Positions 1-64,000 of a stretch of DNA of 64,000 nucleotides are shown piece by piece. The DNA is taken from positions 3,567-67,566 of the forward strand of contig JACWML010000003.1 in assembly GCA_015661395.1 (NCBI GenBank), read 5' to 3'. A model generated the notes under the pieces. It searched no databases and had not been told where the DNA came from. It was given only the letters and a program-made list of their open reading frames with translations. Origin of the DNA: Methanomicrobia archaeon. Lineage in GTDB: Archaea > Halobacteriota > Bog-38 > Methanoflorentales > Methanoflorentaceae. The stretch's first letter is position 1; each line of letters begins with the position of its first letter. The position numbers and the translations under genes are program-made.

Positions 1-403
1 GCGTCCTGACTTTCGTCTGTAGATTGTGTAGGACAACAAGACAGGAGATCTGGGGAAATCGTCTCAGCATTACTTTGATTGAGACTAGAGCGTTCCAAGT
101 TTCAGCTGAACAAAACACTATTTGGCGTGCTTGAGTCTTGTCGGCTAATCCGAATATCCACCTGCAAAGGGCGAGCTGCTCGAGGTGCGCTGCAACGGGC
201 AAGCGCCCTGGAAGTTCAACTTCGATAAACCTGACTGCGGCCACATGGGTACCTACCACGCTCTTGACGTGGTTCATATGCTCGCGTTCAGCACAAAATA
301 TCAGCCCCCCCTCAGGGAAAGCCTCAGCGACCGAGCCAACTAGGGCTGCATTGAATTGCGTGTGCTGAAGACCGCGAAAATGCGGTTCGCATATAACTAT
401 CAT
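1..403 (-). CDS. Glycosyltransferase-like protein, 5' part only (runs off the window start)
   Basis: Not in the ORF track. Manual translation from ATG at 403 gives MIVICEPHFRGLQHTQFNAALVGSVAEAFPEGGLIFCAEREH..., open to base 1. Resembles GT-B N-termini and lies in a glycan cluster. Confidence 0.6.
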   Translation of the reverse strand, partial: MIVICEPHFRGLQHTQFNAALVGSVAEAFPEGGLIFCAEREHMNHVKSVVGTHVAAVRFIEVELPGRLPVAAHLEQLALCRWIFGLADKTQARQIVFCSAETWNALVSIKVMLRRFPQISCLVVLHNLQTKVRT

Positions 404-910
404 AAGCTCTCTGTGATCCCGTAATCGTTTGCTGTATTGCGTTTTCAGGTTGGCTGCGCTTCTTGATAACGATGGGGCTCATTAACGTATGAAAGTGCTG
501 TGCCCAGCCATTGAGCTTTGCAGATGCGCGGGCATGCCTTGACTTGTGCTGCCAATATATGTTTGACGTTGCAGGGAGTCCCCATCTGTGCTTCAGCGAC
601 GGTTGGTCCGCGATATGCCCATGATTTGACTGTCAGATTATTTTTCCGTTCACCCGTAAGCCTCCGCATCTGCCTGAAAGTCCAATCTTGCACAGTTGCC
701 ACGACGAAGCGTTTTACCCGCATCGAAAAGGCGTAAGTGAAACGTGACCAGAACCGGATCTTTCGAGTTCCCGACGCCACAGATAGATACCGTTCACCGC
801 ATTTCGTCCGAGCGAGGTGATTAGCACGTTCATAGACTTGGTTTCATTTTTGCACAAACTCGACACTTACTCCGCACATGGTCTCCACGATCAATTCGAG
901 GCCCTTCTCG

Positions 911-1573
911 TCATTCCTTTACTACTTCACACCATATGTTTTCGTAGAAGGTTTTCGATGAGAAGATCTTGGAAAGAACAAGGACTACGCCTTTCGGTAT
1001 TCTATTATTCCACAAATTTACACCCACTGTCGCATTTATCTTGTTCGTCTCTTTGTAGCTTCGGATCTTCCCCCCACTTAAGCGCACGATGTGATTCACC
1101 TCTTCTTTTGAAAAACCACAATGTTGGTGTGTTTTATCGAGTTGATGGTATTCAACAACTCCGCGTTCCCAGAGCGCCTCATTTCTTTTCGGAACACACA
1201 AAAGGACGTTCTCTTGACAACTCTCGATAGATTTGCTCAATAAAGCACATGGATCTTCTACGTGCTCTAATAACCAATACAAAACCACGGTGTCGGTTTT
1301 TGGAAAGGTAACTGTGGTTGCATCGCTCATCATGAGCTCAACGCCTGCAGGGTACGCATAATCTTCGTACCGCTGCACGTCAATGCCGACGTAGTGCCCT
1401 GTCCATCCTCTTTGGATCAAAAAGTTGTACAATCGGCACGTGCCGCAGCCCACGTCAAGGATATCCCCTTTTTGGTATTCCAAAGCTAGGAAGTCGGTTG
1501 GGTATACAGCGCCTGCTTTCCACCCAAAATCAAATTCTTTCTTGACTGTTTCTGAGCAGTCGTTCCTGATCAT
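911..1573 (-). CDS. Class I SAM-dependent methyltransferase (glycan cluster)
   Basis: Motif I ILDVGCGTC, motif II YVGID, and LEHVEDP. Confidence 0.85.
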   Translation of the reverse strand: MIRNDCSETVKKEFDFGWKAGAVYPTDFLALEYQKGDILDVGCGTCRLYNFLIQRGWTGHYVGIDVQRYEDYAYPAGVELMMSDATTVTFPKTDTVVLYWLLEHVEDPCALLSKSIESCQENVLLCVPKRNEALWERGVVEYHQLDKTHQHCGFSKEEVNHIVRLSGGKIRSYKETNKINATVGVNLWNNRIPKGVVLVLSKIFSSKTFYENIWCEVVKE

Positions 1574-1693
1574 TTCCTTGCGTACCGGTATTCGAATTGT
1601 TTTTCTCGTTTGTTGGGACAGCGTATAAGTTTATTTAACGTCCCTAGACAAGTTTATTCTTTGATCATTTAGATTGTCTCCTCGTACTTTGCA

Positions 1694-2389
1694 GCGGAAT
1701 CCCCTAGCTGCTTCTAAGGATGAATAAAAACTCAGCTCTGCAATGAGCGGGGAGCGTGTTTACATTGATGAACGTTACGCATCCACAGCTAACCATAGCA
1801 TTTGTAGGGTCTACCATGACCACGACAGATCCAGCTTCTGCCGCTTTGCTCTCCGTGTACCTGGTGGACTGAGGCCGTGCCGCGTCGCCTATCGACTTGG
1901 CGAGGTAGCCGAGCTTGCGCTGCGCTTTCGCCAGTGCATTCTCCTCAGCTCTAAAAAATCGCGGCTTCTCTATGTGCTCGCCGTTTGAAAGCGTGGCGAA
2001 CGACGATAAGCCGCCGTCTACGCCTATCATAGCACCGTCTTTAGGCTTAAGATACTCTCGTGGCTCCGGTTCGTGTTCGAACGTGAAGCACGCAAACCAC
2101 TTACCCGTAGATTGTCGGTTAATGTTGAGCCGTTTAATCGTGCCTTCTATTGCTCTATGAAGCTTGATTTTAACGTTGCCTATCTTAGATAGCCGCACCG
2201 TTCTAGAAGAGCCGTCGAAAGCGAAGCCTTGTTGTGTGTAAGTAAACAATCATAGCGCCCTTTGCCCTTGAATCGCGGATAGCGCGCGTCTTATTAGGCC
2301 CATTTAAAATTATGCGTTTACAGCCTAAATAGTTCTATTGTGTGTTTGTCGCTTTCATCCCTCTAGCTGTCGCAAGGAGGCTTCTCGCT
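1694..2389 (-). mobile_element. tnpB: Degenerate IS200/IS605-family (IS1341-type) element with truncated, frameshifted tnpB
   Basis: YPRFKGKGRYD, then a frameshift near 2250, then FTYTQQGF...LSKIGNVKIKLHR...GKWFACF...GVDGGLSSFATLSNGEHIEKPRFFR...LAKAQRKL...KAAEAGSVVVMVDP. The N-terminal HTH and most of the RuvC/zinc finger are missing. Imperfect TTCATCC...GG..TTC(T)CGC hairpin ends at 1694-1724 and 2354-2389. Confidence 0.8.
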
Positions 2390-2730
2390 TGATTTAGCTA
2401 AACCGCCTCATAATTTGAAAATGTGATCCGCGTATAATTGGCTTTAATGGTAGGCCTCAATGATAGGTGCAAACTTCGTATGCGGTGCGACCTGCCTATG
2501 TGTATCTCACGAATGCCTGGGGGTGCTGCGTCATCCCTGCACAGTCTCGCAGAGGAATTAATATCTATGTTGTGTCTTCATTTTCAAAAGAAGAACACCA
2601 TGAGCTGTGAAGATGGCGAGGCGCCTATTAGTTGCGAATAACGGGGACGGGCACAGAGTGTTATCTCACGTTCAGAGCTTTTTGCCAATGACCCCCGCAT
2701 TCTTGCAACAGACACAACGAGAAACCAGCC

Positions 2731-3777
2731 GTGAACCGAAAAGTAGCTGACGAACCAGCCGTTAACAGGAAAGTAGCCATTATCATACTCAACTGGGACA
2801 GCTGGAGGGACACTATAGAATGCCTAGAGTCGCTTTTTCTCATTGACTACCAGAACTATGTTCCGATCATCGTAGACAACGGTTCAAGCGACGGGTCGAT
2901 AGACCGCTTGAGAGAGTTTGCTAGGGGCAGCCTCCAGATAGAATCGAAGTTCTTCGGGCAGGGCAGAGCGAGTAACCCGATTGAAATGGTCGAGTACACT
3001 CGAGACCAAGTCGATCGAAAAAATATTGAAGGACTCGGCGAAGACTCATTTTCAAACCAGAATCTCGTACTCATAAAAAATCAACGCAATTATGGCTTTG
3101 CCGAAGGCAACAACATAGGAATTCAGTTTGCTTTGGATTCAATAAAGCCTGATTACGTACTGCTTCTAAATAGCGATACTGTTGTCGATCCAGGTTTTTT
3201 GCGTGAATTGGTGAGAATTGGCGAAAGCGATGATACGATCGGGGCCGTAGGTCCAAAGATATACTATTATGACAACCCCTCCAAGATCAACTCAGCAGGA
3301 TGTGAAATGCACGATTGGTATGGTGGTGCCATAAACATTGGTATCGGCGAGACGGACAACCACAACCGATTTAACGAGATACGAGAGGTTGACTGCCTAC
3401 ACGGGAGCGCGATCTTAATCAAGGCCCCTACTCTTGAAGATGTTGGGCTGTTGGATCAGGATTTTTTTGTCTTGTTGGAAGAAACGGAATGGTGCCTGCG
3501 AGCCAAGAAAGCTGGGTATAAAATAGTCTTTGCGCCAACAGCATGGATCTATCACAAAGAGGGCTTCTCCGGCACGGAGGAGTGCGTACACTACTACTAT
3601 AGCAACCGAAATCGCATATTGTTGCTCAAAAAGCATCAGACATCGTTGAGAAAACCTATATACGGGCTTTCCATCACGTTGAGAACTTTGGCAGGAAGCA
3701 TCATATTGAGCGTAACGGGCAAGCCTAGTCTCGCCATATGTGGCTTGAAAGGCTATTTCAATGGCTTGCGCGTCTAG
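2731..3777 (+). CDS. Glycosyltransferase family 2 (rhamnosyltransferase-like)
   Basis: VAIIILNW, IIVDNGSSDGS, NYGFAEGNN, LLLNSDT, EETEWCLRA. Confidence 0.9.
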   Translation: MNRKVADEPAVNRKVAIIILNWDSWRDTIECLESLFLIDYQNYVPIIVDNGSSDGSIDRLREFARGSLQIESKFFGQGRASNPIEMVEYTRDQVDRKNIEGLGEDSFSNQNLVLIKNQRNYGFAEGNNIGIQFALDSIKPDYVLLLNSDTVVDPGFLRELVRIGESDDTIGAVGPKIYYYDNPSKINSAGCEMHDWYGGAINIGIGETDNHNRFNEIREVDCLHGSAILIKAPTLEDVGLLDQDFFVLLEETEWCLRAKKAGYKIVFAPTAWIYHKEGFSGTEECVHYYYSNRNRILLLKKHQTSLRKPIYGLSITLRTLAGSIILSVTGKPSLAICGLKGYFNGLRV

Positions 3778-4387
3778 AAATAGTTACGTTTGCGCAACCG
3801 TATTGATTCCTGATACGGTCCGCTGGATCGTGTTATGTGGATCGTAGGTATGCCTCACTATGAAACGAAAAAATGACGCAGTGTTGGAATTCTATAAAGC
3901 CGGACAGCATTGGCGTTTCCAAGTAGGTTGTGTAGCAAGATGCCGCATTTGATGAACCAGTTTCTTGGCATAATAATAACTTCGAACTTTTCTATGCATC
4001 CGGAGCTACTTTGTTTATTTCTTTGGATTCGAAGATCCGTTCTTCGGAATTTATTGACTTACGTACCATTTCTGTAAGACATCCAATCAAAGAATAATAT
4101 TGAGCATAAAGGCAATATCGATTTGTGCCCCCCACAACATCTCACAATATCACACGCATAATTGCACGCGCTTTTGATTAACCGGATCATAAGCGTATCA
4201 AATCTAAAGGAAGTAATGTAATGCCTTATTGTGCGAGCGCTTGTATCGGTTTTCTTCTTGACGATGTTGGCAGAGCGAAGTTTCGTTGAGGCTACCATTC
4301 TCTTTGCAGTGCACAGAGTTAACGAAATCCCGCGCAGGAGTGTTATAGGTCCAAGTTTATATATCCGCTAAACCACTCTGGTTTGCG

Positions 4388-5212
4388 TTGAGCGAAAGTC
4401 CCGGAGTTTCAATAGTAATACCGACATCTAACTCGGAAAAAACGTTGTCAAGATGTTTATTAGCGATTGCGAACCAAACTTACGAAAACATTGAGACCAT
4501 CGTTGTTGATGGAGGTTCAACAGATGACACGATGAACATATGCAAGCAATTCGACGTGAATTTTTTGTTAACTGCTAAAGGAAGGACGGCTCAAACCAAT
4601 TACGGGATCACAAACGCACGTGGCACATACATATATCGGGTCGATTCGGATGTTCTTCTTGCTTCAGATAATGTATCTGAGTGCGTCAAGAAATGTGAAG
4701 ACGAAAAATACGATGTGGTTTGCGTCTATTGGGGTCCCGATCCGACAGTTAGCTTCTGGGCCAAGGTAAGGGAGTTAGAGTGGAGTTGTTATAAGGACAC
4801 GCTTTTTCCCCGCGGTGCTAGATTTTTTCGAAAAACTGCTATCATAAGCATAGGGCTATTTAACCCAAACCTCACTTTCGGAGAGGATTACGACGTCTAC
4901 AACAGGCTGGTCAGGCATGACTTTAAGGTAGGTACCATCCAGTCGGAGGGGCTTCACATAGGCGAGCCACGCTCGCTAAATGAGGTCATTGCCGAGCAAT
5001 TTGTTTATGGCAAAACGCTTCACGCGTTCTTAAGAGAGCATGATGAAGGCCTGACTCAAGTGAGCCCAATAAAAAAAGAACTGCTTAAGAACTGGAAAAA
5101 GTTTGTGAGACGCCCAGCCTTAGCTTTAGGCTTCGTCATATATGAGACAGCTTATTATGGGGCAGCTCTCCTAGGATATATCGTCTCCGCTGTAAGCATT
5201 AATCCAAAATGA
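4388..5212 (+). CDS. Glycosyltransferase family 2
   Basis: VSIVIPTSN, IVVDGGSTDDT, VDSD (DxD), GED. Confidence 0.9.
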   Translation: MSESPGVSIVIPTSNSEKTLSRCLLAIANQTYENIETIVVDGGSTDDTMNICKQFDVNFLLTAKGRTAQTNYGITNARGTYIYRVDSDVLLASDNVSECVKKCEDEKYDVVCVYWGPDPTVSFWAKVRELEWSCYKDTLFPRGARFFRKTAIISIGLFNPNLTFGEDYDVYNRLVRHDFKVGTIQSEGLHIGEPRSLNEVIAEQFVYGKTLHAFLREHDEGLTQVSPIKKELLKNWKKFVRRPALALGFVIYETAYYGAALLGYIVSAVSINPK

Positions 5213-6336
5213 AGCTTCTCAGCCTCAACCACTCCGAAGTTACGCTGCCGGGAGGAGTACATACCGCTATCTTGAAGCTGTCCAAAGCGCTCATTCAGAC
5301 CGGATATACGCCCACTATTTTGTCGGTCAATCCTGGAGGATTGCAGAGTGAAGACTGCATTGATGGCGAGCTAATTATACGGATGCGCTCCCCAATTAGC
5401 TGGCACTTACACGGATTCAGCCCATCAACACTTTTTCGCCTGACAAAGTACGTAAACCGGATTCAGCCCGACATTATTCACGTTCATGGTTATCACACGC
5501 TGTTCTCGTTAGAAGTCTTATACCTCCTGCGGAATTCTGGGTACCCCATCGTTTTCTCTCCTCATTATGGGCCGGAGAGCCATAACACCTTGCTCGGCGA
5601 CAAGCTGTGGGGGGCGTACAAACATGTTGGCAAGTCCTGCTTTCAGATCGCAGACAAAGTGATCTGCGCCTCTGAATTCGAACGTGCGAACGTATTGCGA
5701 GATTTTCAAGTAGATGCGGGAAAGATCGAGGTCATCCCACACGGAGTCGATGCCATCAAACGCAAAAAAACGCGAACAGCCAAATGTGGCATCTCATTGC
5801 TGTATGTTGGGTGGTTCATCGAGCTAAAGGGGATCCAGTTTATCCTAAAAGCTCTGAGCGAGTTGAACACTGCACTGGATGCGAATGCCACTTTGATTCT
5901 CGTTGGGAAAGGCGGCTGTCAAGAACAGTTAATGAAGCTCGCTAGGGAACTCAACGTCGCTGACGTAGTGTTTTGGTACGCCCCCTTATTCGGCGACGCT
6001 CTCTATAGAAAGATTCGGGAAGCGGATATTCTACTTCTTTTGTCGCGCTCAGAGAATTTTGGAATTGTGGTTGCCGAAGCCCTCGCTGCAGGAGTTCCCT
6101 GTATAGTTGCTCATAAAGCCGCACTGAAGGAGTTTTCAGGAGAACCAGGATGCTTCTCCATTGCGTACCCACCGCAAACAAAAGAACTGGCCCGCCTGAT
6201 CGTCAAAGTCTATGAGGGAGATGTCGAGGTGGGGCCGTTTAGTAATAGGATTCAAACCTGGGATAAAATAGCACTCCGATATGACGAACTGTATCGCTCG
6301 TTGCTCAAAGGAGATATGAAGCGTGCTCATACGTAA
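5209..6336 (+). CDS. Glycosyltransferase family 4
   Basis: PDIIHVHG, KG motif, ENFGIVVAEALAAG (EX7E). Confidence 0.9.
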   Translation: MKLLSLNHSEVTLPGGVHTAILKLSKALIQTGYTPTILSVNPGGLQSEDCIDGELIIRMRSPISWHLHGFSPSTLFRLTKYVNRIQPDIIHVHGYHTLFSLEVLYLLRNSGYPIVFSPHYGPESHNTLLGDKLWGAYKHVGKSCFQIADKVICASEFERANVLRDFQVDAGKIEVIPHGVDAIKRKKTRTAKCGISLLYVGWFIELKGIQFILKALSELNTALDANATLILVGKGGCQEQLMKLARELNVADVVFWYAPLFGDALYRKIREADILLLLSRSENFGIVVAEALAAGVPCIVAHKAALKEFSGEPGCFSIAYPPQTKELARLIVKVYEGDVEVGPFSNRIQTWDKIALRYDELYRSLLKGDMKRAHT

Positions 6337-8518
6337 CCCCTTTCAAATGAACGATTGGGAGATCGGAAGATTCTTCAGGGTAATACTGGGCGTCCAGGTC
6401 CTCGTGTGGGCATGCATCGGTCTCGAGTACTTCAACGTGCCCGTGCCGCTTGTCCGTCCATTGGTTTGCTTCATCTATCTGACGTTTGTGCCAGGAATCA
6501 TACTCCTCCGCGTCCTCAAGGTGCATAGAATCGGCGCGTCTGAGGTAGTAGTGTACAGCGTCGGGTTGAGCCTGTCAGTCTTGATGTTTGGGATGCTCAT
6601 GACCGGCGTCGCACTAGCCCCGTTTGGAATCAAGCCATTTGCAATTGGACCCATCAGTGTCGCGATGAGCATCATCGTGCTGGCCCTGTGTGGAATAAGC
6701 TACGTGCGAGATAGACAGTTTTCCAAGCCGGAATTTTTTGACACGTCTGACATAATTTCGCCGCAGGTGCTGTTTTTGCTGCTAATTCCCTTCCTGGCGA
6801 TATTTGGCACGTACTTGATGAATGCTAACGGTAACAACGTGCTGCAACTAGTCCTATTGGTCATCTTGATGGCTTTTCCAGTCGCCGTCGCACTACGGAT
6901 GCTCCCGCAAAAGTACTACGCGCTGGCAATTTTTGTGATCGCTTTGTCGATACTGTTGCACACGACGTTGATCTCTCCTAACGTATGGGGCGCTGACGTC
7001 AACAGTGAGCTCAGCATATCGAACACAATCATACACGATCAGCTTTGGAATCAAGCGATTCCCACCGCGTACAACTCTATGTTAAGCATTGTCATGTTAG
7101 TCCCCCTGTACTCAATCTTCTTACACCTCAATGCCACTTGGATCTTTAAAATCGTCTTTTCCATTCTCTTCTCGTTTGTTCCGTTAGGACTATTTATCGC
7201 CTACAAAAACCAAACGAATGCAAAAATAGCGTTTTTTGCGAGTTTTCTTTTTCTTTCTTTTTTTGATTTCTACGTCACGTTACCAAGTGCGGCACGGGAG
7301 GAAATAGGTCTGCTCTTTCTAACGCTGCTGCTCGTTATTATTTCGCGCCACGACATAAAAACGCCTTCCATTACGACACTCACTATAATATTTGGCGCCT
7401 CACTCGTGGTCTCACACTACGGAACCACTTACGTTTTCTTGATCTTGATCATCGCCGCTTGGCTCGTGGTGCGGAGCCCGCTAGCAATAAACTTAGGATT
7501 AAGGCAAACAAACGGCTATAAAATTCTTGGGTCCAGCGTACTCTTGCTGTGTGTTCTCGCTTATGCGTGGTACGCCTATGTCTCGAATGGAATAAACTTA
7601 ACGACTGTCGTCAATCTTGGGAACAACATTGTCGGCGCACTGGGCGAAACCTTTGCATCGACTCCGGGGAGCGCGACAAATCAGGTTACTGGCTTCTCTG
7701 GGGCAGCGCTCACTCTGCTTCAAAGTGCTGAGTGGTGCTTGGATCTCGCTGTGATCGCGCTTAGTGCGGCTGGGCTGCTCTATGCTCTACACTCGCTCAG
7801 GCGGGGGATCAAGGGCAATGAACGATTAGGTTTCAACGGGGAATTCGTCGTCATATCTTTGTGCACCTTTGGACTCATCGGCGCCGGCTACGTCGTGCCT
7901 TACCTCGCAAAATCTATTGGGACTGATAGATTTTTCGACATCAGTCTGATCTTCTTGGCCCCGTACGCTATAGTTGGTGGTGCAGTCACTGCCAATGTGG
8001 CATCCCAGTTGCTGCACCGTACTAAACCCACGTGGAGGTTCGGGAGCCGATTTAACTTAGTAGCAGCTTTTTTGGTCGTGTTTCTGCTGTTCAACTCGGC
8101 ATTTATTTACCAAGTACTTAATGAACCTAAACTGGGCAGATTTGCTCTCGACCAAAGTGTTGATTTCTATGTCTACAATAACGGCGAGGTAGCAGCTGCC
8201 AATTGGCTAAGCGGGAATGGTTGCTCCTCTGCGTACAGTGTCTATGTCGACGTATTTAGGGCCCCTCTGTTAGGATCAGTGAACTTAGCGCCCCAAAACC
8301 AAACGGTCAACGTTCTCAGCGGCGATTACGACATAAACACGCACCATTATCCCGGCCCCGATTACCTCTTTGAAGGGACTTATAACATCCAGACCTCAGA
8401 GTTCCTTCTCCGCAACTCATCGTACGGGGTTGAGTACGAACACGATCCTTACTCTGGATTGCAAATGTCCCAAATCTATGACAGCGGCGCTGCGCGAGTT
8501 CTCGTTGTGACTAGGTGA
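6323..8518 (+). CDS. DUF2206-like polytopic membrane protein (putative GT-C/polymerase)
   Basis: 731 aa with many TM helices; FVPG..LRVLK, YSVGLSLS, VVSHYGT motifs typical of archaeal DUF2206 proteins; glycan-cluster context. Confidence 0.7.
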   Translation: MLIRNPFQMNDWEIGRFFRVILGVQVLVWACIGLEYFNVPVPLVRPLVCFIYLTFVPGIILLRVLKVHRIGASEVVVYSVGLSLSVLMFGMLMTGVALAPFGIKPFAIGPISVAMSIIVLALCGISYVRDRQFSKPEFFDTSDIISPQVLFLLLIPFLAIFGTYLMNANGNNVLQLVLLVILMAFPVAVALRMLPQKYYALAIFVIALSILLHTTLISPNVWGADVNSELSISNTIIHDQLWNQAIPTAYNSMLSIVMLVPLYSIFLHLNATWIFKIVFSILFSFVPLGLFIAYKNQTNAKIAFFASFLFLSFFDFYVTLPSAAREEIGLLFLTLLLVIISRHDIKTPSITTLTIIFGASLVVSHYGTTYVFLILIIAAWLVVRSPLAINLGLRQTNGYKILGSSVLLLCVLAYAWYAYVSNGINLTTVVNLGNNIVGALGETFASTPGSATNQVTGFSGAALTLLQSAEWCLDLAVIALSAAGLLYALHSLRRGIKGNERLGFNGEFVVISLCTFGLIGAGYVVPYLAKSIGTDRFFDISLIFLAPYAIVGGAVTANVASQLLHRTKPTWRFGSRFNLVAAFLVVFLLFNSAFIYQVLNEPKLGRFALDQSVDFYVYNNGEVAAANWLSGNGCSSAYSVYVDVFRAPLLGSVNLAPQNQTVNVLSGDYDINTHHYPGPDYLFEGTYNIQTSEFLLRNSSYGVEYEHDPYSGLQMSQIYDSGAARVLVVTR

Positions 8519-8522
8519 CGCA

Positions 8523-9599
8523 ATGAGAGTAGCTATTATTCCAACTAGCACGTGGACGGGAGAACGGGCTTATGGCGACTATCTGATTCCTGGCTTAAGA
8601 AACAAAGGAATCGAAGTTGACCTCATAGACACGAGGTACTTTCAAACCCCCCATAGAAAAATCTGGGTGGGCAGCTTGTTGCTAAAAAAAACGTTGATGC
8701 ATAAAGGCCTCGTAATAGTGCATAACTTGGACAACCTCGGCCCTTATCTAATCAAGCGCTCCTTAGAACACGTGAGGCCGATTTCCACTGTTCATGACAT
8801 CGCGCCGCTTATTCTGCCTTATATGTCTGATTGGGTAATTAAAGCCGATTTCGGTCTCATACTCCCACGGCTGCTGAATAACAGCAGCCTAATAATCGTA
8901 CCAAGCCAGTCAACCAAGGGTGATATCATATCGAAGTTTTCAATTGGTGAAAATAAGATCGCAATCATCGAACAGGGGGTTGACACGTCTTTCTTTTATC
9001 CAAGGCATTTCAATCAACAAGTGTTACGAAAATATCACATACCAAACCAGTATTTGTTATATGCCGGGACTGATAGCGCGCGAAAGAACTTAGTGAACCT
9101 AATACTGGGCTATAGCAAAATATGTGACGAAATCAGCCACGATTTAGTTCTGGTTGGCATGATAAACCGAGATTACGTTGAACGAGTAGTCACAAGAGTT
9201 GTTCACGCGGCAGAAGCACAACAACACATTTCTCAGAGGATACATTTAGTTGGATACGTCGAGCGCGCTGATCTGCCGTACATTTACAGCTCTGCAAGCG
9301 CTTTGGTGCTTCCCTCTCTTTATGAGGGATTCGGCATGCCCCCATTAGAAGCGATGGCGTGCGGGACGATAGCCGTCGTCTCCAACAACAGCTCTTTACG
9401 AGAGATTGTGGATGGTTCTGCCATACTTATCAACGACCCCCTAGATCCTGAAGAGATCTCAGCCAGAATTCTACAGGCGCTTGAAAAAGACGATGAAAGC
9501 GACTTGAAACAGCGCGGACTTAGCCAAGCGCAAAAATACACGTGGGAGAATACGGTACAAAAAACTATCGCCGCCTATGACAAGGTAGCACAAATGTAA
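8523..9599 (+). CDS. Glycosyltransferase family 4 (MtfB/mannosyltransferase-like)
   Basis: TVHDIAP, RKNL, PSLYEGFGMPPLEAMACG. Confidence 0.9.
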   Translation: MRVAIIPTSTWTGERAYGDYLIPGLRNKGIEVDLIDTRYFQTPHRKIWVGSLLLKKTLMHKGLVIVHNLDNLGPYLIKRSLEHVRPISTVHDIAPLILPYMSDWVIKADFGLILPRLLNNSSLIIVPSQSTKGDIISKFSIGENKIAIIEQGVDTSFFYPRHFNQQVLRKYHIPNQYLLYAGTDSARKNLVNLILGYSKICDEISHDLVLVGMINRDYVERVVTRVVHAAEAQQHISQRIHLVGYVERADLPYIYSSASALVLPSLYEGFGMPPLEAMACGTIAVVSNNSSLREIVDGSAILINDPLDPEEISARILQALEKDDESDLKQRGLSQAQKYTWENTVQKTIAAYDKVAQM

Positions 9600-9962
9600 C
9601 TGCTTTTTCACGCGTTAGCCATTAAATAGCCTTTTAAGCCACATATAGCGAGATTCCTATGTTGTCACGCTTAATGCGTTGTTTGCTGCCGAAATTCTCA
9701 ACGTAACAGAACGCCCACACATCCCTTCTCTTGACTGCGCCTGATGCTTTTGAAAGCGAGGCGTGCGGTTTCGGTTGACAGTGCAGTGCTTCCACTATCG
9801 ATGGGATAAGTCTTCTCTGTGGCAGATCTGTGCTGTCCGGCACCTATTCTCGGAAGCCGTCGACGTGGCCGATCACGACTCGCTCTGATCTTACTGCTCC
9901 TCTTGATGCTAGAGGGCCGGGTACTAATTTTAAGCAACGGGGGCCTCAGTTTCGAGTCTGGC

Positions 9963-11123
9963 TTAGGCTACTTCACTATCGTCGCCTCTGAATAGTTTAT
10001 CGTACGAGGTCACAATGTGATCCCACGAATACGCTGCGATTGCCCTTTTGTATACCTCGGAGCGAAACTCCGCAGACCCTCGGCCATTCTTTTCTATCAA
10101 GGTCACTAGATCGCTCAAGCCGATGCTATTCGAGAAGTAGTATGCGAAGCGACTGCACACCTCTCTGTTGAAAACGTTATCGTGACATACGATAAGATTC
10201 TTGGAAATCATTGCCTCCAAGAGACTCGGATTGGTGCCGCCTACTGAGTGCCCGTGGATATACGCAAGGCAGTGTTGCCGCAACATCCCAAGCACGTCAG
10301 CGTCGTATATCGCTCCCAAAAAGAATATATTGGCTGATTTGCCGTTAGATACACCCCGATACACTCGATGTCGGTATTTATCGCTCGTAAAATCGCCGAC
10401 GATGACCAACGGATAGTTCGGTCTCGCCTTAACGAATCCGTCGACGATCATGTGGATGTTGTTTTCAGGCTCCAAGCGTGCTATGAGCAACCAGTAATTG
10501 CCCTTTGCTATCGTGCCGCTGGCGGTCTTTCCACGGAAGTAGCTGCGTAGTTTAGTCCCATCCCACGACTGAGGTTTCTGCTCGGAAACGCCGTACGGGA
10601 TGTAGCAAGTCTTGGCGCAATGTCTCTCGCCAATGCATCGCTTCAGCTGTTCATTGTCAACAACGATTTTAGAAGCGAGATTAAGTGAGACAGCGAAGAG
10701 TAATATGATGATGCTCCGTTCCACCACGGTGTATTTGGCGCGCTTCCACTCTAAGCCATCCATGTTCACCACAACCTGCCTCTTCAGCAATCTGGGGATC
10801 AGCAGGGACGGCCCACCGTAGATTCCAAGCACGTAAATGACGTCGCAAATTAGAGAATAGCGCGCGATGAAGTAGCTATCGTATAGAAGCTCGAATGCTT
10901 TTCTTACCGTGTAGTTGGCGGGCGGTTTGAGCGCGAAGTAATCGAGGGTAGCCCCTGTGTCATCAGCGATGTGCTTTCCGCTAGCCGGTTTCTCACAGCT
11001 GCAACGAACGCCGTACCCTTTCTGCACGAGGCGCGGCACGAGATCTGCAAGCATTCGCTCATATCCTCCATAATTGTTTATGCCTCGTGCACCGACGATT
11101 CCAACGGTCCTCCTCCGACGCAC
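9963..11123 (-). CDS. DUF1972-domain GT4 glycosyltransferase (rhamnosyltransferase-like)
   Basis: VGARGINNYGGYE, NMDGLEWKRAKY, ARLEPENN, YIHGHSVGGTNPSLLEAM. Confidence 0.9.
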   Translation of the reverse strand: MRRRRTVGIVGARGINNYGGYERMLADLVPRLVQKGYGVRCSCEKPASGKHIADDTGATLDYFALKPPANYTVRKAFELLYDSYFIARYSLICDVIYVLGIYGGPSLLIPRLLKRQVVVNMDGLEWKRAKYTVVERSIIILLFAVSLNLASKIVVDNEQLKRCIGERHCAKTCYIPYGVSEQKPQSWDGTKLRSYFRGKTASGTIAKGNYWLLIARLEPENNIHMIVDGFVKARPNYPLVIVGDFTSDKYRHRVYRGVSNGKSANIFFLGAIYDADVLGMLRQHCLAYIHGHSVGGTNPSLLEAMISKNLIVCHDNVFNREVCSRFAYYFSNSIGLSDLVTLIEKNGRGSAEFRSEVYKRAIAAYSWDHIVTSYDKLFRGDDSEVA

Positions 11124-11128
11124 GCTAA

Positions 11129-11671
11129 TCAGCTCGTCTCATGAATTTCACACTTCATCGCTTTGGTGCTTGACGTCGCGAGCGTGCCCGCCGTTCTGTT
11201 GTGCCCGCTGAAAACGTCGCTTGCACAAAAAAGACCTATTTTGACGCCGTCCCCTAGTGACGACAGCTTCGGTCGATCCGCTCGAGGACGGTAAGTGATC
11301 GGGATTTCCGCGATGCGCAAACCGTTCCTCACGCATTCTGCGAACACCTGCTTCAATTTCAACGACAACGCGCCGCCTTCGTCTTTGTTTATCTCTTTTT
11401 GTCGCACCACCTTAAAAAGAGGCAAAAGTTGGGCAGAGAATAGCAGATTTCCAGTAAACGGGTTCGTATCGCCGCCTGTGTAGGGTGTGTCTGGGATGAG
11501 CTTTTTGAACTCGACACACACATCGAGTACGAGTTCATGGGCGAATTCCTGACTATATTTAGAAATCACCACCCCTTTTCCAGCCGCCGATACCTGAGCT
11601 AACTCCTCTAAAAGGCGAGGTCTCAGCAATTTATAGTAGTTTCTGCTTTCGCGATCTTCCATATTGCTCAC
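11129..11671 (-). pseudogene. Chimeric relic: N-terminal fragment of an ATC-hydrolase-like protein joined to the C-terminal fragment of a DPM1-like GT2
   Basis: The EFKKLIPDTPYTGGDTNPFTGNL segment is followed by (FEIEA)VFAECVRNGLRIAEIPITYRPRADRPKLSSLGDGVKIGLF. Indels near 11350 and in a T6 run near 11230. Confidence 0.6.
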
Positions 11672-11752
11672 TTCGGGAGTACGTGAAAGACTTCGGAGTC
11701 AAGCGACCATAGCATTGACGATCGAGCATTTGTTCGTATTTGGGCTAAAAAA

Positions 11753-11971
11753 ATGCTTCGGCTCGCGTATCTGAACATTGACTCAAACTCATGCCGTGTA
11801 CCGCTATCACAGTCTGTCAACTGGATTGTCGCAGCACTCGTAACGTTCACCGTCATCACAGCGTATAGCTATTGCATCAATGCCGAAGAGCATATGCTCG
11901 TCGCAGCTTTCAGAGAACATTACGCGGCGTACGTGAAGCATACGTGGAGACTTCTCCGATTTGTATGGTGA
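11753..11971 (+). pseudogene. Fragment of an isoprenylcysteine carboxyl methyltransferase (ICMT/PEMT) family protein
   Basis: C-terminal EEHMLVAAFREHYAAYVKHTWRLL motif; N-terminal portion absent. Confidence 0.6.
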
Positions 11972-12005
11972 AGACGTGCGATACTGTGCGAGTGCCTGCA
12001 TCGAA

Positions 12006-12232
12006 ATGGAACTCGATCTCAAGAAGGCTCAGAACAGGCTGACACACTTCAGGCGATATCCCTACACGCAGATCCACGCGCTAGGACACCTAAACTACGA
12101 CGACATAACAGACGTGGCCTAGACCGTGCAGCCGGAAGTGCCAATCCCAGTGCATACCCACACCTTGGTGTGTTTCGGCACTTCCACGACAACGTGATTC
12201 TTCCAGCGACTGGGATCGAAGTTGCTTTATAA
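12006..12232 (+). pseudogene. C-terminal fragment of an RNase J-like metallo-beta-lactamase/beta-CASP protein
   Basis: Manual translation: MELDLKKAQNRLTHFRRYPYTQIHALGHLNYDDITDVA*TVQPEVPIPVHT, frameshift, HLGVFRHFHDNVILPATGIEVAL. Matches the HASGH...IPVHT pattern; one stop and one frameshift. Confidence 0.6.
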
Positions 12233-12363
12233 TTCTTCGATCTATCTCATTGCTGCGATGTTTGGGCGTGAAAATGGCTATTTGTCAAAGGTCTCCAACA
12301 CGGACCTTGCAATCCTCATTTGACATAGCCCCCTCTTGAAAGACTGGCAGGTGGTGACTGCAA

Positions 12364-13134
12364 GTGGCAATGTGCAGGTATGGTGGATGTTCAGAGACGG
12401 CACGCGGCGACTCCGCATGGTGCATACTTCATCTCGATTTCCCCAAGGAAGATGATCCGGAGTTCACGCGTATACGGGATGAAAAGCAGCTCAAGACGAA
12501 AGAAAAGATACAAGGCGGTGATCTCAATTTTGAGGGCACTAACATCTATGGCGTCGACGCATCGGAGCTCAGCATCCCGGTACAGAATAATGCAATCTTT
12601 AAGAATGCAACCATAAAAGGGCGTGTTAAGTTTGAACGAACGAAGATAGAACAGGACGCCTCATTTGAAGGAGCGAAGATAGAGAAGAACGCCTCGTTTG
12701 CCGGGGCGGAGATAGGAGGGGAAGCTCGGTTTGAAGAGGCGGAGATTGGAGGAGACGCCACGTTCGCCGGGGTGGAGATCGGGGGGGAGGCTTGGTTTAA
12801 ACGAGCGAAGATAGGAGGATATGCCACGTTTGCCGGGGCGCAGATAGGAGGAAACGCTTGTTTTGGAACGGTGGAGATAGGAGGAGACGCTTGGTTTGGA
12901 GGGGCGGAGATAGGAGGAGACGCTCGGTTTGAAGAGGCGGAGATAGGAGGGGAAGCTTGGTTTAGAGGAGCGCAGATAGCAGGCGACGTTCGGTTTGAAG
13001 AGGCGGAAATTGCAGGGGACATTCGGTTTGAAGAGGCGGAAATTGCAGGGGACGTTCGCCTTCAAGGAGCGAAGATAGGGGGGGAAGCTTGTTTTGAAGG
13101 AGCGGAGATAGGAGGGACGCTGAATTTGGTCTGA
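12364..13134 (+). CDS. Pentapeptide-type repeat (beta-solenoid) protein with 11-aa repeats
   Basis: N-terminal C-x4-C...WCILH, then about 15 repeats of GG[ED]AxFxxAxI (33-bp period, ~12650-13120). Confidence 0.75.
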   Translation: MAMCRYGGCSETARGDSAWCILHLDFPKEDDPEFTRIRDEKQLKTKEKIQGGDLNFEGTNIYGVDASELSIPVQNNAIFKNATIKGRVKFERTKIEQDASFEGAKIEKNASFAGAEIGGEARFEEAEIGGDATFAGVEIGGEAWFKRAKIGGYATFAGAQIGGNACFGTVEIGGDAWFGGAEIGGDARFEEAEIGGEAWFRGAQIAGDVRFEEAEIAGDIRFEEAEIAGDVRLQGAKIGGEACFEGAEIGGTLNLV

Positions 13135-13186
13135 TGGCAGTACGAGCGACGCGTTGTGTAAGTCGTCAATTTGACGCTCTAACGCC

Positions 13187-13567
13187 TCATACTCGCGCCA
13201 AAGACGTTAAGTTCCCAAAGAAGAGGTTTCCCATGCCAAGGCCGAGCAGAGTCAATACAACTGCAAACGCGATGAGGATGATGACTAGGACTACAAGTGC
13301 GATAATTTCAGCGATTGCGAGAACGAATCCAAACCGTATGCCAAATCCGATGAGCCCTCCAAAGCCGAGATGCATCAACTCATCGAGTGCGTTACGCGGT
13401 GGCTCGGGTAGCTCGACGCTTGCACGATACGACGAGGTAGTTGACTCCTGAGGTGCAGGTATCGGCGTATTCTGCGGTAGTAGTTCGCCACATCATCTAC
13501 AAAACTCAGCATTTGCGTAGTTAATGGCCATACATTTCTCACACATCGTGCGGTCTGCTTCTTCCAC
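13187..13567 (-). pseudogene. Zinc-ribbon plus transmembrane protein with an in-frame TGA
   Basis: MCEKCMAINYANAEFCR*CGELLP...GFGGLIGFGIRFG plus a TM helix; TGA at 13493-13495. Confidence 0.6.
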
Positions 13568-13596
13568 GTTACCAGATCCTGCGCATTATTTTCGGC

Positions 13597-14346
13597 TTAA
13601 CGGTCTTCTTTTTTCGGGCCGAATAATCGAGACCAAAAACCGACTTTAGGAGCAGGTAAGCGTAACGTCAGCAATTCGACTTGCTTCTGCATCGTCTCCT
13701 TATCGGCTTTCAATTCAAGCGAGTGGCCCTTCTCAACTTGTAGTGCCACTTCGAGGCTTGTTTTGTCCTTTTCCAGGAGCTCAATGCGGTGCTGCAGGCC
13801 AGTGACAACAACGTTTTTCGATGCTTCTGATTCCCGCAGCTTTTCCATCAAAGAGCGGCTGCGCTCTTCAGATTCCTTCAGATTAGCATCGAGCTTCTGC
13901 GTAACACTTTCAAGTTCTTCAAGCGAGCTCTCGAGCTGTTGGATACTCGCAGAACGGTCTGCCTTAATCTGTCGCAGTTGCTTCTCACAGTCGGCGCGGA
14001 TTAGCTGTGTCTCAGCATCATGCTCAGCGAAAAGCTTCTCAATCCTTTTCTCGTGTTCGTCGCGCACGCGTTGCACTATACTTGCGGTTTCCGCACGCTG
14101 ATTTTGGGCTTGTTTTTCGTATTCCGCGCGTTGCAGCTGCCGCGTTTCTTCAGAACTAGCTCGCAGTGCTTCCATTTCACGTCCATAGTCGGCTAGTGTT
14201 TTTTTCTCTGCGTAGTGCTCTTCGACGATCTGGGCCAGGAACGCCGAGAGCGATTTACCCTCAGTTGCCGCTTGCTCTTTGAGAAGCGATGCCAAGTCGG
14301 ACGTTAATGCAATCGAATAACGAGTTTTTCCGCTTTCCTGCGCCAT
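13597..14346 (-). CDS. Ribbon-helix-helix DNA-binding, long coiled-coil protein with a C-terminal amphipathic helix
   Basis: TRYSIALTSDLASLLKEQAATEGKSLSAFLAQIVEEHY (CopG/Arc-type RHH), ~180 aa coiled coil, C-terminal KVGFWSRLFG. RBS GAGGGG upstream. Confidence 0.75.
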   Translation of the reverse strand: MAQESGKTRYSIALTSDLASLLKEQAATEGKSLSAFLAQIVEEHYAEKKTLADYGREMEALRASSEETRQLQRAEYEKQAQNQRAETASIVQRVRDEHEKRIEKLFAEHDAETQLIRADCEKQLRQIKADRSASIQQLESSLEELESVTQKLDANLKESEERSRSLMEKLRESEASKNVVVTGLQHRIELLEKDKTSLEVALQVEKGHSLELKADKETMQKQVELLTLRLPAPKVGFWSRLFGPKKEDR

Positions 14347-14376
14347 TTACCCCTCTTGGTTCGGTCTTTTTCAATC

Positions 14377-14552
14377 TGTTGCAACGTTGCTGCAAATATA
14401 CCCTCAATTGCAGCACAATGCGCCTGGTATGCTACATGCTTGTCGCACCATTAAAGGCTGCCGAAATGATACGAGATAGTGTGCTGCACACATGCTGCAG
14501 ATTCCAGTTGATTATGCTGCAGAATGACTAAAAGTGCTGCATCGGTGCTGTA
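14377..14552. repeat. Phased array of TGCTGCA-like heptamers overlapping the RHH gene promoter
   Basis: Heptamers start at 14377, 14388, 14409 (inverted), 14430, 14441, 14482, 14493, 14515, 14535 and 14546. Spacings are 11, 21, 21, 11, 41, 11, 22, 20, 11. Confidence 0.75.
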
Positions 14553-15022
14553 GTTCACCGCGTCTAGCAACGTTTTTCAGCGATGCTTCCACGCGATCCT
14601 TTTGACCATCGTTGCTGCCGAAAGAAGAGGAGCAGAAACGTGTAGAAGTTTCAAGAACGAACTCGCATGCTATGCCATACCATTGCACGATGGAGATAAT
14701 GATTAGCTTTTGCTAGAACGAATTCTCTGCGTGTTTCGAGTCTGACGTCTGTCCAATACCACACATAAGCAGCATGCATGTTGCCGGGAAGCTGATGCTT
14801 CTAGTGTTTGCAATCGGCGCGGCTGACGGCAACAAAGTCGTTGAACGCGCATTAGAGTATAGGCTGCCGCACGAGTTTTCGGCTCGCGAGTACCACATAC
14901 CTAAAAATATATCAAGGGATCTCGTTTTTGACTAAGCGAGACTCCGAACAGCAAAATCCCCGCACGCTGAATGCGGAGCGATGTTAGTCGCCGCTGAACT
15001 ATGGAAAGGCGACACATTTTTA

Positions 15023-15055
15023 AAAAGTGGCGCACTTTTGGCGCACTTTTGGCAC
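15023..15055. repeat. Short tandem 11-bp repeat TGGCGCACTTT x2 plus a partial copy, overlapping the inverted repeat AAAAGTG-GCG-CACTTTT
   Basis: Read directly from the sequence upstream of ilvD. Confidence 0.7.
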
Positions 15056-15107
15056 GATCTTAGCAGCGCACTCATTTTTATAGCTTCAGCGATCATTCTT
15101 TAGGCAT

Positions 15108-16778
15108 ATGGAACTAAGGAGCAAGGAGATAACGAGGGGGGTGACTCGCGCACCCCAAAGGGCCCTCTTGAAAGCCTTGGGCGTGGGAGACGAGGATCTC
15201 GAACGGCCGTTTGTCGGCATCGCCAACGCATGGAACGAGATCGTTCCCGGTCACCTTCATCTGCGCGATCTCGCCGAGTTTGTTAAAAAAGGGATACACT
15301 TGGCTGGTGGCATTGCGTTCGAGTTCGGCACCATTGGCATCTGCGACGGCATCGCCATGGGGCACTCCGGCATGCGCTATGCGCTCCCGTCCCGTGAAAA
15401 CATCGCCGACTCCGTTGAGCTCATGGCGCAGGCGCACCAGTTTGACGGCTTGGTCATGGTGGGGTCGTGCGACAAGATCGTTCCCGGGATGTTGATGGCG
15501 GCGCTGCGGATAAACGTGCCTACAATGGTAGTGACCGGGGGGCCGATGCGAGCGGGGTACTACGAAGGCACCGACCTCACGCTCGTCTCGACGTTTGAGG
15601 GGGTCGGCTGTGTCCAGGCGGGCACCATGACCGAAGCGCACCTTGAGGAGCTCGTTAGCCGGGCGTGTCCCGGGTGCGGCAGCTGCCAGGGCCTGTACAC
15701 TGCCAACACCATGGCCTGTATGACCGAGATGCTGGGCCTCTCGCTTCCCCATTGTGCGACGACGCCAGCTGTTGATGCCCGAAGGAGGCGCATTGCCGAG
15801 GCCACCGGGAAGCGAATCGTCGACCTCATCGTGAACGGGGTCACGCCGCGTGACATCGTGACCGAGGCATCGTTTCGGAACGCGATCGTCCTCGACATGC
15901 TCATAGGCGGCTCGACGAATACGGCGTTGCACCTCCCTGCAATCGCGCACGAGGCGGGCATATCGCTCCCGCTCACGCTTTTTGACGAACTGAGTGCACA
16001 GACGCCGCACATCACATCCCTGAATCCGAGCGGCCCGTATACCATGAGCGACCTTGACGCCGCTGGCGGCGTCCCCGGCGTCATGAAACGCGCTCGGACG
16101 CTACTACGCAACGAAACGACCTGCTCGGGCAAGAGCGTTTACGAGATCGCCGATGAGGCACACATCCGTGACGATGCAATCATACGCCCCCTCGACGATC
16201 CGGTGCACGCGACAGGCGGCATCACGGTGCTTTTCGGGAACCTTGCTCCGGACGGCGCTATCGTCAAAAGCGCCGGCGTGAGCGACGACATGCTCCGCTA
16301 TACGGGAAAAGCGCGCGTATTTAACTCCGAAGATGAGGCGATGCGGGCCATTCTGGCCGGATCGGTGAGCGAAGGGCAGGTTGTGGTCGTGCGCTATGAG
16401 GGGCCCAGAGGCGGACCAGGAATGCCCGAAATGCTTGCGCCAACAGCTGCGATATCTGGAATGGGGCTGAGGGTTCCCCTCATTACAGATGGTCGTTTCT
16501 CGGGCGGCACTAGGGGCGCTGCGATCGGACACATCTCACCAGAGGCGGCTGAGGGGGGGCCCTTGGCGCTTTTGCACGACGGGGACGAGATTACCATTGA
16601 CATACCGAACCACCTGCTGGCCGTGCAGCTGGCAGACGATGTTCTTGTGGCCAGAAAGGCAACGTGGACGCCGGTGCGAAAAGACGTCGGCGGCTACTTG
16701 AAACGATATGCCGCTGCGGTGAGTTCGGCAAGCAACGGAGCGATACTGCGCGCGCCGCAGGAAACACGGGAGCCGTGA
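15108..16778 (+). CDS. ilvD: Dihydroxy-acid dehydratase
   Basis: ICDGIAMGH, CDKIVPG, CQGLYTANTM, GGSTN, TDGRFSGG. Confidence 0.97.
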   Translation: MELRSKEITRGVTRAPQRALLKALGVGDEDLERPFVGIANAWNEIVPGHLHLRDLAEFVKKGIHLAGGIAFEFGTIGICDGIAMGHSGMRYALPSRENIADSVELMAQAHQFDGLVMVGSCDKIVPGMLMAALRINVPTMVVTGGPMRAGYYEGTDLTLVSTFEGVGCVQAGTMTEAHLEELVSRACPGCGSCQGLYTANTMACMTEMLGLSLPHCATTPAVDARRRRIAEATGKRIVDLIVNGVTPRDIVTEASFRNAIVLDMLIGGSTNTALHLPAIAHEAGISLPLTLFDELSAQTPHITSLNPSGPYTMSDLDAAGGVPGVMKRARTLLRNETTCSGKSVYEIADEAHIRDDAIIRPLDDPVHATGGITVLFGNLAPDGAIVKSAGVSDDMLRYTGKARVFNSEDEAMRAILAGSVSEGQVVVVRYEGPRGGPGMPEMLAPTAAISGMGLRVPLITDGRFSGGTRGAAIGHISPEAAEGGPLALLHDGDEITIDIPNHLLAVQLADDVLVARKATWTPVRKDVGGYLKRYAAAVSSASNGAILRAPQETREP

Positions 16779-16792
16779 TCCTAGCGCGCCGC

Positions 16793-18712
16793 CTAGCTGG
16801 CCTCGTACACGTACGCGTCGCCGAATCTCGTCACTGGCGTGTAACCGTTTGATCTGAGGTAACTGTCCAAGGCGGTTCGATTGCTGATCCCGAAGTTTTC
16901 CGACAGGATCGCGTACTTGTAAAAGTCTCTGTCGCTTTGAATGGCGGCCTGTAACGCAGCCGTGCTGTTCGACACCTCGTCTCGGTACGCCATCGGTGAG
17001 GAATCAAACGCAGACGGGTTTGTGACATAGAACAGCGCCTCGCGCTGCGAGGAGCTCGCGTTCGCAAACGGGTCGTTCGGGTTGGGGGGGGCGAAAAACG
17101 CCAGTGTCGTATTGTTGCTGGGGATCTGGCCCACGTACCGTATCGCGTTGAAGTCGTCTTGTCCGATCACCGACTGATACTTGTCGGTGCTTATCGCCCC
17201 CGCCGCATTGGTCAAAATGATAAGCGCAATCAGCACGACAGCGACAATTCTGCCCGGGGAGATAAGCGCAGATCTGCGTCCGAGAGATCGCTCGATTATG
17301 GAGACCCCGAGACCCGCAGCAGGTATGAGAACCGCTTGGGCATACGCCACGCCGCGCCCGAGGAAGATTTCAGCGGTCGTCGGAGCAAACGAAAAGTACA
17401 CGGTTGACAGGATCCAGCCGGCAAATATCCCTAGGATGAACGCGAGCAAGACGAGATGAGAGAGCTCCCACTCTTTGGTCTCGACCAGAGAGCCTGCGAG
17501 ACCTACGACGGCGAGCGCTGCTATCAGCGGCGTTACGTAGAGGAGGATGTACGTCGGATCGGGGTACATTAGTTGGAGCACAATCAGCGGGAGAACCGAC
17601 TGCATCGCGAACGGCGCCGCGCTGGTGGTGACGAGGGCCGGAGTGAAGCTCGTCGGCACGCCGTATACGAGGAAGCGCCAGGCAAAGAGCATCAGCCCGA
17701 GCACATACGTTGGAATAGAGGCAACCGTCGTGAGTGTGTTCTGCCGTTTCATGAGCTGGGCAATTACCACGAACGCGAATATGAAGGGCGTGTAGACCCC
17801 GTAGAGGATGTGAATGTCAATGGAGAGCCCCAGCACAAACGCGCCGGCTAGGAATGAGCTCGCCTCTCGTGAAGCACAGAGATAGAGGCCAAAAAACAAG
17901 AAATAGGTACCGACGACCTGCATCATCGAGATGTTCGTCCTCCAGAAGAGTTCAAACAGCGGCGACATTGAGCCCCATAAGAAGAGCGCGACGACTTTGC
18001 CGGACAGGCTCACGCCGAGTCGCTCCAAAACGGCGAGGAGCATTATGGAGGCCAGAACGCCCGCCGCAGGTCCGAACCAGATCGCCATGTCGACGACCGA
18101 CGCGTTACCGATCATCGCAAACGATCCCATTGTGAACTCGAAGCTTCGCTCGCGGATAATGTCACTAGCGCCGGCTGCCAGGAATGAAGGTATGCCCGTG
18201 AAGCCCGTGTGCACGAAGTAGGCCGCGCGGGTTGCCCAGTAAAGCGGATCAAAGTAGGGAATCGTGCCTACCGTCGCCGGATACCACAGCCGTGTAACAG
18301 CCGCGAAAAGGAGCATCGCGACGATTATGATATTCTCAGGCTTGAGCAGGGCGGATGCATTGATCGGTGCCTGCTCGCGGTTCAAGGCAAGGGCGAAAAT
18401 GAACATGAGGGTCGTCCAAAGAAAGAGCGGCCCAACGATGGTGAGTGGATTCCCCGGTATCAGCAGGGCCGTGTACACGATTTCGAGTATGGCGAGGAAG
18501 ACGACGCTAAAACCAATCGCCGTGCCGATCCTGCCTGCGACGCTTTGGTCTCCCAGAATGACGAGCGACGTGAAATACCCCGGAAAAAAAAGGAGAACAG
18601 CGCCAGCACAGAAGACCTGAACAAGACCCCCAATGCCTATCGCGAGCGGTATGCACAGCGCCAGAAAAATCAAATAGGCGACACTAATGCGCCTGAGACT
18701 CTGAAAATTCAT
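16793..18712 (-). CDS. Polytopic membrane protein, GT-C-like (AglB/PMT-like luminal FDP motif)
   Basis: About 14 TM helices, PYFDPLYW after the N-terminal TMs, and a soluble C-terminal domain with N-x-S/T sequons. Confidence 0.6.
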   Translation of the reverse strand: MNFQSLRRISVAYLIFLALCIPLAIGIGGLVQVFCAGAVLLFFPGYFTSLVILGDQSVAGRIGTAIGFSVVFLAILEIVYTALLIPGNPLTIVGPLFLWTTLMFIFALALNREQAPINASALLKPENIIIVAMLLFAAVTRLWYPATVGTIPYFDPLYWATRAAYFVHTGFTGIPSFLAAGASDIIRERSFEFTMGSFAMIGNASVVDMAIWFGPAAGVLASIMLLAVLERLGVSLSGKVVALFLWGSMSPLFELFWRTNISMMQVVGTYFLFFGLYLCASREASSFLAGAFVLGLSIDIHILYGVYTPFIFAFVVIAQLMKRQNTLTTVASIPTYVLGLMLFAWRFLVYGVPTSFTPALVTTSAAPFAMQSVLPLIVLQLMYPDPTYILLYVTPLIAALAVVGLAGSLVETKEWELSHLVLLAFILGIFAGWILSTVYFSFAPTTAEIFLGRGVAYAQAVLIPAAGLGVSIIERSLGRRSALISPGRIVAVVLIALIILTNAAGAISTDKYQSVIGQDDFNAIRYVGQIPSNNTTLAFFAPPNPNDPFANASSSQREALFYVTNPSAFDSSPMAYRDEVSNSTAALQAAIQSDRDFYKYAILSENFGISNRTALDSYLRSNGYTPVTRFGDAYVYEAS

Positions 18713-18899
18713 ATTTGGGCCTTCTATACTTTTTCGATTATATATGCTTTATCAAGTATGAGGTGTTACACGTTTACCGCTTGCTGGGGTTTGGTGCGGC
18801 CGATTTGAGCGCCTCGTGGCCTACGAATGCGTAACCGAGCGCGAAGGCGAAGGCGAAGGCGCCGCTTTTTACCCACGCTCTGCAGGGCCGGACGCACCG

Positions 18900-20327
18900 A
18901 TGACCACTAACAGAAAGATCTTCAAAAATACCGCAGCATTAGCCTCCGCGGACATATTTACGCGTCTGATGCGCTTCGGGCTAGCCGTCGTCATAGCTAG
19001 GACGCTCGGTCCTGCGGGGTACGGTGTGTATGCGTTTGCATTCTCGTTTGCGGAGGTCTATGGCGTCATTTCAGATTTTGGCATGAGTAACCTCATAATC
19101 CGCGATACCTCAAGGAAGAAGGAGTACCTCGCTCGTTATGTTGGAAACATTTTATTTGTTGAAACAGCGCTTTCCTTGATCGCCTACGGCTTCCTGTTCG
19201 TTCTCGTCGGCGCAATGAACCTGCCTCAGGAAAAAGCCGTTATTGTCTATATCGCCGTTATCTCCTACGTTCTGACGGCTCTCGCGCAGATCGTCCGAGC
19301 GACGTTCAAAGCCCACGAGAGGATGGAGTATGACGCGACGCTAAACGTCATTCAGCAGAGTGTAACCGTCATCCTTGGCATCAGCGTGCTATATTTCGGT
19401 TACGGATTGATCGCGCTCGCCGTGGTGTTCGTCTTAGGAAGCTTGATCAACCTCATTGCAAGCCTCGCGCTTGTTTCAGTAAAGTTCACGCGGCCCAAGT
19501 TTAGGCTAGACCGACGCTTTTTGACGTATTTGGTCAAGGAGGTCCCCTCTTTCGGACTGATCGTATTCTTCTCGCTTATCTACTACAAGATAAGCACGCT
19601 GCTTCTGTCATTTATCCAAGGGGATGCTGCGACCGGATGGTTCAACGCCTCGTACGCCATGGCGGTGTCGCTCACCTTTCTACCGGCAGCATTCATGGGG
19701 GCGCTATTCCCCGTAATATCGACGCTCCACGTCTCATCGAAAGATCTTGCAAAGACCGTTTATAACGAGTCATTTCGCTATATGGTTATCTTGGGGCTTC
19801 CGCTTGCATTCGGCACGACCGTGCTCGCAGATAAGGTCATCAACATCATTTATGGGGCGCCATTCCACAACTCAATCGTCGTCTTACAGATCGTCATCTG
19901 GTCCGTCTCAATCCTATTTCTCAATTTCGTGCTCACCACGACGCTGACGTCGATAAATCTGCAGCGCGTCGTTATGTATGCCACGGGACTCGCTGTCACC
20001 GTCAACATCATCCTCAACCTCCTCGTTATCCCGGGATATAGCTACGTGGGCGCAAGCTACGTGATGATAGCGACAGAGCTCACCACTTTTTCTGTCTGCT
20101 TCTACTACGCTTCGAAAAATTTGTGCTACATTCGGCTGCACCGGCTTCTGCTCAAACCGCTCGTAGGGTCATTCGTCATGGCGGTCGTCGTGTATTATCT
20201 GCGGCCGATCAACCTGTTCGTCATAGTTGGGGTTGCGGTCTGGGTGTATTTCGCTACCCTCATCGCACTGAGGACGTTCACGAAGCAAGACATAAGCGTC
20301 ATTAAGAGCATAATCGGCAGAACGTGA
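18900..20327 (+). CDS. Wzx/RfbX-type oligosaccharide flippase
   Basis: RKIFKNT...ARTLGPAGYG...DFGMS and 12-14 TM helices. Start placed at ATG 18900 (the ORF track starts at 18816). Confidence 0.92.
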   Translation: MTTNRKIFKNTAALASADIFTRLMRFGLAVVIARTLGPAGYGVYAFAFSFAEVYGVISDFGMSNLIIRDTSRKKEYLARYVGNILFVETALSLIAYGFLFVLVGAMNLPQEKAVIVYIAVISYVLTALAQIVRATFKAHERMEYDATLNVIQQSVTVILGISVLYFGYGLIALAVVFVLGSLINLIASLALVSVKFTRPKFRLDRRFLTYLVKEVPSFGLIVFFSLIYYKISTLLLSFIQGDAATGWFNASYAMAVSLTFLPAAFMGALFPVISTLHVSSKDLAKTVYNESFRYMVILGLPLAFGTTVLADKVINIIYGAPFHNSIVVLQIVIWSVSILFLNFVLTTTLTSINLQRVVMYATGLAVTVNIILNLLVIPGYSYVGASYVMIATELTTFSVCFYYASKNLCYIRLHRLLLKPLVGSFVMAVVVYYLRPINLFVIVGVAVWVYFATLIALRTFTKQDISVIKSIIGRT

Positions 20328-20331
20328 GCTG

Positions 20332-21522
20332 ATGTCGCGCAGCAAAAAAAGGGACGACACAAGAGGTGCTCGTGTGAGAATAGCACTATCGACCTTCGAA
20401 TACGACCGGAACCTCATCGGCGGTGCGGGCATCTACGCGCTGGAGCTAAGTCGATGGTTGGCACCACTCTGCCAGCTCACCGTCCATAGCTGCGACGCAT
20501 ATCAGACTCCGCCAGACGCCTTCGCTGCCGCTTGGTTTGGAGCGGGAGTGCCAAACGTGCGGTACCGGCAGCTGCCTCGACCCTTACGAGGTCACGGGGT
20601 TGCGGCCTTTTATTACTACGCGCTCGCTCATGACCCATTCGAAGGGTGCGACGTGCATCTGACTAACGACCTCTCACAGGGGATGGCAGTTCATCGCAAA
20701 GCTCCCCTCGTGCAGATTCTGCACCACCTACCCTCGTCAGAGCTGAAGCAGGTGCCACTGTCAAGATCACGCATCGCAATCACATTGCTTGCCGCGCTCG
20801 AAAAGCGCGCACTAAAACGGCCTCAAGCGATTATCTGCGACAGCAGTGACACAATGGCGCAGGCGCTCGCGCGATATCCGGAGCACGCCGAGAAGCTGAG
20901 AGTCATACCTAACGGTGTTGACGTGAACCTTTTCACACCTGCCGACACACCGACCGAGGGCGCTGTGACCGATAAACCGCTCGTTGCGTGTGTCGCGCGG
21001 GGACTTGAGGCGAGAAAGGGTATCGCGTACTTGATCGAGGCGCTCGCGGCGGCCCAGCGTGTCACTCCGGTTGAACTCATCATCATAGGCAAAGACTCGG
21101 AACGATTGAAGCAGCGGATGCTGGCACACGCACGCGCGCTCGGTGTGATCGACGTGGTCACGTTTGTCGATTCCGTATCACTGCACGATCTTATCGCGCT
21201 CTATCAGCGCGCCACCGTGACGGTGGTGCCCTCACTGCTCGAGGGATTTAGCAGGCCGGCGCTCGAATCGATGGCGTGCGGAACGCCCGTGATCGGAACG
21301 GCGGTTGGAGCCATCCCAGAACTTATCGACGAAAGCTCCGGGGTGCTCGTCTCTCCCGGAGACGCAGGCGCTCTCGCTGCGGCGCTGATCGATTTACTCC
21401 AGGATGACAGGCGAGTGAAGCGGATGGGGGCTGCCGCACGGCGACGTGCGGTTACGCTTTTTTCCTGGGATAATGTTGCGCAGCGCGTGCTCAGCGTGTG
21501 CGAGGAGGTGACCTTAGCGTGA
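20332..21522 (+). CDS. Glycosyltransferase family 4
   Basis: VIPNGVD, RKG, EGFSRPALESMACG. Confidence 0.9.
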   Translation: MSRSKKRDDTRGARVRIALSTFEYDRNLIGGAGIYALELSRWLAPLCQLTVHSCDAYQTPPDAFAAAWFGAGVPNVRYRQLPRPLRGHGVAAFYYYALAHDPFEGCDVHLTNDLSQGMAVHRKAPLVQILHHLPSSELKQVPLSRSRIAITLLAALEKRALKRPQAIICDSSDTMAQALARYPEHAEKLRVIPNGVDVNLFTPADTPTEGAVTDKPLVACVARGLEARKGIAYLIEALAAAQRVTPVELIIIGKDSERLKQRMLAHARALGVIDVVTFVDSVSLHDLIALYQRATVTVVPSLLEGFSRPALESMACGTPVIGTAVGAIPELIDESSGVLVSPGDAGALAAALIDLLQDDRRVKRMGAAARRRAVTLFSWDNVAQRVLSVCEEVTLA

Positions 21523-22711
21523 CCTCTTCATATATTTCTTCGAGCTTCTGGACGTGGACGTCCAAGTCAAAGGTTCTGGCCGATGTCCGCGCGTTTTTGC
21601 TCATTTCGCTAAGGAGCTTCGAATCAGACGAGAGCATTTGTAGAAGCGAAGTGAGCGCCGCAACGTCACCGGGCGGAAACAAGAAACCGTTGTACCCGTC
21701 TTCGATGAGCTCAGGAATTGCGCCTGTCCGGCTTCCTATGACCGCGATCCCGTGCTGATAGTATTCGGGTATCACGAGTCCGAACGTCTCTGCGTAGATG
21801 GACGGCACGACAGCCACATCGGCGATACTGTAAAGCTGCCGCAGCGTATCAGGCGCTAAAAAACCATAGAAGACAATTCGCTCGTCATCCCGCGCATCGC
21901 GCTGGAAACGCGCCCCGTCACTGCCTTGACCAACGACGTGCAGTCGCGCATTTTTGAGATCTAAACCTTTGACGGATTCGATGAGGGAGTGCACCCCCTT
22001 GTGTTTTCCCAGACGGCCGACGTAGAGTATGTCGAACGTGCCATTGTTCACCTTTGCGACGGGCTCGCTTTCAGGTATGCCAAGGGGCAGTTTCAGCTTT
22101 CGTGTGTCTGCGAACAGCCCGAAGCCGGAAAGGGTGTTAAGCACAAAGTCAGACGGGGCAATAACGACAGCAGGATCGATTCGTTTGTAAAACCAGCGAT
22201 AGACCCGACACGGGCTGCGGGCATTCACGCACGAGGCATTAGCTCTCGTGAGCAGGGTCGTCTTGGGACAAATGAGGGTGTAGTCGTGCACGGTGTGAAC
22301 CGCGGGAATGTCAAGATCCTTGGCGGCACTAAAAACAGATGCCGACAACCCGCTGAAATTGTGCACGTGCACGAGGTCTGGCCGCTCACGCTTCAGTGCG
22401 TCCTTTATGAAGCTGTACGTGTGTGGATTCCAGATATCGAATGCGTGCCAGAGTGGCTTGATAAAGCCGGGTTTGCGCGAATAGTAATAGTTCGAGTAAA
22501 GATTTAACGGGTAAAATCGGTAAATGGCGTCTTTTCGCTCGCCTACTTTGTCGCGAGTTGACGATCCGTTTCGGCCAAAGGGGGCGGCTGTTATCACAGA
22601 GATATCGTGACGGTCGCTGAGCCTCTCTGAGATGTGGGAGACGTACAGCTCTGCGCCACCGTGAATGTAGGGCGGGTAAAGGTTAGAGACCATGCAGATT
22701 TTCACGAACAC
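21491..22711 (-). CDS. Glycosyltransferase family 4
   Basis: SNLYPPYIHGGAE, HTVHDY, HKG, ETFGLVIPE. Confidence 0.9.
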   Translation of the reverse strand: MFVKICMVSNLYPPYIHGGAELYVSHISERLSDRHDISVITAAPFGRNGSSTRDKVGERKDAIYRFYPLNLYSNYYYSRKPGFIKPLWHAFDIWNPHTYSFIKDALKRERPDLVHVHNFSGLSASVFSAAKDLDIPAVHTVHDYTLICPKTTLLTRANASCVNARSPCRVYRWFYKRIDPAVVIAPSDFVLNTLSGFGLFADTRKLKLPLGIPESEPVAKVNNGTFDILYVGRLGKHKGVHSLIESVKGLDLKNARLHVVGQGSDGARFQRDARDDERIVFYGFLAPDTLRQLYSIADVAVVPSIYAETFGLVIPEYYQHGIAVIGSRTGAIPELIEDGYNGFLFPPGDVAALTSLLQMLSSDSKLLSEMSKNARTSARTFDLDVHVQKLEEIYEEVTLRSPPRTR

Positions 22712-22775
22712 AACCTCGAAATCTACGATGCAAAAGAGCCGATCGGATGCTTCAGTCTATTCTTTTCAACTGAGC

Positions 22776-23897
22776 TCATATTAAGCCATCGTATACTTCC
22801 ATAGTTCGGGCAATCGCCTGAGTCCAGGTAAACTCACTCTTAACCCGCTCATAGCCGTTGTAGCCCATCCTATCTGCCAGTTCTTCATCGCTCAGCACGG
22901 CTCGTATTGCTTCCACAAGTCCGTGCAGATCGCCTGGCTGAACTAGGAACCCATTGTAGCGATCTTGGATCACCGACGGGATGCCTCCGACGTTCGTACC
23001 GATAACTGGTCTGCCGCACGCGTTTGCCTCAGCCAAAACCATCCCGAACCCTTCGGCATCGGTGAGCGTGGGGAGCACAGCGAGATCGGCTCCACGATAA
23101 TAAAGAGGCATTTCCTCACCGGGTATGAGCCCGGCGAATACCACCCGGTCTTGAACTCCGATACGCCGCGCATAAGCTGCGTAGTGCGAGCGCCAGTTTC
23201 CATCGCCCACAACCACGAGGGTTACGCTTGGGTCAAGGCTTCGGAGCGCATCGATAAGAATGGGGAGCCCTTTGTGTCGGTGGGTTTTGCTGAGCTGGCC
23301 GACGAAGAGGATAATGTGCCCGTCGAGGCCGTACTTATCTCTTATGTGGCCAGAGCCGACCGTCGGATTGAATGTCGCGACGTCTACACCAGGGGGCACG
23401 GCGGACGTTTTGCTGAGGTAACCTTGGAGAAACGGAGAATGTGTGGCGTAGTGGTGAGAGGTCGTTATGATCCAACTAGCGCGGCGAATGGTGCCCCTTC
23501 CGAGGAAGCGATAGTAGGCCTTTACCAAGAGCTTGGTCGTCGCATCTATTCCCACCGCATCATTGAGGTAGGTCAAGACGAACGGCCTATCGCGCGTGAC
23601 TCGTGCGGCGACGTCAGCCATGTACGGGACGGGCAAAAGTCCGTTCACCACGTCGGGGTCCACCTCGTCAATAACTCTCTTTATGGATCCAAACCAGCGC
23701 AAACTGAAGGGGGTGTTCGACACCGTCGTAAGTCGGGGAAGCGTGAAAATCCTCGGGCCGGACTCGTCGAGCACGCGTGAACAGGTTATGACTGTTGTGT
23801 CGACTCCTGCGTTGTGCAAGCCGACGGCGATTCTGTACGTGTACTGCTGAAGCCCTCCTACGCCGGAATAGTACGGCGAAGCGATTAGCGCTTTCAT
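22776..23897 (-). CDS. Glycosyltransferase family 4
   Basis: Start placed at MKALIASPYY; HKG, EGFGMVLAEANACG. Confidence 0.9.
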   Translation of the reverse strand: MKALIASPYYSGVGGLQQYTYRIAVGLHNAGVDTTVITCSRVLDESGPRIFTLPRLTTVSNTPFSLRWFGSIKRVIDEVDPDVVNGLLPVPYMADVAARVTRDRPFVLTYLNDAVGIDATTKLLVKAYYRFLGRGTIRRASWIITTSHHYATHSPFLQGYLSKTSAVPPGVDVATFNPTVGSGHIRDKYGLDGHIILFVGQLSKTHRHKGLPILIDALRSLDPSVTLVVVGDGNWRSHYAAYARRIGVQDRVVFAGLIPGEEMPLYYRGADLAVLPTLTDAEGFGMVLAEANACGRPVIGTNVGGIPSVIQDRYNGFLVQPGDLHGLVEAIRAVLSDEELADRMGYNGYERVKSEFTWTQAIARTMEVYDGLI

Positions 23898-23986
23898 ACG
23901 GGGTTTCACTCGCGCCTGTTCAGGAATAAGCTGTAGCCGCCACGTGACCGGCACAGGAAGAAGTGGTACGAAGTCATGGCCTTCGA

Positions 23987-25135
23987 TCAGCTTATCAGTT
24001 TCGTGTAGGTATCTATAATGCTTTTTGAGATATCCGACCACGCGAATTTCTTTGACATTTCGAATCCGTTTTCAGCCAGTTGTTTACGCAGTGCGCCGTC
24101 GCTGACGAGCTTCAAAATAACGTCGGCGATTTCATCGGGCGAGCCGTCGCTGACGAGGAAACCATTGACGCCGTCTTGAACAAGTTCCCGGACGGCGCTC
24201 ATTTCGTGACGTATGCTGATCACCGGCAACTTGCACGCATTTGCCTCGATGATGACGAGGCCGAACCCTTCACGAACTGAAGGGAGAACGAACACCTTCG
24301 ATGCCTTCATGAACGCCGTGAGCCCGTCTTGATCGACAAAGCCCGTAAAGGTGACATTCTCGTCGAGTCCAAGCTTTGACGCCAGGTCTTCTAGCGAGGC
24401 TCGCTCCGGACCGTCCCCGATAATCGCGCACCTAATGGCAGGAATTTTTGTTCGCGCAATCGCAAGCGCGTTCAGCAAGAGATCGACGCGTTTTTCACTG
24501 ATGAGCCTTCCCGCAAACAGCACATCGGTGGCGGTCGACGCAGGCGCGATCATCGTGATGCGCCCAAGATCGATGCCAACGGGAATGACGTCGATCCGTT
24601 CGGGTTTGACGTGACACCGGATTAGGTCGTCTCTCGTCTTGTGCGAAATCGCTACGATATGATCAGGGAGCCGCATCGTCAGTCTTTCAACAATTCTGCC
24701 TATGCTGCCGCGAATCGGTCCAAGATACCCCCGCCAATAGGTATCCCATACCTCGAGCCACGTGACCACTAACGGTTTTCTTTTTACAATTGAGGCAACT
24801 TTGCCCGCGAAGCATGGGAAGTAAGGGAATTGGTTGCAGTCGATAACGTCGCAATCCACATTCAGCAAGGCAGGCAAGACCCTCAAAGAGTAGATGAGGG
24901 CTTCGGTAACCGAGCGGACGCCCTGCTCATTGTACAGTTCGCGAACCTTGCACACGCCGTGCAGGTGAACGTTATCCGTGACGATCGTATCAGCTCCCTG
25001 CCACCATTTCATGCCGTAAATGTGGACTTCGTGCTCTCCGTTTTCGGCGAGCTTGCGCGCGAGTTCCCACAGACGCTTGTCTGCTCCCCCCATGTTGTAG
25101 GGGTAAATTGCGTCCATCACGTACGCGATCTTGAT
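23987..25135 (-). CDS. Glycosyltransferase family 4
   Basis: (I)KIAYVMDAIYPYNMGGADKR, EKRVD, EGFGLVIIEANAC. The position expected for ATG is ATC (25133-25135). Confidence 0.88.
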   Translation of the reverse strand: MKIAYVMDAIYPYNMGGADKRLWELARKLAENGEHEVHIYGMKWWQGADTIVTDNVHLHGVCKVRELYNEQGVRSVTEALIYSLRVLPALLNVDCDVIDCNQFPYFPCFAGKVASIVKRKPLVVTWLEVWDTYWRGYLGPIRGSIGRIVERLTMRLPDHIVAISHKTRDDLIRCHVKPERIDVIPVGIDLGRITMIAPASTATDVLFAGRLISEKRVDLLLNALAIARTKIPAIRCAIIGDGPERASLEDLASKLGLDENVTFTGFVDQDGLTAFMKASKVFVLPSVREGFGLVIIEANACKLPVISIRHEMSAVRELVQDGVNGFLVSDGSPDEIADVILKLVSDGALRKQLAENGFEMSKKFAWSDISKSIIDTYTKLIS

Positions 25136-25500
25136 AGCGCTCGCCTCCCGCCCGGAGCCATCCGTCGCTTTAGCAAGAATGACGCTGTCTTAAGTCCGTC
25201 GCTTATTGAACTTAGCTTGGGTAGATCTGCGCGCTTGCCGAAGTCTATCGCGATTTCCCCTATGCTAAAGCCGTGACGCGCACATTCATTAAACATGTCA
25301 GCTTCAATCTCCAATCCCTGTGCGACAAGATCCACACGGTCTACGACGTACCCGCGGTAAGCCCAGAACCCCTGTGCACAAGTCAGTTATGTCTTCTTTA
25401 GAGAGCATCCGAGCTACGGCGGTAATCACGCGATTGCCAAAAACGTAGGTTTGGGTCATGGCACCCTCCTTGATGCGCTCTTGGTCTGTGAGGCCGGAAT
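25117..25500 (-). pseudogene. DPM1-like (dolichol-phosphate glycosyltransferase) GT2, 5'-truncated and frameshifted
   Basis: AMTQTYVFGNRVITAVARMLSKEDITDLCTG, frameshift in a G run near 25370, FWAYRGYVVDRVDLVAQGLEIEADMF...KLSSISDGLK. Confidence 0.75.
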
Positions 25501-25718
25501 AACTACCCTAGGTTTCAAGGCCGGCACGTCTGCTGTCGAGAAACGTTATTAGAATCAAGCTTTGCTTTTTGAGCTTAAGTCTTGTGTTCTGTTTCATTTA
25601 GCCGAGGTGCGGTATGCCCACGTTGTTGCCCCACTGTTATCACCTAAGATTAACTATATAGGCTCGATTTGTCTATCCTTGATAGAGATCAATACCGCGT
25701 CGATTTGTTAGGGGCACG

Positions 25719-26459
25719 ATGGATACCGTTATTTTGTCTGTTTTTCGGCTGCTGATAGGGGCAGCGCTGTTCTTTTTCGTTCCTGGTTTCTTGTTAACCG
25801 TTGTGTTGTTTCCGAGAAAACAAGACTTGAGGAGTCTGGAGAGAGTCTCAGTGGCGGTTATTACCAGCATTCTTGTTTCAATTGCTGACAGCACTGTTCT
25901 TCTGGTGACGCTCGGATTAGATTTTACGACGCTCGCACTCTCAATGTCTGCGCTCGTCGCGGTGTTCGCGGCATCAGCGTTCGTGCGGTGGCGGCGCGTT
26001 CTGCAGTCTGACCGACTCGTCGTCCGGGGAGCAGGCAATCGGATCGTACTGCCGGCAGTAGGAGCCGCGATTTGTCTTTGCCTTGCCTTGGTTGGCACGA
26101 CGCTCCTGTTAGCCCCCCACCCGAACGAAGCCGGCTACAGCGAGTTCTATGTGCTGGATAGCAACCGACAGACCGTCGCGTATCCTACAAACGTGACTTC
26201 GGGAACGCCGTTTACTCTGATCCTCGGCATCACCAACTACGAGAACGCCAGCAACACTTATGCCGGCACGGTGTCGTTAGGCAATTCAACCCTTTATCGT
26301 TTCGACAATCTGACGCTGATCCAAGGGCAAAACGTTGAATGGCCTATATCTATCTCGGTCACTTCCTTAGGTGAAAAGCAAAAACTGAACTTCACGCTCG
26401 TTGATTCCTTTGATAAGACCTACGAATTGCACCTGTGGGTCAACGTTCGCGCGCCCTGA
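25719..26459 (+). CDS. DUF1616-domain membrane protein
   Basis: FFVPGFLLTVVLFP, LERVS, YSEFYVL, YP, LGITNYE, ELHLWVNV. Confidence 0.85.
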   Translation: MDTVILSVFRLLIGAALFFFVPGFLLTVVLFPRKQDLRSLERVSVAVITSILVSIADSTVLLVTLGLDFTTLALSMSALVAVFAASAFVRWRRVLQSDRLVVRGAGNRIVLPAVGAAICLCLALVGTTLLLAPHPNEAGYSEFYVLDSNRQTVAYPTNVTSGTPFTLILGITNYENASNTYAGTVSLGNSTLYRFDNLTLIQGQNVEWPISISVTSLGEKQKLNFTLVDSFDKTYELHLWVNVRAP

Positions 26460-26580
26460 TAGATTGCTTCACGTGCTCGACAGCATCGCTGCTTCGTCAG
26501 ACTCGACACTGGCGTGGCCAAAGTACTGTTTCAGACGGCAGATGTAGCCGACAAGCACGCCGCTGTAAAAGCTTGGGGGG

Positions 26581-27108
26581 TTATCCGAACGCATCAAAAA
26601 GCACTAAGCGCTCTCGCACCAAGTCCGGTATTCTCGCGTGCCCGCCGGCAGCTGCAATCTCCTGCGCCGTGATCTTAAATGCGTGCATTAATGGCGCGTT
26701 TTTCGTTTCGTCGTACTCCAGAACCCGCGGGTCTGAGCGTATCAAGCGCGTAAGCTCCGTCGCAGCTCTTACAATTGATTTCTTCGCACCGACGACAATC
26801 AACAACACGTCCATTTCCCCTTCGTGAACGCCCATTTCAAGCGCCTTTCGTATCTGCCGGCAAGCGCTCAAGTGGAGGAGGATTTCGACGCCAAGGTCCG
26901 TAGCAATGTTTCGATGATCGCGAAACGACTGCATAGCGTTGCGTACTGCACAATCAACGTGTCGTCGACCGGCGACTTTTGTGGCGTCGACGGCTTGAAT
27001 TGTCGTGTTGCTTGATTGCGCAATGGCATCAAGCTCCCTCAAAAAAGCCGGGACGCTCCCAATAGTAATTTTTCCTGCCACAACGTTATATTGCATGGAT
27101 TGACTCAC
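26581..27108 (-). CDS. cgi121: KEOPS complex subunit Cgi121
   Basis: EILLHLSACRQIRKALEMG...LVRER, located downstream of hel308 as is usual in euryarchaea. Confidence 0.88.
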   Translation of the reverse strand: MSQSMQYNVVAGKITIGSVPAFLRELDAIAQSSNTTIQAVDATKVAGRRHVDCAVRNAMQSFRDHRNIATDLGVEILLHLSACRQIRKALEMGVHEGEMDVLLIVVGAKKSIVRAATELTRLIRSDPRVLEYDETKNAPLMHAFKITAQEIAAAGGHARIPDLVRERLVLFDAFG

Positions 27109-29285
27109 TCGTCTGTGAGAAACGTCGTATCCCCCTGATCTTTTCGATCAATAACGCCGCGGCGTTCGCCGAGTTGCGTAAAGACATCTGAAGCGACGGC
27201 AGGACCAAGAAGCGCCGCCACCGTTTCAAAAGGAGCATTTTTGAGTTCTTTTCGGCTTGTGAAACCCGCATCGTGCAGTTTTCGAGCGCGGACCCGGCCG
27301 ATGTTTTTCAGTTGCACAAGATCGAGGAGCTCACGATTGATACCAAACTGGATGCGCACTGTGAGCTCCCGGGCTTGTTTCCTTGAAGGAACCTTCAGGT
27401 AGGCCGCGAGCTCGGCGAGCGCGTGACTCACCCACTGCACCGTATCGACGAGATTTCTGATGTCGCCTGGTCCGACGTTGTAGCTTTCGGTGATCTCCTT
27501 TTCGCTTACTTCGGTTATCCAGTCGTTGACGAGCATTGCCGTTTTTACCTCAGAGAGGAACCAGTCGTAATCGACGTCTCTGAATCGATTAGGAATTTCA
27601 TCTAGGAACTCATCGAGGTGCTGATTAACAAATTCAGTTACCACGCGGTAATCCTTGTTTCGCATGAACAGGCGCTTAACGTCCGGGGTTGAACAGACGA
27701 GGTGGAGCAGCGATACGTCGCTCACCGTCTCAGCGTTGCTTAGTCCTCTTCGTATCTTCACCGCAGTCAGCGGATCGACATAGAGCCGCGATACGAGATG
27801 CCCAAATGTCGTCGCCTTGACGCGCCCGCTCGAGTCGACAATCATCTCTTCGTTCTCGAGAAATGCCAAAACGCGGTCGATCGTATATCGCAAGAGGTTC
27901 AGTCCCGTCTTCTGCTGAAATCCGAAGAACGTCGCGTCAAAGAACTGCTCGAGATCAGCCCTGGTGTGCGCGAAACCGTTTGAAATGGTCGAGAGAACGT
28001 GCATGCGAAGTGCCGTCTCCGTTCCAAGTTTTGAAATAACGTCTTCGGCCTCGCTGAGAATATAGTGGTCTGCGAGCGCCGCACACTCACTCGGCGATTT
28101 GGCGATGAGAACTGCCTCCCCGTACGCATCGAAGCCGGGCCTCCCCGCGCGACCGGCCATTTGCTTGTATTCGAGCACGGGAATGTCCGTCATGCCGTAG
28201 TTCGCGTCGTAGCGCTTGTAATCTCTGATAACGACCCTTCGGGCAGGAAGGTTGAGTCCCGACGCGAGCGTAGGCGTCGAGACGATGACCTTGATAAGGT
28301 TGGCGCGGAACCACGTTTCGACGAGTTTCCGGTGCTCGCTGAGAAGGCCGGCGTGGTGAAATGCCGCCCCGTGGCTCACGCAATAGGCGAGCTTCTCAGT
28401 AACCCCCGCCTCCCCATGGATTTTCGCAGCAAGCTCCTTGCAGCCGAAATCGCCCTGTGATCGGAGCGTCGTTGCGACTCTCTTTGCAAGGCTTTCTGCA
28501 TTTCTCCGTGTATTGACAAAGATCAAGCATTGGCCGCCTTCTCGCAGGGTATCGATGGCAAGTGCAATCGCCGGGTCGGTGGCGCCATCTGAAACGGCTT
28601 TTTTCACAACGCCGCGCGGTGGCGCATCGTGTACGAATGTGATAACGGCGCGCTCAGGAAGATAAAGCCCCTCGTGCAGTGCGACGGGCCTCCAGTCGCT
28701 TCTTATGAGTTGCGCGTCAAGCCAGGCTGCCATATCGTCGGCATTGGAGACCGTTGCGCTGAGCGCGAGAATTTGAGCTGTCGGATTGAGTCTCTTAAGC
28801 TTCGTGAGCGTTACTTCGAGCGTTGGACCGCGATCTATCGAGTCCAACAAGTGTATCTCGTCCGCGACGATGACGCTAAGCGCCTGCATCCACACAACGC
28901 CGTTTCGCAGCAGTGAATCTGCTTTCTCCGAAGTGGTGACTATGATGTCGTTACGTCCCAGATTGTCGTCACGAACGTCGTAGTCCCCCGTTGAGATTCC
29001 GACTCGCACGCCAGACGTGGCAAACAGCGAGAATCGGTCGAATTTCTCTGAAGCGAGCGCCTTCAATGGGACGATATAAAGGCATTTGCCGCCATTAGCG
29101 ATCGAATTGAGCATCGCGAATTCTGCGAGCAGCGTCTTGCCAGAAGCAGTGGGCGTCGCGACCACCATACTCGCGCCGTTGAGCAGCCCGCGATCAAGTG
29201 CCTCGGCTTGCGGCGGATACAGCTCCGTGAAGTCCGGCTGAGTGTAAAAACGCGTAATCTTCTCCGGTAAATCCGTTACGTCCAT
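27105..29285 (-). CDS. hel308: ATP-dependent DNA helicase Hel308/Hjm (Ski2-like)
   Basis: LYPPQ, PTASGKT, DEIH, LSAT, FHHAGL, QMAGRAGR, IGRVRARKL. Confidence 0.96.
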   Translation of the reverse strand: MDVTDLPEKITRFYTQPDFTELYPPQAEALDRGLLNGASMVVATPTASGKTLLAEFAMLNSIANGGKCLYIVPLKALASEKFDRFSLFATSGVRVGISTGDYDVRDDNLGRNDIIVTTSEKADSLLRNGVVWMQALSVIVADEIHLLDSIDRGPTLEVTLTKLKRLNPTAQILALSATVSNADDMAAWLDAQLIRSDWRPVALHEGLYLPERAVITFVHDAPPRGVVKKAVSDGATDPAIALAIDTLREGGQCLIFVNTRRNAESLAKRVATTLRSQGDFGCKELAAKIHGEAGVTEKLAYCVSHGAAFHHAGLLSEHRKLVETWFRANLIKVIVSTPTLASGLNLPARRVVIRDYKRYDANYGMTDIPVLEYKQMAGRAGRPGFDAYGEAVLIAKSPSECAALADHYILSEAEDVISKLGTETALRMHVLSTISNGFAHTRADLEQFFDATFFGFQQKTGLNLLRYTIDRVLAFLENEEMIVDSSGRVKATTFGHLVSRLYVDPLTAVKIRRGLSNAETVSDVSLLHLVCSTPDVKRLFMRNKDYRVVTEFVNQHLDEFLDEIPNRFRDVDYDWFLSEVKTAMLVNDWITEVSEKEITESYNVGPGDIRNLVDTVQWVSHALAELAAYLKVPSRKQARELTVRIQFGINRELLDLVQLKNIGRVRARKLHDAGFTSRKELKNAPFETVAALLGPAVASDVFTQLGERRGVIDRKDQGDTTFLTDE

Positions 29286-29490
29286 GCTGCTCTAGGTAAC
29301 CCATATGAGCAGTCCGATATTAATACCGTTGTCAGCAGTTCCGCCGCTAGCGGCGCATAAGGCGATGATAGTTGCGCTCACGGGCCGACGGTCGTTATGC
29401 CCTTATACCGGCGCTTTAGGCGTTGGAAATCGCGCATTCGATCATTTCGTGTCAAAGGCCCCGCTAATAGTAAGCGTCACAAAAAATAAT

Positions 29491-29627
29491 CTAAGGTCGT
29501 TAACTCGTCCCTCTTCGCGAAATATCCAACGTGTCTCTTTTTCTCCAGAACTAACAAGCTCAAGCGTGAGACAACCCATGCATCGACCCTTTCTGTGGAA
29601 CAACCGAGGTCCCGTTAACGACCTTAG
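29491..29627. repeat. Perfect 14-bp inverted repeat enclosing 109 bp (candidate MITE or structured ncRNA)
   Basis: CTAAGGTCGTTAAC at 29491-29504 and GTTAACGACCTTAG at 29614-29627. Confidence 0.7.
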
Positions 29628-29777
29628 TGATTTAAGACCGAGGCAATAGAGGATAGAGCCAGTAGCTATTTTAAGATTTATAACAACTTTAGTTTGTTAC
29701 TCCGCGGCGCCCGCACGAAGCCGCGGCGGGAACTTACGAGCAGGATTGGCCAGGCGCTTAAAGCCTCAAAGGACCGC

Positions 29778-30251
29778 TTACAGATTGCCGATACGTGCCA
29801 GAAAGCTTTTGGTCTTCTCAACGTACGAGCCGTCTTCTACGTCTTTGTGCAGAATTTCGACGGTGGCAACCGGGGTTGCCTTGCACAGTTCTTGCATCTC
29901 TTCGAACGCGCTCTCCGCTCCTGAGCGATCCTGGGTGCAAAAGAACGCGACACGAGTGAATCGCTCTCTCTTGCGCGAGATGTACGCCCGCATGGGACTT
30001 GATACGGTTTGAACCCATACTGGCGTGCCAACGATCGTGAGATCGTAACCCACAGGATCTTTTTTCGTGGCCTTGATGGCTGCGGGCTTTTTCAGGACCG
30101 CCTCCTCGCGCGAAAGGCCGTACCCGGAAAAATCGCTTCGATTTTCTTTGGCTACGATCTCCTCGACGTCTCCTGAGAGGGCACGCGCGATTGTTTCAGC
30201 CACCTTTCTGGTGATTCCAGTGCGAGAATAAAAAACGACGAGCGTTTTCAT
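29778..30251 (-). CDS. Flavodoxin
   Basis: VFYSRTGITRKVA, VGTPVW, VAFFCT. Confidence 0.9.
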   Translation of the reverse strand: MKTLVVFYSRTGITRKVAETIARALSGDVEEIVAKENRSDFSGYGLSREEAVLKKPAAIKATKKDPVGYDLTIVGTPVWVQTVSSPMRAYISRKRERFTRVAFFCTQDRSGAESAFEEMQELCKATPVATVEILHKDVEDGSYVEKTKSFLARIGNL

Positions 30252-30459
30252 AGACGCTAGTGCGTGGCCCCAGGCTTAACCGTTTCATTTCCTTTGTAGT
30301 CACGATACCCTCGGCTGCAGAAACTCCGTCTCTGTTGCGCAGAGATGGCGAAAGATACAAATGCTGATTGGCCGCCTTTGGATTAGTAGACTTGAGTATT
30401 TTCGCACGCGAACGCCGATCAGTTTGTAGCCGATGGGCGTCTATCGAGGAGCAAGGAAC

Positions 30460-31071
30460 GTGATCTTTGATCTGCACATTCACTCAAAATACTCGGGCGA
30501 TTGTACAATGGTGCCGGCCACCATTCTCAAGGTCGCAAAGAAACTTGGATTGGATGGCATTGCCGTCGCGGATCACTTAACTATCAAGGGCGCAGTTGAG
30601 ACGCGCAGGTTGAATGACGATCCTGATTTTTTGGTCATCGTCGGCGCAGAAATTGAAACGGCGAACAAGGAGGACCTGATCGGTTTATTTCTCACGGAGG
30701 AAATTGAGTCCAGAAACACTGCGGACGTAATCACCGAGGTCAAAGCGCAAGGTGGCATTGTTTTTTGGGCGCATCCATTCCGAGTCGGGAAAAACCTATT
30801 ACGCCCCGAGGCGATTGAGCGACTTGATCTCATTGAGGGATTCAATTCGAAAACGAGCGCCTCGCGCAACGCGCTTGCGCAACAGCTTGCTCGTCAATAT
30901 GATAAACCGGTGATAGGGACCAGCGACGCACACCAGGTCGCGGAAATAGGAAATGGTAAAACGTTGATACGTAGCGCTGATTTTGGCGCGACGAGGGAAT
31001 CGCTTGCTTGCGGGAAGACGCAGATAGTGGACTCTCACTTGTCCTACGATTACTTATACGATTCTCTTTGA
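30460..31071 (+). CDS. PHP-domain metal-dependent phosphoesterase
   Basis: DLHIHSKYS, VADH, GAE, AHPF, TSDAH. Confidence 0.9.
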   Translation: MIFDLHIHSKYSGDCTMVPATILKVAKKLGLDGIAVADHLTIKGAVETRRLNDDPDFLVIVGAEIETANKEDLIGLFLTEEIESRNTADVITEVKAQGGIVFWAHPFRVGKNLLRPEAIERLDLIEGFNSKTSASRNALAQQLARQYDKPVIGTSDAHQVAEIGNGKTLIRSADFGATRESLACGKTQIVDSHLSYDYLYDSL

Positions 31072-31567
31072 GAAGTCAATAGTCACTGTTCGCAAACGGC
31101 ATCGCTTGATAGCAAGAAAAGGTGTCGTGGTGATAACGGCTCTAACTGTGAAAGGGTTTGCACGCATAAAAGCACTCTGTGTCCTAGGCTGCTCAATTAG
31201 TGTATCAATCACGTTTAATAATGAAAAAATACAAATAGGAGTAAGGCGGAAAAACTATTGTTTAAATTTAGCGAGGTGACCAGCCAAATCAGACAGCACA
31301 ATATAATATCAAAACTGTTTTATTGCGTAAGTATTGGTCATTCCGACCAAGTAAGCGAGTCGGCCGTCGATTTGGAGATGGCCGGCGCATCTTACACAGG
31401 GTAGATTAATACTACATTTTTTCGCAGAGATGGAAGGCCGCACCAATTGTTTTCGTGCAGCGTTTGCCGTAAATCTGTTCGTTCTAACTCGATAGACTTG
31501 AGAAACAAAGAAATAGAGAGCAGAGAAGTATCTGATTCTCTACCCATTTAGCCTGTCTGCGTCTTGA

Positions 31568-32173
31568 TTATGTCAGCACAAATGAGCTCATTATTCGCTG
31601 TGCTTGCGCCAAGTAGGTGTTATAATCGCTGGGTACGGCCTTGTAATTTATCACATAACCAGTGTTGTTATTTACTACGTAAGTCTGCATCACTTTGAGC
31701 GTCGTGTTAGCGGTAGTTTGACTTGTGTTAAGCTGGACCGGGATGAGTCCTTGAAAAACGATTGTTTGTGCTGGCTGGCCAGAAACTGTAGTGGTGTTGT
31801 TTGAAATCTGTTGGTAGCTCGGGTATTTGGTAATGTTAGCCGTCTGAGAGGCAACATAACTGCCCAAAGTTTCGCCTGCGCTAAGACTATTCGCCCACAC
31901 ATTCACGCCATCAATTACAGAATTTGGATTCAGATAGATATATATCCTCACTGGGGTTGTTGGATCGTTTGACGTATCTACTTTGAGTGCAGTAGGATAT
32001 GTAATATTGAAACCAGCACCACTTGAAAAAGTCGTGTTGTTGCCACTGGTCATCTGTGACGATGGGGTCGGAGTCGGAGACGGGCTCGTACTCGTCGTGC
32101 AGCCGGCCGCCGTCGCCGCTAGTGTTATGAGCGCTGCGATCACGAGCGCCGTAATTAGATTGCGATTATCCAT
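31568..32173 (-). CDS. PsbP/DcrB-like lipoprotein
   Basis: Signal peptide with lipobox-like AAGC, a Pro/Thr linker, GFNITYP and TTTVSGQPA. Confidence 0.7.
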   Translation of the reverse strand: MDNRNLITALVIAALITLAATAAGCTTSTSPSPTPTPSSQMTSGNNTTFSSGAGFNITYPTALKVDTSNDPTTPVRIYIYLNPNSVIDGVNVWANSLSAGETLGSYVASQTANITKYPSYQQISNNTTTVSGQPAQTIVFQGLIPVQLNTSQTTANTTLKVMQTYVVNNNTGYVINYKAVPSDYNTYLAQAQRIMSSFVLT

Positions 32174-32470
32174 GGTATCAGATCTCGCGTAAAAGGAAAG
32201 CTTCTAGACAATAAAGGTTTGCATCTTCACGCAGAGCTGATTCGTGCGTGTATCCAAGCAACCGATGAATTGGTTGGTTTCATGTCGGCTCGCTTCGCTG
32301 CAGGAATAGTCGCGGCTGCTCCGTTCAACTTAGCCCCCCAATAAGTCTTTATTCGAAAAGGAACTTCAATGATGATGAGCAATCGCAAATCGTTGCACGT
32401 TGCGATGTTTCATGGTTTTGGAAGCTGCGCTTGAGATACCCACTTCGCAGCCTGCCACCTAGGTGGACGC

Positions 32471-33625
32471 ATGGCGAACGCGACAATCAAATATTCAAAG
32501 AGGCTAGACGTGCTGCCGCCCTACCTTTTCGCCCAAATAGATACGTTGAAGGCAGAAAAGGAGGCACAGGGAATTGACGTCATTGATCTTGGAGTGGGGG
32601 ACCCAGATCAGCCAACGCCACCCTATATCGTAGATTCTCTCGTGCGCGCCGCGCACAACGATGCGAACCATCGGTACCCGTCCTCTGAGGGTATGCTCGC
32701 ATTTAGAGAGGCCGTGAGTGAGTGGTACGCGAAGAAAGGTATCGCTGTGGATCCAGCACGTGAGGCCTCCGCACTGATCGGATCGAAGGAAGGCATAGCG
32801 CATCTTCCCCTGGCCTTTATCAACCGAGGGGACAAAGTCCTTGTTCCCGATCCCGCGTATCCCGTTTACCGGATAGCAACTGTCATGGCTGATGGCAAGC
32901 CGATAAGCATGCCACTAACTGCTGACAACGGGTTCTTGCCTGATATTGATAAGGCGGTGACCGATGCCAAGTTGCTATTCATCAACTATCCGAACAATCC
33001 GACAGCCGCTGTCGCTGACCGTGGCTTTTTTAGAGCCATCGTCGATTACGCCTCTGACAACGATATTATCGTCTGCCACGACGCAGCGTATTTAGAGTTG
33101 ACTTATGATGGCTACGCAGCTCCGTCGTTTCTCTCCACACCCGGGGCAATGGATGTTGGAATCGAAATCGGCAGCCTCTCCAAAACGTACAATATGACCG
33201 GCTGGCGAATAGGGTTTGCAGTAGGAAGCGCCGACGTCATAGCCGGTCTCAGAAAAGTTAAATCGAACCTGGATTCAGGCGCATTCCAAGCGGTACAGGA
33301 AGCAGGGATCGCTGCTTTGACTGGGCCACAGGACACGGTTGAAGTGCTCAAGAAACTCTATTCAGAGCGCAGAGACGCACTGGTCGATGGCCTAAGGAAC
33401 ATTGGCTGGTCCGTGGACAAGCCGAAGGCAACGTTCTATGTCTGGGCTCCCGTTCCAGACGGAAGCTCCTCTCTCGAGTTTTCAATGCGACTTTTAAACG
33501 CCGGGATTGTCGCAACGCCAGGCATTGGCTTCGGAGACAACGGGGAGGGCTACATCAGATTTGCATTGACGATGCCCGTCAGTATGATCGAGGAGGCAGT
33601 GACGCGGCTCCAGGAGGTCCTTTGA
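32471..33625 (+). CDS. dapL: LL-diaminopimelate aminotransferase
   Basis: LPPYLFA, LIGSKEG, NYPNNPT, SLSKTYNMTGWRIG; in an operon with lysA and dapF. Confidence 0.92.
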   Translation: MANATIKYSKRLDVLPPYLFAQIDTLKAEKEAQGIDVIDLGVGDPDQPTPPYIVDSLVRAAHNDANHRYPSSEGMLAFREAVSEWYAKKGIAVDPAREASALIGSKEGIAHLPLAFINRGDKVLVPDPAYPVYRIATVMADGKPISMPLTADNGFLPDIDKAVTDAKLLFINYPNNPTAAVADRGFFRAIVDYASDNDIIVCHDAAYLELTYDGYAAPSFLSTPGAMDVGIEIGSLSKTYNMTGWRIGFAVGSADVIAGLRKVKSNLDSGAFQAVQEAGIAALTGPQDTVEVLKKLYSERRDALVDGLRNIGWSVDKPKATFYVWAPVPDGSSSLEFSMRLLNAGIVATPGIGFGDNGEGYIRFALTMPVSMIEEAVTRLQEVL

Positions 33626-34905
33626 TGGATTTCGGCACGCGCGAACATCTCGGCGAGAAGAACGGCCACCTCATCATCGGGGGCGCCGATGCCGTTGAGC
33701 TCGCACGGAAACACGGCACGCCGCTCTATGTCACGGATGAGGCTCGCATTCGAAGCAACTACCGGCGCTTCGCGGCCGCGTTCCCCGATGCGGACGTATA
33801 CTACGCCGTAAAGGCGAATGGTCACATAGCGGTTCTACGCATACTCGCGCAAGAAGGTGCCGGCGCCGACGTATTCTCCGATGGTGAGCTGTATACCGCC
33901 CTCCTTGCCGGGATCCGCCCCGACCGCATCCTCTTCAATGGAAACGCGAAAACGGACGCCGAACTTGCAATGGCTTGTGAAACCGGCGTGAGGGTGTCCG
34001 TTGATTCACCTGATGAGCTCCGAGCGCTCGCACGAATTGCCTCAGATGCGGACCGAGAGGTCGAAATCGCATTCAGGGTCAATCCCGAAGTATCCCCCGC
34101 GACGCACCCCAAGATCGCAACGGGCCTGGCGCAATCGAAATTTGGCATCCCTCCCACTAAGGTGCTAGCGTGCTACGCCGACGCGCTCTCACTTGAAGGT
34201 GTCCGGCCTGTAGGCATTCATTGCCACATCGGTTCACAGATTCTCGAGCTTAGTCCCTTCGCAGAGATGATGACGCGGATGATGGATCTCGTTGAAAAGC
34301 TCAGAAACGACCTTGAGCTCGAGCTCGATTTCGTTGACATCGGCAGCGGACTGGGTATACCGTACGCTGGGACGGCGCCAACCCCAATCGACCTCGCGAA
34401 TGTGATTCTGCCGATCTTCACCGAACGTACACGCGCGCTGGGGGCGCGCCCTAAGCTCGTGCTTGAACCGGGAAGATACGTCGTTGGTGACGGCGCAATT
34501 CTGCTCAGTGCGGTAAGCACCGTCAAGGAGGCGCATAGCACTTTCGTCGGCGTTGACGCCGGGTTTAACCTTCTGCTTCGCCCGACCTTGTATGAGTCGT
34601 ACCACGAGGTGATTGTCGCGAATAAGCTCGATAGAATACCCGATCACGTGTACACGGTCGTTGGTCCGATATGCGAAAGCGGCGACATACTGGCAAGAGA
34701 TAGATCTCTTCCACACGTTGAAAAAGGGGACCTAATCGCTATACTCGACACAGGTGCGTACGGGTTTGCCATGAGCTCTCAGTACAACGGACGCGCGCGC
34801 GCTAGTGAAGTCCTCGTTAACGCGGGTGAAGCAGAAATCATTCGAAGGCGCGAAACCTACGACGATCTCTTGATCGGGCAGCGTATTCCGCCGCGCCTGC
34901 TGTGA
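33622..34905 (+). CDS. lysA: Diaminopimelate decarboxylase
   Basis: YAVKAN, SKFG, HCHIGSQ, EPGR, GPICESGD, GAYG. Confidence 0.96.
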   Translation: MMDFGTREHLGEKNGHLIIGGADAVELARKHGTPLYVTDEARIRSNYRRFAAAFPDADVYYAVKANGHIAVLRILAQEGAGADVFSDGELYTALLAGIRPDRILFNGNAKTDAELAMACETGVRVSVDSPDELRALARIASDADREVEIAFRVNPEVSPATHPKIATGLAQSKFGIPPTKVLACYADALSLEGVRPVGIHCHIGSQILELSPFAEMMTRMMDLVEKLRNDLELELDFVDIGSGLGIPYAGTAPTPIDLANVILPIFTERTRALGARPKLVLEPGRYVVGDGAILLSAVSTVKEAHSTFVGVDAGFNLLLRPTLYESYHEVIVANKLDRIPDHVYTVVGPICESGDILARDRSLPHVEKGDLIAILDTGAYGFAMSSQYNGRARASEVLVNAGEAEIIRRRETYDDLLIGQRIPPRLL

Positions 34906-34914
34906 GGGTCCGCT

Positions 34915-35793
34915 ATGAGGGCGATAGAGTTCGTCAAGATGCAGGGCAATGGGAACGACTTCGTCATCATTGACGAGACCGAGAAAGTGACCATCAAAAA
35001 CAAATCGAGTTTTGCCATAAAGACGTGTGATCGTCGGTTTGGCATAGGTGCCGATGGGATCCTTTTCCTGTCGCGGCCTGCGGGGGCCGATCTCGGCATG
35101 CGATTACTCCAGCCTGACGGTTCTGAAGCGGAGATGTGCGGAAACGGCATTCGTTGTCTCGTCATGTACGCCGTCGATGCCGGATATGTGAAGCGTGGCA
35201 GCGTCACGGTGAAGACAAAGGCGGGGGTTCGCGAAGTCACCGCCAAGAAAAGCTCGGTAATTGTCGATATGGGCAAGCCTCGGTTTGCCCGCTCAGTGAT
35301 ACCAGCTCTGGGGACTGGCGGTCAATTCATCGAAAATCTGCACGGGGTGGTGGTTTCGGCTGTCAACACTGGCGTCCCTCACGCGGTGATCTTTGAGGAT
35401 CAAGCTGATGTCGACGTGCACGACCTTGCAGTAAAGATTCGGTTTGATCCCGTGTTTCCTCAAGGAGCCAACGTCAATTTTGTGAAAGTCGATGGCAATA
35501 CGCTTGTTGTTCGGACGTACGAGCGCGGCGTAGAACGTGAGACTCTCAGCTGCGGCACCGGTGCTGTCGCAGCCGCAGCTGTAGCGAACCAGATGGGCCT
35601 CATAGGCACCCGGGTCACCGTCAAAACGTTAGGCGGTTCTTTGAAAGTTACTTTGCGGAAAGATCGCGCCCTGATGGAAGGGCCGGCGGAAACGGTCTAC
35701 ACGGGCATCTATTTCTTGAAAAAAAGGCTAAGCGTCAGTGAGTCCCTGACCCGTAATCCTGAAATATGCGCTTGTCTCGAGCGGCATTATTGA
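34915..35793 (+). CDS. dapF: Diaminopimelate epimerase
   Basis: KMQGNGNDF, EMCGNG, GVPH, ERG..ETLSCGTG. Confidence 0.95.
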   Translation: MRAIEFVKMQGNGNDFVIIDETEKVTIKNKSSFAIKTCDRRFGIGADGILFLSRPAGADLGMRLLQPDGSEAEMCGNGIRCLVMYAVDAGYVKRGSVTVKTKAGVREVTAKKSSVIVDMGKPRFARSVIPALGTGGQFIENLHGVVVSAVNTGVPHAVIFEDQADVDVHDLAVKIRFDPVFPQGANVNFVKVDGNTLVVRTYERGVERETLSCGTGAVAAAAVANQMGLIGTRVTVKTLGGSLKVTLRKDRALMEGPAETVYTGIYFLKKRLSVSESLTRNPEICACLERHY

Positions 35794-36402
35794 ATGCTTC
35801 TTCAATATCGCGCATCGCCGTTCCGAATGAGTTTTTACGAACTGTAAAACGATAGCGGAGACGTTATCAAGCAAATATCCAGCAACAGGCAGTACCTCCT
35901 TGGTGTCGGTGTCGACATACACCTGATTCGTTAACATAACAGCTAGGTCATACTTTTTAGCTAGACCGAGCAGCAAAAGAACTTGATTGGCGATGGCGTG
36001 TCGCGACCTAATCTCCGTGTTTTTGGCATGTTCGAGCCGATAGTACGTGGTCGCCGCGTCGAAAATGATAAGCCCTACATTTTCCTTCGCTATTTTCCTG
36101 ACATTGCGCAGCGTAGCCCCCTGCTGGTCGAAGCTTTTCACCTCGAAAACGAGCAGTTTTTGACTGATCTGTACAGTGTCTGTTGCAGCGATCTGAGCGA
36201 AGCGTTCACCCGGGAACGGACCAGAAGCGATAAATATCACGCGCTTTTCGCGTCTTATGACGTTCGTAGCTAGCTGTATACATAGGCTGGTCTTCCCACT
36301 TCCCGGCTCTCCATAAATATGCGACACGACTCCTGTCGGAAAGCCGCCCCCGATGAGGGCATCGATGCCGTGGCAGGTACTTGAATAAAGCGTACTGTTC
36401 AC
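35728..36402 (-). CDS. radB: DNA repair and recombination protein RadB
   Basis: GEPGSGKT, TNQVY and the RadB-type KH motif. Confidence 0.9.
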   Translation of the reverse strand: MNSTLYSSTCHGIDALIGGGFPTGVVSHIYGEPGSGKTSLCIQLATNVIRREKRVIFIASGPFPGERFAQIAATDTVQISQKLLVFEVKSFDQQGATLRNVRKIAKENVGLIIFDAATTYYRLEHAKNTEIRSRHAIANQVLLLLGLAKKYDLAVMLTNQVYVDTDTKEVLPVAGYLLDNVSAIVLQFVKTHSERRCAILKKHSIMPLETSAYFRITGQGLTDA

Positions 36403-36512
36403 TTCCTCAGAGCAAATCTAACCTCAAAAACAACGCAAAGCCGTTCGCTATGGCATTATAGGGAGTTAGAGTTATAAACTTTCGTTTCAGAATAAAAGCA
36501 GGAGGGGCAAAG

Positions 36513-37274
36513 ATTTACATCGCCCTAGCAACGACGGACTTCGCACTCTACCAGGACATCACCAGAGAGCTTCGCGAAAAGAGGCTCAAATTTGTAACTG
36601 TTGCGCCAAGCGAAGCTATAGGGCGCGAAGTTGGCGTGGTGATTACTTCTGACAAGGAGGCGAGCGCAATCTCCTTTCCGAATGTCGTTATCGCGTCTGA
36701 TCCCGAGATGGCGGTCAGCGAAGCGATACGACGTCTCAGGAACACCGGCGTGCCTGAAAGCGCCGTCATAGGGATCGATCCAGGAGATGAACCCGGCATT
36801 GCCGTCGTCGCGAATGGTATTGTTGAGGCGGTTTATCGCGTCCCCTTAAGGCAGGCCTCGAAGATTGTGGAGCGCATTCGGCAGACCTATCCTGATATCC
36901 TCGTACGAATTGGAAACGGAGCACGCCTGACGAGCACGCATTTAGCAAACGCCTTAATTTCGCACGGCATCGCCGTTGAGTTCGTCGATGAAAGCGGAAC
37001 TTCGCCATACCTGGGGAAGGGCACGGCAGGAATCGCGATCTCAGACATCGTTGCTGCAATCAACATCGCATACACGCAAGGCACCCCGGCGGGACGTCAA
37101 GACGTGCTCCCTTCGAAGGGTGAGATCCGGCGGATTCAAGAGAGGACCAGAGAGCTCTCTGAAGGTCGAACGACGATTTCGCGAAAGCTTGCCCAAAGGG
37201 TAGCGAACGGCGAAATAACGATAAACCAAGCTCTCGCAGAACACGAGGGGGCAGGCCATAATAAAACGCACTAG
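36513..37274 (+). CDS. Conserved archaeal hypothetical protein with an RNase H-like GIDPG motif
   Basis: IALATTDFALYQDITRELREKR...VIGIDPGDEPGIAV...VRIGNG...VDESGTSP. The frame is open upstream of GTG 36636 to a probable ATT start. Confidence 0.75.
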   Translation: MYIALATTDFALYQDITRELREKRLKFVTVAPSEAIGREVGVVITSDKEASAISFPNVVIASDPEMAVSEAIRRLRNTGVPESAVIGIDPGDEPGIAVVANGIVEAVYRVPLRQASKIVERIRQTYPDILVRIGNGARLTSTHLANALISHGIAVEFVDESGTSPYLGKGTAGIAISDIVAAINIAYTQGTPAGRQDVLPSKGEIRRIQERTRELSEGRTTISRKLAQRVANGEITINQALAEHEGAGHNKTH

Positions 37275-38458
37275 CCGCCGAGTCGGTCCCAAGCCTCCTG
37301 TTCAGCTATCCTCATAACACGCTTAACAGGGATATTTAGCTTCTTGGCAAGCGCAGTTGCTTCGTCAAATTCGGCGGCAACGTTGAGTACAGTCCCGTGC
37401 TGGTCTGTCGCAACTTTTACGTTGATCGCGTGGGATTCATTGCCTATGCGCACCGTTACGGGCTCAAAACGCCTCAGTGTTTTGATTCTATGATGTGTAG
37501 GCGTGATTCGCACCCCCAAGCTGCCAGTTTCTTCAATGATCTTCTTTGCAAGTCGGTGCGATTCAGCGGGTTGGGTGATCACCTGGATAATGTGTCCAGT
37601 TCTGCTTTTTTTCCCCGTCGTAGGTATTATTGCCACGTCGAGTGCGCCAATTTCGAGGAGCCCCTCTATGAGACTTCCGAGTACCTCCCCTGTGACGTCA
37701 TCCACGTTAGTTTCAAGCACCTGGACGTCATCGAGTAGCAGATCTTCATTGACCTGGCCGAGCGTGGCACGCAGGACGTTTGCGTGAAGGTAGTCTCGAG
37801 ACCCAGCGCCGTACCCCACGCGCTCGGGGGTCATTTGCGGCAAGAAAACGTCCGAAATTCCGGTGAAAAAGGCAAGTATCGCTGCACCTGTCGGGGTGAG
37901 CAGTTCGCCCTCAACGGGCCCTCCTCTGGTTATCAGGTGGTATTTTGAGAGTATGGCAGCGGTCACAGGAGCGGGGACGGGCAGATGCCCGTGATCAGTC
38001 TCTACAGACCCCCCACCCACGCATATAGGGGCCGTGAATATGGAGTTAACCTGGAGTTGTGAAACAGCAGTGCAGGCGCCGATCACATCTGCAACGGCAT
38101 CTTGAGCGCCCACTTGGTGGAACACGAGCTCATCTGTGTGAACTCCGTGCACGGCTGCCTCTGCCTCTGCTAGGATCCCAAATATCGCGGTCGCGTCTGC
38201 GAGTATCGTTGAACTGATCCCGCACGATTGAATCGCGTTGATGAGTTCCAGGTACGAGCGTAACCCGTCGTGCGCGATCACGTTGACGCGCGTTGCCCGT
38301 ATCCCTGACTTTCGCACCTCGCAGATCTGTACTTCAACGCCTGCGGCAGCTTCCATGTTCTCTCGAACCGCGGATGCGTCCGCGCCAAGATCGATGAGGC
38401 ATCCGGTCAGCATATCCCCCGAAGCGCCGGAAAAAGGCTCAAATGCAAGTATCGTCAT
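37271..38458 (-). CDS. larC: Nickel pincer cofactor biosynthesis protein LarC
   Basis: FSGASGDM, HGHLPVPAP, ELLTPTGA, ETNVDD, ETGSLGVR. Confidence 0.92.
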   Translation of the reverse strand: MTILAFEPFSGASGDMLTGCLIDLGADASAVRENMEAAAGVEVQICEVRKSGIRATRVNVIAHDGLRSYLELINAIQSCGISSTILADATAIFGILAEAEAAVHGVHTDELVFHQVGAQDAVADVIGACTAVSQLQVNSIFTAPICVGGGSVETDHGHLPVPAPVTAAILSKYHLITRGGPVEGELLTPTGAAILAFFTGISDVFLPQMTPERVGYGAGSRDYLHANVLRATLGQVNEDLLLDDVQVLETNVDDVTGEVLGSLIEGLLEIGALDVAIIPTTGKKSRTGHIIQVITQPAESHRLAKKIIEETGSLGVRITPTHHRIKTLRRFEPVTVRIGNESHAINVKVATDQHGTVLNVAAEFDEATALAKKLNIPVKRVMRIAEQEAWDRLGG

Positions 38459-38532
38459 GCGTATGCAGCTAGGGCTCTTTTAGCCACCCTTATATATCAC
38501 CATGTTATCATATAAGCTTAGGTTCTGATCGT

Positions 38533-40749
38533 ATGCCGCAAGAGGTCCAGCTAAAAGTCGCCAAAGCCTATCCGAACGATTCTGGAAGGGGTATCGCTCG
38601 ACTCGACCCAGACACACTTCTCAAGCTTCAGCTGTCTCCTGGAGAAATCATAGAAATCGTTGGCAAGACCAGTACCGCTGCCAAAGTCTGGCGGGCCGAT
38701 CGTCAGGATTGGCACGAGGGCATCATACGGATAGATGGTTTCATTCGTCAAAACGCAGGCGTCGGGATGGGGGAGCGCGTTCTTGTGCGCAAGTCAAAGG
38801 TGAACGAAGCGCAGAAAGTTGTGCTTGCCCCTCCTGAAGGGAGCGTTGCCCAACCGCTTGCCGAGATGACGGATAGCGTGCACCGTCAGCTGCTCAAGCG
38901 CCCAATGGTTCAGGGGGACGTCGTGCCCATTATGAGTGTCGCGTCACACCCGCTCTTGCGGGTGCCGGGTCAAGCCGTGCCCCTTGTCGTCGTCAATACG
39001 AGTCCGCTCGGCGTAGTATTCATCACTGAGCGGACCCAACTTGATCTAAGGGATAAGCCCGTCAAAGGGTTTGAATCCGTGCGCGCTACGGGCATCTCGT
39101 ACGAAGATATCGGAGGCCTAAGCGACGAGATACAGCGCATACGAGAGGTGATCGAACTTCCGATGAAGCATCCCGAGGTCTTCCAAACCCTTGGCATAAC
39201 GCCACCGAGCGGCGTGCTGCTTCACGGGCCCCCTGGTACTGGCAAGACGCTCATTGCAAAAGCCGTTGCGAACGAATCGGGCGCAACGTTCTATTCGATA
39301 GCGGGACCGGAGATTATGAGCAAGTACTACGGGGAGAGCGAGCAACGACTGCGTGAAATCTTCGATGAAGCCCGCGATCGCACCCCCTCGATTGTGTTTA
39401 TCGATGAGCTTGATTCGATCGCGCCGAAGCGCGAAGACGTAACCGGAGAAGTCGAGCGACGCGTTGTCGCGCAGCTGCTTACCATAATGGATGGGCTTGA
39501 AGAGCGGGGCGAAATAATCATAGTCGGAGCGACAAACAGGGTTGAAGCGATTGATCCTGCGTTAAGGCGTCCGGGGCGGTTCGATAGGGAGATTGAAATA
39601 TCGGTGCCGGATTATAGCGGCAGACAGGAGATACTACAGATTCACACGCGGGACATGCCACTCGCCAGCGACGTCAAGCTTGAAGCGCTAGCGAGCATCA
39701 CCCACGGCTTTGTGGGAGCAGATCTTCTCTCGCTCACGAAAGAGGCGGCGATGCGTGCCTTGAGGAGATACATGCCCGACATCGACCTCGACAAGGAGAT
39801 TCCGGCAGAGACCCTCACTAAAATGAAAATCACTGACGAGGATTTCAGCGAAGCGTTTCGAGAAATACAGCCGAGTGCCCTCCGTGAAATCCTTGTCGAA
39901 ATTCCTGATACCACCTGGAGCGACGTAGGCGGGCTTGAGGAAGCTCGGCAGGAGTTGATCGAAGCGATAGAATGGCCTCTGAAAGAGCCCCGATCATTTA
40001 GAAGAATGGGCATTAAGCCGCCCCGGGGCATCTTGCTCTTCGGACCGCCAGGAACTGGCAAGACCCTCATCGTCAGAGCGGTGGCTAATGAAACTGAAGC
40101 GAACTTCATAAGCGTGCGGGGCCCAGAGCTGATGAGTAAATGGGTCGGCGAATCAGAGCGTGCAGTAAGGAGCATTTTTAAGAAGGCGCGACAAGTGGCG
40201 CCTGTTGTTGTTTTTCTCGACGAACTCGATGCGCTCGCCCCCGTGAGAGGCGTAGAAGACACGTCACGGGTCTCGGAACGAGTCGTGAACACTCTGCTGA
40301 CCGAGCTTGACGGATTGCAAGATCTAAAGGACATTGTCGTGATCGCCGCTACGAATCGGCCGGACATAGTGGATCCGGCGCTCTTACGCTCAGGACGATT
40401 CGACCGAATGATATTGCTTGGTGCGCCTCAGAAGAGTGCGCGAGTATCAATCTTGAATATCCACACGCGGACAATGCCCCTCTCCGATGACGTGGACATC
40501 GAAGAGCTTGCTGATCTTACTGAGTGGTACGTGGGCAGCGACTTAGAAACTCTCTGCAAAGAGGCGGCAATGCTCGCGTTACGAGAGGCGATGGACATAA
40601 GTTCCATTGAAATGCGGCACTTTAGAGAGGCTCTCAAAAAAGTACGGCCGGCGATTGACGAACACACGATGCAATACTATGAGCAGATAAAACAGAAATT
40701 TGCAGGGGGCCGACCTGCTGAGCCGACGACGCACATAAGCTATCAGTGA
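38533..40749 (+). CDS. cdc48: CDC48/VAT family AAA ATPase
   Basis: N-domain plus two AAA modules (GPPGTGKT twice, DELD twice). Confidence 0.96.
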
Positions 40750-40796
40750 GCGTGTTACGAGAAACCCTTTATATGATAACTACATAGCAAGCAAAG

Positions 40797-41057
40797 ATGA
40801 AAAAGGAGATATTCGCTAAGAATCTGTCTAATAAGCAAGTAATGGGGAGCGATGGCACAGACATCGGCACGCTTTATGACCTCATTATAGATGGGAGCAC
40901 AGGCGATATCCTTGATCTAAAAGTGAAGCCCGATCCCGACCTGAATCTGCAGGAGTTTAGGACAGAAAACGACTTTATATTTCTGCCATTTGACGCCGTC
41001 AGGGCGATAAAGGACTACATCGTCGTCGACAGAAAGTTAATCAAACAGCCGCAGTGA
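40797..41057 (+). CDS. PRC-barrel protein (CdpB-like cell division candidate)
   Basis: LSNKQVMGSDGTDIGTLYDLIID...VRAIKDYIVV. Confidence 0.8.
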   Translation: MKKEIFAKNLSNKQVMGSDGTDIGTLYDLIIDGSTGDILDLKVKPDPDLNLQEFRTENDFIFLPFDAVRAIKDYIVVDRKLIKQPQ

Positions 41058-41403
41058 TCACAAGAAATGCTGCAGCGCCCGTTTGAGACGAGTGTCGTAG
41101 ATTGTGCTGAAGATTGTCGCTTTGGCTCATGGTTTTTGTCATGATTGACTCAGATCGCTGATGTGCAGTGACGTTACCGACTCGGCAGGATGCGACTAGA
41201 TGAAAAGAGCACTGTATTCGGTATCTCATGCGCCACTCTGTTTTTTTTGGTTGCGGCTGCTGGATACACGGTACATCTCAAATCTTCTAATCAAACAGTC
41301 GAGCAGCATTGTCCTCTGTCGTTCGCGAACGAGACTGCAAATAGCGTTTAAGGTTTCTGACTTAGTAAAGAGACCGCAAAAATAGCCAGAGCAGGGGAAT
41401 GAA

Positions 41404-42238
41404 ATGCAAGTCGACGATTTAATGAGTGGGCCTGTATACACAGTTTCACCTGATGATACTGTCAGTCACGTGAAAAACGTGATGCTTAAGCACAAAGTAG
41501 GCAGGGTAGTAGTTGCGTATGAGGGGGCTCTTGTTGGCGTTATCGCCAAATACGACCTCGCGAAGATGCTAGAGTCGTCAGAGGCGGGTTGGCGAAGGAG
41601 ACATCAAGATCGTGCTCTAGCCAAGACCATAATGTCTGAGAATCCGCTCACTGCTTCGCCTGAGACGTCACTCGTGAATGCGGCTCAAGAGATGATAGCA
41701 AACGGGATCGGCTGCCTCCCGGTAGTAAAAGACGGCGAACTAGTTGGCATCCTCACTGAGACTGATTTGGTAACATATTTTGCAACCACAGACTCGAGAG
41801 TGCAGGTCAAGACTATAATGACCGATTCATTTCTCACGTGCCACCGTCACCACTCTATCAACCACGTGTTGCGTGACATGGAAACCAACTACGTTTTTCG
41901 GACGATCGTTCAGGAAGGGAACGGTTTTCCTGTTGGCATAATTACACACACCAATCTGACTTTTGCCAAAGAGCCGTTTGTGAGTTCAAAAGACATCGTG
42001 ATGGTGCGAAAGGCCGAACACGCAGGCGTGCAAAAAAAATCGATACGTGCGAAAAGTGCTCCAAGTTGCAGAAGACATCATGTCTGAGCCGCTCATAACC
42101 ATCGGCAGTGATTCAAGAGCAGTGGCCGCCGCGCGATTGATGGTTGCGAAACGTGTAGATGCGCTTCCTGTCGTCAGAGAAGAGTCGGTCGTGGGCGTTA
42201 TAGCCAAAACCGATATCGTTCAGAGGATGGTAAAATAA
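41404..42238 (+). CDS. Four-CBS-domain protein, split by an extra A in an A8 run (42032-42039)
   Basis: ORFs 41404-42087 and 42047-42238 join into QKNRYVRKVLQVAEDIM if one A is removed. Confidence 0.8.
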
Positions 42239-42279
42239 GGTGGCTGCCTGTTTGGTTTGATGAACGACGGGAGTAACTA

Positions 42280-43068
42280 ATGCGATTCGACAACAACGTC
42301 GCAATCACAGCATCAGATCTAGCTGCGCGGGCGTACGCCATCGATAAAACTGATCGAATATCCCACGCCCTCGATCTCATGGAAAAACACAAAGTCAATC
42401 AACTGCTCGTCACAAACGAAGGGGAGATCGTCGGCGTTTTAACGAAAAAAGGGATTGCACGCACACTGGGGGCGAGTGGCGACGTTATTAAGCCCGCTTC
42501 ATCACTTCACGTGACCAAGGCAGTAGATGAAACTTTCACCACCGTAAGCGGCGCACTGACTACCGGCGAGATCAACCTCTTGATGAAATCTTCCGAGGTA
42601 TTGGTCGTCGTCTGTGAGCAATCTACAAGGTGGATAACGTTTAACGAGATCGTCAAAGCCAGCAGACCAGTCGGATCTGCAGGTGAAATCATGGATCCGC
42701 CCGTAACGTGTTCGTCGTTTGACCGAGTAACCCACGTAACGCGAAGGATGATCGACGAAGATGCGTGGTGGATGGCGGTCGTTGAGGACAGTAAGCTCGT
42801 TGGCATTATAACAGAGAATGACATCGCGAAGGCAATGAGCCAATTTAGAGATGTAGTGAAGTCTCACTATCAAGATTCACGGGTGAGGAGACTCGTCGTC
42901 GATGATATTATGGTCACTGACGTCGCATTTGTGAGAACTAGTACCCCGTGCGGTGAAGCGGTAGATCTAATGCTGAAACACGACGTGGAGGGTGTGCCTG
43001 TCTTTGATCAAATGGATGCGATGGTCGGCATGATTACTCAAAATACTATACTTCGCAAGCTTGAATGA
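42280..43068 (+). CDS. CBS-domain protein
   Basis: Repeated CBS motifs (LVGIITENDI, GVPV..MVGMIT). Confidence 0.88.
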   Translation: MRFDNNVAITASDLAARAYAIDKTDRISHALDLMEKHKVNQLLVTNEGEIVGVLTKKGIARTLGASGDVIKPASSLHVTKAVDETFTTVSGALTTGEINLLMKSSEVLVVVCEQSTRWITFNEIVKASRPVGSAGEIMDPPVTCSSFDRVTHVTRRMIDEDAWWMAVVEDSKLVGIITENDIAKAMSQFRDVVKSHYQDSRVRRLVVDDIMVTDVAFVRTSTPCGEAVDLMLKHDVEGVPVFDQMDAMVGMITQNTILRKLE

Positions 43069-43122
43069 TGCGAGATCAGCAACAGCCCTGCAGGCTGTCC
43101 CGCTTAACAAAGGCGCTGTCTG

Positions 43123-44181
43123 CTACCTCGGCGTGATGCCACCCGTACAGTCGATTACTGCTGGGCCTCCGACCTCGCCACTGATCTTGAACCGACAGCC
43201 GGCCAACATCTCAGTCACCTCTACCGCAGTAACGGTGTGAAGCGTCAGCTCGCTTATTGCAATTCTGGAATGTTCCTCTGCTAGCGCCAGCCAGATAACC
43301 AACTGGTCGCCCAGATGCACATCGAACGGTGCCCATTTCGACAATTGCATTAGAAGCCGCGCTGCCGCCTCTCGTCCAACGAGCTCAGCAGGCTTACCTC
43401 GCGCGCCTAAAGCATCCCCTGCTAATCTACCTCCAGTTGACGTGTCCGCCCAGAGCACGATGCCGCTTCCAGTAGATGCGTTTTTTTCTCTCTGGTCAGA
43501 ATCTCGCTCGATGCTTACATTTGGATAGCCCGCGCGCGTGCAGCTTTGTGTTGCTGCTTTCGCTTGGCGTTCTGCGACGTGAGCTGGGAGATTGCGCGAG
43601 TGTGATATCCCTCTGATATCTCGTAGAGATCCCATGCTGATGACATTAATAGCAGTTAGTCTTTCTACCGGCGTCACGACGACCTTTATGACCCCCCCGC
43701 CGCGAGGATAGAACCCCCTCTTCACGAGGCGTAATTCGTAGAGAAATCCCATGCTAGCTAGTACAGGATTTAAGACATTGATCACGTAGTCGACTTGCGG
43801 TGCCAAGGGATTGTTTGTGCCACCGATAAGGGTAACAGATGAAGGTTGATCGGCGAAAGCGAGCACGGGCAGAAGTGCTTGCAGTATGAGCGTAGTACTG
43901 CCGGCCGTTTTCGCATCAAAGCTATAAATCCCGCCGCGCCTCCGTCCTGGAACGAAAGTTACTTCAGACGAGCCAAGCCTGAGCCCGCCCACCTTCGCGT
44001 TTGCGACCTCCGCTAAGGCTCGCATCGCCGTTAAATGTTGAGGTCGCAGTCCAGGGTTTGCCCGGTTGACCCTCACGTTCTTGATTGCAACGGACTCGCC
44101 CGCCAAGGCTGAAAGCGCCAAGCAAACGCGCAGCACTTGCCCACCCCCCTCGCCCACGCCGCCGTCAATTTTGATCATCAA
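43123..44181 (-). CDS. rtcA: RNA 3'-terminal phosphate cyclase
   Basis: GEGGGQVLR, PGLRPQHL, RGFYPRGGG, HLGDQL. Confidence 0.95.
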   Translation of the reverse strand: MMIKIDGGVGEGGGQVLRVCLALSALAGESVAIKNVRVNRANPGLRPQHLTAMRALAEVANAKVGGLRLGSSEVTFVPGRRRGGIYSFDAKTAGSTTLILQALLPVLAFADQPSSVTLIGGTNNPLAPQVDYVINVLNPVLASMGFLYELRLVKRGFYPRGGGVIKVVVTPVERLTAINVISMGSLRDIRGISHSRNLPAHVAERQAKAATQSCTRAGYPNVSIERDSDQREKNASTGSGIVLWADTSTGGRLAGDALGARGKPAELVGREAAARLLMQLSKWAPFDVHLGDQLVIWLALAEEHSRIAISELTLHTVTAVEVTEMLAGCRFKISGEVGGPAVIDCTGGITPR

Positions 44182-44413
44182 TATTTACGTAAGCTGAAAA
44201 TATGAAAAACTGCTGGTGATTTGCAACTCGCGGAACGTGAATCTCAAATCGATCAGCATCGACTCAACAAATCGCTGGCGGTGGGTGCAGATTGCAGCGG
44301 GAGTTGTCGTGTAGTAAGCCGCCAAGCAAGTATTATTTAGTACTTGGTCCTTCTACTACTACCCGAGTTTTGACTGCAGCGCGTATAGCAGTCGATTGTT
44401 GTGGGGGCACAGC

Positions 44414-44575
44414 ATGGGACGACAGGACACGACTACAGTTTGTAAACTTTGTCAGCGCAGCTTCGAAAAGTCAGAAGTAGGTCGAATCAAAATCCTAAGA
44501 CGCGAAAAAAAAGGAGAAAGCGCTCTCTGGATCTGCTCTCACTGTGCAGGGCGAATTAAGTTCGTAGAGCACTGA
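44414..44575 (+). CDS. Small (53 aa) CxxC...CxxC zinc-finger protein
   Basis: MGRQDTTTVCKLCQRSFEKSEVGRIKILRREKKGESALWICSHCAGRIKFVEH, preceded by a GGGGG RBS-like run. Below the ORF-track size cutoff. Confidence 0.6.
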   Translation: MGRQDTTTVCKLCQRSFEKSEVGRIKILRREKKGESALWICSHCAGRIKFVEH

Positions 44576-44812
44576 GGCGCTGAGTGTCCTCCGGCGCAAG
44601 TCAAGGCAAGCTAGTCTTATGCACGTCTGCCGTGAGCAGGTGGAGGGACCGGGTCTGCGTTTTTTTGTCCCCACGCATGGCGACCTAAATCAGTTTTTGG
44701 CCGACCTGTCTAAGCTCTTCGGACAGCGTAACGAGGGCGCTAGCGTGCTCTCTGATGGCATTAATGAGCTCAGCTCGGTTGGCTGCGATCAATATGTATT
44801 TATGTCCTTGTT

Positions 44813-45583
44813 GTGTTCTATGAGCATGTGAGGGTTGTTTCACTCACAGGTGAAGAAAAACAGCGTGAGCGGTTCCTCGCTGAACTTGCTCGTCGCTACA
44901 AGGTGGCGTCGCTCCGCGAGGAACACAAGGCTAAGCCGGCGTCATTCACGAGAAAAGACGCAAGCGACCTGCTTTCGATACAGTCACCCACGAGATACGT
45001 TCTGACGCAGCGCGCTATTGATGCAAATGAGATCGCACGAGAGCTCGATCAGTTAGCGGAACGAGAAGACCTTGATTTTGCTATTGTTGTCGGCAGCGCT
45101 CTTGCATCAAGAATTGCATCCTTTTACGAGGTTTACGAGGCGCGGTTAGAGCCTTCTGTGAACTTCGAACAACAGTTCGAGTCGCTTGCGACTGCACCGG
45201 AATGGATAACGCTCGGTGCACTCGTAAGAGCCGTGCGCGCACATCCTGATATTCACAAAGCAGGAGCGATACTCACGTTCACCGGAGTTGTCCGCGGAGA
45301 GGCTTTAGCCCTTGAATTTGACATCTACGAAGGAGAAGCCCAGCAGCGAATTTCTTCAATCGCGCGCGATTTGACGGCAATAGAGGGCATAGTCGATGCA
45401 AAGATATACCACAAATCAGGCCGTGTCAATAGAGGCGAAGACATCGTGTACATCGTCGTTGCGGCGGCACATCGACAAGAGGGCTTTAAGGCACTAAGGG
45501 ATGCAATAGAACGCATCAAGAAAGAAGTTCCCATTTGGAAAAAGGAACTTACTGAACGGGGTGACAAATGGGTAGGAATATGA
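44813..45583 (+). CDS. moaE: Molybdopterin synthase catalytic subunit with a degenerate MobB-like N-terminal domain
   Basis: GAILTFTGVVR, AAHRQEGF, IKKEVPIWKKE. Confidence 0.88.
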   Translation: MFYEHVRVVSLTGEEKQRERFLAELARRYKVASLREEHKAKPASFTRKDASDLLSIQSPTRYVLTQRAIDANEIARELDQLAEREDLDFAIVVGSALASRIASFYEVYEARLEPSVNFEQQFESLATAPEWITLGALVRAVRAHPDIHKAGAILTFTGVVRGEALALEFDIYEGEAQQRISSIARDLTAIEGIVDAKIYHKSGRVNRGEDIVYIVVAAAHRQEGFKALRDAIERIKKEVPIWKKELTERGDKWVGI

Positions 45584-45626
45584 GTGCGGCACTTATTCTT
45601 TCTACAGGACGTCGAGGGGTCTCATC

Positions 45627-46949
45627 ATGAGGCTTTTTGGAACGAACGGTGTGCGGGGGATAGTAAACCATGATGTTACTGCAGAGCTCGCCCTGCGGCT
45701 GGCGATGAGCTTAGGAACACTTACGAGGGGCACTGTGGCGGTCGGACAGGATACGCGCGTGTCCGGTAGTATGCTCAGTCACGCGGCCATCGCGGGACTG
45801 CTCGCAACGGGTTGCAAGGTCATAAATCTCGGCATAGCGCCGACTCCTGCGGTGCAGTACTTCGTGCGCGACAACGCCGACGCGGGAATCGTGATCACCG
45901 CATCGCACAATCCGCGCGAATATAATGGGCTAAAACTGATCGCAGGAGATGGAACGGAATTCGCAAGTGAAGGAGAACTTGCTGTTGAAGACGTATATTT
46001 CAAAGGTGGTCTGAGGCTTGCTGACTGGCGCGAGACCGGTGAACTTTCGGACACTAACGTGATACCCGCTTACATGAAGGGTATTATGGGAAAGGTGAAC
46101 GCCCCGGACATTAAAAAGCGCGGGTTCGTTGTGGCCGTCGATACCGGCTCTGGGGCGGGTAGCATTGTTACGCCCTTCTTGCTGAGCAAGCTCAACTGCA
46201 AAGTCACCACGATTAATGCGCAGATCGACGGCACCTTCCCGAGTAGAAATCCAGAACCGACAGAGGACGTGCTCACCGATCTTGGAAAGATCGTCATGTC
46301 GAACGGCGCCGATTTGGGCGTTGCACACGACGGAGATGCCGATAGAGCGGTTTTTATCGACGAGAAAGGAAATTTCGTCAATGAAGACGTACTACTTGCA
46401 ATTATCGTCAAGCACGTTCTCTCTAAGAAAGTAGGTCCCGTCGTCACACCCGTCAGCTCATCGCAGCGGATAGCGGACGTGGCTGAAGCAGCCGGCGCTC
46501 ACGTCATATGGACTCCTGTGGGGAGCATCTACGTCGCGAGGATGATGATGCAAGTGAATGCTGTGATAGGGGGAGAAGGCAACGGAGGTATCATCTTCCC
46601 TGAACATCAATACTGTCGAGATGGGGCGATGACGGTAGCGAAGGTACTTGAGATAATGACCGAGCGTCGCAAGAAAATCTCTGAGCTCGTCAAAGAAATT
46701 CCCAAACGATATATGGACAAGACGAAAGTCACCTGTCGCGATCGGGATGCAACAATGCAACAAATTCGTTCATCTGTCGAAGGAAACATCGACACAACCG
46801 ATGGCGTAAAGATTTGGTATGACGACGGTTGGCTACTGATACGCCCCTCTGGGACTGAGCCAATCATCCGAATTTTTGTCGAAGCTGAAACGAAGCGAAG
46901 AGCCAGAGACCTCCTAGAAGCGGGTAAGCAACTGACCAAAGGCTGCTGA
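45627..46949 (+). CDS. glmM: Phosphoglucosamine mutase / phosphomannomutase
   Basis: LFGTNGVRG, ITASHNP, DGDADR, GEGNGG, RPSGTEP. Confidence 0.92.
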   Translation: MRLFGTNGVRGIVNHDVTAELALRLAMSLGTLTRGTVAVGQDTRVSGSMLSHAAIAGLLATGCKVINLGIAPTPAVQYFVRDNADAGIVITASHNPREYNGLKLIAGDGTEFASEGELAVEDVYFKGGLRLADWRETGELSDTNVIPAYMKGIMGKVNAPDIKKRGFVVAVDTGSGAGSIVTPFLLSKLNCKVTTINAQIDGTFPSRNPEPTEDVLTDLGKIVMSNGADLGVAHDGDADRAVFIDEKGNFVNEDVLLAIIVKHVLSKKVGPVVTPVSSSQRIADVAEAAGAHVIWTPVGSIYVARMMMQVNAVIGGEGNGGIIFPEHQYCRDGAMTVAKVLEIMTERRKKISELVKEIPKRYMDKTKVTCRDRDATMQQIRSSVEGNIDTTDGVKIWYDDGWLLIRPSGTEPIIRIFVEAETKRRARDLLEAGKQLTKGC

Positions 46950-46989
46950 TGTTAGAGCACATAAATCGAATTATCTGGTCCGGTGAGAC

Positions 46990-47937
46990 ATGAGCGTGGA
47001 GGAGGTTTTGATTCTTGATGCGGAGGCCGAAGCACACGAACGTAGTATAGAGTTGTTTGTGACGGGTTGCAGTGGGTTTATCGGTACCCACTTGGTCGGT
47101 CGTCTCTTAAGTAACGGACACATCGTCACTGGCTACGATTTAGTCCAGCCGCAGTACGCTCACCCAAATTTTGAGTTTATAGAAGGGGATATCCTCGATT
47201 TGGAGAGACTCCAGGCAAGTATCGTCAAACCTGACGGCATCTTTCATCTCGCAGCGCAAACTAAGGTGCCTGATTCGACGCGAGATCCGGCTTACGACTT
47301 CTGCGTCAACGCGCAAGGCACGTTCAACGTCTTGTCTTGCGCCTCGGACGCTCGGTTCATTTATGCCTCGACGAGTACAGTCTACGGAACCGCTTCCGTC
47401 CCGACCACAGAAGCTCATCCTCTACGTCCTGTATCCTTTTACGGCGCTTCCAAAGCTGCTGGCGAGCTTTGTTGTTCTGCATTTAACGGCATTTTGGGAC
47501 TGCCTACGATCTCTCTTCGTCTTTATAATGTCTATGGACCAGGGAATGCCAAAGGCGTCATGTACGACCTCATAAGGAAGCTGCAGAGGGATGGTACCAC
47601 CCTTGAAATCCTCGGCACAGGACTCCAGAAGAAAGATTACGTGTATATAGATGACGCGATTGACGCCTTCGTACTTGCATATGATAAAGGTATCCCGGGC
47701 GAGGCGTACAACATAGGCAGCGGGAGCGCCACCACTGTCAACGAGATTGCCGTACTAATCTGCGAGTTGATGGCCCTGCGTCCCGACGTCTATCGCACTG
47801 GCGGCAAGTCTTGGGAAGGCGACATTGAGTCAACGCAGGCTGACGTATCGCTTTTTGCCTCGTTTGGCTGGGAGCCTAAAATCGATATAAAAACGGGCTT
47901 ACAGCACCTTTATAAGTGGATTCAGGATCAACAGTGA
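46990..47937 (+). CDS. NAD-dependent nucleotide-sugar epimerase/dehydratase (GalE-like)
   Basis: TGCSGFIG, ASTSTVYG, YGASK. Confidence 0.9.
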   Translation: MSVEEVLILDAEAEAHERSIELFVTGCSGFIGTHLVGRLLSNGHIVTGYDLVQPQYAHPNFEFIEGDILDLERLQASIVKPDGIFHLAAQTKVPDSTRDPAYDFCVNAQGTFNVLSCASDARFIYASTSTVYGTASVPTTEAHPLRPVSFYGASKAAGELCCSAFNGILGLPTISLRLYNVYGPGNAKGVMYDLIRKLQRDGTTLEILGTGLQKKDYVYIDDAIDAFVLAYDKGIPGEAYNIGSGSATTVNEIAVLICELMALRPDVYRTGGKSWEGDIESTQADVSLFASFGWEPKIDIKTGLQHLYKWIQDQQ

Positions 47938-47994
47938 CGAGCACCACGCACATAGCTTTGGCGCCGCAATCTGTGCTCGCACAGCTCTAGGGTG

Positions 47995-48037
47995 AAAAGA
48001 AATAAAGGGGCGAGTCCAGTCGAGTGCTACACCCGCC
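47995..48037 (-). terminator. Hairpin plus U-tract terminator, conserved downstream of each PGF-CTERM gene
   Basis: GGCGGGTGTAG-loop-CTGGACTCGCC followed by CCTTTATTTCTTTT; related copies at 48901-48942 and 49450-49497. Confidence 0.7.
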
Positions 48038-48057
48038 TACATATACAGCTTAGAAGC

Positions 48058-48702
48058 TTACTTCCTGCGCCGCATCACTAAATACGCAACAGCCAACAAC
48101 CCGGCTACCGCGTACACCGCCTCAAAGCCCGGCAAGCCAAGGAATCCTCCGCTCGCTGTTGGTGACGCCGTCGTTGTTACTGACGGTGGTACTAATACGC
48201 TGTCGATGATGTGAATTACGCCGTTTGTCGCATTAATATCCGCTTTGGTTACCGTCGCGTTGCCAACCATTATTGTTGTGCCACTGACGGAGTAGGGTAG
48301 GGACAAACCGTTGACCGTTGTGAGTGTGCCACTACCGGTGAAGTTGTTCGCGAGCAGCTTCGCGGGGATGACGTGATAAAGCAACAAGGTCGTTAGCGCC
48401 GTTGAGTTATTTTGCAAATTCGCGAGAGTGGATGCGTTAACCTTGGCAAAAGCAGCGTTGTCGGGTGCGAAGAGTGTGTAGTTACCCGGGCCGCTCAACA
48501 CATCGGTAAGATTTGTCTTCTTCAGTAGGCTTACAAGCGTTGTTAAGTTAGTGTTGTTCTCTGTAATTTGTGCTATAGTCTGGGTAGGTTTTGCCGCCGC
48601 ATTCGTGGTCTGCGTTTGCGCAAAAGCAACACTCGACCCTCCAACGATTGAAAGGATCACTGCGGTTGCCACCATAGCAGAAAAGAGCTTCTTACTGACC
48701 AT
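48058..48702 (-). CDS. Fasciclin (FAS1) domain surface protein with PGF-CTERM anchor
   Basis: Signal peptide, YTLFAPDNAAF, LLYHVI, NGVIHIIDSVL, LPGFE-TM-RRRK. Confidence 0.92.
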   Translation of the reverse strand: MVSKKLFSAMVATAVILSIVGGSSVAFAQTQTTNAAAKPTQTIAQITENNTNLTTLVSLLKKTNLTDVLSGPGNYTLFAPDNAAFAKVNASTLANLQNNSTALTTLLLYHVIPAKLLANNFTGSGTLTTVNGLSLPYSVSGTTIMVGNATVTKADINATNGVIHIIDSVLVPPSVTTTASPTASGGFLGLPGFEAVYAVAGLLAVAYLVMRRRK

Positions 48703-48777
48703 TTTTCACCTCTAAATTGACTTAGGCTTTCTTTGACGTATGACTTCACATAGGCAATAAACTTTGCTTTTTCTCCA

Positions 48778-48880
48778 CTAGCTACGCCGCATCACCAAAT
48801 ACGCAACAACCAACAGCCCTGCTACCGCGGACAGCGCCTCAAAGCTTGGGAGCTGAGGAACCCTCCCGTGGTCGGCACTG
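48778..48880 (-). pseudogene. Orphan PGF-CTERM anchor remnant
   Basis: SVPTTGGFL, frameshift, LPSFEALSAVAGLLVVAYLVMRRS*; no upstream gene body. Confidence 0.75.
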
Positions 48881-48962
48881 AGCAGTCTCTCGAATAAGGG
48901 AAGAAAAAAATAAAGGCGAGTCCAGCAAAGAGCTAGACTCACGACGGACTGTGCCTAGAGCG

Positions 48963-49262
48963 TTACTTCCTACGCAGCATCACCAAATACGCAACAGCCA
49001 ACAGCCCTACTACCGCGGGGAAGATCTCAAAGCCCGGCAAGCCAAGGAATCCTCCGCTCGCTGTTGCTGACGCCGCCGCCGCTGTCGTCGTTGTAGTCGC
49101 GTTCGCCGTCGCCGTTTTAGTCGCGTTCGCCGTCGCCGTTTTAGTCGCGTTCGCCGTCGCCGTGCTCGTCTGCGTTTGCGCGAAAGCTATACTCGACGCT
49201 CCGACAATAGAGAGAATCATTGCGGTTGCCACTATAGCAGAAAAAAGCTTCTTACTGACCAT
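48963..49262 (-). CDS. Minimal Thr/Ala-rich PGF-CTERM surface protein
   Basis: Same signal peptide as its neighbours, three 24-bp repeats (TATANATK) at ~49094-49163, and a PGF-CTERM tail. Confidence 0.85.
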   Translation of the reverse strand: MVSKKLFSAIVATAMILSIVGASSIAFAQTQTSTATANATKTATANATKTATANATTTTTAAAASATASGGFLGLPGFEIFPAVVGLLAVAYLVMLRRK

Positions 49263-49338
49263 TTTTCACCTCCAATATAAACCTAGCTTACGTAGACTCA
49301 TGATTTCACATGCGCAATAAACTTTGCTTCTCGCGTTT

Positions 49339-49390
49339 CTAGGCGCAACTTAGGTATGCTACAGCAAACAGCCGTGCTATCGCGCACAAC
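49339..49390 (-). pseudogene. Highly decayed PGF-CTERM transmembrane remnant
   Basis: LCAIARLFAVAYLSCA* aligns with AVAGLLAVAYL and sits at the same position relative to the next promoter as the 48778 remnant. Confidence 0.45.
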
Positions 49391-49516
49391 CTTCACAATC
49401 AGTTAGTTAGCCGACCCGGGCTGATGTATGTTTCGTAGTTTTGGAATCAGAAAAAAAAGAAATAAAGGGGCGAGTCCAGCCGAGTGCTAGGCTCACCACA
49501 GATAGAGTTCAGGTTG

Positions 49517-50149
49517 TTACTTCTTGCGCCGCATCACCAAATACGCAACAGCCAACAGCCCTACTACCGCGGGGAAGATCTCAAAGCCCGGCAAGCCAAG
49601 GAACCCTCCGCTCGCTGTGGCTGACGCCGTCGTAGTCGTTGTGGACGGTGGTACCAATACGCTGTCGATGACGTCGATCACGCCGTTCGTTGCGTTAATG
49701 TTCTTAGTTACTATTGTTGCGTTGTAGCCGTTGCTGAACTGCACCTTTGTGCCGTTTACGGTATATGTGAGCGTGTTGCCTGCGAGCGTTGTGACTGTGC
49801 CGTTCTTCGTAAAGTTGGCTGTGCCGTTTATTACGTGGTTTCTTAGAATCTGTGTAAGCAACGGCGTGTCATTCTTCAAGTCGGCGATCGTCGTCGTCGT
49901 GTTGTTGAGCTTTGCGAAAGCAGCGTTGTCCGGTGCAAGAACAGTGTACTTTGCAGTCGTATTGTTCAGCATCTCTGTCAAGTTCGCCTGCTTAAGGAAA
50001 CTCACTAACGTTGACAAATCTGAGGTACTAGCTGCCGTTTGCGTAATCGTATTGGTTGGCGTTTGCGCGAAAGCTATACTCGACGCTCCGACAATAGAGA
50101 GAATCATTGCGGTTGCCACTATAGCAGAAAAAAGCTTCTTACTGACCAT
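49517..50149 (-). CDS. Fasciclin (FAS1) domain surface protein with PGF-CTERM anchor
   Basis: YTVLAPDNAAF, NHVING, NGVIDVIDSVL, LPGFE-TM-RRKK. Confidence 0.92.
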   Translation of the reverse strand: MVSKKLFSAIVATAMILSIVGASSIAFAQTPTNTITQTAASTSDLSTLVSFLKQANLTEMLNNTTAKYTVLAPDNAAFAKLNNTTTTIADLKNDTPLLTQILRNHVINGTANFTKNGTVTTLAGNTLTYTVNGTKVQFSNGYNATIVTKNINATNGVIDVIDSVLVPPSTTTTTASATASGGFLGLPGFEIFPAVVGLLAVAYLVMRRKK

Positions 50150-50194
50150 TTTTCACCTCCAAAATAGTTCGAATTCTTCTACGAGATTTGCTAT

Positions 50195-50211
50195 GCAATA
50201 AATTTTGCTTT
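50195..50211 (-). promoter_or_regulatory. Conserved BRE/TATA promoter motif AAAGCAAA(A/G)TTTATTGC of the PGF-CTERM genes
   Basis: Near-identical copies at 48754-48770, 49314-49329 and 50195-50211, each about 45-52 bp upstream of an ATG that is preceded by GAGGTGAAAA. Confidence 0.7.
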
Positions 50212-50557
50212 TTCACCTTGTCCGTCTCCCTTGTCTCAAGACGATCCAATTTGAGCCTCCAGTGACCTCGTGAGAATTCGGCCGGGGTTAGTAACTCAAA
50301 AATCGCTCGAGCGAGACGTCACTTTTTAAACAAGCTGAAGCAATAAAATCTTTTTGGTCTGACTTGTGGTGCGGCAAAAAAGATTATTGCACGCGCGAAT
50401 CGCGCTAATATTGCATCTTAGCTATTTTCCATTTCCGCCCCAAAGACGCTGTGCTGGCATAAGTTCAGTCAGAAATGCCGCGTAATACGTGACTGACAGC
50501 ACAAATAGCATATTGTTTTATATCTGCACTGAGCTAAAGAAGTGCGGAGAAGTTGAC

Positions 50558-50968
50558 ATGTCTTGGAAGGAAATAAGCCCGCTGAGCAATATCCGTAGCA
50601 AGATGGATGGGCTCTTGGAGGATGACCACGACGAGTATGTAGGACCAATGACCTCAACGCCGCCCGTCGACCTCATCGACCTCCCTGGGGAAATCGTTGT
50701 TTTGGTTGATCTTCCAGGAGTTAGCAAGGACGACGTCAGGCTTGAAGGCAGCAGCGACATGGTAGAAATCACGGCGGAACGAACTTCAAAATATGAAGAT
50801 GACGAACATCTCATAAAGGAACGCACGCCTCGCGAATATTACCGCTCCATCAAGCTCCCGACGACCATCGATGATGCTGCCGCTCGCGCAAGCTTCTTCA
50901 ATGGCGTGCTCGAAGTTCACCTGCCAAAGATTGGAATCGCTGACAAGAAGCTTATTTCTATCGAGTAA
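50558..50968 (+). CDS. Small heat shock protein Hsp20
   Basis: PPVDLID, VDLPGVSK, YYRSIKLP, ASFFNGVLEVHLPK. Confidence 0.92.
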   Translation: MSWKEISPLSNIRSKMDGLLEDDHDEYVGPMTSTPPVDLIDLPGEIVVLVDLPGVSKDDVRLEGSSDMVEITAERTSKYEDDEHLIKERTPREYYRSIKLPTTIDDAAARASFFNGVLEVHLPKIGIADKKLISIE

Positions 50969-50992
50969 GCCAGCTTATGGCTGAAGCGGATT

Positions 50993-51058
50993 GACGGCAT
51001 CAGACAGGTTCTCTCTTCATCTTGTGCTCAGTGGGGGTAACTCTCATCATGCGCCGTC
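50993..51058 (-). ncRNA. Box C/D guide sRNA
   Basis: GACGGCGC-ATGATGA (C)-GAGTTACCCCCA-CTGA (D')-GCAC-AAGATGA (C')-AGAGAGAACCTGT-CTGA (D)-TGCCGTC. Terminal stem present; TATA-like TTTATC about 27 bp upstream. Confidence 0.85.
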
Positions 51059-51126
51059 GCACCGAGATATGAGCTATTTAGACGATAAATATTCCTTCTG
51101 GGACTGGCGATGAGTGCAGGCCGCTT

Positions 51127-51891
51127 GTGATTCGCGTGAGAATTGAGGCATTTACGGTCGATAATGTTCCTCGTGTCAAAGATGGGGACGACATAACAGA
51201 TTTTTTGCAGAACGCTGACCTTTGCGACGGGGATGTCGTTGTCATTGCCTCCACGATAATCTCAAAGGCTGAGGGGCTGATGCAGCGTTTGGAAACTTTC
51301 TCCCCCAGTGAGCGGGCTCATCAAATCGCTGGAAGACTTCACGAGGATCCCCGCTTCATCGAAGCCGTGCTCGGCGAATCCACTGAGACGCTGATCGAGA
51401 ACCCGTTCTTTCTCGTTGTGAGCAAGTTTGGCCAGGTGTGTGTCAATGCTGGGTTGGATCGCTCAAACGTGGCCGAAGGTTTTGTTTTGCTCCTTCCACA
51501 CGACCCCTCTGAAAATGCACGTCAGCTACGCGATCGAATAAAAGAACGGTTTGGCAAAAACGTGGCTGTGATCATCACGGATACCTGCGGTAGGTCTTTT
51601 CGCGAAGGACAAACCGGCGTCGGCATAGGGTTTGCCGGAATTGCTGCGATGAAGGACTGGCGCGGCGTGAAAGACCTTGAGGGGAAAGTGCTAGAAATAA
51701 CCAACGAAGGTGTTGGTGACGAAATAGCTGGTCTGGCCAACCTCATGATGGGGGAGGCAGCAGGGGGTACTCCGATCGTTATCGTGCGGGGTATCAGCTA
51801 TGAGGATCGCGACTGTCCAGTATTTCGCTCTGAAGAAACGGATATAATAAGGCAAGCAATTCGGGATGCAAATAGGCAGAGCAAAGCGTAG
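51127..51891 (+). CDS. cofE: Coenzyme F420-0:L-glutamate ligase
   Basis: ASTIISKAEG, NAGLDRSN, DTCGRSFREGQTG, LMMGEA. Confidence 0.93.
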   Translation: MIRVRIEAFTVDNVPRVKDGDDITDFLQNADLCDGDVVVIASTIISKAEGLMQRLETFSPSERAHQIAGRLHEDPRFIEAVLGESTETLIENPFFLVVSKFGQVCVNAGLDRSNVAEGFVLLLPHDPSENARQLRDRIKERFGKNVAVIITDTCGRSFREGQTGVGIGFAGIAAMKDWRGVKDLEGKVLEITNEGVGDEIAGLANLMMGEAAGGTPIVIVRGISYEDRDCPVFRSEETDIIRQAIRDANRQSKA

Positions 51892-52007
51892 CCAGTGCAA
51901 CCAGCAGCACCGTCTCTCTGGGCTCGTCCAAAATAAGCCCAGGTGTAACCGCCGCTTGCACAAATTCAGCACTCAAAGTCCCGCAACTTACGGTCGGAGG
52001 ATGCAAA

Positions 52008-52511
52008 TTGGAATCCACTCAGCGGCCACAACGAGATAATCTAGTAGTACGAGAATCAACCTTAGACGATTTGCAATGCATTTTGGAGCTGTACGCCCAA
52101 CTCTTCTCAAACACGGATCAGGCTTCAGAGAACAGAAAAGAGCGGCTCTCCTCACATTATGAGGCATTTTCGGAGATCAAACGAAGCCCGGGCAGCTATG
52201 TGTTTGTGGCAGAATCAGCTCGGGCTATTGTCGGAACTATAGCGATCTCAATCATCCCTAACCTGTCACATTGTGGCAGGCCTTGGGCAGTTATTGAGAA
52301 CGTCGTGGTGGACGAACGAGCTCGAAAGTCGAGCATTGGTGCGGCATTGATGCAACACGCTATAGGCCTTGCGCGAGCTCGAGGATGTTTTCGCGTGATT
52401 CTCTCAAGCAGCGTGCACAGAGAGGGTAGCCATAAGTTTTACCAGAGACTCGGGTTAGAAGCTTTTGGCTACAGTTTCAACGTGCACTTTCCGCCAGCTG
52501 GAAAGGCGTAA
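52008..52511 (+). CDS. GNAT family N-acetyltransferase
   Basis: IENVVVDERARKSSIG, KFYQRLG. Confidence 0.88.
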   Translation: MESTQRPQRDNLVVRESTLDDLQCILELYAQLFSNTDQASENRKERLSSHYEAFSEIKRSPGSYVFVAESARAIVGTIAISIIPNLSHCGRPWAVIENVVVDERARKSSIGAALMQHAIGLARARGCFRVILSSSVHREGSHKFYQRLGLEAFGYSFNVHFPPAGKA

Positions 52512-52608
52512 GCATAGCCCTATATGGGTGTGCTACAGTCCCACTCCATTCAAGAGACGGTGATTTTGGTCTGCGCTCCAAAATACGTATTCTCGCGCAA
52601 AAACAGAG

Positions 52609-52680
52609 CGTCCCGGCCGGGATTTGAACCCGAGTCTTGAGCTCCGCAGGCTCATAGGATATCCACTACCCCACCAGGAC
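52609..52680 (-). tRNA. tRNA-Arg (anticodon GCG)
   Basis: GTCCTGG...TGAGC-CT-GCG-GA-GCTCA...GGTTCAAAT...CCGGGAC cloverleaf; no encoded CCA. Confidence 0.95.
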
Positions 52681-52718
52681 TCGCGTATCTCTATGTGCTT
52701 AAGGGTATAAATCGGTAT

Positions 52719-53858
52719 TCAATCTGAGCGGTGGGGCCCTTCAACGTATCTCGCTATGTCACTACCGACTTCTGATGTGGTCGAGGTGCCACCTAGGTCA
52801 AACGTTCGCACTTTGTGTTCGCGCAGGTTGCGTTGAATAGCGTTCATAACGCCGTTTGCAGCTTGTATTTCACCAAGACTCTCAAGGAGCATTGCCCCTG
52901 CCCAAATCGTAGCAATCGGGTTGACTTTGTTGAGACCCCTATATTTTGGCGCCGATCCGTGAATTGGTTCAAACATTGACGTTCCTTCAGGGTTTATGTT
53001 GCCGCCCGGAGCAAGCCCTAGTCCCCCTTGCACCATAGCCCCTAGGTCCGTTATGATATCGCCAAACAAGTTCGGAGCTACAACGACGTCAAACCATTCA
53101 GGATTCTTCACCAGCCACATCGTCATTGCGTCCACAAGGTTGAAATCGGTCTTAACTTCTGGATAACGCAAGGCCGTTTCGGTGAATATTTCACGCCAGA
53201 AGCCATAAATGTCCGTCATCGCATTCATCTTGTCGACGCTCGACAGGTGCTTCCCTCTTCGAGTGGCCAGCTCAAAAGCGTACCGCATAACGCGCTTGGT
53301 GCCCTCAGCTGATATTAGCCCCAGCTGATAGGCTATTTCGTCGCTATTAGAGTCGATGTCAAGGCCGAACTTTACGCTGTATAGGTTGCGGGTTACATCT
53401 GCATCGTGGTGGGTGCTGCCTTTCTTGGCACGGCCTCCCACTCCCACGTAGAGATCTTCAGAGTTCTCGCGCACTACCACATAATCAATATCGTCAGGGC
53501 CTTTGTCTCGAATTGGTGTCTCTACGCCTTCTAGCAGCCTAATAGGGCGGAGATTTATGTATTGATCGAAGTAGAACCTCAGTGCGAAGAGTATTCCGCG
53601 CTCGAGGACTCCAGGGGGGACGCGCGCGTCGCCGACCGAGCCGAGGTAGATAGCGCGATAGTCGCTCAGCTCTTTGAGTGCATCTTCTGACAAAAGCTCT
53701 CCTGTTGCGAGATAATGCTCTGCTCCGTACGGGTACTCTTTCCACTCGATATCGAACCCGTAGGTACGGCCGGCTGCTTCGAGAGTCTTTTTCCCTTCGG
53801 CGATGACCTCTGGTCCGACGCCGTCTCCAGCGATTACCGGGATTTTGTACGTCTTCAT
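52719..53858 (-). CDS. leuB: 3-isopropylmalate dehydrogenase
   Basis: [35 protein letters not shown]; downstream of leuCD. Confidence 0.88.
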
Positions 53859-53898
53859 TTTGGCTTCACCATAAGTGTTCAAGAAGCAGTGGAACCGG

Positions 53899-54441
53899 TC
53901 ACCACGACAAATCCGTCTCAGTTTCGCGGCGCTCACGCTTTTCAAGCTGCGTGCCGCTTTTTACGTATTCGACGAGTCCGCCGGCTTCTATGATATTCTT
54001 TATAAACGGCGGAAAAGGCGTTATCGCATATTCCTTTTTATTAGTCTCATCGTAGATGCTGCCCTTTTCCAAATCGACGTGCAGAATATCTCCGTCCTCG
54101 ATTTCGGTTGTGTCGCATTCGACGACAGGCAGCCCGATGTTTATGGCATTTCGAAAAAAGATCCGTGCGAACGAACGTGCAATCACGATGCTGACCTTAT
54201 CTCGTAAAGCCAAAGGCGCGTGCTCTCTTGAGGAACCGCAGCCGAAGTTCTCCCCAGCGACGACGATGTCGCCTTTGATGACTTGGTGAGCAAAGTTGGG
54301 GCGGACGTTTTCGAACGCGTGCTTTGCGAGATCTTGTGACGAGTTGAGCACGAGATACTTGCCCGGAATGATGGCATCTGTGTCAATGTTATCGCCAAAC
54401 TTCCAAGCTGTACCCGTAATGCCCCCTTTGGGTCCTACCAT
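53899..54441 (-). CDS. leuD: 3-isopropylmalate dehydratase small subunit
   Basis: [16 protein letters not shown] (YLV-type rather than YLRT), [11 protein letters not shown]. Confidence 0.88.
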
Positions 54442-54450
54442 GTTCCGCTC

Positions 54451-55695
54451 CTAATGCGACCTCGGATCGGTTATTTCGCCGCCGATCGCGGACGCTGCAG
54501 CTGTCGCCGGTGAACAGAGGTACACTGAAGCCCCCGGGCTTCCCTGTCTTCCCACGAAGTTTCTGTTTGAAGTGCTTAGACCCACCTCGCCGGGACCCAG
54601 TAACCCAAATGACCCACCCATACACGGTCCGCAACACGGGGCCTCTACGAGCGCGCCGCTGTCGGTAAAGATATCCATAAGGCCCGTTTTAAGCGCTTTC
54701 TGGTACTCGGTTCTTGAAGCCGGAATGATGATCATCCGGACTCCGCGTGCCACTGTCTCGCCTTCCAGCAACTCCGCAGCTGCTTTTAGATCTTCATAGC
54801 GACCGTTTGTGCACGAGCCAATAAAGACCTGGTCTACATGCTGCCCTTCGACGTCCGTGACAGGAACTACGTTGTCGACTTGGTGGGGCTTTGCGACCAT
54901 CGGCACCATCTCAGTCGCAGCATAGCGTCGCACAACTTTTGTCGCATCATCGTCTGAGCGCAAGGCAAAGTCTCCGCCGATTGCTCGTTCTTCTAAGAAC
55001 GTGGCTGTCGTTTCGTCGGGGGCGATTATCCCCGTTTTTCCCCCCATCTCGATTGCCATGTTGCACACAGTCATCCTATTCGCGATGTCCATGTGCTTGA
55101 CAGTGTCACCACGGAACTCACACGCTTGGTAGGTGGCGCCGTTTATGCCGATGTCGCCAACGATAGTGAGTATCAGATCTTTGGCATACACACGCCGTCC
55201 AAGTCTTCCATTAATATCGAATGTGAGGGTCTCTGGCACTTTGAACCAGAGCTTTCCCGAAGCAAGGGCCACCCCCATGTCGGTTGAGCCAACACCTGTC
55301 GCAAACGCTCCTAAGGCCCCGTACGTGCAGGTATGTGAGTCAGCGCCGATGACGAGTTCCCCCGGAAGCACGTGCCCCTTTTCGACCATGACCTGGTGGC
55401 ACACCCCCTCTTGCACATCATAGTTGAGGATCCCCTGTCTTTTTGCAAACTTCCGAAGCTCCAAGTGGTTGACTGCAGCGTCGATCGAGTCAGCAGGTAC
55501 CTGGTGGTCAAAAAGCATGATTACTTTGGTGGGGTCCCATACCCGGTCGGTTATTTCGTAGAGGGTTTTTACTGCAAGAGGTCCCGTAATATCGTGAATC
55601 ATAGCGACATCTATTGCAGCTTCGACAAAGTCACCCGCTTTCACGGCTCTTCCCACAGATTTTGAGAATATCTTCTCGGAAATGGTCTGCCCCAT
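54451..55695 (-). CDS. leuC: 3-isopropylmalate dehydratase large subunit
   Basis: [33 protein letters not shown]. Confidence 0.9.
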
Positions 55696-55936
55696 GCTCG
55701 ATTTGCCCCTCATGCAAAAAACAACGCGTAGGCCGCTCTCATAACACGCGAAGAAAGTATAAAAATATTTCATCGCGGAAAAAGGCTGCGCGCACGGTAA
55801 CCGTGCGGCTATGATGTCCCGTTTTCTCAAGGGGCTTCTTTCCCCTCACTGTCTTGCTGGGGCGTCCTATGTGTCTGTATCTCGTTTGACAAAGTTATTA
55901 AGATAGGGGCGTGTACTACGGTAAGTGCAAGGAAAT

Positions 55937-57349
55937 ATGGACGCCCTCTCCGACGACCTGGCGAGCATCTACGAGCGCCTGACCACTACAATCTCAAAAG
56001 AGGAGTTCGCGGCTAGAGTGCGGCAGAAGGTGGAGGACATGTCGGGCTTGTGTGACGAGAAGACGGCGGCCCTGCTCGTCGCCCACGAGCTCGGTATCGA
56101 CACGGTCGTGCAAATCGCACAAATTGATGCACAAACGAGAACTGTCGCATTTGTTGGCAAGCTCACGCGTGTCTCTCCGACACGAGAGTTCTCCCGCGAC
56201 GGCGATGTAGGATACGTTGCCAATCTCGTCGTGTCGGATGCAACGGGTTCAATTCGCGTAGTTTTGTGGAATGACCTCGCACAACACGTCGAAGAGCTTC
56301 AAGTTGGGCAGACTCTGAAGATTGCGGGAGTCGCGAGGGACGGGCCATATGGCATAGAAGTAAATGCACGAGAAATTGAGGTCGATGAATCGGTCGCTAA
56401 AACCGAAATGGAGCCTCCTAAGGGGACTGAGAGTATCGCCGACCTCATCGCAGGGCTAAACGGGGTTGACGTGAGAGGGGTTATGCTCGAGGTTGACGCG
56501 GTGCGTACTTTTTCTAAGCGCGATGGTTCCGTTGGAAAGGTCACTAACGTGACGATAGGCGACGAAACGGGAAGGGTGCGCGTGACGCTTTGGGACGACA
56601 TTGCTGAGAATGTGGCTGATTTTGTTTCGGGAGACGTGCTCGACATCAAGAACGGGTATACCCGCGAGAGGTACGGACGGCTCGAAGTGCATGTAGGCAA
56701 TCGGGGATCGCTCCAAAAAGGGACAGGGCATATTGAGTTCGTTGAGAAGATCATCTCTATTCGGGACGTCCAGGTGGAAATTCCATGTACCGTCGCAGGA
56801 ATCATCGAAGAGGTTGGCGCGCTCCGCGAATTCACTAGAAATAACGGCAGCGCAGGAAAAGTCAGAAACGTACTGGTGAGCGACGATACGGGTAAAATAC
56901 GAGTCGCACTTTGGGGCGACAAAGCGCTAGCGCTCTCTGAAGAGGATACACAAAGCCAGATCACACTGCGCGATTGCATGCCGAAAAATGGGCTCAACAA
57001 TCAGCTCGAACTGAGTGTAGACTGGAGAAGCGGCCTTTGCTTAGCAGATAAGAGCGGACGCGCCCAAAAAGAGCACGCGGCCCTGAAAGAAAGTGCTGAT
57101 GCTGGCATTACCGGGACAGTAGTATCATCGGCTCTGGCCGTGTGTGTCGACAACGGGGTCGACTACGTGACTTTTGACAAAGCATTCGACAATCTGGAGC
57201 TCGCCGTCGGGGATGAGGTTATAGTTGTCGGTATCAAAACGAACGACAAGTTTGAGGCGAAAAGCATATCAAAACCGCCCCAGGACGTGGCTTTGCGAAA
57301 GCTCGAGACAATCAAGCGAAGGCTCAAAGCGCTTCAATCATTCATTTGA
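55937..57349 (+). CDS. rpa: Replication protein A (multi-OB-fold ssDNA-binding protein)
   Basis: Repeated D(A/E/D)TG..R..LW OB folds; upstream of radA. Confidence 0.88.
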   Translation: MDALSDDLASIYERLTTTISKEEFAARVRQKVEDMSGLCDEKTAALLVAHELGIDTVVQIAQIDAQTRTVAFVGKLTRVSPTREFSRDGDVGYVANLVVSDATGSIRVVLWNDLAQHVEELQVGQTLKIAGVARDGPYGIEVNAREIEVDESVAKTEMEPPKGTESIADLIAGLNGVDVRGVMLEVDAVRTFSKRDGSVGKVTNVTIGDETGRVRVTLWDDIAENVADFVSGDVLDIKNGYTRERYGRLEVHVGNRGSLQKGTGHIEFVEKIISIRDVQVEIPCTVAGIIEEVGALREFTRNNGSAGKVRNVLVSDDTGKIRVALWGDKALALSEEDTQSQITLRDCMPKNGLNNQLELSVDWRSGLCLADKSGRAQKEHAALKESADAGITGTVVSSALAVCVDNGVDYVTFDKAFDNLELAVGDEVIVVGIKTNDKFEAKSISKPPQDVALRKLETIKRRLKALQSFI

Positions 57350-57460
57350 TGGGCGGAAATGCGACAACACTTTCGCTCTGCACTCAAAAGTCTTTAGAAG
57401 GGAACAAGTGATTAGCGTACAGACTCTTCAAGGGTTGCGAAAAAAGGGGGGGTTGAGTAG

Positions 57461-58435
57461 ATGGAAGAGGTAGAAGAAATTGATGGTTTTGGCATAGAAG
57501 ACCTGCCAGGCGTAGGCCCTGCTACCGCAGAAAAGTTGAAGGAAGCTGGTTTTAACTCAGTGGAAGCAGTTGCCGTAGCATCCCCTTCGGAGTTATCAAA
57601 TGCGGCGGATCTCGGTGAGGCTACCGCCTCCAAGATCATAATAGCGGCGCGCCAAGCTGCAGACATTGGCGGTTTTGAGACAGGCGACGTCATTCTTGAA
57701 AGAAGGCGACACGTAGGTAAACTTACGACCGGGAGCAAGGCTTTTGACGAGTTGCTTGGCGGGGGTGTGGAGACCCAAGCAATTACCGAGCTTTACGGAG
57801 AATTCGGCTCAGGAAAGACGCAAGTTGCACATCAGCTTGCGGTGAACGTTCAGCTCGCGCGTGAAAGCGGCGGCCTTGACGGATCGTGCATACTAATTGA
57901 CACCGAGAATACCTTTCGACCGGAGCGCATCAGCCAGATCACGGCAGGTCTCGGTCTCGATCACGAAGGCGTACTGAGAAACATCCACGTCGCGCGAGCC
58001 CACAATTCCAATCACCAAATACTGCTCGTCGAAGCGGCAAGCGAGCTATCGGAACAACTTAAGGCGACTGAGCGTCCCGTAAGACTTCTTATCGTAGACT
58101 CGCTAACTGCCCATTTTAGAGCTGAATATGTTGGTAGAGGTACGCTTGCAGACAGGCAGCAAAAGCTGAACAAGCATCTGCACGACCTTATGCGGTTTGG
58201 AACGTTGAATAATGCAGTCGTACTCGTCACTAATCAAGTTCAGGCAAAACCTGACGCCTTTTTCGGCGATCCAACCAGACCGATCGGTGGCCACATATTG
58301 GGGCACACTGCGACTTTCAGGCTGTATTTGAGAAAATCGAAAGGAGGCAAACGCATAGCACGCCTTGTAGACTCTCCGAACCTTCCTGAAGGTGAGGCGA
58401 TATTTTCGGTGGAGTCTGAAGGAATACGCGACTAA
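57461..58435 (+). CDS. radA: DNA repair and recombination protein RadA
   Basis: Hh[26 protein letters not shown]; no intein. Confidence 0.97.
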
Positions 58436-58478
58436 ACGAGCATAGGCTCAAGCGTTTCGCTGTTGTCCTAAGCCACCG

Positions 58479-59171
58479 TTGACCGTGACCTTGATCAAAG
58501 CTGTGGCGTTTGATATCGACGGCACTTTAACCTTTCGCGACCGCTCATTGGAGCTGGCCGCGGTTGAATCCATTCGACAGCTAACCGTCCCTGTTGTTTT
58601 AGCAACGGGCAACATTTTGTGTTTTGCTGCTGCGCTAGCGGTCACAATCGGCAACATCTCGGCCGTGATAGCTGAAAACGGAGGGATCGTTACTGACGGC
58701 AAATCAAAGATTGTCAGCGGTAATATTGACGCATGTCGCCGTGCAGCCCGAGAAATCGAAGGCAGCGGTGTGCTGGCGCTTAAAAGGATCAACTCTGGAG
58801 AACGCGTCACCGAGATTGCCTACAGCAGGGACACCTTGTCGGTCTCAAACATAGAATTGTTTCGCAAGCTAGTCGCACGGTGCTGTGACGACGTTACCGT
58901 CGTTGATTCGGGGTTCGCCCTCCACATCAAGGACGCGCACGTCAACAAGGGCGTCGGCTTGGCTAAAGTCGCGGAGTTATTTAACATTCCCCTCAACAAA
59001 TTTGCAGCATTCGGTGATGGAGAAAATGACGTAAAAATGTTAGAAATGGCTGGTACGGGAATTGCCGTCGGCAACGCAGATCCTAAGGCACAAGCTGCCG
59101 CAAGTTACGTCACCAAGCAACCGTACGGCTTAGGCGTCGTTGAAGGGCTTCGATACCTCAAGTTGCTGTAA
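58479..59171 (+). CDS. Phosphoglycolate phosphatase (HAD IIB)
   Basis: FDIDGTLT, ATGN, ENGG, NKG, GDGENDV. Confidence 0.88.
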   Translation: MTVTLIKAVAFDIDGTLTFRDRSLELAAVESIRQLTVPVVLATGNILCFAAALAVTIGNISAVIAENGGIVTDGKSKIVSGNIDACRRAAREIEGSGVLALKRINSGERVTEIAYSRDTLSVSNIELFRKLVARCCDDVTVVDSGFALHIKDAHVNKGVGLAKVAELFNIPLNKFAAFGDGENDVKMLEMAGTGIAVGNADPKAQAAASYVTKQPYGLGVVEGLRYLKLL

Positions 59172-59324
59172 CTGCCCTGGCAGCCTGCGAACGCCTGCGA
59201 GGTTCCGTGCTTACGTTAATCCACTTACTATGAACACGGACCCCGTCATACTTTGTCTCGTAAACCCACCCCTCATGACAGTTGTAAAAATGGCAATCAG
59301 AGACTTGCAGCAATCAGCTTGTCA

Positions 59325-60599
59325 TCAAAGTTCAAAGTACTGCTTGACGATTTTATAGGCGCAGAACTCGCCACACATAGTGCAGGTGTTTGCGTCTGAG
59401 GGCGCTCGCTCTCTCCGTATCTGCGCTGCCGTCTGTGGATCTAAAGCAACCTTAAACTGTTTTGCCCAATCGAGTTCGTTGCGCGCTTCTCCCATCTTGA
59501 GGTCGTCATCCCGGTCGCCAAGCTTAATCATGTCTCCAACGTGAGCCGCAATGCGAGCAGACACTACCCCGAGGCGCACGTCTTCCGGATATGGCAGAGC
59601 AAGGTGCTCTGCGGGAGTGACATAGCAGATGAAATCAGCGCCATATGAAGACGAAAGAGCGGCGCCAATCGCCGCCACGATATGATCATAGCCCGGTGCG
59701 ACGTCCGTCACGAGAGGTCCGAGCATGTAGAATGGCTTCTCGCCCGTTAAGCGCTTCTGCAACACAACGTTGGCTTGAATCTCGTCGACCGGTATGTGTC
59801 CTGGTCCTTCGACTATCGTTTGTACGCCAAAGTCGTGTGCTTTGTCAGAGAGCTCGGCATTTATGATTAGCTCTTGAATCTGTGCCCTATCAGTAGAATC
59901 GTGCACAGCGCCCGCGCGCATGCCGTTTCCCATGCTGAGAGTGACCTCGTGTCGCTTGAGGATTTCCAGGAGGTAATCAAATTCGCTAAACAACGGGTTT
60001 TCTTTCTCGTTGTGCGCCATCCAGGCCGACATAAAGGCCCCACCTCTTGAGCAGAGGCCAGCGTGCCGCCCCTGAGCCTTGAGCCTTTGGAGTGTAGCCC
60101 AATTTATCCCCGTGTGAATTGCCATAAAGTTGGTGCCGAGTTTTGCTTGTTCTTCGGTAACTCTAAAGAGGTCATCCTCTCGCATATCAACGATTGAGCC
60201 GGAATCCCGTGCTGCTTCAATAAACGCTTGATAAAGTGGTACGCTTCCGACCGAGAGGGAAGTTGCTTGGATAACCTTGCGTCTGATTTCATAGAAGTCG
60301 CCAGCGGTCGAAAGCTCCATTATGGAATCGGCGCCAGCAGCTTCAGCGACTTTTGTCTTTGCGACTTCGAGATCGACATCAGCTATGTCTGACGACGTCC
60401 CCACAGAAGCATTAACCTTCGTTTTAAGCCCCTTGCCAATACCGATTGGCTTAGTGTCCCGATATGGGCTTACTGGAAGTACGATCCGTCCATTCGCAAT
60501 TCCGCGACAGATAAACTCTGGCGTTACTCCTTCAGCGGAGGCGACAACCTTCATCTCGTTAGTGATGATTCCTTGCTTTGCGTGATCAATTATCGTCAT
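59325..60599 (-). CDS. thiC: Phosphomethylpyrimidine synthase
   Basis: KVNASVGTS, SRGG, EGPGH, YVTPAEHL, CTMCGEFC. Confidence 0.92.
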   Translation of the reverse strand: MTIIDHAKQGIITNEMKVVASAEGVTPEFICRGIANGRIVLPVSPYRDTKPIGIGKGLKTKVNASVGTSSDIADVDLEVAKTKVAEAAGADSIMELSTAGDFYEIRRKVIQATSLSVGSVPLYQAFIEAARDSGSIVDMREDDLFRVTEEQAKLGTNFMAIHTGINWATLQRLKAQGRHAGLCSRGGAFMSAWMAHNEKENPLFSEFDYLLEILKRHEVTLSMGNGMRAGAVHDSTDRAQIQELIINAELSDKAHDFGVQTIVEGPGHIPVDEIQANVVLQKRLTGEKPFYMLGPLVTDVAPGYDHIVAAIGAALSSSYGADFICYVTPAEHLALPYPEDVRLGVVSARIAAHVGDMIKLGDRDDDLKMGEARNELDWAKQFKVALDPQTAAQIRRERAPSDANTCTMCGEFCAYKIVKQYFEL

Positions 60600-60864
60600 G
60601 ATTCACTCCGTGTTCTTTCGGTCAGGTGATGGTGGGTGACGGACAATCCGTTAAGTGGCGATTACAGATTTCTTTCGCTTAAAATGTTTGGTCGCTTGTT
60701 CTTGTTTATAGTCTTACGGCTAAAAAGTTTGCTTTTTTCATAAATTTTTTTATAAAGATTTAAAAAAAATACTCGTTAAATAATGATATTGCTTCGTTTT
60801 GAAGAATTCGAATCTCTTAGATAAATAAAAGTTGATCTTTGTCAAATTTTAATGATTTAGCTCG

Positions 60865-61512
60865 CTATTTCTTGTACTTGTCGAGCACCGCGTGAGCTTC
60901 GTCCCAGTTGTAATCATAAATATGCATGGAATTGCCAACCGTACACAAAGTCCCCAACTTCAATCCTGTAGGCTCCAACATCTCTTTCTTGATTAACGAA
61001 AGAAACGCATTAATGTTAGCTTCGTACGCTTGAAAAACGTCCCAGCTGCGATACATAATATGGACGTCAAGCCTTTCATTAGGGTGGAGGTACACCCAAA
61101 TTCGTTGAAAACAAGGCTGGTCTTCGTCTTTAAGGCAATCAATTTGAGGAATCCACGTGATTGCCTGAATGCGCTTTGATCCAACCCGTTTCTTCAAAAG
61201 CTGCTCCTGTATCCAGGACAGCTGATCGATTCCGTGGCCCTCAACCAGTCGTTCTAGATAAGTGTACTCAAAGTTGTGCTGATGCAGGTAAGCGCGATCG
61301 AACTGCTTTTTGTACTCCTCCACTCGTGCTTTTGTACAAAACGCATCACCTTTATGCCAACCAAAACTAGGCTTGTCGATTTCGATCATGCCCATAAGAA
61401 TTTGGCGCGCTTTAAGTCCGTACTCCGTATCGACAACGTTGCCAAATTCCATGATGTGCCTGACTGCTTTGTACCACGCCTCGGGGAGACTCAGCGTTGT
61501 TATAGACATCAT
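60865..61512 (-). CDS. thyA: Thymidylate synthase (archaeal ThyA-type)
   Basis: YTYLERL, QPCFQ (catalytic Cys), YRSWD...AN (dUMP-specifying Asn), SMHIY. Confidence 0.82.
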   Translation of the reverse strand: MMSITTLSLPEAWYKAVRHIMEFGNVVDTEYGLKARQILMGMIEIDKPSFGWHKGDAFCTKARVEEYKKQFDRAYLHQHNFEYTYLERLVEGHGIDQLSWIQEQLLKKRVGSKRIQAITWIPQIDCLKDEDQPCFQRIWVYLHPNERLDVHIMYRSWDVFQAYEANINAFLSLIKKEMLEPTGLKLGTLCTVGNSMHIYDYNWDEAHAVLDKYKK

Positions 61513-61619
61513 CTTTTTGCATCACCTAGGACGTCTCTCAGATCGAGGACGCACGTACGCACGCGCCGTTTCGAATGTGAATCTTCAGGTGTTCCCATTA
61601 CTCAGCGCGCGAAGGAAAA

Positions 61620-61757
61620 AGCCTCGGGAGGGATTTGAACCCCCGACCTATTGATAACTTGCTCGGCAATGTATGTGTTCCCACATATTCATGCATCAGG
61701 TGCATCGTTGCGTCCCAGTTACAAGTCAATCGCTCTTCCAGGCTGAGCCACCGAGGC
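61620..61757 (-). tRNA. tRNA-Thr (anticodon TGT) with a 64-nt intron at 37/38 (61656-61719)
   Basis: GCCTCGG...ATTGA-CT-TGT-A^intron^A-TCAAT...GGTTCAAAT...CCGAGGC. BHB motif: CTTG/CAAG helix with TAA and TTA bulges. Confidence 0.93.
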
Positions 61758-61841
61758 GCGTAAAAGCGTTTTTATGTATGCTCCCCGATACTTATACGTT
61801 TTTAGTGCGAGGCCACGAAAGAATGGGCTGACAAACGGGCG

Positions 61842-63068
61842 CTAACATGCCTCTTGGAGGTTTTTTGCGTCGATAAGCGCCTGGACTCCGGGCAAGATGT
61901 CTCCGGCTAAGAAATCTATGCAAGCGCCACCTCCGGTCGAAACGTGACTGATGAGTTTGTCAACGCCAATGTTCCGTGCTGCAGCTGCGATGTGCCCCCC
62001 ACCTAAAATCGAGAATTTTGCTTGGGCCGCCGCTTGTAATGTTTCATTGGTTCCAAGCGCAAATGCTTTTAGTTCGAAGACTCCGGCAGGCCCATTCATT
62101 ACCACGGTGCCTGCAGCTTTGAGCTCGGCTGAATACGCTACAATCGTCTCTATGCCGATATCGTGTATTGGATAGGCCTGTGGTAACGCTGAAATTGGCG
62201 TCTCAAGACGCTTGCCGTTATCATCAAGTGCCACATCGAGAGGAGTCACAATTTTGCCGTCGTACTTGTCAAGCAATCTCTTGCATATTTCGACATAGTT
62301 TCCGTACCCCGACGACTTTATGTCTTCGAGGCTAGGGGGCCCTATGTCGACTCCCGATGCCGCTAAAAAGATGTTTGCTACTAGCCCCGTGACGAGCACC
62401 TTGTCCGCGCTGCCTTTTGAAAGAACGTGTTCGATAACTTTGATGCTGTCGTCTGCTTTCGTGCCTCCAAGCATGAACAATCGCGGCCGCTGGGAAGTGG
62501 TAAGCGCCTTTGTCAGCATGTCCACCTCTCGTTCCATCAGCTTGCCCGCGCCTGACGTCAAGGCGCGCGGAAAAGCCACGATTGACGTTTGGGCGCGATG
62601 GGCTGTGCCAAATGCGTCGTTGAGGTACAGATCGCATAGCAGCGATAATTGCGTGACGAGATGCGTCTTAATCAGGTCTTCGACGGGAGCCGTGAGCATC
62701 TCTTCGGAGCTGAAACGGACGTTTTCGAGGAGTACCACGTCTCCGATCTCCATCTCTTTCACGGATTGTCGCACATTGCGCCCGTAAATATCGTCGACAT
62801 ACGTTACGTCCTTTCCAATGAGCGAGGAGAGCTTTTCGGCGTGCCGCTCCATTGTGGTGAAATCTCGCTTTCCAGGCCGTGACTGATGTGCGAGCAGGAC
62901 GGTCTTGGCATCTTCCAAAGCTGCAATTGTCGGGACGTGGCCGCGAAAACGTACGTCATCAAGAATCTCTCCGTTGGGGCCGATTGGTGAATTCAAGTCA
63001 ACGCGCACAAGAACCACTCGCCCGTGCGTGTCGAGATCGTCAATCGTAAGAAATGGCGGCATAGCCAA
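61842..63068 (-). CDS. pgk: Phosphoglycerate kinase
   Basis: VRVDLNSP, HQSRP, LLENVRF, DAFGTAHR, VSTGGGA. Confidence 0.96.
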   Translation of the reverse strand: MAMPPFLTIDDLDTHGRVVLVRVDLNSPIGPNGEILDDVRFRGHVPTIAALEDAKTVLLAHQSRPGKRDFTTMERHAEKLSSLIGKDVTYVDDIYGRNVRQSVKEMEIGDVVLLENVRFSSEEMLTAPVEDLIKTHLVTQLSLLCDLYLNDAFGTAHRAQTSIVAFPRALTSGAGKLMEREVDMLTKALTTSQRPRLFMLGGTKADDSIKVIEHVLSKGSADKVLVTGLVANIFLAASGVDIGPPSLEDIKSSGYGNYVEICKRLLDKYDGKIVTPLDVALDDNGKRLETPISALPQAYPIHDIGIETIVAYSAELKAAGTVVMNGPAGVFELKAFALGTNETLQAAAQAKFSILGGGHIAAAARNIGVDKLISHVSTGGGACIDFLAGDILPGVQALIDAKNLQEAC

Positions 63069-63109
63069 GCTTATGTCGAAATGTACGATATAAACGTATC
63101 TAATTGTGG

Positions 63110-63811
63110 CTAAAAAGGCCTCAGCGAGAGTTTTGCACCCGCTGCGAAGCTAACGTTGGCTAGTGATACGCAGGCGCCATTGTGGAAGGCGTCGATCGCG
63201 GCGAAGATCTGCGTGCCGCAGTATTCATCGGGGACCAGAACCACGCTCGGCAGAGCGAGTCGTAAATCTCCAAGCCACGGTATGGCAGGCTGTTGTGCGA
63301 CGCCGATTATCCACTCGGGCTTGACCGGTTCCAAAGGTGGCATTCCACCTAAGAGCAGCGGTTGATCATACTCTTGGTTGTTGTCGCCTTTAGTGATGTA
63401 TCCGGAGTTAGCAGCCTTTTGAGTTGAGTTAGGTAGAAGGTCGCCTGCGTTTACCCAATACATTGCTCGGTGTATGATTGGCGTCGCATTCGGATTGCCA
63501 TTTGGCCTGTAGACAATGACATCGCCATAGTTGCCGAAGCTCTGATAATTAATGGCTTTTCCCTCGGTGTTATTGATGATCTGCACTCTATCCGTCATTC
63601 GCGTAAGCACGACGTCGCCAATATTTATGTGGGGCTCCATGCTTCCTGATTCGACGGCTACGAGAGGGGTGACAGACCCTGTGTACGCATAAACGACCGA
63701 TATCACTAAGGCGACAACTAACAGTGCAACTAATATATCACGTAGAAGCGCTAACCAATAATTATCAGTCTTCCAGAATCTCTTTACACGTTCTCTGGTT
63801 TGATCCTGCAT
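63110..63811 (-). CDS. Signal peptidase I (archaeal Sec11/S26B type)
   Basis: TM helix, VESGSMEP, GDVI, PIIHR, TKGDNN. Confidence 0.9.
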   Translation of the reverse strand: MQDQTRERVKRFWKTDNYWLALLRDILVALLVVALVISVVYAYTGSVTPLVAVESGSMEPHINIGDVVLTRMTDRVQIINNTEGKAINYQSFGNYGDVIVYRPNGNPNATPIIHRAMYWVNAGDLLPNSTQKAANSGYITKGDNNQEYDQPLLLGGMPPLEPVKPEWIIGVAQQPAIPWLGDLRLALPSVVLVPDEYCGTQIFAAIDAFHNGACVSLANVSFAAGAKLSLRPF

Positions 63812-64000
63812 GTATTTCTGCCAAGCAAGTGTAAAATGCGGTACCAAGCTGGTTGACGTCATGACCGTAGTTATAATTGACGCTTTATATAGTCTGCCGA
63901 AAAGCGCTTGGGCCGGCGCTATTGACGTTCAGGCAGGCAGCTTCCAGCGTGAAGAACAAGCAGGAGGACGGATTTCGCTACGGTCGCGTTCGTTCACTAT

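What the first reader, a model, noticed from the sequence alone, without database searches (positions are those of the whole stretch)
14377..14619. Helically phased heptamer array (centromere-like) over the promoter of an RHH coiled-coil gene: candidate archaeal one-protein DNA-segregation or tethering system
Seen: TGCTGCA or close variants start at 14377 (TGTTGCA), 14388, 14409 (inverted), 14430 (TGCTACA), 14441 (TGTCGCA), 14482, 14493, 14515, 14535 and 14546 (TGCTGTA); a weaker, off-phase copy is at 14613. Offsets from the first copy (0, 11, 32, 53, 64, 105, 116, 138, 158, 169) equal about 0, 1, 3, 5, 6, 10, 11, 13, 15 and 16 turns of ~10.5 bp, so all sites lie on one face of the helix. The array starts ~30 bp upstream of the RHH gene and overlaps its likely TATA box. 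Established: RHH centromere-binding proteins (ParG, Omega, ParR) bind short phased repeats that also autoregulate their promoter, and staphylococcal pSK1 Par segregates DNA with one coiled-coil protein plus upstream repeats. Inference: this locus is a centromere plus single-adaptor module; no ParA/ParM NTPase gene is adjacent.
Basis: partly seen in the sequence, partly recalled or inferred. Interest (0 to 1): 0.85.

Follow-up and report, generated by a model that had tools for sequence, protein, structure and literature searches.

The report
Archaeal repeat array with tether-like protein
Ten evenly phased 7-base repeats sit in front of a gene for a rod-shaped DNA-binding protein in a peat methanogen, and repeats and protein change together across relatives, which points to a self-contained device for holding DNA in place of a kind so far described only in bacteria.

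Summary
Ten copies of the palindromic heptamer TGCWGCA lie at 14377-14552, five on each side of a conserved 34-bp spacer. All sit on one helical face (best period 10.55 bp). It is the only such cluster in the 2.16-Mb genome. The adjacent gene (13597-14346, minus strand) encodes a ribbon-helix-helix (RHH) head, a predicted parallel coiled coil of about 180 residues, and a conserved C-terminal tail. Orthologues keep the array. Relatives with a different RHH beta-strand carry equally phased arrays of a different heptamer, and this pairing recurs in separate branches of the protein tree. The protein therefore very probably binds its own array. No partition NTPase gene is adjacent. In three other genomes a family member lies beside an Orc1/Cdc6 gene with origin-like repeats; the window's copy does not. 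The closest analogues by architecture are the bacterial RocS, RicO and pSK1 Par proteins and the ParR/parC system of plasmid R1. It is not a sequence member of any of them. Self-binding and autoregulation are well supported. Anchoring or segregation is inferred and untested, and the tail's partner is unknown. I rate it a new variant of a known kind, interest about 0.7.

The parts
14377..14447 (.). Proximal half-array: five TGCWGCA-type heptamers starting at 14377, 14388, 14409, 14430 and 14441. There are 11-bp pairs at both ends and a single site between them, 21 bp from each.
   Evidence: The region is aligned and conserved in six orthologous loci.
14448..14481 (.). Central spacer between the half-arrays. 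It holds the conserved element CCATTAAAGG (14449-14458), which reads CCTTTAATGG on the gene strand. This is a TATA-like box about 105 nt upstream of the ATG and a candidate core promoter.
   Evidence: Conserved in all 7 aligned sequences, including the 56%-identical orthologue. A similar CTTTAAT(A/G)G lies at about -100 to -110 in loci of other specificity classes. Promoter function is inferred. No RNA run was listed.
14482..14552 (.). Distal half-array: five heptamers starting at 14482, 14493, 14515, 14535 and 14546. The spacing mirrors the proximal half and repeats it at 105-106 bp.
   Evidence: (family D1, spacings 105 and 53). Homology with relatives ends at about 14557.
14347..14376 (-). 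Leader just upstream of the ATG, with a Shine-Dalgarno-like AGAGGGG on the gene strand (14352-14358).
   Evidence: Read from the sequence. Conserved block.
14209..14346 (-). Residues 1-46: ribbon-helix-helix DNA-binding head. The beta-strand is RYSIAL (residues 10-15).
   Evidence: - Pfam RHH_1 scores 15.3 bits here, below the cut-off. Two paralogues, P0030 and P0051, pass it at 23.8 and 24.7 bits against 20.5.
- The best PDB sequence hit is CopG, E 0.015.
- The AF2 model has helices 16-28 and 33-46, and its fold matches are Arc, CopG, AtaR, MatP and omega.
- Dimer contacts cover residues 6-44.
13657..14208 (-). Residues 47-230: predicted parallel, in-register two-stranded coiled coil. At the standard rise of about 0.15 nm per residue this is roughly 27 nm long. 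The last ~50 residues are the most conserved part of the family.
   Evidence: Homodimer prediction with i-to-i contacts in a heptad pattern from 47 to 230. Conservation in alignments A1 and A2.
13600..13656 (-). Residues 231-249: conserved C-terminal tail PAPKVGFWSRLFGPKKEDR. It has a proline linker, a short aromatic-hydrophobic stretch and a basic end. It is a candidate anchor peptide for the membrane or for a partner protein.
   Evidence: - Nearly invariant across the family.
- Lies outside the dimer interface.
- Also found on proteins with other N-termini.
- Hydrophobic moment 0.31-0.32, which is not decisive.
13187..13567 (-). Downstream gene for a small zinc-ribbon protein with a C-terminal membrane segment. 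It is part of the conserved 1.4-kb block. Here it is interrupted by an in-frame TGA at 13493-13495.
   Evidence: Six-frame translation. The gene is an intact 126 aa in G013 and G017 and is broken in G010. Weak zinc-ribbon Pfam hits fall below the cut-offs. No such gene lies downstream of the paralogous copies examined.

Best explanation
The array is the private docking site of the protein encoded next to it.

**Proposed mechanism**
- Dimers of the RHH head insert their beta-ribbon into the major groove at each palindromic heptamer.
- Neighbours 11 bp apart bind as dimer pairs, as at the Arc and CopG operators.
- All ten sites face the same side of the helix, so about ten coiled-coil stalks of roughly 27 nm project in one direction from about 175 bp of DNA.
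- The sites flank and overlap the promoter, so loading shuts off the gene (autoregulation).
- The clustered, conserved C-terminal tails then engage a cellular anchor. This would hold the locus at a fixed place without a dedicated NTPase, as RocS, RicO and pSK1 Par do in bacteria. The anchor is most simply the membrane, through many weak aromatic-basic peptides, or else an unknown partner protein.

**How far each step is supported**
- Shown by comparison only: the array exists, is phased, and is conserved; the motif co-varies with the RHH head.
- Inferred from models: the RHH dimer and the parallel stalk.
- Inferred only: repression, anchoring and any role in inheritance.

**My odds**
- The protein binds its array: about 0.85.
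- It autoregulates: about 0.7.
- It anchors or positions DNA: about 0.4.
For: 1. **Unique, phased cluster.**
2. **Conserved in orthologues.** Exact TGCWGCA copies within 700 bp upstream of orthologues number 7 (G010), 7 (G013), 7 (G001), 4 (G017), 2 (G008) and 5 (G002, only 56% protein identity). Gene, array and downstream gene form a 1.4-kb block of 85-92% nucleotide identity with sharp ends.
3. **The motif switches with the head.** I compared 42 distinct family loci, taken from 81 loci that include the N-terminus.
   - Beta-strand class R-S-x (21 loci) carries GCTGCA/GCAGCA, about 5-7 copies per locus.
   - Class R-N-T (17 loci) carries ATACAC, 6.1 per locus, 50-fold over the other classes.
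   - Class K-T-T (4 loci) carries ATACAG, 7.8 per locus, 97-fold over the other classes.
4. **Independent of stalk ancestry.** In the protein tree, R-N-T heads with ATACAC arrays occur in both major clades. Heads with a central Ser and GCWGC arrays also occur in both. Head and array therefore travel together whatever the ancestry of the stalk.
5. **Family-wide phasing.** Same-orientation site distances within 1 bp of multiples of 10.6 bp are 79 of 107 (R-S-x), 37 of 42 (R-N-T) and 19 of 23 (K-T-T), against a chance share of 0.19.
6. **RHH fold.**
7. **Homodimer model.**
   - The score is 0.54, and the best of 3 controls is 0.00.
   - The mark was reached by 20 of 30 proteins solved as pairs of one chain and by 1 of 23 solved as single chains.
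   - The three runs agree in at least 96% of contacts, and the partner's pLDDT is at least 82.
   - The interface is an RHH dimer followed by a parallel in-register coiled coil to residue 230.
   - RHH dimers and coiled coils resemble solved structures, so this pass may reflect likeness rather than independent evidence.
8. **Paralogues differ in specificity.** Two paralogues in one genome (G017 and G008 each) have different heads and arrays, as expected if cross-talk is avoided.
9. **Origin neighbours.** Three family loci lie beside an Orc1/Cdc6 paralogue with inverted repeats rich in G runs that flank an AT-rich stretch. I read these as origin recognition boxes. The loci are L043 (G022), L044/L056 (G015) and L055 (G014).
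10. **Working bacterial precedents.** RocS, RicO and pSK1 Par (passages read).
Against: - No experiment or transcript data exist for this uncultured lineage.
- The window's copy is not near an origin.
   - The main orc1 is 80 kb away in G010 and 255 kb away in G017.
   - There is no origin-box match in G000.
   - There is no AT-rich unwinding stretch.
- A single chromosomal tether point at such a site has no obvious benefit.
- The tail's hydrophobic moment is moderate: 0.31-0.32 on my scale. The published values are RocS 0.245 and MinD 0.424, on another scale. Membrane binding therefore remains a resemblance.
- DUF536, which RocS and Par share, is not detected.
- Six of the 42 loci showed no heptamer with 4 or more exact copies.
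- The 42 loci are relatives, not independent samples.
- Ten operators could serve only to set a sharp autoregulatory threshold.
Confidence: 0.5

Rival explanations
1. The protein is an ordinary autorepressor with an unusually long operator. The RHH head only feeds back on the gene's own promoter. The protein's real job, through the stalk and tail, is structural or regulatory and has nothing to do with holding DNA.
For: - The sites flank and overlap both candidate TATA elements.
- RHH proteins are typical autorepressors.
- Well-matched 11-bp site pairs are nearly confined to this locus: 3 of the 7 in the genome lie here and the other 4 are isolated.
- The same tail module occurs on proteins without an RHH head, so the tail has a role of its own.
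Against: - Ten sites over 175 bp, and up to about 330 bp in relatives, exceed what repression needs.
- Strict one-face phasing is kept in three specificity classes.
- Three members lie next to origins.
- Autorepression and centromere function coincide in ParR, omega and ParG, so this rival does not exclude the main reading.
Confidence: 0.3
2. The locus is a toxin-antitoxin-like pair. The RHH protein would be the antitoxin and operator-binding repressor, and the downstream small zinc-ribbon membrane protein would be the toxin.
For: - The gene order is an RHH gene followed by a small membrane protein inside one conserved block.
- Fold matches include the RHH antitoxins AtaR, KacA and MazE.
- There are weak HicB-like and BrnA-like antitoxin hits in a paralogue.
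Against: - The downstream gene is broken in G000 and G010 while the RHH gene stays intact.
- It is absent downstream of the other classes examined.
- A 180-residue coiled coil with a conserved tail is not an antitoxin feature.
- Ten phased sites are atypical of TA operators.
Confidence: 0.07
3. The array is the iteron field of a replication origin, or a remnant of an integrated plasmid or virus.
For: - Phased short repeats at 11, 21-22 and 32 bp resemble iterons.
- The left flank is variable and lower in GC.
- A tail remnant lies beside a ParA gene and an integrase gene in L064.
- Some members adjoin Orc1/Cdc6 genes.
Against: - There is no initiator, integrase or tRNA at the window's locus.
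- There is no AT-rich unwinding stretch.
- The ilvD side is syntenic in three relatives.
- At the Orc1-linked loci, separate origin-box repeats supply the origin features and are distinct from the heptamer array.
Confidence: 0.05

Closest known systems
RocS (Streptococcus pneumoniae), RicO (Staphylococcus aureus) and the single-protein Par of plasmid pSK1
   Same: - The layout is a DNA-binding head, a coiled coil and a short C-terminal anchor peptide; the coiled-coil dimer is reported as parallel for RocS.
- No dedicated NTPase is involved.
- The anchor needs multivalency.
[quoted passage not shown]
- Par is described as a single-protein partition system (passages read, abstract).
- That Par acts on repeats upstream of its own gene is recalled, not seen in a call.
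   Different: - The head here is RHH, not a MerR-type winged helix.
- DUF536 is not detected.
- The lineage is archaeal.
- There is one dedicated ten-site array rather than scattered chromosomal sites.
- Membrane binding of the tail is untested.
- The published alignments of the anchor helices are in supplementary figures that I could not see.
ParR/parC of plasmid R1 (type II partition)
   Same: An RHH centromere-binding protein has ten repeats split in two sets around its own promoter. The complex both represses transcription and forms the centromere (review passages and the title of Dam and Gerdes 1994).
   Different: - ParR is small and works with the actin-like ParM, encoded in the same operon. 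No such gene is here.
- According to the review passages, parC consists of tandem repeats and the DNA wraps around a ParR helix. That the R1 repeats are contiguous 11-bp units is recalled, not seen in a call.
- The sites here are 7-bp cores at 11, 21 and 41 bp, on one face of the helix.
Type Ib RHH centromere binders (omega of pSM19035, ParG of TP228) and archaeal SegB
   Same: RHH dimers bind arrays of short repeats that overlap promoters. Omega accepts both direct and inverted heptads. SegB is an archaeal site-specific partner in chromosome segregation (abstract in the listing only).
   Different: All of these act with a ParA-type ATPase encoded next door (delta, ParF, SegA). None is adjacent here. 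They also lack a long coiled coil and a conserved C-terminal tail.
MatP of Escherichia coli
   Same: It is an RHH DNA-binding protein that also has a coiled coil and links specific chromosomal sites to a cellular structure. MatP chains appear among the fold matches.
   Different: MatP binds about two dozen dispersed matS sites in the terminus region and has an extra helical bundle. Its coiled coil is short. It has no private array at its own promoter.
Arc and CopG repressors
   Same: These are the best fold and sequence matches to the head. As I recall, their operators hold two subsites about one helical turn apart, each bound by a dimer, like the 11-bp pairs here.
   Different: They are proteins of about 45-53 residues with a single operator. 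They have no stalk, no tail and no extended array.

Membership tests
Ribbon-helix-helix (CopG/Arc/MetJ) superfamily | Beta-alpha-alpha fold that pairs into a dimer with an antiparallel beta-ribbon | tested here: met
   - The AF2 model of residues 1-58 has an extended N-terminus and helices 16-28 and 33-46.
- The leading Foldseek matches I inspected are RHH proteins, with probabilities 0.6-1.0 and TM 0.5-0.85. The best E-value is only 0.056.
- The dimer model pairs residues 6-16.
Ribbon-helix-helix (CopG/Arc/MetJ) superfamily | Sequence match to a curated RHH profile | tested here: inconclusive
   The window's protein scores 15.3 bits against a cut-off of 20.5. Paralogues P0030 and P0051 pass at 23.8 and 24.7 bits. 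The family profile matches CopG at E 0.015.
RocS / RicO / pSK1 Par family | MerR-type winged-helix head | tested here: not met
   The head is RHH.
RocS / RicO / pSK1 Par family | DUF536 (PF04394) module before the C-terminal helix | tested here: not met
   There is no PF04394 hit for this protein at E up to 0.1 or for paralogues at E up to 1. A genome-wide search of G000 at E up to 10 hit only an unrelated 16-aa frame on contig C67.
RocS / RicO / pSK1 Par family | Parallel coiled-coil dimer between head and anchor | tested here: met
   Prediction only: in-register contacts from residue 47 to 230, score 0.54 against 0.00 for the best control.
RocS / RicO / pSK1 Par family | C-terminal amphipathic helix that binds the membrane | tested here: inconclusive
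   A conserved aromatic-basic tail sits at the extreme C-terminus. Its hydrophobic moment is 0.31-0.32, which lies between the published RocS and MinD values but was computed on a different scale.
Type II partition (ParMRC) | Actin-like ParM gene in the same operon | tested here: not met
   The neighbours are a pentapeptide-repeat protein, a zinc-ribbon membrane protein and ilvD.
Type II partition (ParMRC) | Repeats in two sets around the operon's promoter, bound by an RHH protein | tested here: inconclusive
   The 5 + 5 layout around a conserved TATA-like spacer is present. Neither the promoter nor binding has been demonstrated.
Type I partition / SegAB (ParA-type ATPase plus centromere binder) | Adjacent Walker-type ParA/SegA gene | tested here: not met
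   - None lies on the window's contig. CbiA-family hits in G000 are on contigs C38, C30, C35, C57 and C32.
- Among 104 family loci (359,849 bp), a deviant Walker A motif occurs in 7.
- Six of the 7 carry the same reading frame. The one I scanned (L050) is NifH-family.
- The seventh is a ParA beside a mere tail remnant.
Type II toxin-antitoxin module | Conserved cognate toxin gene downstream of the RHH antitoxin | tested here: inconclusive
   A small zinc-ribbon membrane gene follows in orthologues. It is broken in G000 and G010, and no such gene follows the paralogous copies examined.
Archaeal replication origin (orc1/cdc6 with origin recognition boxes and an unwinding element) | Adjacent orc1/cdc6 gene, origin-box inverted repeats and an AT-rich stretch | tested here: not met
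   Not met at the window's locus. Met at three other family loci, where these features are separate from the heptamer array.

The most novel reading that the evidence does not exclude
These are NTPase-free, self-specifying DNA-anchoring cassettes of archaea. An RHH head and its private one-faced array diversify together into mutually exclusive specificity groups, much like plasmid incompatibility groups. Head and array are reshuffled as a unit onto a conserved stalk and tail. The tail fastens the bound locus to the cell envelope or to a division or positioning structure. In some species that locus is a replication origin. This would be the first archaeal counterpart of RocS, RicO and pSK1 Par, built from a different DNA-binding fold. 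It would also offer a readable recognition code: the central beta-strand residue Ser, Asn or Thr would specify GCWGC, ACAC or ACAGC.
Probability: 0.3. Interest if true: 0.85.

Novelty: new variant of a known kind. Interest (0 to 1): 0.7.

Why it matters
How euryarchaea position and inherit their chromosomes is largely unknown. The only archaeal system my literature searches turned up is SegAB of Sulfolobales (listing). This family offers a compact, testable candidate.

- **One gene, one array.** The array is about 175 bp. The head-to-motif pairing is predictable and can be checked by gel shift.
- **A transplantable tail.** The tail can be moved onto a reporter to ask what it binds.
- **A natural link to origins.** Three genomes place a family member beside a replication origin.

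If the anchoring reading holds, tethering DNA to a surface without an NTPase would have arisen independently in bacteria and archaea, from different DNA-binding folds. If it fails, the family is still a clean natural data set on how an RHH beta-strand reads DNA.

The main limit is that the family is confined to uncultured peatland methanogens. It was found in 16 of 23 genomes of one family and in 0 of 17 genomes of twelve other families of the phylum. There are 156 hits among 1.84 billion representative proteins. Tests must therefore be done in a heterologous host.

Tried and rejected
**Searches that found nothing useful**
- **RNA element.** The Rfam scan of 13000-15500 gave only two sub-threshold chance hits. 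The only tRNA in the window is at 52608.
- **Expression.** No RNA holder was listed for 13100-14700, so transcription starts could not be read.
- **ESM Atlas.** Nothing scored above the chance range. One weak row (0.78) pointed to bacterial clusters with NikA-like RHH plus DUF536. The C-terminal part alone gave no DUF536 lead.
- **PF28422.** This family is precomputed on one paralogue but is not in the libraries available here. I could not learn what it is.
- **Direct comparison with pSK1 Par.** The accession I recalled is not in the plasmid collection. I made no other attempt, so the tail was never aligned with the RocS, Par or MinD helices.
- **Literature.** I found no description of this family in print. 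The searches were those.

**Tests that were inconclusive or negative**
- **Hydrophobic moment of the tail.** Moderate and not decisive.
- **Origin at the window's locus.** Rejected. There is no origin-box match at up to 5 substitutions, no AT-rich stretch and no orc1 on the contig.
- **Other targets of the protein in G000.** Outside the array there are only isolated chance-level site pairs.
- **ParA partner.** See the membership rows.

**Limits of the statistics**
- **Motif null.** The order-1 Markov null for 'top heptamer count' is inflated by low-complexity words. Only 19 of 42 loci reach p <= 0.01, although 36 of 42 have 4 or more exact copies.
- **Rows dropped.** 23 of the 104 fetched family loci were left out because their match did not begin within the first 9 residues. 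One of the 43 distinct N-termini (L085) was dropped for having only 185 bp upstream.
Full report
**What is there.** The finding's coordinates are correct. The repeat is the 7-bp palindrome TGC-W-GCA. Six exact copies lie between 14388 and 14541. That is 6 of the 14 exact matches in the 64-kb window, whose total count is unremarkable (10.5 +/- 3.4 expected). In the whole 2.16-Mb assembly there are 453 exact copies, and this is the only place with four or more in 200 bp. Counting sites with one mismatch, 0.6 are expected in 180 bp. Ten were found, one of which is an overlap artefact.

**Layout.** The ten sites form two groups of five: 14377, 14388, 14409, 14430, 14441 and 14482, 14493, 14515, 14535, 14546. 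Each group reads pair, single, pair, with steps of 11 and 20-22 bp (21 in the proximal group). The second group repeats the first at 105-106 bp. For the unbiased one-mismatch set it is 0.80-0.82, with a null fraction of 0.0015. The weak copy at 14613 lies outside the block conserved in relatives and is probably chance.

**Organism and setting.** The assembly encodes methyl-coenzyme M reductase, so it is a methanogen. Named relatives that carry the same gene are uncultured bog, fen and peat MAGs labelled Halobacteriota, Methanobacteriota or Methanomicrobia.

The contig is chromosomal. ilvD (15108-16778) and the genes beyond it are syntenic at 91-94% identity in three relatives. In those relatives an ABC transporter lies between the array and ilvD, and G010 also has a methylase-containing insert there. 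The left flank is a variable glycosyltransferase region of lower GC. No integrase, initiator or tRNA is near.

**The gene.** 13597-14346 (minus strand) encodes 249 residues.
- The head is a ribbon-helix-helix domain.
  - The Pfam profile is below its cut-off here but passes in two paralogues.
  - The family profile's best solved match is CopG.
  - A model of residues 1-58 has the beta-alpha-alpha layout. The leading fold matches I inspected are RHH proteins (Arc, CopG, AtaR, MatP, omega), though with weak E-values.
- A two-copy prediction gave an RHH dimer followed by a parallel, in-register coiled coil from residue 47 to 230.
  - The score is 0.54 against 0.00 for the best of three controls.
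  - The mark was reached by 20 of 30 proteins solved as pairs of one chain and by 1 of 23 solved as single chains.
  - The runs agree in at least 96% of contacts, and pLDDT is at least 82.
  - Such folds resemble solved ones, so the pass shows likeness rather than proof.
- The last 19 residues, PAPKVGFWSRLFGPKKEDR, lie outside the interface. Together with the preceding ~50 residues they are the best-conserved part of the family.
- The same C-terminal module also ends proteins with unrelated N-termini.

**Does the protein belong to the array?** Several comparisons say yes.
- Orthologues in six other genomes keep the array. One of them has only 56% protein identity. The heptamers and the central spacer are conserved while other positions drift.
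- Gene, array and a small downstream gene form a 1.4-kb block of 85-92% identity with sharp ends at about 13160 and 14557.
- From the genome and metagenome collections I took 104 family loci. Of these, 81 include the N-terminus and 42 are distinct with at least 250 bp upstream.
- In 36 of the 42, some heptamer occurs four or more times in the 350 bp upstream.
- The motif depends on the head's beta-strand.
  - R-S-x strands (21 loci) go with GCTGCA/GCAGCA.
  - R-N-T strands (17 loci) go with ATACAC, 50-fold enriched over the other classes.
  - K-T-T strands (4 loci) go with ATACAG(C), 97-fold enriched.
- The protein tree has two well-supported clades. R-N-T heads with ATACAC arrays occur in both, and Ser-type heads with GCWGC arrays occur in both.
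- The R-N-T paralogues share 89% nucleotide identity with the window over the stalk (13627-14134), while head and array differ.
- Head and array are therefore inherited, and exchanged, as a unit.
- Same-orientation site distances pile up at 11, 21, 32, 42-43, 53 and 63-64 bp in all three classes. The counts within 1 bp of multiples of 10.6 bp are 79 of 107, 37 of 42 and 19 of 23, against a chance share of 0.19.
- Two caveats apply. The loci are kin, so these counts are not independent. Six of the 42 loci show no clear array.

**Promoter.** Two TATA-like elements are candidates. One lies at about 14395-14401, between the sites at 14388 and 14409. The other is CCTTTAATGG on the gene strand (14449-14458) in the central spacer. 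The spacer element is conserved in all seven aligned orthologous regions, and a similar element recurs at about -100 to -110 in other classes. Either way, bound protein would flank or cover the core promoter, so autoregulation is the simplest first function. No RNA run was listed.

**No motor.** The neighbours are a pentapeptide-repeat protein, a small zinc-ribbon membrane protein and ilvD. CbiA/ParA-family genes of this genome are on other contigs. Across the 104 family loci, a ParA-type Walker motif appears in 7. Six share one reading frame, and the one I scanned is NifH-family. The seventh is a true ParA beside only a remnant of the tail, next to an integrase gene.

**Origins.** In three genomes from two genera a family member with its own array adjoins an orthologous Orc1/Cdc6 paralogue. 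The arrangement is tandem in L043 (G022) and L056 (G015) and divergent in L055 (G014). Immediately upstream of orc1 lie inverted repeats with G-runs around an AT-rich stretch, which is the usual look of an archaeal origin. These repeats are distinct from the heptamer array.

The window's genome has neither that paralogue nor those repeats. In closed relatives the window-type module lies 80 kb (G010) and 255 kb (G017) from the main orc1. The link to origins therefore holds for part of the family only.

**Mechanism proposed.** Ten head dimers load on one face of about 175 bp and shut off the promoter. They project about ten stalks of roughly 27 nm to the same side. The clustered tails bind a surface or partner. 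One-face phasing is what such a geometry needs. By contrast, ParR and omega wrap or spiral along their sites.

Working bacterial precedents have the same logic. RocS needs oligomerisation for its C-terminal helix to hold the membrane. [quoted passage not shown] RicO anchors origins to the membrane.

Against this, the tail's amphipathicity is moderate, DUF536 is absent, and nothing has been tested.

**Rivals.** These are a plain autorepressor (0.3), a toxin-antitoxin-like pair with the downstream membrane protein (0.07) and an iteron or origin remnant (0.05). The downstream gene is interrupted by a TGA here, is broken in G010, and no such gene follows the paralogous copies examined. That weakens the second rival. 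The absence of any initiator or AT-rich stretch weakens the third.

**Verdict.**
It occurs in 16 of 23 genomes of one family and in 0 of 17 genomes of twelve other families of the phylum, with 156 hits among 1.84 billion representatives.
The centromere-like array, its single cognate RHH coiled-coil protein and the missing motor gene all stand. Segregation or tethering remains an inference.
- I found no description of the family in the literature searches.
- I rate it a new variant of a known kind: an RHH-headed, archaeal version of the head, coiled coil and anchor tethers.

Noticed in passing
window 13187-13567 (-), TGA at 13493-13495: The small zinc-ribbon/membrane gene downstream of the RHH gene carries an in-frame TGA where intact orthologues (126 aa in G013 and G017) have Arg inside the second CxxC. 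The G010 copy is also broken.
   Followed up: partly
window 13627-14134 compared with L018 (G017) and L019 (G008): The stalk-coding part is 89% identical in nucleotides to paralogues whose head and upstream array belong to a different class. This points to recombination that swaps head and array as a cassette.
   Followed up: partly
L043:10083-10236, L056:3994-4263, L055:1977-2170: Inverted repeats of 23-48 nt with G-runs flank AT-rich stretches of 108-174 nt directly upstream of an Orc1/Cdc6 paralogue. They look like a secondary replication origin in three genomes, each with a family member beside it.
   Followed up: partly
L029, L030, L031, L037 (114-138 aa) and L032 (189 aa): The conserved C-terminal ~70 residues, including the tail, also end short proteins with N-termini that do not look like RHH heads by eye. 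Pfam found no RHH domain in the two that I scanned (L031, L032). The module may be a general anchoring domain.
   Followed up: partly
protein P0070 (550 aa, metagenome): An RHH head and part of the coiled coil are fused to a MoxR-type AAA_3 ATPase. This is either a real fusion or a gene-calling artefact.
   Followed up: partly
L064:1325-6085 (G014): A ParA gene, a 237-aa gene of unknown family, an isolated remnant of the family's C-terminal tail and a tyrosine-recombinase gene lie together. This is probably a mobile element that once carried a family member.
   Followed up: partly
window 15028-15049: There is an exact tandem duplication of the 11-mer TGGCGCACTTT about 60 bp upstream of ilvD. 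It may be a regulatory site.
   Followed up: no
window 12364-13134 (+): A 256-aa pentapeptide-repeat protein (Pentapeptide_3, E 1.6e-33) has a cysteine-rich N-terminus and a weak bactofilin-like hit. It is not part of the conserved block.
   Followed up: no
L022:7538-8975 (G010): In G010, between the array and ilvD, the ABC-transporter genes are joined by two further genes. By eye one looks like a DNA methylase and the other like a restriction-type gene. I did not scan either. The window lacks both these and the transporter, so this interval is a hotspot for insertion and deletion.
   Followed up: no
window 1-12000 compared with 14000-30000: GC rises from 0.46-0.50 to 0.52-0.59 across the module. 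Both sides hold many glycosyltransferase and polysaccharide-export genes, so the module sits at the edge of a variable cell-surface island.
   Followed up: no
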